Notes under the pieces: generated by a model
What the model saw: only the letters and a program-made list of their open reading frames with translations
Told to the model about the DNA's origin: nothing
The model's database searches: none
In this document: piece by piece, positions 1 through 64,000 of the stretch
Layout of the letters: each line of letters begins with the position of its first letter
How positions within the stretch are numbered: the stretch's first letter is position 1
Translations under genes and position numbers: made by a program
Source of the DNA: Octopus sinensis
Taxonomy: Eukaryota
Direction of reading: 5' to 3'
DNA: 64,000 nucleotides
Assembly: GCF_006345805.1 (NCBI RefSeq)
Contig: NC_043009.1
Location: 26,784,001 to 26,848,000, forward strand

Positions 1-463
1 ATAGAAAGTGAAGGCAAGTGGTCACGTATGAGGAGTCCATATTGGTGACATGAAATTGTCAGCTAGGAATAAAGAACGACCATATTCGATGATGTAATAG
101 TGAAGTCCTGTTATAAATAAACACCCTTCACACTGAAACTCACCATTTCTTGTAATTTTTTATTAGAAAATTTCTTTTCGGTTTGTAAATTCTAAGCAAT
201 GTCTGTAATAATTGTCAAATTTTTAATTATATTTATCATTTTTTTGTTGTTTTTTTTGGTTTTTTTTTACCAGCTCTAACTTCTCTGTTTCAGTATGCTC
301 AAGTAGCCATGAATTTTACCTTTTTGCCTTATTAAATTATATGTTTTAAACATAGGAGATTCTGATTCTTAAATAAAGCAAAATTTTCAAAAATTCAGTT
401 TTGTCATGCCCCACTTCCCTCAGAATTTTTAAATACACAACTAATCATGACTTTTGTATTTAT

Positions 464-626
464 AGGCACAGGAATGGCTGTGTGGTAAGTAGCTTGTTTA
501 CCAACCACATGGTTCCGGGTTCAGTCCCACTGTGTGGCACCTTGGGCAAGTGTCTTCTTCTATAGCCTCCGGCCAACCAAAGCCTTGTGAGTGGATTTGG
601 TAGACGGAAACTGAAAGAAGCCCGTC

Positions 627-673
<47 letters not shown>

Positions 674-890
674 CGTGTATGTTTGTGTGTCTGTGTTTTT
701 CTCCCTAACATTGTTTGACAACCGATGCTGGTGTGTTTATGTCCTTGTCACTTAGTGGTTCGGCAAAAGAGACCGATAGAATAAGTACTGGGCTTACAAA
801 GAATAAGTCCCGAGGTTGAGTTGCTCGATTAAAGGCGGTGCTCCAGCATGGCCGCAGTCAAAATGACTGAAAGAAGTAAAACAGAGAAAA
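464..890 (+). mobile_element. Full-length tRNA-derived SINE, family A (octopus OK/OR-type), with internal (TA)n/(TG)n
   Basis: Head aggcacaggaatggctgtgtggtaag with A-box-like TGGCTGTGTGG and B-box-like GGTTCAGTCCC; tail ...gactgaaagaagtaaaa. Other copies at about 8700-9000, 9830-10140, 16325-16940, 18165-18530 and 56055-56230 (+), and 21340-21710, 30357-30741, 43710-43990, 50665-51045, 54775-55130, 59612-59993, 60020-60550 and 63890-64000 (-). Confidence 0.85.
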
Positions 891-2788
891 AGATATCATC
901 ATCATTTAATGTCCACTTTTTCTGGAGCCCATACTTGCATTCACTAATCGTTTTAGCACCATAAATCCAACTGTTTTATGGATCATCATCATTTTATTGT
1001 CTGTTTATCTATGCTTGCATAAGTTGGACAGAATTTGTTAAGGTGAATTTTCTACAGCCAGCTGCCCCTCCTATTGCCAATTCTCACCTGTTTCCAAGCA
1101 ACGTGATATTTCCCCATGCTCAGACATGTTTTTCACAGACAACTAAACACAAAGAAACATCCATTGTATGACAACGATATTCATTTATGGCTGTCATGTG
1201 ATGTCAAGAGAAGGGTACACACAAACACATGCATCTGCTGCTGGTTTCTTTTGGTTTCCATCTACCAAATCCTCTCATAAGTCTTTAGTTAGCCCAGGGT
1301 TGCTGTGCAGTGAAACTGAACCTGAGACCACATGGTTGGGAAGTAAGCTTTTAATCACACAGGTTTCTCTCCATGTATTATGTATTTTTTCTTTCAATTT
1401 TATATCTGTTTTACCAATATAATATGGGGTGAATTATTTTACTACATGTTGCCTATTTTCTGCCACTGTCAGTCATCACCTACTCTCCCCTACAATCCCC
1501 AACTCATGCCTCATTGGTCATTCCTACCCCTTATCTGTCATTCACTACATCTACTCACCAAACTTACCCAATCTTTACAGTTGTTGCCTGTCGCTCCTCT
1601 CTTCATCATTCCCTATCTTTCACCCCCCCCCTCTCTTGCAGCCTTCACCTACAAAACTCCTGCTGTCTCTATCCTCAATCATTCCTACTAACCATATATT
1701 TTGAAGGTCCACCCAGGTACCTCACCACTACTATTTTCATCTTGTTCCAGAGCCAACTGTTTGCCCCCACCCTTTCTTGTAAATGTGAATAGTCATGTAG
1801 CACCTCAACAGCAAGAAACCTGTTCTGCTTTGGCCCCTTATCTCATATTTTTGCTCTGTATCTCTTAGTATAAAGCTTCCCTCATAGGTTTCATTGTCTT
1901 GCAGGTTGAATGGTAATCTCCCTAGTGCTGGTGGTATGAAAAATATACTCTGTAAAATGGCTGCCAAAGTAGAGAGTGGAGGATGATGAAGTCATGTGAC
2001 CCATCAGATTCTGTCAAACCACTGCTGGCTGCTTGGTACTGTTTGCTGGCTGACTGGTTGAGTTCTTCAGTCACCCCCTTCATTGTGTTGAGAGAAGTTT
2101 TAAAATGTACAGAAAGAATTGACGTGAGGGGTGCAGGATGAGTGTTGATACTAAGCTTGATGGCAGGCAATGAGTAAAAGTACACTATACTGAAATCCCC
2201 TTAGTGAGAGAGAAAGAATCACAGGGACACAGGAGATGAGAAAGAAGAAGAGGAGGAGTTTAGATTCTACAGAGATAGGTGTTTGGTGGGGTAGATTGTG
2301 ATTGTGTTGATCAAATTTAGAAAAATAGTAACATTTATTGTTAATATACAAATGAGAAATTAATTTTATTTTATTTTAAGGTAATAAGTATTTTTCTTCT
2401 GAAAACTTGTATTAATGTCATCATTTTATGTAAGTAGCAAGAATTTTGATAAAAGTTCACTTATAATTATTGTATATATGCCATATTTCATAATATTACC
2501 CATTGGCAGTACAAGTATACTTCCAAAGTTACCCATCATATGATAGGTAGTAGGTTAGTATATATATATATATATATGTATGTATGTGTGTGTGTGTGTG
2601 TATATATATGTATCTCCTGTATGTTCCATTGTTCCCTATTTCTTCTCTTATAAATTTGAGACCTTGTACTTATACCCATTAACTATCTCAGAAAATATAT
2701 AAATTAATATATATTGAAACCCAACAGATTTCAAATATAATTATTTCACAATAATATTATATACTCCATCTCGTTATTCTAATTGCAG

Positions 2789-3098
2789 GAATAAAATGCA
2801 CAAGACACCAATTCAGTTAGCTGAACGGCGTGGCGTACCAATTGAGGTTTTAAACCACATGATCAAACTGTGGAAATTACAAGAGAATGATGACACCGTG
2901 TCAGTTGACTCAGAGAAGGGTTACTATGGGCAAAGCCTGTTTATGGATTTCTGCAATGGTGTTGGGGTGAAAGTGTTCTCCCTTGTTGTATTGATTCTCC
3001 TTGTCTGTTCCTTGTATATCGCATACTCCGTTACAGGTCTAGCTCACCATGAGAAGCGTATCCTTATTGACTCAACAAGTAGTCGAGTTGAACTTTAG
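2789..3098 (+). CDS. ANKRD46: Terminal coding exon of an ankyrin repeat domain-containing protein 46-like gene (C-terminal transmembrane anchor); upstream exons not found in the window
   Basis: Acceptor ttctaattgcag|G at 2788/2789, phase 2, open to TAG at 3098: [21 protein letters not shown]...[33 protein letters not shown]...EL*. It resembles, from memory, human ANKRD46 TPLVLAKRRGV and the C-terminal ...LLSLGIAYYVSG transmembrane segment. Confidence 0.7.
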
Positions 3099-3183
3099 TA
3101 ATGTTACACGTATACATATATAAGCATATGTATATAAATGTATACATATAGCACATATGTCAATACATACATATATGTCTATG

Positions 3184-3252
<69 letters not shown>

Positions 3253-3466
3253 GTGTTTATATGAGAGCAGTGAGACGAAAATGAAAGACATCAGAGGAGG
3301 GACAAGTTTTAAATACTGTATTAGCTTAACTTGTCCCTCTTGTGTTATCTTTCGTTGTTTTGTTTATTGTTTTCATTATATATTTTAAAAAATGTATGAA
3401 ATTTTTTTGCATGGCTTTAACCATCAAATAGAAGAAAAATTAAATGCAGGCTAAGTACACAGGACT

Positions 3467-3730
3467 AGATAGAAACATGGTAACCATACACTTTCATCAG
3501 CTGTTGAATGACGATCAAAGCAGTTTCAGCACATTAACCAACAGAACTGCATACTTGCTTTAGCATGCTTGAGTTTTGTGTCAGTACAGGATACAAAATA
3601 TAATTTTGTGCACTTGTTGCTCTCCAGTCTTGACACTAAGACTCAGGCATGCTGAAGCAAGTGTGCAGTTCTGTTGTCTTAACGTTTATTCAACAGCTGA
3701 TGAAAGAGTATGGTTACCTTGTTTGTATCT
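3467..3730. repeat. Long inverted repeat (fold-back) downstream of the ANKRD46 stop
   Basis: 3479-3509 pairs with 3688-3718 (30/31); 3539-3574 pairs with 3641-3676 (33/36). Confidence 0.9.
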
Positions 3731-3993
3731 CGTTCCATCAGTTCTATCTTTTGTTTATGTTTAATTTCCCTTTTATAAATACATGTGTGTGTGTGTGCAT
3801 ATATATATATATATGTGTATACATACATTATAAGATTTGTATTGACTGGAACTTTTAAGTTTCGCTTGATGGCTTATTCAACCAGTGACTCTATTCTCAG
3901 TACGGAGTGCCTCTAGCAGTAAATGTTGTGTTGTTATTCTTAAACTTGCTTTAAAATAATAACCTTCATTCAACATTATATACATACACACTC

Positions 3994-4025
<32 letters not shown>

Positions 4026-4797
4026 ACATATGAGGTGTAGTTACATGCTCTACATATATAAGTTATTACTCATCCATCACATAAAGACATGTTGACTACA
4101 TCTAAAGTTTTTTTTAATTCTTTTGAAATCAAAGCAGCACCCATTCCTCGTAGCAACAGCTTTAGCTTTAAATGAAAATATATGCACATAATACATGCAT
4201 ACAATACATGACTGCATAATACATACATGCATATCAACCTCAAACTATTAATATACAACAAATACAAACATAAAACAAATGTTTCATAAATTCCAGACTA
4301 ATAAGGAAAAAATTCTCATTCAAAGAATTTTAATAAGTTGAAAAAAGTATTTAAACTGAAATTAAATATAGTGATTTAACAGTTCAAATAAAATATTCTT
4401 CAATTTTTATTTCAATTTCAGACCATGCTTTATGATTACACTTTGGTTTATGAAAACATGTTTTATAAGTTTAACATTTCCTTATATGTTTACACACACA
4501 GATATATATATATATATATACCAAGAAAGTTAGGGGTTGTGGATCCAACCCACATATATATATATATATATATCACAAATTAATGCATTACATCTAAATG
4601 CTTGTTGCTTACAGTAAAATAGCTCTACAAGAAATGGTTGTATTAAAAATAAAATTCTAGATGAACATAGACACACACATATATTTCACTGTATCAACTA
4701 GATAATCAGATGCTGTTATACACTGCTGGTCACAAGGCCCTTCCTCATATTGTTTCCACTTTCGAATGGCACCACCTGCTAGTTGGACCTGGCAACG

Positions 4798-4834
<37 letters not shown>

Positions 4835-7124
4835 GGAAGAGATGGCTCTGTGTGGTACTGATATGTAAATAGCTTAATACATTAGTATTCGTTTTTTTTT
4901 AATTCCCTTAAAAGGATTGACTTCACTTACCGGGAGTTGATAAAATAAAAACTTGTAATGACTGCATATGGAGGGAGAGGGGTGACGTTGTCAACTCAAT
5001 TGGCAACATTCTTTCCTTACAAAGGCAGTAGGAGAGTTTGGTAGTGATGAGGTTTGTAGAATTTAAGTTTTGCGCATTGTACTTCAAATGAGATTTTGGT
5101 AAAGAAGAAATAGAAAGTGGTGTTGCTGCTTGGTCTAAGTGACAACACCACTTTTTTGCCATCTTCAGCACATTCTCAAAGGCCAACGTGAGAAATAAAA
5201 ATTTGATTGTACTCTTAACGACCAGTATTGGTTTGTTTATATCCTCTGTAATTCAGCTGTTCAACAAAAGAGAATTAGTCTCAGACTTAAAAAAAAATAT
5301 GTACTGTGATTAGTTTGACTAAATCTTTCAAAGTAGTGCTCCAGCAAGGCTGCAGTCCAATGACTGAAAGAAGTAATACAAAATTAAAAAAACTAAAAAC
5401 TCCTCAAAGAACTCTTCTGCTGAGTAATAGATACTAACGAGGACTTTTTCTGAAATCCTTGGATTCCAGATTTTTAGGAAACCAGTGCTTCTATAGAAAA
5501 TATCATACAGCAAGCCATCGTCTTCATCTTAAAAGAAATGATGTTCATCACTCTCACCTTTACCTGCATCATCTTTCAGTAGATAAAAGCTTGATGTTTA
5601 GTCATATTCCACAAAATCTACTTAATTCTGTGATACAAAATACCCGAAAGCTTTACCATTTATTCCATTATTTACAAAGGTGTGAAAGTGTGTGTAGGTG
5701 AAGTGGTATGGAAGTAGGGAATGCAGATGGCCCTTAAGAGTCACTTTATTACTGATCTGAATTTCATTTTATCCCCTTGGAAGGGAGACTTAAAAATAAT
5801 TATCATTAATACACTGATGAGTGTGCCAAACCAGTTGACCCACTTAGTTCATTTGTGTTTATTTTATGCAAATTACCCAGGTCATAAATATGACCTCTTT
5901 TTTTATATCTATACTCCTTGGCTGCTGGAGATAAGGTAGGACAATTGTCGTGCTAATGAGGCCTAGTGAGGCAGAAACATGTCCATGACAGTCCTCCTCC
6001 TTAATGACATATCAGCTTTGGAAAATACTCGAGATTATCTGCCCTTCTCATATAGCACCGTTCTTGATTGCCATTTGGTAATCGTGACACATCCTCTAGA
6101 AAAACCGATTGTCATGAACAGATGATAAACAAATAAACTTCCTTACACACATACATATTTAGATTAAGCACAGTCAAAAACCTACAATATATATATACAC
6201 ACACATATGCTCAGATGAACAACACCTCCAAAACCTTACAATCCACACACATTCAGACAAACACACTATCAAATACATATATACACACTCACAAACCACT
6301 CATATCCACTCCATTAACATTTTATACACCTTTACTTTTACCTGCTGCTCACCTTGATACCTTTGCCATCTATTTCTCCTCCTCACCCTCTCTCTTTACA
6401 TATAAAAATATTGTCACTCAATCCACCCCGTTTCTGCCACCACCACCCCTTGTCTTTTGCTTTTTATTAACTTTTTAGTCCTTCCTCACTGTTTATTCTT
6501 TACCTTAGTTTTTGTTGTTGTTGCACTTGCTATCTAAGTGACATCATATCCATCACTATCATGAGGTGATTGTGACATCCAAGACTGATGTACCTTAAAC
6601 TGAAGAGCTGTGCACAGACACATGTATTTCTTTGATATAGAGAGAATCTCTCTACAAACCGTCACACACGCACATGTGCATGTGTGTGTGTGTGTATGTG
6701 TACATGATTGTGATTGTGTGAATATTAAATCTATTGGCAATCTGTCGATAAAAGATGTGGGTAACAAACCAATAATTGGTTTGAAATGAATGAGTGCCAA
6801 TGGTTACTATGAAAGCTACATGAAAGATATGGACCACATGTGTGTATGGTTTAACATGTACATCATGTAGAGGATATTTATTTGTACGAAGCTGGTGATT
6901 CACTCTATGGCTACTCAAAATTTATCTAATAATGCAATTCTTCAGGTGACTGCAAATGTATTTGTTATTGCCCAAAGTATTCCATTAAACAAGAAAAAAT
7001 TTGTCACAACACAGTAAATTGCCAGATTCATATATAAATATATATACACACACATATATGTACTAATACCAAACAGTGAGAATGAGCACTCAATACCGCT
7101 TTGGTGGATAAATATTATTTGTTA

Positions 7125-7308
7125 GTTAACAAAGCTACCAATAGTTTCATGCAGACAGAAATCTCTCAACAATTATCAAGCCTGCCACATGGGAACATTG
7201 TAACCCATCTCCATCTCCATCTTGGAGACAAGTACCAACATTCCTATGTGGAAGGTTCACTAATTGAAAAATTTCTCTCTGCATGAAACCATTGGTAGCG
7301 TTATTAAC
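7125..7308. repeat. 38-bp inverted repeat with 108-bp spacer (MITE-like)
   Basis: 7125-7162 vs reverse complement of 7271-7308: 34/38 identical. Confidence 0.85.
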
Positions 7309-7842
7309 CTACAGATAAAGTGAATATATATATATATATATACACATATAACATGTCAGTCTAATATCACTGCTTCAATGAATAGGCTGTATTTGTATTC
7401 TATGCTATATTAAATTATTCTTTATTCAAATATTTCACTCGTTGAGTTTTTATTTCCATCTACCATTTCTACTTGCAAATTCTGAAAACATTATTTGGAA
7501 CAATTATTATCTTCCATGAACATCAGTTCCAAACCATTAAGCACTGTGATTCATTTTGGTAAATAATTTACAACTTTTTTTTTATCCCATTCATTAACAT
7601 ATTTCTAATTACACTGCTTTTTTTCAGTTAATACTAAAATTAATGAAGAAACAACATTGTTGTTATTAAACCAACCATTACAGGCTGGAAACTGCTGCAT
7701 TATAGTGTTGTCAGTGATGTATATGATTTTTTTTTCACATTCAGGGAGAAGAAAGACAACACTACTTTGTTCTTCAGCAACAACAACATATCTCAGTAGG
7801 TAGAGGTGCTGAAATATGCTTAGCAGTTTCCATGTGTATTTA

Positions 7843-7899
<57 letters not shown>

Positions 7900-9120
7900 T
7901 TTTCATTGCAATCATCTGTCTTCCACATTGGCATGGGATGGACAGTTTGACATCCAGTGAACCAGAGGACTGTGTCAAGCTCCCATGCCTGCTTTGGGAT
8001 GGTCCCGACTGCTGAATGCCTTTCCATTTTACAGAATGTCCGGGGTGTATTTCTTTGTGACACTGGCACTAATGAGATTGTCAAGTAACTTGCAAGACAA
8101 ACACAAAGAAGCCTCCTCGTTTGTGTGGGGAAGTAGTGGAGGATTAAGTGGTATTATGCCAGGTGTTGAGGGGCTGAAATATGAGATAGAGACTGGCACA
8201 AGTCGTCTAGCTATGGAAGAGATACATGGCTACCTTGCGTTAAAAAATAATACAAAAATACCTGCATGAATGAACACCACAACACATTGAACCACCAAAC
8301 ATCAGTCTTAACCCTTTAGCATTCAACTGACCATATCCAACCCAAAGATTTTGTTTTTTGTTCAATCTAGCCAGACAGGCACATCACACCTACCCTACAA
8401 TGTCATTCTAAGAATAAACAATCACATCATCAAAATCAAGGCTACAATAATTAATCCTTTAGCATTCAGATTATTGCACCAAATGTAATGCTTATTTATT
8501 CACATTGTTTTAAGTTAATCATGGATTATCTCATAGCTTTGAGAAATTTGATAATGTTATTGTCTATGTTTGGATTGGACATTGTAGCATAGGTGTTAAA
8601 GGTCAGATTTGGCCTCTATGAACACAAAACAGGAAGAATATTTGAGCTGGATATGGCTGGCCTAAATGTTAAAGGGTTAATTCAAAATAATGTGAATAAG
8701 CAAGTGTCTTCTACTATAGCCTCGGGCCGACCAAAGCCTTGTGAGTGAATTTGGTAGACGGAAACTGAAAGAAGCCCATCGTATATATGTATATATTTGT
8801 GTGTATGTGTTTGTCCCCCTAGCATTGCTTGACAACCGATGCTGGTGTGTTTATGTCCCCATTACTTAGCGGTTTGGCAAAAGAGACCGATAGAATAAGT
8901 ACAGGGCTTACAAAAGAATAAGTCCTGGGATCGAGTTGCTCGATTAAAGGCGGTGCTCCAGCATGGCTGCAGTCAAAATGACTGAAACAAGTAAAGAGTA
9001 AGCAAGTTAAACAGTGTAGAGTAGGTAAAACGGAAAGAATGGACAGAGGAAGACAAACAGAAATAAAACAATGCCTTGGAGCATGTTCAAATTTTATTCT
9101 TCAGTGATAACATAAAAATA

Positions 9121-9924
9121 TTAAAATTTAATTTTACTGCGTTTAAGTGGTTTCATTACTTTTAAGGGTGTTTTTAGGACCACAACCTTGTAGACATTTC
9201 CTTTATCTTTCTTCTTTTGAATCTGACAGCCGATGTAATTAAACAGCGTTTGTAATCTAAAAAGAGAGAGTAAAAGCAAAAAACAATGACCGAACCTTAT
9301 AACCATTGTAACCGGAAATTAGTTTATATATATATCTGTGTGCATGCCTTTCCTCCCTTGGACACACAAAGACCTGTTGAGGCAAGCGAAGTTGATATCG
9401 AACCTCATTCGACGACAGGCACCTATGCCTGTTGGGGCAAGTGAAATCGGAATCAAAATTGAACCAATCCTATGACTGGCACCCGGCAGAAACCAGGACC
9501 CCTGGACTGGAGATACATAAAAAGCACCACCCGAATTGTGGCCGAAGCCAGTGCCGCCTCGACTGGCTTCTGTGCAGGTGGCACGTAAAATGCACCAATC
9601 CGACCGTGGCCGATGCCAGCCTCACCTGGCACCAGTGCAGGTGGCACGTAAAAAGCACCCACTACACTCACGGAGTGGTTGGCGTTAGGAAGGGCATCCA
9701 GCTGTAGAAACATTGCCAGATAAGACCGGATCCTGGTGCAGCCTTCTGGCTTCCCAGATCCCCGGTCGAACCGTCCAACCCATGCTAGCATGGAGAACGG
9801 ACGTTAAACGATGATGATGATGTGTGCTTGGCTGTGTACAAAGAAGTTTACTTCCCAGCCAGATGGTCTTTGGTTCAGTCCCATTGCGTGGACCTTGTGC
9901 AAGTGTCTTTCACTAAAGCCTATA

Positions 9925-9955
<31 letters not shown>

Positions 9956-10592
9956 AATCTAAGGTCTGTGTGTCTGTTTACATCTCTGTAACTTAGCAGT
10001 TCAGTAAAAGAGACCCTCAGAGTCAGTATCAGGCTTAAATGAAAAAAAAAAGTATTGTGATCAATTTGTTCGACTAAAATTCTTCAAGGTGTTGCCCTAG
10101 TATGGCCACAATCTAACTGACTGAAGCTAGTAAAAAGATAGACATATCTATATATACATGTCTGTGTATGTGTGTGTGTATAGTAAGAAGTTTACTTTAC
10201 TTCCCAACCACGGGGGTTTAGGTTCAGTCGCACTGCATAGTACCTTGGTCAAGTGTCCTCTACTATAGCACTGTGCCAAACAAAGCTTTGTTAGTAGGCT
10301 TGATTAAAGGAAACTGAAAGAAGCCCATCATGTATATACGTATGTGGGGGCCATCTTTACTTTGTTATCTCCCGTACTTTCCTTCTCGTGTGTGACCCTT
10401 CTGTCCGAGTCAGCCGCCATGATAGATCGTTAGCCACTACACACATCTTTTTCTCTCCTTGTTTTTTCTGTGTCCCTTTCTGTAGAAGAGCGTAGGCTTG
10501 AAACATAAAAGACTTTTTCTATTCCTGAGCGTTATACTAATACATCTGTTTGTTTTGTACACCACCTGTCTTCGTCTTGTTTTTTTCGTAAA

Positions 10593-10630
<38 letters not shown>

Positions 10631-11683
10631 GTGTGTGTATGCATGTTTGAGTCTGTGTGTTATTAACTCCTGCCTTCACATAACATGATAGTTGTAAGTG
10701 AATATCACTAAAATGCAAAGTGTCCTTCACTTTCAATATTCTGGTCATGGGGGAAATACTATTTCACATGGGAAGAAGTGAGGATTGGTAACAGGAAGGG
10801 CATCTGGCTGTAAAAAAATCTCCCTCAACGAATTCTGTCCAACCAAAGCAAGCATGGAAAAGTGGATGTTAAACAATGATATCAACAGCTATACCTCTCG
10901 ACATGTATGTTTGTATAATCATCATCATCATTTTAACATCTACTTTTCCATGGGTCTATGAGTTAGATGAAATTTCCTGAGGCAGGTTTCCTAGGGCTGG
11001 ATGCTCTTCCTATCATCAACACATACTTGTTTCCAAGGTACACATTTTCAAGCAAGGATGGCAACAAGCAACACCACTTGTATGACAAGACAGACACACA
11101 TACATATTTATATGACAGGTTTCTTTTCAGTTTCTGCCTTGCAAATCCACTTACAAGGCTTTGAACAGGGTTATAATGGAAGACACATGCTCAAGATGCT
11201 GTGCAGTGGAACTTAACATGAGACCATGTGGCTGCAAAGTAAACTTCTCAACCACATGGCAATGTTTACACCTACACCATTCGTTTTTACATGTTATTCA
11301 ATGTTAATAAGATGGTGTAGGCAAATATATTATTGAGATGCTTTACAATCAGATGCTCTTCCTGTTGCTAACCTTTGTCTGTTTTACAAGGGATCTTTTA
11401 TTCTACAAGTCACTGAAGGAGCAAAGCTAGGGGACAACTTATTAACAGGGGAATCACAACATCACTGCTAGTAGCTCAGTGATTTTAAGAGAAGCACAAA
11501 AGCAAAATAAACACACACACACATATATATACATATAACAGGCTTCCTGCAGTTTCTGTCAACCAGATTCTTTCATGAGGCAGAGGCCAGCCTGGGGCTA
11601 TAGTAGAAAATACTTACCCAAGGTGTCACTGGTACCAAAACCTAAACCCACGTCTTTGCAAAGCAAACTTCTTAACTACACAT

Positions 11684-11728
<45 letters not shown>

Positions 11729-13833
11729 TCTACATACATATATATTTAAATAATATAAATTCTATATATGATCTATCAATAAATTCAATATGATATAACT
11801 ATAAATAATCACAATATAAAATTTATAATACATTTCATGTTATTAAATTATCAATAGATTAAATTCTATATGATATAAATACAATAAACTATGTATGTTA
11901 TATAAATATAAATCATTTTATATGCTCTAAATTGTATATGATATACATAACTTAGACGAAAACAATAAATTCTAAATATGATATAAATATGGTACATATG
12001 AACAATATATTGTGTGACAGATACAAAAATACAATATGGCCATGAGTGGATTATGCTTGATACAAAGCCTGCTCAATCAGGATAGACCTTGTTTAAGAAG
12101 AATGTTACTTACTTCAAAGTTTTAATATTCAGTTCTTTCTGGATGTTGTCAAATGATAGGGAAAAGTTATCAATGATCAGCAACAGGATTAAAATATGAA
12201 GGAGCAGCTTATCTCTCAAAGTAATAGTTGCCTGCCTGCAAATAATAATAATAATATTGTAAAAAAGATGGGCTACAGCAAATATTCTGCTAAATACCAC
12301 AGATTTGTCAGTTGTTTGACCATAATCAGTTAAACATGTGCCTCAGTGGCTGACAATATGTGCATCTCTGATCACAAACAGAAGTAATGTGGGGGTATTA
12401 TAGCTATGCGTTGAGAGGAATTCTTTGGGGTTTGAATAATTCACATCTGGAAACATGGATGTTTTGTTAATCATCCTTAAAAAAACCTTAATCAGGGTCC
12501 TTTTGAGAGAGATGGGCTACTCTCAACCTGAAGAAAATTCTAACTGGGCCCCACCTTCAAGGTTATGTGCTGTTTATCTTGATATGAAATCACCATATCG
12601 CACACATATGGTTGTGATTCATGTACCTGGTGTACCCTTATCAGACGGGTAGTCATGATGAGTATACTGAGCTTCGTATTTTTGTACCCCTGTGTCATTG
12701 TGTTGGCATGCACTGCTCTCTCACTTAATAATAATAATAATATTGATGATGATGATTTCAAATTTTGGCATAAAACCAGCAATTTCAGGTGAGGAGATAA
12801 GTTGATGACTTTGACTCCAGAGTTCAACTGGTGCTTATTTTGAACAGAAGATTAATGAATATTATCATCCCACCACCACCACCACCACCACACACGACAA
12901 AAACTTAATCCTTTCACTTTCAAATTAATCTGTCAAATCCAAAGCTTATTGATTTCCATTTTTAAAAATTAATCCTGCATTATCTTAGATTTGGGATTTC
13001 GATGATGCTTATTTTTACAATGACATTGTAGGGCAGGTGTGAGAGGCTGGATCTGGTTGGTTTGACCATAAAACAGAGAGAATATTTGGGCCTGGATATG
13101 GTCAGTTTAAATGCTAAAGGACTACACTGAAATATCAGTAACTGAGACATACCACAAGACTAAAAGCTGAAGAAAACGCTCACAAGTACTTACCTTTCTA
13201 AAACTCCTTTTGAATTTCTCACAAAAAGTAAGAATTTGGAGATGAACTCTTTACAGACAATTGGAGGGAAAGAGTTCAGGAAAACTGCAGATAAAGAAAT
13301 ACAATCCATTAGGAAAAGAAAAAAACCCATTTAAACATCTCTTCCAACATAAATCTGATAATCTAGTTACATTCGTGCTGGTAAAGGTTTCAAATTTCCT
13401 TAATAACTACACAATGTCCTACCATTGTTTTGGCAGCACCACTGCAAAAAGAAGCAGTTCATATGAGAGTTGAGTCATAGGATGGCCTTATTACGTAATG
13501 CGAGTAAGTGGCAAGCTGGCAGAACTTTTACTATGCAGGACAAAATGATCGGCGGCATGTCTTCCAGCTTTATGTTCCAAGTTGAAATTCTGCCATGGCC
13601 GACTGTCTTTCATCCTTTGGGGTTGATGAAATATGTACCAGTCACGTACAGGGATTAATGTAGTTCACTAGGCCCCTCTTGTAAAATTCCAGGCCTTGTG
13701 CCTATAGTAGCAAAGATCATTATGTAATCTGTACTGGTTTCAACTAGCTTTTTGATAGCAGAGATCAATGTAATCAGTGGTACTAACTGACCCTTTCTCT
13801 AATTATTCAAGCCTTGCACCAATTCTAGGAACT

Positions 13834-13864
<31 letters not shown>

Positions 13865-16469
13865 CAGTAGCAAAATGGTAGAATCCTTAGCACACTGGAC
13901 GAAATGTTTAGTTCTCCTTAAAACAGAAAGCCCCAGGATGGCCAAAAGAAACCAACTTTTAACCAAGATGCAAATAGTGGACTATCATCATCACCACCAC
14001 CATCATCATCATCGTTTTCTGCTGTCCACATCTTCCATGTTGGCATAGAGTGGACAAGACTTACGGAGCCAGTACTCAATAGCCAAATATCCTTCCAGTT
14101 GCAAACGCTTACCATTTTTCTCCCACCAATTGCCATGTTCTTTATTCTGCTGCTCTTCACATGAAACTGTCAGTTTCATCCCATTTCCTGGGCATTTTCC
14201 AAGCCAAAAGTCATTTTCTTTACCCAAGGGTCTTGGGGCCATATTTTGTGATCAAAATTAGTTGGACAGAAACTGTAAAGAAATCCATTGGATGGATTGT
14301 ATCTGCAATCCAAAGTTACAGCCTTGTCACTTACTGTGTCGTGCTGTTTCAGCTAGAGAATGACATTAAAAGATACACATGTCTGTGGAATATTCAGCCA
14401 CTTACACAGGAGCAGGTAATTCAGTAAATCAAACTGAATCTTCACCAGCATCACCACACAAATGGAGGCAAATCGCAAAATAATAAAAACAAAACAAAAG
14501 TTAATAGAACATACACAATGAATGTATTAGGCTGACTCTCAGTTTAAGATGGGAAAAAAAGAAAAAAGAGTGTGTGACATTTTGAGCATGGCTCTTCATC
14601 ATAAAGAAGGTAGATCCAGAGAGAAGGGCAAAACTGTGCAAGAAAAGCGTGTTTGGTCACATGGTCTATTACAGAACACTCACACAGATCTTGTACAGCC
14701 TTCAGGTCATGAATTGGAGTATCCAATTCTTGGATTTCCCTACACTGGATCATGCTACACCATTGAATTGCCTCAGAGTAAATCGTTTTTGTACCTTTGA
14801 TTTTATGCGCCCCAGCATGGTCGCAGTCTAATGATTGAAACAAGTAAAAGATACATACATACATATACACACACACAAATATATATATATATATATGTGG
14901 TGAAGCAAATTTTTTTTTGCTGAACCCTAATTATAATTATACTCAAAATTATAAAAAAAATATATATATACATACACACACCAATTACTTGGGAAGAAAA
15001 GATACTATCATACTGATGTGTACATAAAATGGGAAAGAAAAGTGGGTCTCACTGTAACAATATTTCAGAGCAGGATGCCCCTGGGAGCTCCTCTATGCTG
15101 ACGACCTTGCTCTAATTGCTGAGTCACTATCAGAACTAGAGGAGAAGCTTCAGGTGTGGAAACAAGGATTGGAATTGAAGGGCCTTAGAGTCAACCTAGC
15201 TAAAACCAAAGCCCTAATAAGTAGGAAGGCACCAAACCACAAATCCCTTCAGGTAGATGGCACTGCTCGATCTGTAGAAAAGGCATAGGTAGAAACTCTA
15301 TAAGATGTACCCAGTGTAAGCTATGGACACATAAGAGGTGCAGCAATATCAAAGGAAGGCTAACTAGGAAGATAGTTTTTATATGTGGCAAATGCTCAGG
15401 AGCAATAAACACTGAAAATGTGCAGAAAACAACTTCCGCCACATTCCAAGGAGAAAAACTAGTAGTTGATAGCTTCCGTTACCTAGGTGACCAAGTCAGT
15501 AGCGGGGGAGGGTGCACTGAAAGTGTAGCTGCTAGAATAAGAATAGCCTGGGCAATGTTCAGAGAGCTCTTATCTCTGCTGGTGACAAAGGGCCTCTCGC
15601 TCAGAGTAAAAGGTAGACTGTATGACCCATGTCAAGACAGAGGTTGGCACACCAGTCTGACCCATGCCAGTATCCAGAAACAAATATCAAAATGATAGCA
15701 ATGTTGAAAGATCAAAGAAAATAAAAGGGAAGGGAATAGAAAAAAGAAAAAGGGGCTATACAAACGTTTTGATTTAATGGTACGTGATGACATTTGCATA
15801 AATATCACCATATATTCAAGGTACTGCAGGTAACAGGCTTTAGTCTCTCTCGCGGGACTTCCCAGTGGAGGCAATGATGTAAGACGCTCCAATACAGAAG
15901 AACAATATCTGCAACAAAATTATAAAACATATGGAATCTATATGTACATATATGCATAAGGCTTCTTTCAACAAACCATAAACTCTACAATATCACTGAG
16001 CACTCATCTTGCATTTTTTTGTTGTTTTTACTGCATTTTATCTCAAGATTTCTTCCTGTCTAAAGGGCTGACATTTTAAAAATACACAATTATCACATGA
16101 CCTTCCAATATTAATTTACAGTTGAAGCATTTTGAAAAATTTAGTAGAAATGCTTCTTTATAATTAAGCTGCTGTTTGGGACATAAATTAGCATGAAATA
16201 TTGATGGAACATATTAATTTAGTATCAATCCAAAACAAGGAATTTGTACCACAGAATTAGGGGCAGGCAAAATAGTTACATTTTTAAAAATGGTCTGGGA
16301 AAAGTTGGTATATTAGGTGCCAGTGTGGATGTGTGGTAAGATGCCACTGCATGGCACCTTGGGCAAGTGTCTTCTACTATAGCCTCAGGGAGACCAAATG
16401 CTTGTTAGTGGATTTGGTAGACAGAAACTGAAAGAAGCTTGTTGTGTATGTATGTGTGTGTGTGTGTGC

Positions 16470-16505
<36 letters not shown>

Positions 16506-19500
16506 GGGAGCCTGTGTTTGTTCCCCCACCATCACTTGACAATCAATGCTGGTGAGCTTATGTCCCCATAACTTAGCAGTTCAGCAAAAGAGACCTATAG
16601 AATAAGGCTTAGAAAAGAATAAGTCCTGGGGTCAACTAAAACTGTGTAAGGCAATGCTCCAGCATGACCACAGTCAAATGACTGAAACAAGTAAAAGAAT
16701 AAAAGAATGTATGTATATATGTATGTATATCTATGTGTCAGTTTATCCACCATCACTTTCACAACCAGAGTTGGTGTGTTTACATCCCTGTAACTAAATG
16801 GTTCGGCAAAAGGGATGACAGAATAAGTACCAGGCTTAAAAAACAAAAAAAATAAGTGCTGGGGTCGATTCATTCGACTAAAAATTCTTCAAGGTGGTAC
16901 CTCAGCATGGCTGCAGTCTAATGACCAAAACAAATAGAAGATATTATATAAAGAGTACTCAATACATATAGAGCACAAAATTGGTAATTCCTCATTTTGA
17001 CATTCTAAATTGTTAGCTTCCTTATTGTATTTAGAGGATAAAATCTCATCAATGACTCAACTTACACATTGTCCCTTTTTAAAGGCTCCAAATCTTCAGG
17101 CTTAAAGTTCAAAATATCTTGGGAATATTCATGTAGACAACCCATTTCTGCAGGACTAATAACTGAAAAATAAAATAGGAAACGGTCTTAGAATTTGAAA
17201 AGACAAATTCCAGCTTTGTCATTGTTTGAGCAAAATAGTAAATGTTGTTGCCATTCCTTGCAAAGATACAACATGAACCAATAAAAGAATGAGAAAAAGA
17301 TATAAATAAAATAAAAAATAATCCTTTCTACTAAAGGCACAAGTTGATTAGATCAACCCCAGTGTTTCACTGGTACTAAATTTATTGACCCTGACTTGAT
17401 CTCAGAATGCATAGACAGATGAAATGCCGTTAAGCATTTTTCTCGGTGTGCTAACAATTCTGCCAATTCACCACCTTAATAACAATGACAACAATAATAA
17501 TAATAATCCTTTCTACTATGGGCACAAGGCCTGAAATTTCACGACAGGGGTGGGAGTCGATTACATCAACCCCAGTACTCAACTGGTACTTAATTTATCA
17601 ACCCCGAAAGAATGAAAGGCAAAGTCGACCTCGGCAGAATTTTTAGAATTGTTCTTAGAATTGGTGTAAGGCTTGAAAAAATTGGGGGAGAGGGTCAGTT
17701 AGTACCACTGATTACATTGATCCCAACAATCAACTGCAACTTTTTTTTATCAACCCTGAATGGATGAACAGCAAAGTTTGCCTCTGGCAGAATTTGAACT
17801 CAGAAGATAAAGCTGGCAGAAATGTTGCTAAGCATATTGTCTGGCAACATTAGGATTCTGCCATTTTGATGCCTTAACAACAACAACAACAACAGCAATG
17901 CTACTTCTACTACTGTACTTCCTATTATCAACCACTTAAAATCAGATATTTTCAAGTTTAGTAACATTTAGAAAAATAAAATCACAAAGTTTTGGAAAAA
18001 AAAATATAAAAAGACATTTCAAACTTACTATCAGAGATATTATAGACATCTTCAGGTGATGTAGCATCAACATTGCAGGGTGGTAACAAACTAGATTCTG
18101 GAGTTTCAGGTTGTGCACCTATAAATGCAAAAGATAAAAAAAAAAAAATTAAAAAAAGGCTATGAATGTGGCTGTTTGGTACGAAGCTTGCTTCCCAACC
18201 ACATGGTTTCGGGTTAAGGCCCACTGCGTGGCACCTTGAGCAAGTGTCTTCAACTATAGCCTCAGGCTGACCAAAGCCTTGCGAGTGGATCTGGTAGATG
18301 GAAACTGAAAGAAGCTCATCATATAAATGTATATGTTTGTGTGCCTGCGTTTGTCCCCCCACCAATGCTTGACAACCGATGTTTACATCCCCCGTAACTT
18401 AGTGGGTTCAGCAAAAGAAACCGATAGAATAAGTACTAGGCTTACAAAGAATAAGTCCTGAGGTCGATTTGTTCAACTAAAGGCAATACTCCAGCATGAC
18501 TACAATCAAATGACTGAAACCAGTAAAAGAATATTGGTTTCAAATTTTGGTACAAGGCCAGCAATTCTAGGGAAGGTAGGGAGGGTAGTTATCTACATCA
18601 TCTCCAGTGTTCAAATGCTACATCAACCCTGAAAGGATGAAAGGCAAAATCGACCTCAGCAGAATTTGAACTCAGAATGTAATGTCAGAGGAAATGTTGC
18701 TAAGCATTTTTTCTGGTACAGTAACAATCATGCCAACTCCCCACCTTCAAGAACATAATCTGGCAGGTGGAAACTGAACAAAGCCTATCATATATACATC
18801 TACATGTATGTGCGTAGTATGCCAGAGAGTCTGTCTCCTTGTCTCAGGGGCGGACTGAGCTGTCAATCAATCAGGCACTGCCTGAGGGCCTGGAGCTCTG
18901 AGGGGCTCACACTTTACATGTTAACTCTACTAAAACACAGTCAAAGAGGCCTGGTAAACAGTTATGCCTGAGGGCCCTTAATATTCTCAGTCTGCCCCTG
19001 CCTTGTCTTGACATAGTTATAAAATGTATGTCATCACCATCATATAAGTGATGTCTGTTTCCAATGTTTTGTGAAAAACATGGGAGGCAATGGGGGGAAA
19101 TATTACCATACTTGGATACAAGTAAGGAGTGGTTTCACTGTTTCTGCTAAATGCCATTCTTATAAAGCTAAATACTATAAATCAACCAAGCTTAGAAAAC
19201 TATTACCTGTGCTGACACCACATAAAAAGAACCCGGTACAAGTGGTTGGTGTTCGGAAGGACATTCAGCTGTAGAAACTATCCCCTAAACAGACAACTAG
19301 AGGATGGTGCAGCTCCCTAGTTTGTCAACTCCTGTCAAACTATCCAACCCATGCCAGCATAGAAAACAGACATTAAATGATGATGATGAGTTTCCCCAAG
19401 TTCCAAGATGAAAATAATAATAATACTGATAAATACCGTAAAAGAAATTTACCAAATAAAACATTTTAAACAGAACATATGGAGCATATTGAATGAGTGA

Positions 19501-22500
19501 ATTTAATTGTACCAAAGCCCTAGCTTTAGAGCACAGGCTCCCAACTGGTGTGCTGCAATATATATGTGTGTGGTATCATGATTGATCATTTAGAGTCAAA
19601 AATACAATTTGATACTATTTTAACAATAAATATTATTGTCATCTCATATTTTGTATTGTTGTCTATACATTTTTGTACTGTCATCTATTTTACGTTTATA
19701 ACATGAACATCAGTGAAATAAAGAAAATTTTTATTACCAATTCCAGGGACAAGGTTTTCTTACACAGATGTTTATTATCCAGAGACACAGTCTTGTTACA
19801 TTGATGTTGAAAAAAAAACTGTCATTTTAGATTTACTAATAGAAGTGCTGTGGATTTCTGAAAGGCTTGGCAAGGATGCCTCAAGGCAGAAAAGGTTGGG
19901 ATAATGTGCCTTAGAGCTTAGTAACAAAGAAGGACAGCACACATGACTTTTGTGCGACCTCTGAGATGAGGTGGGGGCAGGAAGGAGATTCTATTAATCC
20001 TCGGACCAGAGATCACTTCTGACTAGTAGTAATATGAGGGCATGCACTGTAACAGTGCATTGCAACATTCACTATTTGTGGGTGATTCCCTACTATGCCT
20101 GATAGACGATGCTTTTGCATCGCTTAGGTGACAATCCTCCAACCCATGGGTCTGCTCGGGTAGTCATTGTTTGCAAGGGTTTTAGCTGCTTTTTTACAAC
20201 ACACAGAGGAAACACTGGGTCTATTCTTTGACAAGTCAATCCCCACACAGCACTAGAGCAACATGAAATGAAGAGTTTTGCTCAAGAACGCAACACCCTT
20301 CCCAGTCTGGGAACTGAACAAACAATATGATGATCAGGAGTACAACACCTTCACATTTGAATGCTAGTGTACACACCTTCACATTTGAATGCGAGTGTAC
20401 ACACCTTCACATTTGAATGCTTACAATAAATTGAATTCTGCTAAAAGCACCCAAGGGGCATGGATTATGTCCACCACTCCAACTACAAATAGAGGGCATC
20501 TAATAGAGAGCTGCACAGTTTCCATCCACTTAGTTTTAAGGGTCGAGTCAATACAAACCCCTGATTTGAAGACATTTGTTCTAGATGCTGTGCAGTGGGA
20601 AACATATCTGTTAAGTGAACCTCTGGTTATGCTTGTGTCAATATTTGATCAAAATTAATTTAGCGATATCAAAACCTTTACCAAACTTCCTATCAAAAAA
20701 GAGATCCCAACTTACCCTCGACAGGCAAGTCTTCCTTATTCAGAGTCTGATCTAATACACCATCCATTGCTTCATCTAGCATGGTTCCATCAACTATGGT
20801 TTTCTTATAGCTCTCAATATATCGTCGTGATGTCACAGAGCCAAATGCATTAGTCAACATAAGTTTCTGTAAAGAAACAGGAGAAAAAAAAAACACAAAA
20901 TATTTTAAAAAACATCTGATACATATTTTAATTTTCTTTACACTCCCACCTGTCCATTTTTTAAATTTTAATATATTCAAGGTATATAAGAAAGCTGAAA
21001 ATCCACCCCACCCCACCCCAAATAACTTCCTTTTCCAACAGCAGAAAATTCTACTGCAAGCTGGCAACCAACAATATAAAGCCAAGTCCTGTAATGATTT
21101 TGTCATAGAACGCAAATGAGTGATAAAAGGGATTAGAATTTTCTCCCTTACTGCCTTCAAAATGAATGTAAGCGATGTTAGTAGCATTTTTGTGATATCA
21201 TATGCTTCAGTAATGGCAGACCAATGCAGTTCCATGCAGAACTGAGTGATACATGAAGTTATGACTAATATATTTACAGTATTGTATCCATTTAATCAAG
21301 TAAGAATAGGCCAGACAGGTATACAAACTGAGACGTTTTTCTTTTATTCTTTTACTTGTTTCAGTCATTTGACTGCAGCCATACTGGAGCACCACCTTTA
21401 GTCAAACAAATCGACCCAAGGACTTATTCTTTGTAAGCCTGGTACTTATTATATTGGTCTCTTTTGTTGAACCACTAAGTTACAGGGACATAAACATACC
21501 AACATTGGTTGTCAAGCGATGGTGGAGGGACAAATACACAAATATATACATATATGGTGGTCTTCTTTCAGTTTCCATCTACCAGATCCACTCACAAGGT
21601 TGTGGTTGGCCCAAGGCTATAGTAGAAGACACTTGCCCAAGGTGCCATGCAGTGGGACTGAATCCAAAATCATGTGGTTGGGAAGCAAGCTTCTTACCAC
21701 ACAGCCACAAGGTAAACTTTTATGCAAGTAATCTTACAAGCAGTATGTGATTTTTCTCTTCACGCTATCTTTGCAACTCTACTAATTAATTAATAATAGA
21801 AGGTAAAAGTTACAAACCTGTTCAACTGCAGACAAACCTAAAGTCTCTGAAATATCTTCATCTTTTGTTTGTGTTTCTGAAATAGAGAATTGAAGAGAAA
21901 TTTTATTAAAGACCAGGAGGTGTTTCAGATGGGGTGGAATAAAAAAGGGTAAACAACTCAACTCTGAAACTGAACTAAGTTACCTGGGAATTTAGGCTGC
22001 AAATCAAATATTTCCACATCACATATTTGCATTTTCCCTGTAGTTTTGTTTAAAACACCAACATAATGTCTGCAAGAGAGGGGAAGATATTATTATTATA
22101 AGCAAATGATATTCAAGACAGTATAATGATTGGAATATACTCAAAAGAAAGTACATGGCTGTGCAGTTTTTTAGTCTGTCTCATCATGGACTACTAAACC
22201 TCTCAAATGTGGATGTTATTATAAAAATGCATTCAGTACACACTGTAAAACAGTTGGCAATATGAAGGGCATCCTGCCATTGAAACCAAGCCATAAGACA
22301 TATACAAGCATGAGCTCTATGGAAGCAACAGTTCCCACTAATGAGTTGGATTGAAAGGACTTGATGAAGCCATTCCACCACGGGGAGTGAGAATAGAATG
22401 ATGATGAAATTAATGTAAGAAGTTTGCTAAACTCACTTGTACATTTCAGAAGAGTCAGATTTTTCCCCACTGAAGTTGTCACCAACATAGCATATTGAGT

Positions 22501-24814
22501 CTGTCTTCCCAACCTGGAAAGTTAATGATTTAATTACAAAACAATTTAAACTAGTGACACCTACATAAAATTAAACATTTTATAAATATTCATATTTCTT
22601 AAAAAAATGAGATAATTGCTTGTAAAACTTTTAAGAAATGCAGGTGTTAATTGAAAAATATAAGGTGATACAATATCTGTAGCTTCGTCTTTCATTCACT
22701 GACTTAATTCACAAAAACTCACCTTTATTATAGTGATTGGCCCACTTTGTAAAGTGGTTAGCATTTGGAAGAACATCCAGCTATAAAAATCATTCCAAAG
22801 CAGAGCTTGTTGTTGCTAGTTCCACATAAAAAACGCCCCCAGTCATCTCTATAAAGTGGTTGACATTAGGAAGGGCATCCAGCTGTAAAAACCATGTCAA
22901 AACAGATAGTAGATATCAGTGCAGTCCTCTGGCTTGCCAGCTCCTGTCAAACTGCCCAAACTCTGCCAGCATAGAAGGTGGGTTTTAAATGATGATGACG
23001 ATTAATTTGGTCGACATGACTAAAGTCTCTGAGCCGAGACTGTTTGGTCACGTTGCTTGGTTTTTCAAGTTAGACCTTGTTAACAGTGATCTCTTCACTG
23101 AGAATCCAGTTGGGCTGACAACTTTTGTTGATCGACCACATGCCACATGGTCATGACAGACGAGGAGGTATGTTGTGGAGATGGAGACTGACTGGGACTC
23201 TGCTTGATGGGTCACCCAGGAGGACTTGGGAATATACCAATAAATGGTGAATGCAGCCACACAATGCAACAATGCATGCCCCACACCTGACCTGAACCTG
23301 CTCCATATGTGGCTGTAGCCATGCCCTTTGCAAGGCCCTTCAATAGCACACACAAATGTAGCTTGACAGATTGGGATATTAAGTTCTTTATAACAACAAT
23401 TCAGAGCCGTGTCACATATCTGATTCACACTACAATACTGATGATAAGATGAAAATATATCCAATCATTAATTTGAGAATAACTTACCAGAATCCTTTTC
23501 CTTTTCCCATTGTAACTCTGAGTTTGTAGGTAAGACAGAAATTTGATCTTCTTGTGCTTTTTTTTCTTAAGTTTTCCATGAGAGAAAGTTGCTGTGTAAT
23601 GTATATAAAAACACAATTAATTTTATATTTAATGTAAGCATGTATTTTTGTAATTATATTTATTTTTCTACAGTGTAATAATTTTATTTCTGTATTAAAT
23701 ATTGTATTGTAGGTGTTGTTATTGCAATTTGGAACTACTATAAAACCTATCCCAGAGATTTACAGTACGAATTCAATCTGGGAGTATATACCGGATTTTC
23801 CAGCATACAAGTCGAATTTTCAGACCAATGATTCCATGTGAAATGCAGCAAGATTTGGGAAGATAGTGATGATGTTTAAATGTTTACTCTACATGTCTAC
23901 AATTTTTCAGGTCGACTTGTATGTCACAAGATACGGAACATATCCAAGACTATCCAGAGGACAATTAGAAACCAAATTTATTGAAGCAAAGAGATTCATC
24001 CGAAATATGGACAATTAAAGTTAATGGTGAAATTGGAAGCAAATTATTACAACTATGTGTCTCATGATACAAAAGCTTTTAAAGACTCGTTTTCCCCTAT
24101 CCTCGGAGGAGACAATGGACAACAGACAGGCTTGGAAAGAAATGATTGTTGCTGCTTGCTATTTGCTGATACGCACCATATTAAACAATATAAGTAATGA
24201 ATGGTTCGATGTTCTTTTTCCCTACATATGACAGATTTGCATCACCATGAAGATATTTATGGCTAAAATCAGTCACAGAAAACTACGGCCCGCAGGACTT
24301 GCTGAATGGTATGCCAACGAAAATTACCTTGAATTTTTTAGTAGTGCGGCCCGCTTTTCGAAAAAGGTTGCCCCTTCTTGGTTAAAATAGAGAGGTATGG
24401 GTATTCTTTCGTTACAAAGAAAGAATACTGAGGTATGTCTCTGAACAGAGGAATAATTATAAGATTGGGACAACCAAGAGGAAGTCTTCCAGAAACAGTA
24501 ATGTTTCAACGATTAAGCTATACATATGTCTAATAATGCTTTTAAAGTATAAAATTCATAATTAACAAAGAGAATAATGTTTGACTTAAAATATAAGTGT
24601 CAATATTGACTCAATGTTTTGATGTTTACATTCCCGGTGAGGAGATAATCATAAATGAAAGATTCAATCGCTAAAAAAAGAATTTACAAAAAAGTCTTTA
24701 CATAAAATATTTAAAGCTAAATAAGATAAATGGTACGAATAAAGCAAGAAATATTGCTTATATTTATAAATTACCAATTGTTAACGTCGGACGTTTGTCT
24801 TTCACTTCGAACAT
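9121..24814 (-). CDS. POLR1E: DNA-directed RNA polymerase I subunit RPA49/PAF53, complete, 12 coding exons, 398 aa
   Basis: Exons (minus strand): 24814-24775, 23591-23488, 22513-22437, 22069-21984, 21876-21818, 20866-20716, 18118-18029, 17162-17066, 15908-15766, 13284-13194, 12235-12113, 9256-9121. All introns are GT-AG, phases are consistent, total 1197 nt ending in TAA, AATAAA about 25 nt downstream. A49-family motifs: ATFSHGKL, KTDSICYVGDNF, HYVGVLNKTTGKMQICDVEIFDLQP, LTNAFGS..SRR, LLPPCNVDATSPEDVYNISD, DKLLLHILILLLIIDNF. Exon 1 (MFEVKDKRPTLTI) is the least certain. Confidence 0.92.
9340..9820 (+). mobile_element. Family B interspersed repeat with (GAT)n tail (SINE or RTE-LINE 3' end)
   Basis: Core ggcacgtaaaaagcacccactacactc...ggaagggcatccagctgtagaaac...catgctagcatggagaacggacgttaaacgatgatgatg. 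Other copies at about 19200-19390, 22850-23000, 32390-32575, 46010-46180, 51540-52040, 56240-56600 and 62180-62460 (+), and 28920-29090, 30100-30280, 34985-35140, 41040-41230 and 45700-45930 (-). Confidence 0.8.
10350..10610 (+). mobile_element. Penelope-like (pLTR-type) repeat fragment with a hammerhead-like motif
   Basis: Homologous to 48430-48710 (ctttctgt.gaagag.gtaggct.gaaac...tttcctgagcg..atactaatac...) and flanked by (CT)n/(TA)n. The Penelope assignment is inferred from the motif only. Confidence 0.5.
11720..12010. repeat. Very AT-rich degenerate minisatellite next to a (TA)n tract
   Basis: Recurring aaattctatatgatataaat-like units. Confidence 0.6.
15060..15625 (+). mobile_element. 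RTE-clade LINE reverse transcriptase fragment (truncated, frameshifted) in POLR1E intron 9
   Basis: Translation: GCPWELLYADDLALIAESLSELEEKLQVWKQGLELKGLRVNLAKTK (YADD motif); frameshift; WHCSICRKGIGRNSIRCTQCKLWTHKRCS...CGKC (PHD-like); then FRYLGDQVSSGGGCTESVAARIRIAW. Confidence 0.92.
18845..19000. mobile_element. 156-bp hAT-type MITE with perfect 8-bp TSD
   Basis: TIRs caggggcggactgag / ctcagtctgcccctg (14/15); TSD CCTTGTCT at 18837-18844 and 19001-19008. Confidence 0.88.
19532..19908. mobile_element. hAT (Charlie-like) MITE
   Basis: Imperfect TIRs cacaggctcccaac / gttgggataatgtg; TSD CTTTAGAG / CCTTAGAG. Confidence 0.65.
20345..20420. repeat. 28-bp tandem repeat, about 2.7 copies
   Basis: acaccttcacatttgaatgc(t/g)agtgtac starts at 20345, 20373 and 20401. 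Confidence 0.9.
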
Positions 24815-25563
24815 TTTGAGAGATTGAAACCATGTGGCATCAAGGATTAATGGGCATTAGGCTTTAATGTGGAGGTTTGCTATAGACCACTTTAATACAG
24901 GCACCTAATAGAATTGAGAGGAAACTTAAAAAAAAAATAATAATAATAATTTACCAGATTAGTTAGAAACTAATTCGGCATTTGTTTAGCGTCGATATCA
25001 TTTACATTTGACTGCGGCGATGCTGGAGCACTGCCTTGAAGGGTTTTTAGTCGAACTTTAAATTAATATCTCGAGATGAAAACCATAATTTATATATGTT
25101 CGAGTGAATGTATTTTTCGCTTGTAAACAAGATTAACGTATTTAATTGCGATTATTATTGTTTGTGTGTGTGGGTGAAAGATTTACTAAAGAAAACTGGG
25201 GGGAAAATGCAATTGAAGTACTTAAAGTTGCATACATAACATAGTAGTCAACTTTATTAAATATATAAGTATTTCACAAATATTTGGTAGCACTTATGTA
25301 GGTCATTCTAATTTTTATTGTTAATTAAAAAAATAAGTAATATATATCAATTTTAATACATAAACAAAACACAATTCCCAGAACGTCCACTGTGTGACAA
25401 TGGTTCCGGAGTCGTCAGACAATTATCACTATTCGTATTCCCTCTCCTTCCTGTGTGGAGGTCGCGAATCGTTGTTTTGGAGGACAGTTCGTCGCCCTCG
25501 TCTATAGTGGAGCTTTCTTTTTCCTTCACACAAATCCATCGGTCACCCTTATAAAAAAAAACC
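24815..25563. promoter_or_regulatory. Putative bidirectional promoter / 5'UTR region shared by POLR1E (-) and NDUFC2 (+)
   Basis: The two ATGs point away from each other with 749 bp between them. There is a CpG-rich patch at about 25380-25550 in otherwise AT-rich DNA. TSS positions are not determined. Confidence 0.65.
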
Positions 25564-28500
25564 ATGAAGGGTATCTTGGATTTAAGTGCAGAGGAGGCTG
25601 GAATGTCCGTTGTGGGTATTCTGACGGCAGTATCACATAATATGTTTAAGAACCGACCCGTCTATGCAGGTAAAGTATTGGAGGGAGTCGGAACCAGCGA
25701 CCCCCACCGCGATTTAGATTTCTTATTTTGTTTTTTATATGAATTCACTTTTTTGATATTGCTCTTGAAAAATGTTATTTCTTCCCTGCCACCTCTTTTT
25801 CATTTCTTTTCATTCTTCTGAAGCAAACCTATGATCAAAGACCATCCAATTGTAACCATCGTTACCGTCAAGGAAGGTCATACAGTTGACTTCGTTATAT
25901 ACAACACTGGAGGATAAATGTGTAAGATAGGTAGAGAGAAATCACTTGACAACTGGTGTTAGTTTGTTTACGTTCCCGCCAATAGCAATTCGGCATAAAA
26001 GAAGTCGATAGCATAAATACCAGACTTAAGTACTGGGTACTACCTAAGAAGAGTGGTCCCGGTGCGCGTACTCGCGCATCCACGCTCGCTAATCGTGATT
26101 AGTCGATCCTACAACGACTACCTAGCAAAGTAAATAAAACACAAAATAAATAATTTTTGTACTGTGGGACGATTTACCTTCGAAACAGGTAGAAGAATAG
26201 ATACGGGTAAATTCTTTTACACCCGTCTCCGAACTCACGGAGGAGGAATCGGTATGTTGTTACCCTCTGTGGGAGAATAGTTTTTTTTAAATTGACTTTT
26301 TTATGTTTTGCCCACAAATTCCATGCCCTTCTAGTATTTTTTTTCTTCCGCCGCTAATTATATGACCATTCCATTCTAGATGTTTAGTCAATCATATCTA
26401 CTTCACCTCGTCCATTACTAGAACCTATTCCACGCTTTCCTGGTTCCATCAGCTCATTAGCACTAGAATAAAGATCACTGTAATTTGATCTTTCAAAATA
26501 AACCGAAAAATAGCGCAGCACTTTTTTTGGAAATTAACCGAAACCCTGCTATTAAATTAATTAGAAAGGAAGTTGTTTAAACTCCTATGAGATTTGTTAA
26601 AGCAAACCTATGATCAAAGACCCTCCAATTGTAACCATCTCGTCTTTACATCAGGTAAAGGTACGTTGGACTACATTGTCCAATGTACCTTACTTGCTAG
26701 CATTCCAACCAAGTCTCCAGTTTGAAGATACTTTCCTCTTAGAGGCCATGAGAACTGCCATTCTACCTGGCCTAAAGGTAAAAAATGTCTTTTAACAATT
26801 CTAGGTCTTGCTGTAAGGAATGGTATTCTGTTGATGTTTGCATGTTTATACATTAGGGTGTTGTCTCCTGAAAGTATTAGTGAGGAGGTAATGACAGTAG
26901 GCAAGTCATTTATGTACAACAGGAATAACAATAGCCCAAATACTAAATCTTAAAGCTGTAATATTTCTCATATCATAGGGGTTACTGCAGATTTACTATC
27001 ATTCACTATTGCTTTTGGCCTTCTGCCCTTTAACCTGCTCCCTCTAATCCATTCTGGAGTTTAATTTTGTAGTGCTTGCATCCATCATCATCATTTAACA
27101 CCTACTTTTCCAAGATTGCATGAGTCAGATGGAATCTGTTGAAGCAGATTATCCAAGCAAGGTAATATTTTCTCCTTAGCTAGACATGTTTTTTCACAGG
27201 AGACTGGAAACAAACCTTGTTTGAATGATGAGGATTCTTGTTTACAACCATCTCATGATGTCTAGACAAGAGTATACACACAACAGGCTTCTTTCGGTTT
27301 CTGTCAAACAAATCCACTCACAAGGCTTTGGGCAACCTAATGCTATGATAGCTGACACTTACCTTTGGTGCTATGCAGTTGATTGAACCCACTAACCATT
27401 TTGGTAATAATTCTCTGTGGCCAGACATGTTTTCATGGAAGATTGGAAACAAAGGACACCACTTGTGTGACAGTGATGTTCCTTTACAACTATCACACAA
27501 TATCAAGGCAAAGAGACACAAATATATACATATATACACACATACACAATAAGCTTCTTTGTTTCTGTCTACCAAATTCACTCACAAGGTTTTGGTTGGC
27601 CAAGGCTATAGTAGAAAATACTTTCCCAAAGTGCCATGCAGAGGGATTGAACCCAGAACTGTATGGTTAGGAAGTGGACTTTCTGGAAGTGGTCAAATTT
27701 AGAGCCCCCTTTCTTTGTGCATGTGACATTTCTTTGTGCCAGTCTGCAAGAACGTTTGTGGTGTCTAGTGAATGTTACTTTGTCTGTTACTATTGGTGCG
27801 ATATCATTAGATAACAAGGCGGCAAGCTGGCAGACATGTTAGCATGCCGGGCGAAATGCCCAGCAGTTTTTCATCTATCTTTACATTCTGAGGTCAACTT
27901 TGCCTTTCATCCTTTTGGGAGTCGATAAATTAAGTGCCAGTTGTGAACTGGGGTTGATCTAATCGACTGGCCCCTTCCCCCAAAATTTTAGGCCTTGTGC
28001 CTAGAACAGAAAAGAATATCATTAGGTAAGTCATTCTAATAAGTTAGGGAACAATCAGGTCTGGTCCTTGGATTGTTTAGCAGGCTTAGGATTCCTTGTG
28101 TGCTCACCAGACCCATGCAAAACTGATAACAATTTTCCATATAGTTTCCGTTTACTGTTTCCACGCCCTCGACATTAGTTGGTTTAAGGTTTTAATGGTA
28201 GAAGACACTCAAAGTACAGCAGTGGGACTGAACCCGAAACTACGAGGTTGCAAAGCGAACTTTTTAACCACACAGCCATGCCTGCCCCTGAGAAAAGCTT
28301 ATTATGGCATCACATTGTCAAAGGGTTTGAAACATCACTTTGCGGGCCAAGGATATTTGCTGCAGCAGATCTGGTGACTTCATTAATCAGTTGAAACTTC
28401 AACAATTCATTTATCTCCTTGTTTAACCCTGATTGTGCAAACCTGTAATCAAAACCATTCCAGCCATAATGCACAGAGGGAGATTTGGCTGAGGTTTCTT

Positions 28501-31500
28501 CATAGGTTGGTCATTTATCTGTAGTTCTGCTTGGTCAATGAAAAATGCTGCTTTAGATTAAAACTTGGTTTATCATTTTTTTTTACTCTTTTACGTGTTT
28601 CAGTCTTTGGCCTGTGCGACCATGTTGGGGCACCACCGAGAAGGGTTTTAGTCAAACAGATTAATCCCAGTTCTTATTTTTAGGTCTGGTACTTATAAGT
28701 TGCTTTTGCCGAACTGCTAAGTTATGGGGGATCAAGCAAACTAATGGTTATTAAGTGGGGGTGTGAAGGGAAAAACAAGATCGAAGGGTCCTGTCAGTCC
28801 TATTTTTTGGGTCATTTTCCATCAACTTTAGAGAGTGTAAGTGGTGTCAAAACAGAACTAAAGAGGCCTCTCAGCCTTACTTTTTCTCTGCTTGTTTACC
28901 ATTCACTTATCGATTAATGTCCACTTTCCGTGCTGGCATGGCTTGGACAGTTTGACAGGGACTGGTCGGCTGGGGAGCTGCCCAGGTCCCACTTGTCTAT
29001 TTTGACATGCTTTCTACAACTTGATGCCCTTCCTCACCTTGACAACAACCACTTCAGTGTACTGGGTGTTTTTTATGCGGCACTGGTTTGGGAACTTTTA
29101 CATGGCACCAGCACCCACAAGAAGGAACTCTCAACTGAGGGAAGTAGGACCTACCTGTATTAATGGCCACACTTTTACTTAGCTTGACATGCTTTGTCAA
29201 GCACAGCAAACTGCCAGGAGCCTTGGTTCCTTATCATCTCCTCTGTGAGTCTTGTTTTAATTCTTTAGCATTCAGATCGTTTTGAATGAAGCATGCATTA
29301 TTTTGTAGCTTTGAGATTTTTGAAGAGGTAACTATTAATTTTTAGAATAATGATATTCTAGGGTTAGTTTCAGAGGCCAGATCTGGCCAGTTTTAACATA
29401 AAGGTAGAATATTTTGGCAGGATATGGCTGGTTTAAATGCTGAATGGTTAAAAATTGAAAAAAGGAAACATAAGCTATGATAGTTAAAGGTCTGGACTAA
29501 TCTGGGCTCACAATGGTATCATAATTCATTTTCAAAAATAATGTTTATATCAATTTTTATAGACTTAGACTTTATTTATTGCATTATCAAACAGATAAGG
29601 TAAACTGACTTGTTTGGTTCATCATTCTGTCACAGGTATCTTGTTAGGATACCTGCCTACATGTGATAACTCCCTTGGCCCTTAACAAGGGCCATACATG
29701 CAGATAAGAATAATATGCACTGCAGACTCACAAAGTAGATTGATATATACCTGATGATATAAAAATGAAGATCATGCTGTCATGGGTTGGACAGGACCTA
29801 ATGGGTCCAAGGACTGCTTCATGCTCCAGTGTCTGCTTTGGCACAGTTTCTCCTGCTGGATGCCCTTCTTAATAACCAACCACTCTAAAGCATGCACTGA
29901 TTACTTTCATTGTGCCATCTGCACTAGTGAAGTGTCCATGCAGCTTGAAAGACTGAGGGTGTTAGAGATGAAAGGGACTGAGCAGAACAGGCTTCTTGGT
30001 GTAAGGAAGCTATATGTGTGTCCACAGTTTAAAAGAGAGTATAGGGGTGACAGGGTGGAGCTTGGAAGCAGTAAAAAAAATAGTAAACTAACTATCTGTA
30101 TATATCATCATCATCACTGTTTTATGTTCATCTTCCTGGCATGAATTGGACGGTTTGACAGGAGGTGGTAAGCCAGAGGACTGCCCCAGACGCCACTGGT
30201 TGTTTTGGCATGGTTTTTTACTGCAAGATGTCCTTCCTAATGCCAACGATTTTACAGAGTGTATTGACTCCTTTTTTCTCAGGTACCATTAAAGAGAGAC
30301 ACCTTTTAATAAAATTCTATAGCACTGTAATCTCACAAAGATGCATAATATTTCTTACTCTCTTTACTCTGTTTTACCTGTTACACCCATTTGACTGCGG
30401 CCATGCTGGAACACCGCCTTTAGTTGAGCAAATCGGCCCCAGGACTTATTCTTTGTAAGCCCAGTACTTATTCTATCGGTCTCTTTTTGCCAAACTGCTA
30501 AGTGACAGGGACATAAACACACCAGCATCGGTTGTCAAGCAATGCTAGGGGGACAAACACAGACACACACACATATACAACAGGCTTCTTTGAGTTTCTG
30601 TCTACCAAATCCGCTCACAAGGCTTTGGTCAGCCTGAGGCTATAGTAGAAGACACTTGCCCAAGGTGCCACAAAGTGGGACTGAACCCGGAACCATGTGG
30701 TTGGTAAGCAAGCTACTTACCACACAGCCACTCCTGCGCCTAACGTATATCTACTTAGGTACAAACTGTAAAAATGGTAGTAAAAAAAACCTGCTACACT
30801 GTGTCAATCAGTAACAAATCTGATATTGTTTTTAACTTTTTTTTACAGGCATTCAGCGTCACATTGCTTTTGGTCTTATTGGCTTGTATCTGGGCAACTT
30901 AATTAAGAATTATCGCCTTGATTACAACCGCAGAAAGTGGATTTACATAGAGGATTATATGGCAAAACATCCAGAAAGGTTTCCTGAAGCTCGTAAGTAT
31001 TGAATTATTAAACAAAAAATTAAAATTTAAATGGTTATAATATATCAAACTTAGTATTGCATCAAATAGGTCCAGTTTTAAATTATTTTATACGAATATT
31101 AATTAATGACCATCCCAGTCATAAGTTGAATAATAAATTTGGTCAGGAAATCCAGAATGTCTGGCAAGAGTAGAAATGCAGAGTTTTATAACTGTTCACC
31201 CAATTTTGTATACTAAACAAGGGTAGACACCATTTATTGAAGCAGATTTTCTACAGCCGGATGCCCTTTCCATCACCAACCTTTACCTGTTTCCACAGAA
31301 TATTGGAAATGAATGACACTGCTTGTTGGATGGTGACAATCATTTACAAGCATCAGGCTATATCAAGACAAGGAGACACAGACACATATATATGACAAGC
31401 TTCTTTCAATCTACCAAACCCAATCCCCTGGTTGCCCTCGGGCTACAATAGAAGATGCTCATGCCCAAAGTGCCATAGAGTGGGACTGAACCTAGAACCG

Positions 31501-32734
31501 CGTGGCCTAAACCTTGTGAGTGGATTTGGTAGATAGAAACTGAAAGAAGCCTACTGTGTGTATTTGTGTAGCCATCACCTGTTGGTTGTAAATAAGCATC
31601 AGTTTCATAGTTCCTTCCCAGTTTTCTGTGAAAAATATATTACCTTGCTTGGAAACAAATGGGGTTTGGTGAAAGAAAGGGCATCTGGTCTTAGAAATCT
31701 TGCCTCAGTGTGTTCTTTCTTACTCTAGGTACCAGGCCTGAAATTTTGGGGGCGGGGGCTAGCTGATTAGATCAACCCCAGTCTGCAACTGGTACTTAAT
31801 TTATTGACCCCAAAAGGATGAAAGGCAAAACCAACCTCAGTAGAATTTGAACTCAGAACGTAAAGACAGACGGTGTGCTAACGTTTCTGCCAGCTCGCTG
31901 CCTTTGTCTCAGTATATTCTGTGAGACCCATGCAAGCATAAAGACATTGGCATTAAAAATGGTATCTTCAAACATGTTGAGCAACTAGTGGACATACCAA
32001 CATCACCACTGCTTTGCTCAAGACATTGGCCAGACCCAGGGCTATAGAGAAGACACACAAGGTACTGTTCTGTGGGACTGAACACAAACTCCCATACTTA
32101 ACAAAGAAGAGATGACAAAGAAATAAACGATTACCTCATGAACTGCCTTAGCTCACAGCTGTTTCCACTACAAATTGAGGTGGACTCATAGTTGAGTGTA
32201 TATATTAGTGACAGGTAGTATTAATAGTGAGAGGTAATATTTATTCCCACTTAAACATAAATGTTCTGTTAGAACAAGCTATACTGTGGTGGATATCATG
32301 AGGGAAACTCTCATATAGGCTTTTGATGCTGGATACATGCTTGTTTATATTGCTAGCATGGAAAACAGACATTAAACGATGATGATGACTGATGTTGGTG
32401 GCACATAAAAAGCTCCCACTACACTCTTGGAGTGTTCGGCCTTAGGAAGGACATCCAGCTGTAGAAATCTTACCAAATCAGATTGGAACCTGATGCAACT
32501 CCCCAGCTTACCAGTTTTTAGTCAAACTGTCCAACCCATGCCAACATGGAAAACGGATGTTAAATGACGATGATATTATATATAATGTAATATGGTAAAA
32601 CCTTTTCAAAAATAACATCTAGATACTGTGTTATATATTATTTAAATTGCTTTTTTTTTTTTTGTTTCAATTCTTTCATTGCAGCCAAGTTACTGTACAA
32701 AGACGTTTTGCTCCAGTGGAGACCAGTACGATAA
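25564..32734 (+). CDS. NDUFC2: NADH dehydrogenase [ubiquinone] 1 subunit C2 (B14.5b), complete, 3 exons, 99 aa
   Basis: Exons 25564-25669, 30849-30992, 32685-32734, GT-AG with matching phase 1/1: MKGILDLSAEEAGMSVVGILTAVSHNMFKNRPVYAG-IQRHIAFGLIGLYLGNLIKNYRLDYNRRKWIYIEDYMAKHPERFPEAP-KLLYKDVLLQWRPVR*. It matches the NDUFC2 pattern (N..RRP...G.HR; YM..HPE.FP....K.Y......W.P.R). AATAAA near 32800. Confidence 0.9.
26660..26960 (-). mobile_element. Degraded CR1/L2/Jockey-type LINE reverse transcriptase fragment
   Basis: FGLLLFLLYINDLPTVITSSLILSGDNT corresponds to the LGPLLFLLYINDLP...FADDT motif, with decay. Confidence 0.7.
27817..28020 (+). mobile_element. Family D tRNA-related SINE with (AAT)n-type tail
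   Basis: Head aaggcggcaagctggcagac...ttctgaggtcaac...tttgcctttcatcctttt...taagtgccagtt. Related copies at about 13475-13720, 17300-17880, 18540-18740, 31725-31905, 35340-35870, 46195-46385, 47960-48160, 53030-53420 and 56740-56930. Confidence 0.75.
30357..30741 (-). mobile_element. Full-length family A SINE in NDUFC2 intron 1
   Basis: Closely matches the reverse complement of 464-890 and ends in ...cactcctgcgcct. Confidence 0.85.
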
Positions 32735-33917
32735 ATTTTTATGCCAGACCATTTTCCTGCAGAACTAATAACTTTTATTGTATAAAGTTTAATTTAAAAT
32801 AAAATAAAAAAAGAAAGCATATGTACATTTAGAAAATTGTGTTATTTTATGAATACATTGTTTTGAGAAAACATCAAGTTTGTTTCGTGATTTTGTAAAA
32901 AAAAAAAAAAAAAAAATTCTGGGATAATTTCTTTCTTCTTTAAAAAGAAGGGATTTCAATCACTCATCAGTCAAGAGTCACATTTATGTTTCACATTCAT
33001 ACCAACTCACACTGTGACAAATGTATTGAAGGTTTCCATATTTTGTTTAGAGAAAATATGGAGGGCCTTGTGCACTATTTTGAATGGAAAGTAAGTGTTA
33101 CAGGAACTAGAGGTGTCTCAGTTATCTTCCTCCATCTGTTGAGAACTTCTCCGGTTTTGACGCTGTGGAAACAAGAAAAAGATAGATAGATGAAAATGTC
33201 AAAAATAATGATTTGTTATAGGACTACAAACAAGGATTAGGTAAATCTAACCAAAAAGACCCTGGCATATAGGTCAGATCAGGTCTGGGGGTGTGTGCTG
33301 TTGTAGCACTTTGTTGCATTCCCCATTTGTTTTGCTCAGGGTTGTCCTGGGCAACAAAGCAGTATCCCAGTCAGTCCCGTTTGCGAGACATTTCACCTAC
33401 TCTGACCAAGAGACATGTGGCCAACCAACACGAACTACCACCCAAGCTGCGTCCTCAGAGAAAAGAACACAATACACAAGATCCAATTCAGAAAATTTGT
33501 TTTGTCAGGTTTTCCAGAATATACAAACCTGTTAATTATTAGACCAACCCACAAAAGAATGGAAGGCAAAAGGGATACAAATGGGGTTGGAACTGTGAAG
33601 GGGCAAAAATTAAGTAATGTAAAATAGTTTCCCAGCATTTTAACCTTTGTGCTAAAACAATAATTTCTTACAAAGAACAAAACAAATTAAATGTGATGCT
33701 GTCTGTATGTTGCAAAAGATGTGCCATAGTAGTTCCATGTCATGCACACAGAGACAATATTTTAAAGGTAGGGAACAGTTAATTAATCTGATTTCAATAA
33801 TTGATTGGTTTTTGTTATTGACAAGCCCCAGGAAGAAGAACTTTGATGTAACATGAAACATGCTTATGCTTTATGTATGTTTTAATATCAAACTACAGGC
33901 TAGTGTAAACATTATAT

Positions 33918-36900
33918 TTATGAAGCAGTATTCTAAAACTGAAGTATTTCAGATTGTTTTCTTTTTCCTCTTGTCTCAACTAACCTCGATACAACCTACC
34001 CCAGACAGGCAAATATATAAACACAGTGAACTTACAGAACGGATTGGTGTATAGCCAACTTTCAGCTTTCCAAATCTCGGTTGTTTTTTGCTACTCTGCT
34101 CTATGGTCTCTGTACAATCAACATTTGGGCTGATGGGATATAATACTGTGGTCAAATCACCTGCAGGTGTTTTAATCAAAAGAAAAATAAATAAATAAGA
34201 TTATAACTTCTTCAAAAATTGTACACTAACTCACAAGGCAAATCAATTATTGAGACAAAGGGCAAATGTTGGGAACTAAAACAAAAATAGAAGTCTTAAA
34301 GAACTCATCAAAAGTACTTGCAGTTATTTAATCCTTTCATTATTATATTTCTAAAATATTCCTGAATTTAGATTGGCTTCACAAAACTAAAACTTTCATT
34401 TTTACAGCTATCTATGAATGGTTGTATATACAATGCTGGCAGGCAAGTTATCTTGGACAAAATCTTACTATATCTTGCAAATGGCTGTTTTAACTGAGTA
34501 CTGCTTCAGTTGCATGTACTGGATTATTTATTCAGCTCAGCAGCTATTTGCATTTGTTTCCTCTATCAGAGGTGACAAATCTCATCTAGGTATGTGACCA
34601 GTTGCGAGTACACATCATTGACAAGGTCCAAGAAGGCTGAAGTGCATCTGGCATCCTCACTAACCACTGCTAAGTTTTCATGTGTACAAGAATTTATTTC
34701 AGACAAGACAGACAGTAATTTCCCTTCCAGTGGTGTATATACAAAGTATGATACATAGATGACTAATGGAACTGGATACTGCTTCAATTTAGTACACCAG
34801 GTTTTTTTTTTATGCATTATTTATTAAATGAATTAAAGTGGCATTTGGAAAACTTACTGGGTTCTACAATGTGTCTCTTAGAGAAATTTTCTGAAATGAA
34901 ATAATACAATTAGTGCTGTTCCACATTTCTATATACATTATGTTATATATACCAGTATGTTAATCCAAAGTTGTTTCAAGTGTATCATCATTATTTAGCA
35001 TCTGTTGTCCATGCTGGGATGAGCTGGCACGCAAGAAGGCTGCACCAGGATCCAGTCTGATTTGGCATGGTTTTCTACGGCTGGATGCCCTTTCCTAACA
35101 CCAACAACCCCGAGAGTGTAATGGGTGCTTTTACGTGCCATTTGCATGATACCAGTATCTGCCACGACTGCGATTCTGCTCGGCTTGATGGGTCTTCTCA
35201 AGCACGACATGCCTATATGAATTTAATTCTAACCTGGACAGGCTTTCACACAAATCATTAGATGTTTTGTTTAAAGATTTCTATATTGAGACACACATTT
35301 TTTGACTTAGCTCAGAACATCCAGGGTTTTTGTCATTGGGGATACGAAATCAGATTGAAACCTCAATTACCCCAGTGTTCAAGTGGTACTTATTAAATAA
35401 GTGCTTACACCCAGAAAGATGAATGGTGAACTCTAGAGAGGTTTGAACCTCATAGATAATAGAAAGGAAATGTAAAACAATAATGTTTCTGATTTAGACG
35501 CAAGACCTGCAACTTTAAAGGGAGGGATTAAGTTGATACCATCAACCCCAGTACTTGACTAGTGCTTTATTTTATTAACCATGGAGGGGTGAAAAGCAAA
35601 CATGACCATGGCAGGATTTGAACTCAGTATAGCATTGGAAGAAATACAAAGCCTTTATTCTTTTCTACTCTAGGCACAAAGCCTGAAATTTGGGGGGAGG
35701 GGGCTAGTCGATTAGATCGACTCCAGTATGCAACTGGTACTTAATTTATTGACCCCAAAAGGATGGTAGGCAAAGCTGAGCTCGTTGGAATTTGAACTCA
35801 GAATGGAAAGACAGACGAACTACCGCTAAGCATTTTGCCTGGCATGCTAATGATTCTGCCAGCTCGCTGCCTTATACAAAGCCTTTATTCCAAGATTCAA
35901 ACAATTCTGCCAGCACAACGATGTCTAACAGTGGCCCCAATGCCACAAATCTTGGAAAGTTGATTTAAATTAACTCCTGTACTTCACTGCTACTTATTTT
36001 GAAGAACCAAACAGCAAAGCTATGGGTACCCCCAATTACAATTGCAATAAAGTCTTCACTCACTCGAGCAGTTCTCCTCCTCCTCTGTAACAGAATCTGC
36101 AAATGCAACAGACTTTGGTCTTTTCATACTTTTCCTACAGCAAAGAGAAAAAGAAAAGATAAGAACATTATTGAAATATCATCACTTTTTGTGTTCATTT
36201 TTCTTCTCTTCCAATACATGTTTAACAAATATGAAATACTAGCAGTATCGCCCGGCGTTGCTCGGATTTGTAAGGGAAATAACTATAAAGCATTTTTAGA
36301 GAGTTATAGCCCAAAAATATAAAAAAAATGCGTTAAAAATGGAAAAAAAACTATGGTAAATTTTTTTTTTAATCGTTGACTCATCGTAGACATTTTTAGA
36401 GAGTTACTTCCCTTATATAATAGCGAAAAATGCATTAAAATGGAAAAAAATTATGGCAAATTATTTTTTAAATCGTAGACTCATCATAGACGTGCGCTAA
36501 TACCAAAAGGGCTCGATATGAATCACGACTATAAGATACCCGCTTTTGGTTACACTGCACCGCAAAATGTGGGAGTAGTTAGGAATCTAAATCGTAGGAG
36601 ACAGACACACAACTTGACTTTTATATATAAAGATATAATCTACCTTTGGATCTGGCTCCTATGTTATTTTATCTGAGACCAAATTATCAACATCTCGTCT
36701 TTCCAGATTTATCTTTGGTATGACCATATTCTATCTGCACTTCAATAGAAGTACACGTCACACAACACAACACACATATATATGAACTGATTGTGGACAA
36801 TGCTGCATGGCATTCAGTTAAAAATAAGTCCAGGACATCACCAATGAGTGAAAAATACATAAACACACGAGAGATAAGTACAAGACAAAATACCTAAAGA

Positions 36901-39900
36901 AGTTAACTCTTTGTCAGTTGTCAACCATTTTACTACTCCCTTTTTCATGCTTTCAATGACAAATAGAGAGTAGTAAATCAACAACTGACGAGTTTTCTTC
37001 TTTTAGTATTTTGTCCCATACTTATCTCTCATGTATTTATGTATTTCCCACTTGCTGGTGATGTACTGTACTTAATGTGTATTACATATACCTGTTGCCG
37101 GGTCATAGTGTTAGTGCATGCATATACAGCTGCATGCGTGTGCACATACACGCGAGTACTGTCCAAATCTCCAACCAATCACATACAGCTAGCTGGCATT
37201 CAATTGGCGTATCGAGTTTCGGGCATTTTGATTGGGTTTTGGATAGAAAATTCACAAAAAGTCACTTCTATTGATTTTTTAATAGCTTTGCGGGGTGACT
37301 GGGGAAATGTAAAGATGTGCACGACCACCCTTGGACAGTTTTGAATGACCATAGAAAGTGCAAGCCCGCTAACTGAAAAATTGTGGATTTGTATAAAGGA
37401 CACACACACAGACAGACATTTTGCCATTTATATATATAGACTAGCAGAATTGCCCGGCGTTGCTCGGGGCTGAATTGCTTGAAAGTACTGTTAATGATTG
37501 CACTGAATTTATGATTATTCAGGCAAATATTGATATAAGTTTACGGTGGGAGATAAGGACTTAACGATCAAACGTGTGCCATTGCATTGTTTTGGGGGAA
37601 CCAAATTTCTGATGAGCATTATAGGGGCACCAACTTTAAGTTTGAGAAAGTGTGGTGGTAGTCCGGGGTGCTCAAAGGAATTGAGTACCTCTATTGGATA
37701 GTTGATGACGTCCTCTGGGTCAGGAGTTGTATCGATAGACTGATATACATAGACTTCCCCAGGAATGAGTTTTAGCATTTCATCATTAATATGGTGAACA
37801 GTTTTATTCCTCGGGGCCAGTATAGCCTTTTTGCCAATCCAATCCATATTCTGATAATTAGCTTGTAGATCTGGGAACACTGCATCTCAGAGATCAGAAG
37901 GCGTTTTAACAATGGTACAAATGGAATCGATGGCAATATTACCATTTTCATCCCTGGTATTTTGCCTTCGCCAAGTGCAAGGAGGGTGGTGTGAGGAAAT
38001 GCTGCTGATGTGATATTACGTCGCATATGAGCACGCAAATTGGTGTGAAGTTTGAGAGTTACTTCCCTTTATTAAAAAAAATATGCATTAAAATGGAAAA
38101 AAATGATGGTAAATTATTTGTAAAATCATAGACTCATCGTAGACGCGCGCTAATACCCAGAAGGGCTCGATATGAATCACGATTGGTTAAACTGCATCGC
38201 AAAATGTGGGAGTAGTTAGGAATCTAAATCGGAGTAGACAGACACACAACCTTTCTTTTATATATAAATATTTTCGTCCTAAAAAACTTTGTATGGATTG
38301 AATGGTTACCTCTATGGAAATATATACACGCACATTATACATACATGTGTGTATAGATGAATATATAAATACATTTAAATATCTATATACACTTTTGGGC
38401 GATCTTTCTGCTACTTGTATATACTTTAGATCTTATATTCGTCCTAAAAAACTTTGTATGGAGTGAAAGGTTACCTCTATGGAAATATATACACACACAT
38501 TATACATACATCTGTGTATAGATGAATATATAAATACATTTAAATATCTATATACACTTTCGGGCGATCTTTCTGCTACTTGGATATACTTTAGGTCTTA
38601 TATTCGTCCTAAAAAACTTTCCTGTCACACACTCACGCACACTCACACACACGCTAGCTTACAATTTTATTTATATATTTGCATGTCTATGTGTGTAAAG
38701 AGGAAGTGGGAATGCAGAGTGAAAGAGTCAGTCACTACAAAAAGTGAATTACTTTCACTTTATTTGTTGCACACTGTGTGTGTGTGTGCGTGTGCCCACA
38801 CTAAGAAAAGCATTTGACTTATACACCACAATGTGAGTTTTCTCTAAATTTTGCTTAATTGGGGTTGAAATTTTAAAAAGTGGACCTGGCAAGACCCGAT
38901 GCAGTCTACTCTTAAAAATGCTAGGTAAATTGTAATTGAAGAAATCCTATATTGTAGATTTCTATAAGAGACAAAGGGAGGCAGATAAAATCTGCCTTTT
39001 ATAATAAGAGATATATATAGGTAAAACAAAAGCTAAGGGAGGAAGAGGAGGCAGAAACACTCCCAAGCATACATACGTATGTACATTTAGAGAAACAGCT
39101 TACCTCTTTGATGTCATGGGTGTTTGAAAGTCTATCAGATTCATATCTGCATGATTCTCAACTTTTGTAGAACATGGTTCAACATGGAACACAGACAGTC
39201 TTGCAATCCGTGTGGAACGACGACTGCCACTTTGAGCCCCTGGCGTCACTATTTCAAAGAGTGAAAATTACTGTTTAAAGAGGTTTCAGATGAATTTGAG
39301 ACATATTTGTTTTAAAGCGTACAGACAAAAACATTTATGAAAACAAGTCACTACAGTCACTGAAATTGCTAGAAATAGATAGATAGATAGATATGGGGAA
39401 TATGTTCAGTATGGAGCTGGGAACACCATACCTGAAATCAGGGCTGAGGAATCGAAACAAAAAAATTTCAACTCCGACTCCTGTACTATTGGCACATGAC
39501 TCTGACTCCTCTTTATGTAATTAATTGATTGTGGTCTACATATTCCATAAAGCCTATGCATACACACAAGTTTGAGTAAGCCTATATGTTATAACTGGTT
39601 TATATTAAAGAATAAAGATATTATGAGTCGGAATCAGAGCCAATATAGTTTTACCAACTCCAGCTACCCCTTAATTGTTTCAGACTCCAACTTCGACTCC
39701 AGCTACCCAATGGTTAAAATGCATATTTGATACATGCACTGGGCAGAATAGATGTGTTTATCAGCAGCAAAAAGCCTCATGGAGAGCATATCTGTTGCAC
39801 AGGTCCAGGGACAATAATGAGTGGATTCAGATCATCAAAGGCATATTGTGTGAACATGTCTGGTTCAGTGGTCAGGGTATTTGGCTAATGATCGTAAGTT

Positions 39901-42900
39901 CAATTCCCAGAAATGCATTGTGTCCTTGAGCAAGACACTTTATTTCATGTTGTTCCTGTCCATTCAGCTGGCAAAAATGAATGCTGTAACTCCCCAAGAA
40001 CTACATCAAGTGTACATATGTCTGTGGAGTATTCAGCCACTTGCACATCAATTTCATGAGCAGGCTGTTCTATTGACTGAATCAACTGGGACCTTCGACA
40101 TCGTAACCAACAGACTAAGCTGGGTGGGACTGGTGTCACGTATCATATGTTGGGTATATGCACGTACATGTTTAATTTTGATGCAGTGTGGTTAATTTTG
40201 GGCAATGTTTTAGGTTTATAGTAGATTCCAGTGTTGGTGTGTATGTGTGTAGGTTGATAAATAAACAGAGAGAAAGAGAGATCCTAATTTGTCAAATATT
40301 TGAAAAAAAAAAATAAAAGTTGTATCCAGATAATTCTGCGTTCTTCATTATAGTGTTAGACAGGTTTAAAACTATCTTAAATTTTACAAAACATGGCAAT
40401 TTATCACACCATTTTCAATTCTCACAGCACCACCAACATCCACAACAACAACGTGATTGTTTTCAGGCTGTAACTCGTTAACTGAGTGATAGGTTGACCC
40501 ATATTACAACCCCACAATCACTGTACCTTAATTAACAAACACCATACCTTCACACTATTTCTCCTAAATCAATCATTGTCTTAAGAGATGATTAGGTTTT
40601 ACTTACATCCACCCCTGGACCTTCTTTTTGTTGCCGGGGTCTTTTTCTCAGTGGTACTTTCACAATTAAGACTGGCATGTTCAGACAAATCAACCAGCTG
40701 TCCAACCGGTACACAATCTTTGGTGTTTGTAGAATCTGAATAAAATTTAACAGAAAATACACATTACATTTTGAAATTTAAAGTAATAAAAACAGGATGA
40801 AAACACACACACAGAGGATGCAGCAGAAAAACTTCCCAAGTTTTACATACCCATTGCTGTGGCTCCAGTGAAGCTAGGGAGATGGAAATGTTGTTTCCAT
40901 GGAGAAAATGTTTTACCGCTATTTTTTTTCAGTTACAGTCATGGCTTGGATCAATGGACATCATACATTTTTTGTGGAACCCTTTATCCCAAATGGTAAA
41001 ACCAAAGTTTATTTGCAACACCCTGTATGCATGTGTCATCATCACCATCAAGATTTAATGCCTGTTCTTCATGCTGGCAAGGATTGGATGATTTGATAAG
41101 AGCCGGCAAGTTAGGGGGTTATGTTAAGTTCTATTGGCTGTTTCGGCATGGTTTCTGCAGCTATATACCCTTCCTAACACCAACTACTTTCAAGAGTGTA
41201 CTGAGTGCTTTTTATGTGACACCAACAAAGACAAAGTGTCTTTGAGTGGTGGGGAGTAGTAATGAGGGAGGTGGCTTTGTACTGGTTGATGAGAGATTAA
41301 AATAGAAAGATAGAGATAGGAGTCTTGCTGTAGAAGAGCTACAAGGATATCTCAGTTGGAGAAGGCGACTTAGAGAGGAAAAGAGAGATGATGGTGGATA
41401 TGTGCCGGGGACATGCCCTCAAGGCACCAAGGGGGAGAATATAGGTAGAGCGATACAGAGGATTGGGCTGGACAGGGATATATATAGAAATAAAACTATT
41501 TTTAATAGTGTACAGAGTAGTACATTGATAATAATAATAATAATAAGATTAGTCAGAAGAAATGAAAGAATTGTCTTTTAGATTATTTAAACACAAGTAC
41601 AGAAACTCTTCAAATTTTCCAAGGAAATAAAATGAAATAAAGTAATATAAAGTAGAGTTACGGTTAGGGTTTTAAGAATTATTTTGTCTAACGTTTGAGA
41701 ATGTTTTGTGTGTGTGTGCATGTGTACACACTACACACTTAAACACACTCTTCCAAGTGCAGCAGAGCTTAAGAAAACATCACAGCAAAATGGATATCTT
41801 ACGACTATCAGGGATGAAACAAATACAAATTTAATGTAGATGTAAGGATTAGAAAATTTTACAATTCCTAAAGATTATATTAACAAACCCCGCAAAGTAA
41901 TATCCTCACAAATAAAGCCCTCAGCAGCAACGTCCAGTAATATATTAGAGCAGAGTGAAGAGATTTTGAAAGGCAAAAACACATGGCTTGTTAAAAAAAA
42001 AAACAAGAAACAAAATATAGTGGGTGACAGACAAAAGTCGAGTGGGAAGTACAATAATAAACTAATGCCACCTACCTTTACTGGGCGATTTGGGAAATGA
42101 TTCCATTGCAGAAAGTCTCCGGCTGACTCTCTGAGAACGTCTTCTGCTTTAGGAAAAATAACAAAAGTAAACTGAATTAATTTTCTTTAAAATCTTTGGT
42201 TCTAAGCTTACAAGGAAACAATGTAAAGGAACTGACCAAGTTTGAGGATAACGTATTGGCACACAAGTAGTAGTGAGTATAAGGACTAGCTGAGAGGGGC
42301 TCAATAGAGGATGAGTGGAGACAAGTTTAAGGATTGAGCATAGCTCAATGGAAGATTGGTGGAAATAAACACAAGAACAGCCAAGTATGATTCCATATCT
42401 GTAATTTATGGAACTAGATAAACTGGATTGGCAGACATTTTTTATGCATTAAGACACACAAACTGTTAATCTAGACATTGCTTCACCTGCTCATCCCCAT
42501 TTTGCTTGAAAACTTTAGAAAATAAATCAATAAAATGATGAAATACAAACCTTGGTGGTGACTGGAGGACAAACACTTCATCATTTTCCTTTTCAACGTT
42601 TTCAACTGATGTAGATGACAATACTGGCTGACAGTTGTCTGGAGTGTTCACTGTTTCACCGAGTAGACGTGAGCGCCGGTTTGTCGATGCTCTCTTTCTC
42701 ACAGGAGTTATATCTTGAAGGAGAGGGCTGGGTACAGTTGGAACATAGCTACGTCTTGAAACCAAAGGTGTTACCTTTGCTGAGTCAAAAGAATTCTGCA
42801 CAGTTTCTTTATCCTTTGGCTCTATCTCAACTGTTTGAAATGTTTTATCATCTGAGTCGTCTTTCTCATGAATATCAGCCTGGATGTCTGCTGACCGTTC

Positions 42901-45900
42901 CTGGGTTGTCTCTGTGAAAACTGGCATGACAACTGGACTCCGGGGAGAATCTGAAAATAAAAAAATTCAAAGAATTTATTTAATCCAAAAGTTAAAAACT
43001 TAAAGAATTTAAACAGACTAAGATTTTTTTTTTTTAACCCCAACGTAAGTACAAGCATGGCAGTGTGGTTAAGAATTTCACATTGCAAAGATGGGGTTCA
43101 AGGATCAACTCCATAGCACAGCACTTTGGATGACTTTTACTACATCCCCAAAGCCAACCAATGCTTGTGAAGGAATAAGGTAAAGTAGATATGATGATGA
43201 TGATGATGATGGAAACTGCAAAAATCCCATCATAACATCTACTTTTCCATGTTTGCATGAGTCAGATGGAGGTTATTGGGGAAGATTTTCTATGGCTGGA
43301 TGCCTTTCCTGTCATTAACCCTGACATTTCCAAGTATCACTTAACGTAATAATGTTAATCATCTTCCATAATGATGATATTGAAATAAAGTGAGTGAAAA
43401 TATTTCAGTTTTACAATAGAAAATGCAGGCTTGAAGAAAGGAAATCTTACCCAAACAATGCGGCTTTGGTGATCGAACTGGACTCTCCACTTTGAAGAAA
43501 TGGCCATCAAATACTTTAACTGATTCTTCCTTCTCTGCTTCATCAGCATCACCCCCAGTTGAATTATTTGCAATTTTCTTCTTCTGTGCGATAAATTGGG
43601 CAAACTTTGATTTTCCTTTCACTTTCGAAATCTTGGAAGTAACAGGCTGAGAAAAAAATGAAAACAGGAGATAATAATAATTTTATCAACAATGTCGTTT
43701 AACCATCAATTAAAACCTGTTTCAGTCATTGGAATTTTTAGTTGAATAAACCGACCCCTGCACTTATTCTATCAGTCTCTTTTGCCGAACCGCTATGTCA
43801 TGGGGACATAAACACACCAACACCAGTTGTCAAGTGGTGATGGGGAATAAACACAGATATATATACATGTATATATACAACGGGCATATTTCAGTTTCCA
43901 TCTACCAAATCCACTCACAACGCTTTGGTTGGCTTGAACCTAGAACCATGTGGTTGGGATTTAAGCTTCTTACCACACAGCCACTTCTGTGCTTATTACT
44001 TATATATATATATATAACATGACTGTGTGGTTAAGAGGTTTTCTTACAACCTCATGGTTAGGGGTTCAATCCTACAGCATGATATCTTGGACAACTATTT
44101 TCTATCATAATCTCAGGACAACAAAGGTCTTGTAAGCAAAATTTGGTGGACAGAAGCTGTGAAGAAAGCCCAGTAGATAGGCTATGGCTAGAAGCAGCCG
44201 TGGCCAAACAGATAGAATAGTGGAAATTCCATCAAGCATTTTCATGTCTTGACCACCAGAATTTAATTGGTTCCATTCCACTGTACTTCTGAGATTCATA
44301 TCAAAAGAAACTAGTTTGAAAAAAAAAACAAAAAAAAAAAACCCCACCCTACTCCAGTCATAATTATTTAATGTCCATTCCCATGCTGAGGTGGGGTTGA
44401 ATGGTTCAACAGGAGTTCATGGGCCAGAGGACTGCACCAAGCTCCACTGTCTGCTTTGTCATGGTTTCCTAATGCACAATCCTTGGTGTATTGAGTGCTT
44501 TTTTACATGGCACCAGCATTAGTGAGGTCACCAAATAACTTGTAAGACAAGGCACAGAACCTGGGATTGAGGGAGGTGACTTTGTGCCAGTGATGAGAGG
44601 TTAGAGTTTGATAGAAGGACAGGAACAGGTGTCTTGTTATAGGGGGAGAGACAATGGCTACTCCAGCTGGAAAAAACAGAAGGTGCTGATGAAAATATAT
44701 CAGGGAATATCTTTAAGTTACAGGAAGGTGAATGAAAGAGAATGGTAGAGAGGATTGGACTAGGTGAACAGATCCACTAATTCATAAAAAAAGTTAGAGA
44801 AGCACAGCAGGTGTGAAGTGGAATAAACAAGATTTCTGACCAATGGCCAAGCAATCATGATTTGAATTCAGAATGCAGAAGTGTTCTATCTCATATTATA
44901 CTTGACTGATTCTGATGTCCACATTTTTGAGAAGTCTCTATGTTATCCTTTGACTCAATAGAAAACAAAATCTTTTTCAAATCATACCCTTAAAAAGGAA
45001 AAGGGTACATTAGATAATGAATCCATAAAAAGATGGGATGGTCAAGGATGGAATACTTTTGATAACAAGTCAGCTTGATGAGGGTCAACTTGGGGACTAA
45101 ACAACATTGCCTCTTACCTTTGCTTTCTTGATTTTCTTGACAGGTTTGATCGATGGAACATCTTCTGCCTGCCAATTGTTGTCTTTCAATTTCTGTAAAT
45201 CAGCAAACTTTTTCTTCACATCTTCCACCTTAGCAAAAGAAAAACATATTTTTAGCTATAGTCCTCAAAGAAAATACAAGAAAGCTACTTATAAACTTGA
45301 TAAAGAAACGTGTTTGTTTTTTAACCCTTTAGTGTTCAGATTATTCTATCAAACATAATGCTTATTGATTCCCATTGATTTGAATTAATCCTGCATTATC
45401 TCATATCTTCAAGATCTTGATGGTGTAATTACTTCATGTAGAATAACATTGTAGGGTAGGTGTGAGGGCCTGGATCTGGTCAGTTTGAACATAAAACCGA
45501 TTAAATATTTTGGCCGGATATGGCTGGTTTAAATACTAAAGGGTTAATGTAATTTTAATGCAGATCAAGACAAATTCAAACATGGAGAAGTGCCAATTTT
45601 ACACAAATCACAATCTATTATTATAAAACCAAAAAAATACAAATAATTCTCCTCTCTTTTCCTTTTGGGGTAGCCAAGTATATCTTCTATAGTAAGACAT
45701 CATCATCATTATTGTTTAAAGTCTGCTTTCCATGCTGGCATGGGTTGGATGGTTTGACTGAGGACTGGTTAGCCAGAAGGCTACACCAGGCTCCAATCTG
45801 ATCTGGCAAAATTTCTATAGCTGAATGCCCTTCCTGACGCCAACCACTCTGAGAGTGTAGTGGGTGCTTTTTACGTGTCACTGGCATGAGGGCCAGTCAA

Positions 45901-46449
45901 GTGGTACTAGCATCGACCACATTTGAATGGTGCTTTTTACCTACATCTATTCCCTCTGTTATACTTTAACCTCACACCTGGTACAAAGCCACTTCCTTTG
46001 GTTCCACATTAGAAGCACCTGGTACTTCATGTAAAGTGGTTGGCATTAGGAAGGGCATCCAGCCATAGAAACTGCCAAAATCAGACAATTGGAGCCTGAT
46101 GCCGCTCTTCAGCTTGATAGCTCCTGTCAAACAGTCCAATCCATGTCAGCATGGAAGGCAGATGTTAAATGAATAATAATAATAATAATAATAATGGTTT
46201 CAAATTCTGGGAAAAGGTAAGCTGATTGCATCAACCCCAGTATTTAACTGGTACATGCTTTATCAACCCTGAAAGGATGAAAGGCAAAACTGACTTTGGT
46301 AGAATTTGAACTTAGAACATAAAGACAGATAAATGCTGCTAAACATTTTGTTTGTCAAGCTAAAGATTCTGCCAGTTCGCCTCTATGTAATAACCAATAT
46401 ATACATCTGTTGGTTGGTTGATATCTCCAGAAATGCTTTACGTCATGTT

Positions 46450-46512
<63 letters not shown>

Positions 46513-48393
46513 TGTTAGCATAAGAGATACAGGATGAGCATCAGAGCATCATAACTTTCTGAAGCATACAAATAACTCAATTTTACAAATTAGTTGCCTT
46601 TGATAATATGCACACACACGCAAACCTTCATCCAACATTGTAGTTACTCCTGAAGGTTTTAACAAATATTAACCAGTTTTGGGGGCCACCATCTGCTACC
46701 ACCCCACCAGTCTGCTGAAATACTTACAGGGTTCAATAAAAGGTCAGTCATGTGACTGTAGTAGAAGAGAGAAGAACCAATGGAGAGAATTTTTCATTAG
46801 TGAAAACCACACTATAGCAATAAAAGAAAAAAAAATGTCTTACCTGGAAATCCACCATGTCCCAAAACCCTTGCAAATCTTCACATGTGGTTGTCTTCTC
46901 GCCAGTGTTAAATTCACAGTTGTCAACCAAACCAATGAATTGATGGAAACGTTGTGAAATGAGCAGCTTAGCTTGACCAATAACTGTGCGGACGTCACCC
47001 TCAACTGAAATCATAGAAAAGCCATCAATGACAGCGGCAAGACACACTCTCACAAAAAAACACAAGCAACAGGTAAAACCTGAAGCAATAATCACAAAGG
47101 AGAACCCCTACATGATTGCTCAACCAATTAAAACTAGCAGCGAGAAACATTTCCCTTGAATCATACCTTACGCAGCGTTTCTCAACCAGGGTTCCCCGGA
47201 ACCCTAGAGTTCCACGAGAAAGAGTGAGATAAGCTAATGCTAATTTCATGATTGTAATATTACAATTCATGCACAACATATTGGTTATTGTAATACAGAT
47301 GGAGGCGCAATGGCCCAGTGGTTAGGGCAGCGGAATCGCGGTTTCGATTCCCAGACCGGGCGTTGTGAGTGTTTATTGAGCGTAAACACCTAAAGCTCCA
47401 CGAGGCTCTGGCAGGGGATGGTGGTGATCCCTGCTGTACTCTTTCACCACAACTTTCTCTCACTCTTACTTCCTGTTTCTGTTGTACCTGTATTTCAAAG
47501 GCCCGGCCTTGTCACACTCTGTGTCACGCTGAATCTCCCCGAGAACTACGTTAAGGGTACATGTGTCTGTGGAGTGCTCAGCCACTTACACGTTAATTTC
47601 ACGAGCAGGCTGTTCCGTTGATTCGGATCAACTGGAACCCTCATCGTCGTAACCGACGGAGTGCTTCCTTCCTTCATTGTAATACAGACATTATCCTATC
47701 TAACCTATTATGTTATCAAAGAAATATAACAACAATATATATATATATGATATTTACCATGTGAACTACGATGAAAAAAATATGAGAAAGTTATAGTATA
47801 TAATTATTTTTGTGCAGAGGTTCCTCGAGGCATGTAATTTATTTTAAGGGTTACGAAAGGGTAAAAACATTGAGAAACACTGCCTTACAGTCTTAAAGAA
47901 AGGATGATGGATACATCAGCTAACATTTATTTTAATATTATGCTATAATTTAAAGATGGTGAGCTGGTACAGTTCTTAGTACACTAGACAAAAATGATTA
48001 GCGACATTTTGTCCATCTCTATGTTCTGAGTTCAAATTTTGCCAAGGTTGACTATGCCTTTCATCCTTTTGGAGTTGATGAAATAAGTACCAGCTGAGTA
48101 ATTGACTTAGCCCCTCCCTTATAAAATTTCTGGCCTTGTATCTATAGCAGAAAGGATTTTTATGTTATAACTGCAAAATGAATAAAATCCCATGAAGTAA
48201 TAATCAGTGAAAACCACCAAGAGGCAATCATAATCTGGATAGTTTATTTTTTGATTTGTTTCAACTGAAGCTTCCACAACACTCGGCTATCTTCAAGATA
48301 AAGTGTCAGTAACAGCACACAGACAGATGTACAAATGGGAGAAAAGAAGGCTCAATAAATATAGAAGAGCTTATAAATTTGCTTTGTATGCTG

Positions 48394-48437
<44 letters not shown>

Positions 48438-51400
48438 ATTTCGCTCTTGCGTCTCATGTTTGATCTTTGACTTCTGGCCGAAATCAGATCGCCATGTTGA
48501 TTCGTTAGTTACTGCACGCATATTTTTTTCTCTCCTTCTTTCTGTGTTTTTTTTTCTCTGTGTATCTTTCTGTTGAAGAGAGTAGGCTCGAAACGTTAAA
48601 GACTTGTTTTATTTATATTTCCTGAGCGCCATACTAATACAATTGTTTGTTTGTTTTTCACCTGCCTTCGTCTTTTGTCTATTTTCATAAAGCTTCCCGT
48701 TATATATATATATATATATAATTTTACTTTTAGAACTCAACAGAGCAAAACAGGTCTGCAGCAAGTTTAATATGACACTGTGCCCCTCCACACACACAAA
48801 TAAAAAAACCTCTTCTATATCAAAACAAGTCTAATGAAGTTTTATAAAACATGGAGTCATTTAACCTATTGTTACTTTAACATTTCATACTATATAAACT
48901 GTGACAAGCTCTTAATCAAGGAGTCCAAAAGACAGCGCTAACTGTAGCAATGGAATTCTGATAAATGTGAAAAGAAAAATAATCTAATAACAGAAAGATT
49001 TCAATCTATTTTCTTACCTTCTTCACTGAGGGTCGGTACAACTACCTCCCAAACATCAGACAGGTTGTTTAGTATTTCAGTTTGTGATACCACAAGGTTC
49101 CTGAAATAAGGCACATTGTGTTCTACGTTTTCTGTGTCAGATTTTTCTGTCTCTGAATTTTGTTGGGAAGAGTCATCAGATGACGATTCCTGTAAGACTT
49201 GCCCTGCTGATTCTTGGCTAACAGCCTCCACAGTCTCCTCAAGTGTGGTCGCTGGGGCTTCTTGGGTGGCTATTCCAGATGCATCCTGGGTAGCTATCTC
49301 TGCTACTTCCTGTGGGACATCAATTACTTCCCCCTGGGCAACAGCCTCCTTCATCTCTTGTGGTTCCATCACTGGTGTTTCTAGGGTGAGAGTCTCTGCT
49401 GCATCCTGTGGGACAACTACTGCTGGTGATTCCTGAGTATCTGCCTCTGTTGGTGCCACCTGAGTAACTGTTTCTACTGGTGCCACCTGAGTAGCTGTCT
49501 CTGCTGGTGTTTCCTGAGTATCTGCCTCTGCTGGTGCCACCTGAGTAACTGTCTCTGCTGGTGCCACCTGAGTAGCTGTCTCTGCTGGTGTTTCCTGAGT
49601 ATCTGCCTCTGCTGGTGCCACCTGAGTATCTGCCTCTGCTGGTGCCACCTGAGTAACTGTCTCTGCTGGTGCTTCCTGAGTATCTGCCTCTGCTGGTGCC
49701 ACCTGAGTATCTGCCTCTGCTGGTGCCACCTGAGTAACTGCCTCTGCTGGTGTTTCCTGAGTAACTGCCTCTACTGATGCCACCTGAGTAACTGTCTCTG
49801 CTGGTGCCACCTGAGTAGCTGTCTCTGCTGGTGTTTCCTGAGTATGTGCCTCTGCTGGTGCCACCTGAGTAACTGTCTCTACTGGTGCCACCTGAGTAAC
49901 TGTCTCTGCTGGTGCCACCTGAGTAACTGCCTCTGCTTGTGTTTCCTGAGTATGTGCCTCTGCTGGTGCCACCTGAGTAACTGTCTCTACTGGTGCCACC
50001 TGAGTAACTGTCTCTGCTGGTGCCACCTGAGTAACTGCCTCTGCTTGTGTTTCCTGAGTATCTGCCTCTGCTGGTTCCACCTGAGTAACTGTCTCTACTG
50101 GTGCCACCTGAGTAGCTGTCTCAGCTGGTGTTTCCTGAGTATGTGCCTCTGCTGGTGCCACCTGAGTAACTGTCTCTACTGGTGCCACCTGAGTAACTGT
50201 CTCTGCTGGTGCCACCTGAGTAACTGCCTCTGCTTGTGTTTCCTGAGTATGTGCCTCTGCTGGTGCCACCTGAGTAACTACCTCTGCTATCTGCTCTGTG
50301 ACAGCTGCTGCTGCCTCCTGGGTAACTGACCCTTCTATCTCTTGGGTCCCTGATGTCACTTCTTGAGATTCCATCACTGGTGCCTCTTGGTTAACCGTCT
50401 CTACTGCCCTTTGACCATCTGTTTAAAAAAATAAAAAACAATGATTTCAATTCCCTGTTAATAGCATTTTTCAATAGGAGCAGCAAAACTTAGTAAAATA
50501 ACTTTGTCGTCATTAAGCTGATGTTGGAACATAATATGAAATTTTGACAAATGGTTCTAATTTAGATCAGTGCTCTGCAATCTTTTTTTCACTTGCAGTA
50601 CACTTATATTCTTTCCAAAATTTGGCGCCATACCTCAACTAAAAATATAACGAAAAGTATTCTTTTACTTGTTTCAGTCATTTCACTGCAGCCATACAGG
50701 AGAACCATCTTCAGTCGAACAAATCAACCCTAGGACTTATTCTTTGTAAGCCTTATTCTATTGGTCTCTCTTGCCGAGCTGCTAAGTTACAGGGACATAT
50801 ATACACCAGCATCAGCTGTCAAGCAATATTGGTGGGGGGGGGGGGCAAACATAGACACACACAAATATATACATATATATATACAATGGGCTTCTTTCAG
50901 TTTCCATATACCAAATCTACTCACAAAGGTTTGCCTGGCCTGAAGCTATAGTAGAAAGCACTTGCCTAAGGTGCCACACAGTGGGGACTGAACCTGGAAC
51001 CATGTGGTAGGGAAGCAAGAATCTTACCACACAGCAACGCCTGTGCCTTTATATAGGGGTAAAAAAATTATATTCAGGTTACACTGTGGCACACCAACCA
51101 GTATGCTGCGGCATACCAGTTGCAGAGCACTGGTTTAGATCACTTCAAAAAAGGAAAATTGTAATGCAGAATCAGGGATGGTTTGAAATGGGTTGGGATC
51201 AAGGTTAGATGACTTAGAATTCAATAATTTAAAGCTGACAATCATTTCTGCCATGCACAAACCACACAGAAACCAAGACCCTACTGGAAACACTTATCAT
51301 CGCAATATTTGAACCCAGAAAATAAGGAACACTATGTAGTAGGCACCATAAAAACACATAAATCCTTGCCTCTCATCTGCTACTTCATTGGCATATGATG

Positions 51401-54400
51401 GAACCTCTACATGGTTATGACTTGCTAGAAACAGTTATCAAATTTCCTTCATATTGTCTAAAATGACAGACAGGTCAAAGAATGTGGTCATTATGATTGG
51501 AAACCTTTAACCAAAGAATTTGCTTTGTTAGTGAAATCAAAATCAATTCAATGACTGGCATTCGTGCTAGTGGGGTGCAAAGAGCACCATACGAGTGTGA
51601 ACGTTGACAGAGCAGCTATTCGAGTATGATCATTACCAGCGTCGCCTCACTGGCACTTATGCCTGTGCTAGTAGGGTGCCAATGGCACCATCCGAGCATG
51701 ATCGTTGCCAGAGCAGCCAACTGGCTTCCGTACACGTGGCATGTAAAATGGCACTATTTGAGTGTGATCTTTACCAACGTCGCTTCACTGGCACATGTAA
51801 AAAAATTCGAGCAAGGTCGTTGCCAGTACCGCCTGACTGGCCCCCGTGCCAGTGGCACATAAAAAGCACCCACTACACTTTTGGAGTGGTTGGCGTTAGG
51901 AAGGGCATCCAGCAGTAGAAACTCTGCCAGATCAAGATTGGAGCCTGGTGCAGCCATCTGGCTCGCCAGTCCTCAGTCAAAATCGTCCAACCCATGCTAG
52001 CATGGAAAGATGACGTTAAACGATGATGATGATGATGAGTGTTTATACAGGAACAAAACAACAATTTCTGTATTGCGGGATAGTTTAATCTTTTCATTAC
52101 CATAGTTCTGTTGAAATATGGCTATCTCTCCTTTAATTTTGGAAATAACGAAGTATTTAGAAAAATTACTGTCATAATTAAGCAGGTATTTGAAACGTAC
52201 ATTAATGTAGAATTTTGATGGAGGATTTTAAGTTAGATTTCTTTAAAACATAAAAGCTTGTATCACAGAACCAGGGGCAGTTTCAAGCTGGTAGGTATCA
52301 AAAAGTCACCTGGCCATTATCTGCACTCACCTGAAGTTGTAGAACCTTCTTTCAAAGCAGCTCTCTTGGCATCATCATCTTCCAATGAAAGAGTAGGAAC
52401 TAAAAGAAATAAAGTAAAAAACCATGAGCCTGCGTAAAAATTTATTCAAAACAATACTGAATTTACTCCAAACATTCTTGCACAGACACATGGCGAATCT
52501 TGGTTGTTTGACAATGAGAATTCAGTTGTTTGATAAACTGAATTACCTGCCCCTGAATTGACATTTAAGTAGCTGACTATCTCACAAACTCTTGTACCTT
52601 TAACATGCTAGAAATGGCTATGAAATCTCCTCCAACCACATCCTGTTGTCTGGCAAAGGTAGAACACATTAGTTAGTGTAGACTGACACACAAAACAATG
52701 GGATGGTTATGGTTGGAGTGCCTTTGATTAAAGGTCTTTCAGAAATAATAGGTGGAGTGAAGACTAAATGGCCAGCTAGATAAGGCAATTAAGATTGCTT
52801 CTAGCTCACTTTGACCATTCAAATTTTTCATTATCTTCTAGTCACATGCAACATCGAAGGAAGTTTACAAAGTAAAGAAGAAATAGAAGTGAAATATTTT
52901 ACCTTTATCCAATTGATGTTTGGGTATTTTACGACGTGTCATCTCAATCATTGGTGAATTCTTCAAAAGCTCAACCCTGGCAAAACAAAAATTGAGAAAA
53001 AGATTTTAAAAAAAAAATGTCAGAGAGGACAGGGAGGTTATTCAATTACATCAACAAGTACTTCACTGGTACTTTATTTTATCAACTCTGAAAGGGAGAA
53101 GGCAAAGTTGGCTACAGCAAGATTTGAACTCAAAACCTAAGGAGCCAGAAGGCCAGAAGAAATGCTGCTGTGCATTTTGTCCAACACGCTAATGATTCTG
53201 CCAACTCATTGCCTTAATAATAATATTGATTTCTTTATTGCCCACAGGCGGCTAAACAAGGACAGACAAAGGGATTAAGTCGACTACATTGACCCCAGTG
53301 AGTAACTGATACTTATTTAATCTACTCCGAAAGGCAAAGTTGACATCAACGGAATTTGAACTCAGAACATAAAGGCAGGTGAAATACTGCTCAGCATTTC
53401 GCCCAGCATCAATCCTTTCTGGTGTTGATTTGATCAACTAAACTCTCCATGGCAAACCACTTGCCTTCTATAAAATGTATGAAAACTTATAAATCATTCC
53501 AAGAACGAGGATTCAGTAGAAATGACAGCACTTCAGATAAGATGCTTTGCAATATTTAGAAACACCCGCCTAACCCATGCCAGTATGGAAAGTGGACATT
53601 AAATGATGATGAAGTACATGCTTAGGGTCTGAAAGGAAGTTAGGTACCATGGAAATGGTAAATGGTTTACAGCACAAAAAAAATCACTTTTGAATTTGTC
53701 AAAATAGTTGGAAGTGGTTTATATGATCGGAGTATTCATAGTGAGGATCTGATCAAAGACTTGGAAATTAAAATAAACGAGGAGAAATCGTTTCAAATAT
53801 AAAGTGGAAGTGTACAAAAATAAACATTTTCCATTTTACTGTTGGTTTTGTTTCATTTCAAAAAATAAAAAATTTATTTTATGGTTTATTATTGTTTTTA
53901 TTTTGAATTACATATATATGGGGGGCACAGAAATCATTTAAGTGATTAGGTTTCCATGAGTCTTAATCCGATCCTACCAGTATTTCAACTCAGAGCATAA
54001 CCAAACACCACCATGCTTAATACCTGACAATGCCAATTCTACCATCCATTCAACTTGTCTAAAGAAACAGTCTTTTCTAACTTACCATTCTTCGGCGACT
54101 GTGGTACTTTAACTGAATCCATCTTAAGACAAGAGGATGATTTCCTGGGTTTCTTTTTGCTATTTGGTTTGGAGTCAGAAGAAGACTGTCGATTCCTTTT
54201 CGACTTTAAGCTAATGCTGCTAACTGGAGTCTTGAAGACAGCTACATCAGCACTATTTCTAACAGGAGTGAATGGCGATTCAGTAGAAGTGGTGGCTACT
54301 AAACTTTTTTGGTCTTCTTTCTCAGGAGCTTCACTCTCTTCAACCATTCCAGACCTGTTTGGAGACGTCTCCTCGTCTTTTGCCTCACCATTTTTAGTGG

Positions 54401-57400
54401 GTGAATCACTAACTCTGAAAAATAAAAGTCATTTCTTTAACCATTAGCATTTAAATCGGCCATATCCAGCCAAAGTTTTCTTGTTTTATGTTCAAACTGG
54501 CTAAATCAGGCTCCTCACACCTACCCTGCAATGTCATTCTAAAAATAAACAATAACATCATTGAAATCTCAAAGCTATAACATAATGCAAGATTAAATCA
54601 ACACAATGTGAATAAATATGCATTAGATTTGACTGAGTAGTCTGAATTTTAAAGGATTAAATAAAACAGAATTTTTGAAAATACTTTCTTCACAAGAATG
54701 TCTTTTATTTTAGCTATAGAATTGCCGACATATTTTAAATAATTCTGGCTTGCTAGCAGAATTATTAGCATACTCTTTTACTTGTTTCAGTCATTTGACT
54801 GCGGCCATGCTGGAGCACCGCCTTTAGTCGAGCAAATCGACCCCAGGACTTATTCTTTGTAAGCCTAATACTTATTCTATCAGTCTCTTTTGCCGAACCA
54901 CTAGGTTACGGGAACATAAACACACCAGCATCGGTTGTCAAGCAATGTTGGGGGACAAACACAGACAAACATATATATATATATACATACATACGATGGG
55001 GTTCTTTCAGTTTCTGTCTACCAAATCCACTCACAAGGCTTTGGTCAGCCCGAGGTGCCACGCAGTGGGACTGAACCCGGAACCATGTGGTTTGTAAGCA
55101 AGCAACTTACTACACAGCCACTTCTATGCCTATGTTGAAAGAAAAGTGCTTTGCAGCATTTTTATTGACACACTGCATTGTAAGTTCAAATTCTGTTAAA
55201 GTTGACCTTACCTTTCATCCCTTCAAGGGCTGATGTGCATAACTGTGAATTAAGCATGTTGTCATTAACTGTGTCTGAACGTAACATGGTGATATTTTAC
55301 TTTGTCCAGCAAACAAATGTTTTGCAGCTGAGCAGATGGTGAAACAAAAAACAAACCTTACATGGAAACCAAGTAAAGGTTAGCAACAGGAAAAGCATTC
55401 AGCTGTCGAAAATCTGCCATGCTACAGTTTCATTTAACCATTGCCAGTATGGAAAAATGGTCAGAAAAACAATGACGATGGTTCATAAGTATATGCATAC
55501 ATACATATGCTCATATGTACACTCGCAAAGCCTGGTGACTGGATATGGTAGGTGGAAACTGAAAATAGCCCAATATGTATCTGTGTGTGTGTATCCTTGT
55601 CTCCACATCATGTTTGTAAATGAACATCTCCATCATACAAGCGATGTTGAGGCCATAGAAACTCTGCCCCAACAAAGTCTATCTGACCCATGCAAGCTCA
55701 GAAACATAGACATTAAATGATGATGATGATAGCTCACACAAACACTCTCTTTCTCTCTTTTCATTCTAATACATACCTTCCAAAATTGTTGGTAGGAGGT
55801 TCGTCGAATCCACTGAAAAAGAAATTCTGAGTACTGTTCGGACTTAGCGAAGTTGAGAAATTATAAGATTGGAGATTTTCAGGAGCAGTGAAGACAAAAT
55901 TTCCAGGTACGAATGAGACACTCTCTCTTTCCGACCGTGTTGTAACCTTTGAAGACAATGTGTCAAAGTTGTTCGTAGTTGCAGGCTTACTTTTACCTTT
56001 AACAGGAGATTCTGTAAATGATTGAAATAATAATAAAAAAAATTAATAAAATAGACACAGGTATGGGTGTGTGACTAAGAAATTGGCTTCTTAACAATGT
56101 GGTTTCAGATTCTGTCCCACTGCATGGCACCTTAGGCAAGTGTCTTCGACTAAAGCCTTTGGCAAAGCAAAGCCTTGTTAGTGTGTTTGGTAAATGAAAA
56201 CTGAAAGAAGCTTATCATATATGTGTGTGTGTGTTTATCTTTGTCATGGCATCACAGGATAGTGCCTCCTAACTGGCTCCTCTGCCAGTGGAACATAAAA
56301 TGCACCATCCAAACGTGGTTGATGCCAGTGCCCACTGACTGGCTCTTGTGCAGGTGGCACGTAAAAAGCACTCTCCAAACATGATTGATGCCAGGCCCAC
56401 CTGACTGGCTCCTGTTCCAGTGGCACATAAAAAGCACCCACTACACTCTCAGAGTGGTTGGCGTTAGGAAGGGCATCCAGCTGTAGAAACATTGCCAAAT
56501 CAGATTGGAGCCTGTTGCAGCCACTGGCTTTCCAGATCTCAGTCAAACCGTCCAACCCATGCCAGCATGGAAAATCGACATTAAACGATGATGATGATGT
56601 TTCTAAATTTGTGAACACCTAATAATTAAAATGGAAAAGCTATCAGAAAACTGATTTCTATTTATTTTTCAAATATATGATCTGCACCATTTCTAATTCT
56701 ATTATGTGGTGAAATGTAAAAGTGCCTGTGTGGTGGCACATGAAAGTATCCAGCACACGGTATTTTGTCTGCCGTTAGGTTCTGAGTTCAAATTCCGCCA
56801 AGGTCGAGTTTCGGGGGTCGATTAAATAAGTACCAGTTACGCACTGGGGTCGATACAATTGACTTAATCCCGTTTGTCTGTCCTTGTTTGTTCTCTCTGT
56901 GTTTAACCCCTTGTGGGTAATAAAGAAATAGATATATATGTGACAGAATACAATTTAACCTCTCTACTTCCAAAAAGTCATGTATAGCGCATACCAGTGT
57001 GACACTGCTCAAGTGTACACTGAAATCTGCACCTGCATCATGCTTCACTCTGATGGCACATATATTTGTTATATGTCTTTCAAGATTTATTGAACTGTAG
57101 TCAACATTTCAAATCAATTCAATGAATTTCTCTTCAAAGCCAAACAATATGATTTCTATCAAAATGAATCTTCTAAATTCAAAATTTAAAACACATTTTC
57201 TAACAGAGGCATTGTCAAAGACGCTTACCAATTTTCGATTTTGCCTGTTTCTGAGTTACACTTGATGTTGTTTTAGCTTTTGTGGAAGGCAGTGTCCTAG
57301 TAGTTGCTCTGGTGGCTGCTTTGCTGTTATTGGTTTGCCTGGTGACTCTAGTTTGTGTAGTCAATGGTACTTTCTTGCTCTCACTTGCTGCCGTAAGCCG

Positions 57401-60309
57401 AGCTGGCTGCCTTTTGGTGGGTCCTTTTTTCTCTGGTAAAACCAAAGACGAAGTTTTCGGCTTGTGGGCAACATCAGCTTGGCGAGTTGTAGCTCTGGTT
57501 GTTGCACGTGTAGCAGCAGTAGTTGTAGCAGTAGTGGTAGATCTAGTGGTAGCAGTGGCTGCTCTTGTTTTGCGGGGAGGTTCCGCAACTGGCACAGTAG
57601 TTTTCACCTGTTTCTTTATAAAATAAATAAATAAATAAAATTAAGCTATTTTTCTTTTTATATAAAATCAAATTTTATATAAAACTAGCAGAGATACCTG
57701 GCATTGCCAGTGTTACATGCAATTGAAGAATTAGACTTTTCTGTTATATTTTCTGTAATGAACTGGAATACCTATGATTTGAATTTCATCAAAATTGCAG
57801 GTGAGGTTATTTCCCTCTTTACACACCCTAAAAACATTGTAATCATGACACATGTATCCCATACTACTGATTTTTATGTGTATATTCCAAAATTCCAGTC
57901 TTATAGAACATGTTAAAAGGATTTTGCTCCTGAAAAATGGAGGTCATGGAGCTCTAAAATGTGAGAGTTAAGGCCTCTGTTGGGAGTGGGTGCCTTAATG
58001 TCAACCAGAGAAGTTGAATTGTTGAGAATCTTTTTAACTTGGGTCTTATATCTATTGTTTGAATTTTTTTGAAATAGGAAATATATGTTCACTGGATTTG
58101 TAAAAGAGAGCAAAGCTACAGGAAATGAAAAGATGAATGATCACAATAAGCAGTCAGCTACCCTACCCAAGTCGTTACCACTCAAAATGTAGGATTCCTC
58201 ACCATCCAGGTGACAGGTTCAGCCGTAAGATGCATATGATTCTATAGCAATTGGAAAGGCGTGACCCAACTGAAATAAACATTAACAACTGTGTGACGTG
58301 AGGGCTAAGGAGAAATGAAAGTGTCACCTCTGCAGTTTATAAATGAACACTATACTGATACGTAACTGGACAGAATAAATTTACAATCTATGAATGTCTT
58401 TGAATAACCAGTCACTCATCTGGGAAGGCCTTGAAATCAATGTTACCATCTGGGGATTATGTGTGACCCAGTGATAATAAAAAGACTGAAAGGAGGTCTG
58501 CAACCAAATAACTTTACTCAACTCTTTGCAACTGAATCAGTGGAGGAAAATATGCCTCTCATTTACTCGACAATTTATGCATCACATTGCAGAAATCACA
58601 ATGCAAGTGTATGTCAAAGCAAACTCTTACACTGTTGTACCACTGAATTACAAATAATGCTTATCTTTTATGCTCAGGTGATCCTACAGCTTCCAAGAGT
58701 ACAACTTGTCTTTGCTGAGATAAAATGACTAAATTGTGGGTGTTAAGTCCCACTGAAGAGGTGTTTCTAACTTGTAAGATGAAATTTTATAAATATTACT
58801 TCATCTGTGTCTAATATCTATGGTTAAAATTTCATCATCAACAAAAATATATGAATTGTCACGGGAGTTATGGCCCTTATGCATAGAATATAATTTCCAA
58901 ATTTCGTGAAGATCCATTCAGTACTTTTGACCTGGTTTTGGATCATAAAAGAAATGACTAAAATTTGGGAGTTAAGGCCCCCATTAGGGTGCCTTAGAAT
59001 CCTCATGAGAAGTAGAAACTTTGAGAATACTTCTTGATGTGTGTCAATTACCCATGGCTGAAATTTCATCAACATCAAAAATCTATGAATTTTCATGGAG
59101 GTTCTGCCCCCTTTAAGCCATCTGAAATTCAAACTAAACATATTGCATTATTCCCACCCTTATGCATTGAATCTAAGTTCCAAATATCATAAGAATCCAT
59201 TCAGTAATTTTGGTCCATGAAATTGTATGAAACACACAGCATTATCCTTCTCCCTAGGCTTGGATTTTGTGTTCCAAATTTCATTAGCATCAGTGTTTTT
59301 GGATGTAGAAGTAACACACAAAACACACATAAAGACATTGACTTTGATATAATAGATATTGATATGCACATATACATACATGTATATATATATACACACA
59401 CAAAAAAAAAAAAAAAAAAGATAAATTGGTAGATACAACTGAGTGGGCAAAGAAAAATATGAGACACTTTTTTATTTTGAAAAACCTGGTACTTATTCTA
59501 TGTTTCTTCTTGTCAAACCAGTAAGTTATGGGGATGTAAATAAACGAACAGCAGTTGTGAAGCAGTGATAAGGGAGAAACACAGAGACAAAGACACACAC
59601 ACATTTACATATACTCTTTTACTTGTTTCAGTCATTTGACTGCGGCCATGCTGGAGCACCGGCTTTAGTCGAGCAAATCGACCCCGGGACGTATTCTTTG
59701 TAAGCCCAGTACTTATTCTATCGGTCTCTTTTGCCGAACCGCTAAGTGGCGGAGACATAAACACACCAGCACTGGTTGTCAAGCAATGCTAGGGGGACAA
59801 ACACAAACATACATGCACACACATATATACGACAGGCTTCTTTCAGTTTCCGTCTACCAAATCCACTCACAAGGCTTTGGTCGGCCCGAAGCTATAGCAG
59901 AAGACACTTGCCCAAGATGCCACACAGTGGGACTGAACCCGGAACCATGTGGTTGGTAAACAAGCTACTTACCACACAGCCACTCCTGCGCCTATATATA
60001 TATATATATATACGATTGATTTCTTTCAGTTTCTGTCTACAAAATCCACTGAAAAGGCTTTGGTTGGTTTGAGGCTATAGCAGAAGACACATGCCAAGTC
60101 ACCACACAGTGGGACTGAACACAGGACCATGTGTTTTGGAACCAAGTTTGTTACCTCACAGCCACACCTGCACCCATATATATGTATGCATGTATATGTC
60201 TATATATATGTGTACATCTATATGATTGATTGATTGATTGATTCTAGTTTCAGCTTATGAGCTGTGGCCATGCTGGGGCACCGCCATAGAAATACATCTA
60301 TACATATAC

Positions 60310-60359
<50 letters not shown>

Positions 60360-61483
60360 CTCTCTCTCTTTCGGAGAGGCACTGAGCAGCTATACGCACA
60401 CATACACACACGGCAGTAACTCCCGCCAACCGAATTCAATCACAAAGCTCCGGTCGGCTCGGGGCTATAGCGGAAGACACCTACCCAAAGTGCCACGCAG
60501 TGGGACTGAACCCGAAACCAAGCTCCCTAACCACACAGCCATGCCCGCGCCTACATATATATATGCATGTATATAGATACATCTATATATATACATTTAT
60601 ATATATATGCATGTATATAGATGCATCTATATATATATACATATATATGTGTATATATATATTATATATATATATGTATGTATGTATGCCTGTACATATG
60701 TGAGATAATAGTCTCACTTTAATAGTTTCAGTATTAAAGTCAAACTATTGAAGTGAAAGTATCTGACATTACAATAGAGAGATGTTATTGTTTCACTTTT
60801 GACACGTAATACTGAAATATGGAGAAGATATGAAATTGCTGTGGGCTTGCACTAGGCAAGAAGTTAAAAATTTTTTTTGGCATATGACACTACATGGAAC
60901 CTTAAGTAAGGCATGTGTAAAATTTAAATGAAATTGGTTGTGTAGTTCTCAAGTTTTAGGGATTCACACAGACACATTCTCATCGTTATATATATACATA
61001 TATATATGTACATGCAAACATCGCTTCTGTATATTTACTTATTCACATTTCCAAGTCCATTTTTACTGATGTTGTTGTTGCTGTTGAGTGTTGCTAACAA
61101 GCTGTTTTTCATACTAAATTGTAAATTGTTTTGGAAATTGATATTTAACCCTTTAGTTTTTAAACTTGCTACATGTGACCTCTCGCATCCAACCTACAAT
61201 GTCACTCTAAAACAATCACACCGCTGAAATCTTGAAGCTACAAGATAATGGATGATTAATTCTAAGCAATGTAAATAAATAGGTATTTCAATAAAGAAAA
61301 AGCTTAAAATAGTTACTACCTTCTGTAACTTCTGCTCCCATTTCATATCGAAGGCAGACTTAGCAGGTTGTCGGCTGACTGTCACAACAAAGGGCCTACA
61401 CTTTGCCTTCTCCAGTGCCGCCTGCTTCCGTTGCAGCTCTTTCTCTTCCTTCCATTTCTGCAGCATTTTCAGCCGTTCATTGC
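33918..61483 (-). CDS. DLGAP5: Disks large-associated protein 5 (HURP/Mars-like spindle protein with GKAP domain); 5' exon(s) not identified, terminal exon uncertain
   Basis: Exons (minus strand): 61483-61320, 57607-57229, 56011-55777, 54414-54043, 52976-52903, 52399-52331, 50418-49018, 47004-46844, 45228-45118, 43646-43451, 42950-42551, 42146-42076, 40735-40607, 39248-39104, 36134-36064, 34160-34036, plus a probable short last exon near 33932-33918. All GT-AG and phase-consistent (4103 nt). HURP motifs: ERLKMLQKWKEEKELQRKQAALEKAKCRPFVV, SFVPGNFVFTAP, and GKAP domain VPYFRNLV...VRTVIGQAKLLISQRFHQFIGLVDNCE...DLQGFWDMVDFQVEDVKKKFADLQKLKDNNW, then VFDGHFFKVESP. Confidence 0.9.
36239..36633 (-). 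mobile_element. Non-autonomous Helitron (395 bp)
   Basis: Minus strand begins TCTTTATATATAAAAG and ends CCGAGCAACGCCGGGCGATACTGCTAG, inserted between A and T, no TSD; internal duplication of about 100 bp. Confidence 0.85.
36990..37440 (-). mobile_element. Helitron/Helentron-like element, 5' portion (3' end not located)
   Basis: Minus strand starts TCTATATATATAAATGGCAAAATGTCTGTCTGTGTG at 37440, the same terminal design as its neighbours. Confidence 0.6.
37441..38270 (-). mobile_element. Internally deleted Helitron of the same family, carrying a frameshifted Pif1-type RepHel helicase fragment (about 37515-38040)
   Basis: Shares the 5' about 230 bp and the 3' ...GCAACGCCGGGCAATTCTGCTAG end with 36239-36633. 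ORF 37515..37880: AILAPRNKTVHHINDEML...YQSIDT...YPIEVLNS...GLPPHFLKLKVGAPIMLIRNL.PPKQCNGTRLIV, typical of Helitron helicases. Confidence 0.92.
38270..38621. repeat. 165-bp tandem repeat, about 2.1 copies
   Basis: ttcgtcctaaaaaacttt recurs with its C at 38275, 38440 and 38605; the units are near-identical. Confidence 0.92.
38760..39011 (-). mobile_element. Helitron/Helentron-like element, 5' portion
   Basis: Minus strand starts (A)TCTCTTATTATAAAAGGCAG; perfect subterminal hairpin aggcagat-aaa-atctgcct at 38979-38997. The lower boundary is approximate. Confidence 0.5.
39439..39712. mobile_element. Probable hAT-type MITE with GACTCC/GGAGTC subterminal repeats
   Basis: Left end cagggctgaggaatcg, repeated gactcc/gagtcgg motifs, degraded right end gactccagctaccc. 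No clean TSD found. Confidence 0.5.
46455..46510. repeat. (GA)n microsatellite; one example of many (TA)n, (TG)n, (AAT)n and (GAT)n tracts across the window
   Basis: Seen directly. Long (TA)n tracts also occur at about 628-658, 3194-3250, 4798-4830, 7848-7896, 11686-11724 and 60316-60355. Confidence 0.95.
47173..47882. mobile_element. hAT-type MITE interrupted by the family C SINE
   Basis: TIRs cagcgtttctcaa / ttgagaaacactg; flanks ccttac-g / ccttacag, a near 8-bp TSD. Related ends at about 63270-63283 and 63697-63715. Confidence 0.75.
47300..47675 (+). mobile_element. Full-length young tRNA-derived SINE (family C) with 13-bp TSD
   Basis: Head ggaggcgcaatggcccagtggttagggcagcgg...gtttcgattccc, (TTCC)-type tail, flanked by ATTGTAATACAGA at 47287-47299 and 47676-47688. 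A diverged relative lies at about 39880-40115. Confidence 0.88.
48430..48710 (+). mobile_element. Second copy of the Penelope-like repeat fragment with a hammerhead-like motif, between (TA)n tracts
   Basis: Motif TCTTT-CTGTTGA-A-GAGaGTAGgCTC-GAAAC-GT-T-AAAGA at 48565-48602. Confidence 0.5.
49412..50275 (-). repeat. Coding minisatellite: 32 copies of a 27-bp / 9-aa unit (TQVAPAETV, TQETPAETA, TQVAPAEAD and variants) inside the DLGAP5 exon
   Basis: Visible directly in the DNA (e.g. gagtaactgtctctgctggtgccacct on +) and in ORF 49001..50377. The frame stays open and is continuous with the GKAP domain. Confidence 0.97.
50568..51132. mobile_element. hAT-type MITE carrying a nested family A SINE (about 50665-51045)
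   Basis: Perfect 13-bp TIRs cagtgctctgcaa / ttgcagagcactg; TSD ATTTAGAT / GTTTAGAT. Confidence 0.8.
57685..59356 (-). mobile_element. Helitron-type element of about 1.67 kb with degenerate internal subrepeats
   Basis: Minus strand 5' (A)TCTATTATATCAAAGTC at 59356; 3' hairpin ctggcattgccag and CTAG at 57688-57685 followed by T. Repeated ccaaatt...aagatccattcag and gagttaaggcc motifs. Confidence 0.7.
59612..59993 (-). mobile_element. Full-length, low-divergence family A SINE in a DLGAP5 intron
   Basis: Runs tactcttttacttgtttcagtcatttgactgcggcc...cacagccactcctgcgcct and retains many CpGs. Confidence 0.88.
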
Positions 61484-61807
61484 CTATATAATAATAATAA
61501 TAATAATAATGAGAAGAATCCATGAAAAGATCTTATGAAAGAAAAAGATGTCAGGCAAAATTTGCAGATAAGGACTACTAGACTAAAATAGCCATAGCTG
61601 TCACTCACCAATAACTATGAGCTGGTAAAATGTACCATGGTTTTGTTAATTTGTTTTAGGTGCCTATTAAGTTATGAGCAGACACAGACACTCCTCATCA
61701 GCTCTTCTACCCCAGGTCTTGTGGAGAACTGAGGATGTGACAACTAAAGAGAGAGAGAGAGCAGAAGCTCTAAGTTGGTATTCATTTAAAGTTGAGAAGT
61801 CTGGAGA

Positions 61808-61928
61808 CATCATCATCATCAGCTTCACACACGAAGATCAGGAAGGCTGTCCACGCTGCGTGCATGCACACTCATGACTGACAAGTCCGATATGGGAAAG
61901 GCAGGTCCGCGCCTTCCTCCTTCCTCAA
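61808..61928 (-). mobile_element. 5'-truncated RTE-type LINE 3' end with (GAT)n tail and 25-bp TSD
   Basis: Minus strand encodes CLSHIGLVSHECAC (RTE C-terminal C.S.IGL.SH motif), then atcttcgtgtgtgaag and (GAT)4. Flanked by CATTTAAAGTTGAGAAGTCTGGAGA at 61783-61807 and 61929-61953. Confidence 0.85.
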
Positions 61929-64000
61929 CATTTAAAGTTGAGAAGTCTGGAGAAATGTGAAATGAATTACCTTGTTCAAGGACACTTCACACACTGCGCA
62001 GTCCAGGAACTGAAACTACAGCCTTTTTGTTATGACCCAAACAATCTAGCCACTAAGCCAGATGACATCACAGGACATGATTAAGACATATAATCCACCA
62101 GCATTTCTGCCTGTCGTGATAAAAAAAAATGTCAGCTCCAAATGCAATCCTTTAATATTTTTTAAAAGACACATACTGTCAGTAACCATAGTCAGTGTAC
62201 ATACCAGTGGCACATTAAGGGCACCATTCGAGCGTGGTTGATGCCAATACCACCAGACTGGCCCTCGTACTGGTGACATAAAAAGCACTCACTACACTGT
62301 CAGAGTGGTTGGATTTAGGAAGGGCATCCAGCTGTAGAAACTTTTCCCAGATCAGACTGGAGCTTGGTGCAGCCTTCTGGCTTGCCAGCCCTCAGTCAAA
62401 CCATCCAATCCATGCCAGCATGGAAAGCGGACGTTAAACGACGACAGTGATGATGATGATATACCTATACATATTTACATACATATATTTGTATGTGTGT
62501 ATGTATGTATAAGTGTTTGTATGTTGTCTGAACACGTGATAGTCATAAATAAGTTTACTGTTATGCAACCAGGATCATTCTTTTCCAGTATACTGTGAAG
62601 ACATGTCTGACTCTGAGGAAATGTTACTGTTCTTGGAAAATGGTGAGAGTTGGTAACAAGAAGGGCACCAGACTGTAGAAAATTTGCTTCAATAACCTCC
62701 ATTCAACCCGCACAAGCATGGAGAAGTGGAAAACAAATGATGATGATGATGATGATGATGATTTATGTTACCTTTCTTTGCCAATGCCAATCACTAAGAT
62801 CATCAGCAGGTGCAAAAGCTTTGAAATCCCGTTTATGGCCAACCCCACAGACTTTCAGCCAACTGTAGTTTGATGATATTTTCAAAGAACTTCCTCAAAG
62901 ACTTCTCAACATGTACGCAAATTAATCTCCCACAAGATAGAATACCAGCTCTATCTAAAGTAGCCTTCTCATAGTGCACTACCACCTATTTCTGGTATTT
63001 TACGAGGAATTTGTAGACAAGTGATCTTCCACCATTTTCTACTCCTATGGACCCTGTTGATTCCTATTTTGCTCAGGTGGACCCTCAGAGCCATCCCAGG
63101 TTTTAAAAAAAGAGCCTATTGTATTTTTATAATTAAATATTATTAATAATTATATATAAAAAAAAATTGTTAAAATATTTCATGTATTGTAGACATGTAT
63201 CAAATTTCTTGCATAGAAACTTTAACAACAAAATCTTATATGGATCCCCAAAGGCCATATGAACCCTGGTTGAGAAACCATTGCTGTAGACCAAGATGTT
63301 ATACAACGCATCACTGAATTTTTACAGAAAATGATGGACTGAGTGCTTAATCTTTTAGCACTTGAACCAGTTGTATCCAGCCAAAATATTATTCAACTTG
63401 TTTTCAGTTAAAACCGACCAGATCCAGCCTCTCACAGCAATAAATTGGACAAAGAGATCTGAATGTTAAAAGGTTAAACTAGGTTAGAACCAAATAAAAT
63501 AGACAAGGCATAAAAAAAAACTCACTTTAATATGATGCCTTCAGTGGGTTATTCCATAATAATAATAATACAATAAGACATCAACCCAGACCTTATAAGC
63601 CATTATAATAACTTGAAAGCCGCTTATCCACTCTGAAGATAAATGGTTAACTGTTTTCTGTTCAGCAAGCTGAATAGGAACCTGGTTTGTCTAAAGCAGT
63701 GTTTCTCAACCATTTTTCTACCTATGGTTCCCTATTTTACTTAGGTGGATCCCTATAAACATTTAATTTGATGTTTTAAAAAAATCAGATTCCAATTTCA
63801 TAATTAAATATTATTAGGAACTGTATAAAGAGAAGTGTTTAAATATTTCAAGAATAGTCAAAGAGTAAACCAATTTATTCTTTTATTCTTTTACTTGTTT
63901 CAGTCATTTAACTGCGGCCATGCTGGAGCACCACTTTTAGTCAAACAAATCGACCCCAGGACTTATTCTTTGTAAGCCTAGTACTTATTCTATTGGTCTC

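Follow-up and report, generated by a model that had tools for sequence, protein, structure and literature searches.

The array of nine-residue TQV and TQE repeats that lies within the DLGAP5/HURP gene of Octopus sinensis is best explained, with a probability that we put at about 60%, as a young, lineage-specific coding minisatellite that has expanded a conserved acidic spacer, rather than as a string of docking sites.

Gene identity and exon structure

The array-bearing gene in the window, the 64-kb stretch of O. sinensis DNA analyzed here, is by its sequence relationships the octopus orthologue of DLGAP5/HURP. The exon following the array exon matched the GKAP family of Pfam (36.7 bits as compared to a cut-off of 27), a family likewise present in the annotation of the O. 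bimaculoides orthologue. Moreover, the exons detected by tblastn with the Argonauta protein P0012 were collinear from 61481 down to 34036, and full-length collinearity from the basic N-terminus to the C-terminal motifs was found with Argonauta, Mytilus and other DLGAP5 proteins, which supports the assignment made in the earlier note. The best protein matches were DLGAP5 of Mytilus coruscus and the DLGAP5-like proteins of Pecten and Strongylocentrotus, and certain O. sinensis isoforms carry the name disks large-associated protein 5. The features of the gene are as follows.

61317-61481, 57230-57601, 55776-55952 and 54086-54422, minus strand: N-terminal HURP exons (tblastn with Argonauta P0012), conserved in O. 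bimaculoides
~52892-52977 and 52332-52400, minus strand: the pair of exons that immediately precede the array exon, encoding ...VELLKNSPMIEMTRRKIPKHQLDK and VPTLSLEDDDAKRAALKEGSTTS
49018-50418, minus strand: array exon of 1401 nt, phase 1 at both ends, with acceptor AG and donor GTAAGA, both conserved in O. bimaculoides
50288-50416, minus strand: exon part 5' of the array, with the degenerate older units GTQEIEGSV, TQEAAAAV and TEQIAEVV
49424-50287, minus strand: tandem array of 864 bp, 32 x 27 bp = 32 x 9 aa, with 3- and 4-unit higher-order repeats
49121-49423, minus strand: exon part 3' of the array, ~100 aa, acidic, with Q[E/D] every 8-9 residues
49018-49120, minus strand: start of the conserved GKAP-region homology (HNVPYFRNLVVSQTEILNNLSDVWEVVVPTLSEE), in the same exon as the array
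46841-47005, minus strand: next exon, core of the GKAP domain (VEGDVRTVIGQAKLLISQRF...DLQGFWDMVDFQV), Pfam PF03359 with E=4.5e-9, also found by tblastn
45118-45231, 43452-43652, 42553-42951 and 40608-40736, minus strand: C-terminal HURP exons, first part (tblastn)
39103-39249, 36062-36136 and 34036-34170, minus strand: C-terminal HURP exons, second part (tblastn)

The N-terminal exons encode a basic T/R-rich region and the motif FxFTAPxNLxSYxF, and the exon at 52332-52400 is joined by splicing to the array exon in RefSeq isoforms. Near 54094-54095 the window and O. bimaculoides differ by 1 nt, a difference on which in-frame joining of the full-length N-terminus depends. The array exon is bordered by ...tttaaacAG/ and AAG/GTAAGA and, as the earlier note had stated, is open throughout in one frame. 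A Pfam scan of this exon matched no family. A protein search with the entire exon was swamped by low-complexity candidates, and all that passed was O. bimaculoides and a single protein of bacterial origin. This protein, from Kiritimatiellae, carries an array of APAEADTQA-like 9-aa repeats with 56% identity (local alignment) to the octopus exon and belongs to an organism without LC8 or ATM. When only the unique flanks of the exon were searched, O. bimaculoides P0001 was the sole return, and neither transcript contigs nor a third Octopus species were found.

Anatomy of the array

In codon register the array runs from 50287 to 49424 on the minus strand. The position given previously, 49412-50275, had the correct length and was 12 nt off, while the count of 22 TQV-type and 10 TQE-type units (n=32, a copy number taken from a single assembly) was reproduced exactly. 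Tandem Repeats Finder reported a single array at 49420-50288 (period 27, 32.2 copies, 84% matches, 0 indels, score 1192), the top-scoring tandem repeat of the window, and the 27-mer consensus gave 22 matches at ≤3 mismatches as compared to 0 expected from shuffles, with no match outside the array anywhere in the 64 kb. The DNA units thus stand head to tail with high identity and a length that is a multiple of three. The higher-order periodicity of 3-4 units was also recovered: identity reached 92.4% at a lag of four units in units 1-20 and 95.6% at a lag of three units in units 20-32, as compared to 83-87% at a lag of one unit, and units 13-19 are a near copy of units 2-8. Near-identical units together with such clear higher-order repeats indicate recent amplification and not 32 independently conserved motifs. 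The degenerate older units described on both flanks are present as well, as TQE/TQE/TEQ on the 5' side and as PQD, PQE, TQD, TQE, SQE and LQE on the 3' side, so that the relics likewise retain xQ[E/D]; the 3' flank is 91% identical to that of O. bimaculoides.

Only A, T, V, E, Q, P, D, H and S occur in the array, which lacks K/R and aromatic residues and has a net charge of -50; with this composition it is presumably disordered. Its units are near-identical at the DNA level, with T encoded by ACT and Q by CAG. Across the 32 units, the T and Q codons showed two synonymous variant types (ACT/ACG and CAG/CAA) and no non-synonymous one, as compared to three synonymous and 14 non-synonymous types in the remaining seven codons of the unit (Fisher p ~0.06), which hints weakly at constraint on TQ. 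The plus-strand open reading frames across the array (CLCWCHLSN...) are the reverse complement of the repeat and give no evidence of a gene.

Retention of the array in annotated transcripts

The array is kept in the annotated O. sinensis transcripts, as represented by the RefSeq models. Outside the array, the window and the O. sinensis RefSeq proteins were identical. Within it, the 15 RefSeq isoforms examined (of 31) carried 19-28 units as compared to 32 in the window, and their length differences were multiples of 9 aa. Removal of 2-3 GT/GC-AG segments of 54-297 nt from the array of the window reproduced 14 of these 15 isoforms; since every unit offers such sites, this agreement does not tell cryptic splicing, allele-length differences and alignment artefacts apart. 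The array is probably length-variable, as had been suggested, given these counts and the other unit type in O. bimaculoides.

It is highly improbable that the array is an assembly expansion, or that it is spliced out and missing from the protein. Such an artefact could be suspected from the single assembly that underlies the copy number, from the 362-N gap that interrupts the O. bimaculoides array, from the 31 listed RefSeq isoforms that differ within the array and from an exon length divisible by 3. Furthermore, every TQV unit contains CAG/GTG and every unit ends in ...CAG/, so that 'introns' of the GT/GC-AG type could be placed within the array. However, a 27-bp array is found in the same exon in two independent genome assemblies, and all 15 isoforms examined retain their units spliced to the flanking exons. 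Skipping of the exon would damage the GKAP domain, because the conserved GKAP region begins within this exon, and the higher-order structure with its variant units is unlike the product of a collapse or expansion error.

The linker in other species

The linker, measured from the SPMIEMTRR motif to the GKAP domain, comprises 474 aa with a net charge of -79 in the window, as compared to 88-121 aa in bivalves and gastropods and 457 aa in Argonauta. The exon and its splice sites recur in O. bimaculoides, where the array consists mostly of TDADTQVAP/TEADTQVAP (95% matches over 11.9 copies); TQVAP is common to both Octopus species and the remaining four unit positions have changed. The dominant unit has thus undergone concerted turnover between the two Octopus species. 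In the octopod Argonauta hians, the linker contains an unrelated array of ~12 copies of the 11-aa unit DAVKPASPVSC (GAB1601558), with two S/TQ, no TQ[TV] and a net charge of -63. The linker of the window holds 42 S/TQ, as compared to 0-2 in Argonauta, Mytilus, Haliotis, Sinanodonta, Saccostrea and Argopecten, in agreement with the lineage specificity that the earlier note had claimed for the array.

In ~8-10 of 99 DLGAP5 homologues, the 400 aa that precede the GKAP domain contain an unrelated array, among them the homologues of Conger conger (XP_061079134, 21-aa unit, 5.5 copies), Hyperolius riggenbachi (XP_068110505, 11-aa unit, 11.5 copies), Anomaloglossus, Tubulanus and Branchiostoma (a tandem array in B. 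belcheri KAI8498479). Like the octopus array, those of Argonauta, Conger, Hyperolius and Branchiostoma follow the basic N-terminal half and precede the GKAP domain, are in-frame, head-to-tail and rich in P/E/S/T/A, and are not conserved between lineages; unlike it, they consist of unrelated units almost without S/TQ, and the octopus array exceeds them all in copy number and TQ density. The statement that vertebrate HURP has no such array therefore holds for TQ arrays and fails for arrays generally, which are present in an eel and two frogs. What is shared by the homologues is acidity: of 93 examined, 81% have a net acidic segment in the 100 aa preceding the GKAP domain, and 97% have a basic N-terminus. 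The frequency of S/TQ is not shared, with 36 per 400 aa in the octopus RefSeq isoform measured as compared to a median of 3 across homologues.

Possible binding of LC8

In the earlier note the array had been read as a scaffold loading many LC8 (DYNLL) dimers. The TQV units would then bind LC8 dimers and hold two HURP chains in register, and the linker would be dimerised and stiffened to a rod by analogy with ASCIZ, Nup159 and KANK1-L2. We regard this as unlikely, even though several features speak for it. The 22 T-Q-V anchors lie in a proline-punctuated, apparently disordered region, and TQV is a validated anchor in Panoramix, whose peptide RDAGTQVR binds LC8 with a Kd of 0.14 µM; D at -4 and A at -3 of the main O. 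bimaculoides unit, TDADTQVA, are as in Panoramix. KANK1, in which at least 15 non-canonical and individually weak motifs bind LC8 cooperatively, provides a precedent for a series of weak sites, and CHICA/FAM83D is a spindle protein that already uses LC8 motifs. Moreover, the paralogue GKAP/DLGAP1, which has the same C-terminal homology domain and xQV motifs upstream of it, binds LC8 via IQV and VQV motifs upstream of the GH1 domain (PMC12797016), as had been quoted correctly. These two GKAP/DLGAP1 sites, LSIGIQVD and QSVGVQVE, lie 17 residues apart, and each combines D/E at +2 with G at -2 and S at -4, features that the octopus units lack altogether.

Scoring of the units did not favor LC8 binding. 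Using our own approximation of LC8Pred, a crude stand-in built from its Table S4 (79 binders, 32 non-binders), the units scored 0.8-6.4 bits, as compared to medians of 13.7 for binders and 8.1 for anchor-containing non-binders, and every unit fell within the bottom 0-6% of the 79 known binders. The flanks of the units did not follow the preferences for a polar residue at -4 (D/S/T), a large one at -3, a small or polar one at -2 and D/E/P at +2: among the 79 binders, V at -2 was seen in none, A at +2 in two and E at -4 in four. The TQV anchor itself was present in none of the binders and in one peptide of the non-binders. A charged +1 residue is described as 'highly unfavorable' for LC8 binding (PMC6607443), and whereas the 22 TQV units have an acceptable residue at this buried position, the 10 TQE units place a charge there.

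Spacing also argues against LC8. The 9-aa period leaves a linker of one residue after an 8-residue motif, the shortest described being 3-4 residues, so at most alternate units could be occupied. In ASCIZ/ATMIN, Nup159, KANK1-L2 and CHICA/FAM83D, as in the octopus array, short motifs centred on Q are numerous and lie in a disordered region, but their linkers are at least 3-4 residues long; the octopus units further differ from these clients by a poor flank match, by a charged +1 residue in a third of them and by being near-identical recent copies. TQ[TV] is absent from the linkers of Argonauta and the other molluscs, and [TIV]Q[TV] occurs upstream of the GKAP domain in 19 of 98 DLGAP5 homologues, which equals the chance expectation; no GKAP-type LC8 motif was found above chance in these homologues. 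In other lineages the same linker was expanded with unrelated units. The loading of many LC8 dimers is thus left without support by the low matrix scores, the charge at +1 of the TQE units, the one-residue linkers and the chance-level anchors of the homologues.

Possible phosphorylation by ATM/ATR

Alternatively, the array could be an S/T-Q cluster domain, a dense target of ATM/ATR/DNA-PK through which checkpoint phosphates on HURP would alter its spindle activity; this, too, we find quite unlikely. ATM favors a hydrophobic or acidic residue before S/T and the absence of nearby basic residues. In the array a hydrophobic or acidic residue precedes T and basic residues are absent nearby, and 13 sites are of the TQE type, fitting the S/T-Q-E pattern that is enriched at phosphorylated sites. 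With 42 S/TQ in the linker and ~5-6 per 50 aa in the array, the numerical definition of such clusters (at least 3 per 100 or at least 3 per 50 residues; PMC3564818) is exceeded many times over, and in this and the S/T-Q-E pattern the array resembles the substrate cluster domains of ATM/ATR (Tel1/Mec1). However, the definition has low specificity, the 3-per-100 rule being satisfied by more than 25% of yeast proteins, and here it is exceeded trivially because one dipeptide was amplified, so that the 32 TQ sites are not independent evidence.

PIKKs as a rule phosphorylate Thr less well than Ser, and all sites of the array are Thr. Known S/T-Q cluster domains are heterogeneous and conserved, whereas the octopus cluster is a single amplified dipeptide that, among the sampled species, is confined to the genus Octopus: the scarcity of S/TQ in the orthologous mollusc linkers and the low median across homologues both stand against a conserved cluster. 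The expansion of the same linker with unrelated units in other lineages likewise leaves the functional inference of PIKK phosphate loading unsupported. A literature search found no paper on octopus DLGAP5.

Neither LC8 binding nor phosphorylation is refuted by this evidence. We nevertheless assign little probability to HURP having gained, within the genus Octopus, a cooperative multivalent docking array, with LC8 dimers on every second TQV unit or with mass phosphorylation of the TQ sites by ATM/ATR. If this were true, the acidic linker would become a switchable rod or charge block that separates the GKAP domain from the half that binds microtubules, and a newly evolved regulator of kinetochore-fibre dynamics, tunable by copy number. 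Repeat expansion would then have created a new multivalent interaction, a rare event that the evidence here does not favor.

Proposed origin and consequences of the expansion

For the minisatellite origin, we propose that one 27-bp unit was amplified from a disordered stretch that immediately precedes the GKAP domain and was already acidic and rich in Q/T/E/V/P/A. Amplification would likely have proceeded by replication slippage or unequal exchange, with single units copied first and blocks of 3, 4 and 11 units later. The array stays in frame because the unit length is a multiple of three, and it would be tolerated, possibly favored, because what is constrained in the linker is its bulk character (acidic, unfolded and punctuated by prolines) rather than its sequence. 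The 32 TQ dipeptides would then be a single chance dipeptide copied 32 times; as S/TQ is expected in ~16% of random 9-mers (our own estimate from the composition of the exon flanks), amplification of a TQ-bearing unit is unremarkable. Against this reading stand the TQVAP retained in both Octopus species, the weak hint from the T and Q codons and the xQ[E/D] kept by the flanking relics. The linker would have grown in this way from the ~100 aa of other molluscs to its present length and charge. The array might act as a spacer or electrostatic element, e.g., by changing reach or by damping the N-terminal part, which binds microtubules and is strongly basic; of these roles, the electrostatic one is wholly inferred, and spacer functions are hard to falsify.

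Read as a minisatellite, the array is a clean example of a conserved mitotic protein whose disordered linker has grown, as happened independently, with unrelated units, in several animal lineages, and it illustrates that a single chance dipeptide, once amplified, can mimic a 'motif array'. Additionally, the array accounts for the inflation of LOC115218498 to 31 isoforms in RefSeq and for the gap-truncated gene model of O. bimaculoides, which is of practical use in annotation.

Anatomy of the array and identity of the gene

The repeat array of octopus HURP is most likely (probability of about 0.6) a coding minisatellite of recent origin, by which a conserved spacer of this protein, acidic and disordered, has been enlarged in octopods. 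No description of the array was found in the literature searched, and the locus is machine-annotated in RefSeq. The two features concerned are:

49018-50418, minus strand: array exon of 1401 nt, with a pyrimidine-rich acceptor (...aaacAG) and the donor AAG/GTAAGA
50287 down to 49424, minus strand: array in codon register, 32 units of 9 aa

Tandem Repeats Finder placed the array at 49420-50288 on the minus strand (period 27, 32.2 copies, 84% matches, 0 indels, score 1192), ahead of all other tandem repeats within the 64-kb window. The consensus 27-mer gave 22 matches at ≤3 mismatches as compared to 0 in shuffles, and had no match at this threshold elsewhere in the window. These results confirm the array as the earlier note described it: 32 units were counted, exactly 22 of TQV type and 10 of TQE type, in an exon with a single frame open throughout, although the codon-register cut shifts the interval by 12 nt. 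The proposed periodicity of 3-4 units is likewise real, since identity reaches 92.4% at a four-unit lag in units 1-20 and 95.6% at a three-unit lag in units 20-32, but merely 83-87% at a one-unit lag; moreover, units 13-19 are a near copy of units 2-8. Degenerate older units were indeed present on both flanks as relics retaining xQ[E/D]. Nine amino-acid types make up the array, K/R and aromatics being absent, and its net charge is -50.

Assignment of the gene to DLGAP5/HURP was correct: the exon following the array exon (46841-47005) matches the Pfam GKAP domain (E=4.5e-9), a tblastn search with the complete homologue of Argonauta hians found HURP exons in collinear order between 61481 and 34036 (minus strand), and the window translation outside the array is 100% identical to the RefSeq proteins of O. 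sinensis LOC115218498, splice-junction overhangs excepted. Among named proteins, its nearest relatives are Mytilus coruscus DLGAP5 and the DLGAP5-like proteins of Pecten, Conger and Strongylocentrotus. The array was said to lie just before the GKAP domain; it is upstream, yet about 100 aa separate its end from the first conserved residues (HNVPYFRN, 49120).

Transcripts and isoforms

LOC115218498 has 31 clustered isoforms, named variously "disks large-associated protein 5," "neurofilament heavy polypeptide" and "uncharacterized." In all 15 isoforms examined (876-957 aa), the preceding exon (...KEGSTTS) is spliced to the array exon and 19-28 units are kept; it is highly unlikely that the array is an artefact. 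Exon skipping would damage the GKAP domain, because the same exon encodes the start of the conserved region. The isoforms differ among themselves and from the window in steps of 9 aa, and only inside the array. Deleting 2-3 segments of 54-297 nt, each bounded by GT/GC and AG, from the window sequence reproduces 14 of the 15; however, every TQV unit contains CAG/GTG, every unit closes with ...CAG, and GT/GC...AG pairs are thus available in each, so that derivability fits cryptic splicing, allele-length differences or alignment artefacts alike. The spread may therefore reflect annotation inflation, allele-length variation or cryptic splicing within the exon. Units 26-27 of the window are absent from all 15 isoforms, which suggests that window and annotated genome differ in copy number.

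The isoforms examined all start at the Met of MIEMTRRK, without the N-terminal microtubule-binding half, probably because the window is frameshifted at 54086-54100 (minus strand). There it reads CAGTCG-CCGAAGAATG/GTAAGT as compared to CAGTCGCCCGAAGAATG/GTAAGT in the O. bimaculoides locus (L001, about 7140-7160), where this strong donor gives the in-frame join VPQSPEE-W-VELLKNSPMIEM (cf. VPMSVEE-R-LEILRN in Argonauta). Either the assembly contains a homopolymer error here or 1 nt has truly been lost; a weaker donor, TG/GTAGAA, near 54040 would bring back the frame. The N-terminal HURP exon at 57230-57601 (minus strand) encodes basic, T/R/A-rich low complexity (TRAATATTRSTTTATTTAATRATTRATTRQ...), where the Argonauta orthologue has long poly-T/R tracts.

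Evolution of the linker

O. bimaculoides shares the array exon and its splice sites. Its array is broken by 362 Ns, after which 11.9 copies follow at 95% identity, mostly TDADTQVAP and TEADTQVAP. The 15 nt ACTCAGGTGGCACCA (TQVAP) are common to both species, and the remaining four codons differ. These sequences point to concerted evolution, the array itself being older than the split between O. sinensis and O. bimaculoides. In the two arrays, all variant types seen at the T and Q codons are synonymous (ACT/ACG, CAG/CAA), as compared to 3 synonymous and 14 non-synonymous types in the other seven codons (Fisher p about 0.06). This hints weakly at constraint on TQ, as does the xQ[E/D] retained by the flanking relics, and the hint partly reflects identity by descent, since the TQVAP codons are identical in DNA between the two species.

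The linker between the SPMIEMTRR motif and the GKAP domain comprises 474 aa in the window, with a net charge of -79 and 42 S/TQ. The equivalent linker of the octopod Argonauta hians (GAB1601558) has 457 aa and a net charge of -63 and is built of about 12 copies of an unrelated 11-aa unit, DAVKPASPVSC, with 2 S/TQ and 0 TQ[TV]; in bivalves and gastropods it spans 88-121 aa with 0-2 S/TQ. Clear arrays within 400 aa before the GKAP domain were seen in about 8-10 of the 99 homologues whose upstream sequence was long enough; an eel, two frogs, a nemertean and amphioxus are among them, and the units are unrelated in every case. Over these 400 aa the median number of S/TQ is 3 and the 90th percentile 6, as compared to 36 in an O. 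sinensis isoform. Furthermore, of 93 homologues, 81% have a net acidic charge over the last 100 aa ahead of the domain and 97% a basic one over the N-terminal 150 aa. The recurrence of arrays and the acidity together indicate that repeats have expanded in this linker time and again, and that its conserved property is acidity. In a minisatellite of this kind the array sequence would be free to turn over, and any function would be one of bulk, exerted through length, charge and perhaps an interplay with the basic half that binds microtubules.

Argonauta hians carries a second unrelated array downstream of GKAP (residues about 1200-1340; 16-aa unit VVSPAETTNMEQSTTD, about 9 copies), where octopus has none. 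The prawn Macrobrachium nipponense (XP_064108094, P0013) has four tandem copies of the GKAP-domain core, an architecture unusual for the family.

Putative LC8 docking and ATM/ATR phosphorylation

The proposal that the units are docking sites loading many LC8 dimers was not borne out and is unlikely. A position matrix built from the LC8Pred training peptides (79 binders and 32 anchor-containing non-binders; PMC6607443, Table S4) gave medians of 13.7 bits for binders (leave-one-out) and 8.1 for non-binders, whereas the window units scored -0.6 to 6.4 bits, i.e., in the bottom 0-6% of binders. The low scores are due to V at -2 (0/79 binders), A at +2 (2/79), E at -4 (4/79), a small residue at -3 in Ala-bearing units, where Thr is common among binders, and a charge at the buried +1 position in TQE units, in agreement with published rules such as the poor accommodation of hydrophobic residues at +2 (PMC6607443). 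None of the 79 training binders has a TQV anchor, and one of the non-binders does; such an anchor is nevertheless validated in Panoramix (RDAGTQVR, Kd 0.14 uM), which TDADTQVA of O. bimaculoides resembles (matrix score 8.2, above the window units). With a period of 9 residues and motifs of 8, a single residue separates neighbours, as compared to inter-motif linkers of 3-9 residues in crystal structures, and of 3 (ASCIZ), 4-5 (Nup159) and 3-4 (KANK1). KANK1 shows that weak, non-canonical sites, at least 15 in that protein, can bind LC8 cooperatively. However, the DLGAP5 family gives no prior for such binding, as [TIV]Q[TV] occurs within 200 aa upstream of the GKAP domain at chance rate (19/98 homologues; 0.21 expected per 200 aa, about 19%).

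As to a candidate ATM/ATR (PIKK) phosphorylation cluster, the array surpasses both S/T-Q cluster definitions (≥3 per 100 or per 50 residues; PMC3564818) and TQE fits the enriched S/T-Q-E pattern. Loading with PIKK phosphates nevertheless appears quite improbable: the loose definition is satisfied by >25% of yeast proteins (PMC3564818), the 32 sites are not independent of each other, and no S/T-Q cluster was found in any non-Octopus orthologue examined. Given the residue frequencies in the exon flanks (S+T about 0.185, Q about 0.10), a random 9-mer has a chance of about 16% of containing S/TQ. A bacterial MAG (Kiritimatiellae) encodes a protein, MBN1671439, with an array of APAEADTQA-like 9-aa repeats showing 56% identity to the octopus exon in local alignment, an apparent convergence of low-complexity repeats; such repeats can arise without LC8 or ATM.

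Other elements in the window

Pif1-like helicases occur in Helitrons, and an ORF fragment in a HURP intron (37515-37880, minus strand) matching the Pif1 helicase 2B domain (PF21530, E=1.6e-15) is likely a remnant of a Helitron-type transposon. Further tandem repeats are a 165-bp duplication at 38269-38620 and 2.7 copies of a 66-bp unit at 56261-56438. Several SINE-like elements dispersed near 51800-52040, 56300-56600 and 62200-62460 also occur in O. bimaculoides introns.
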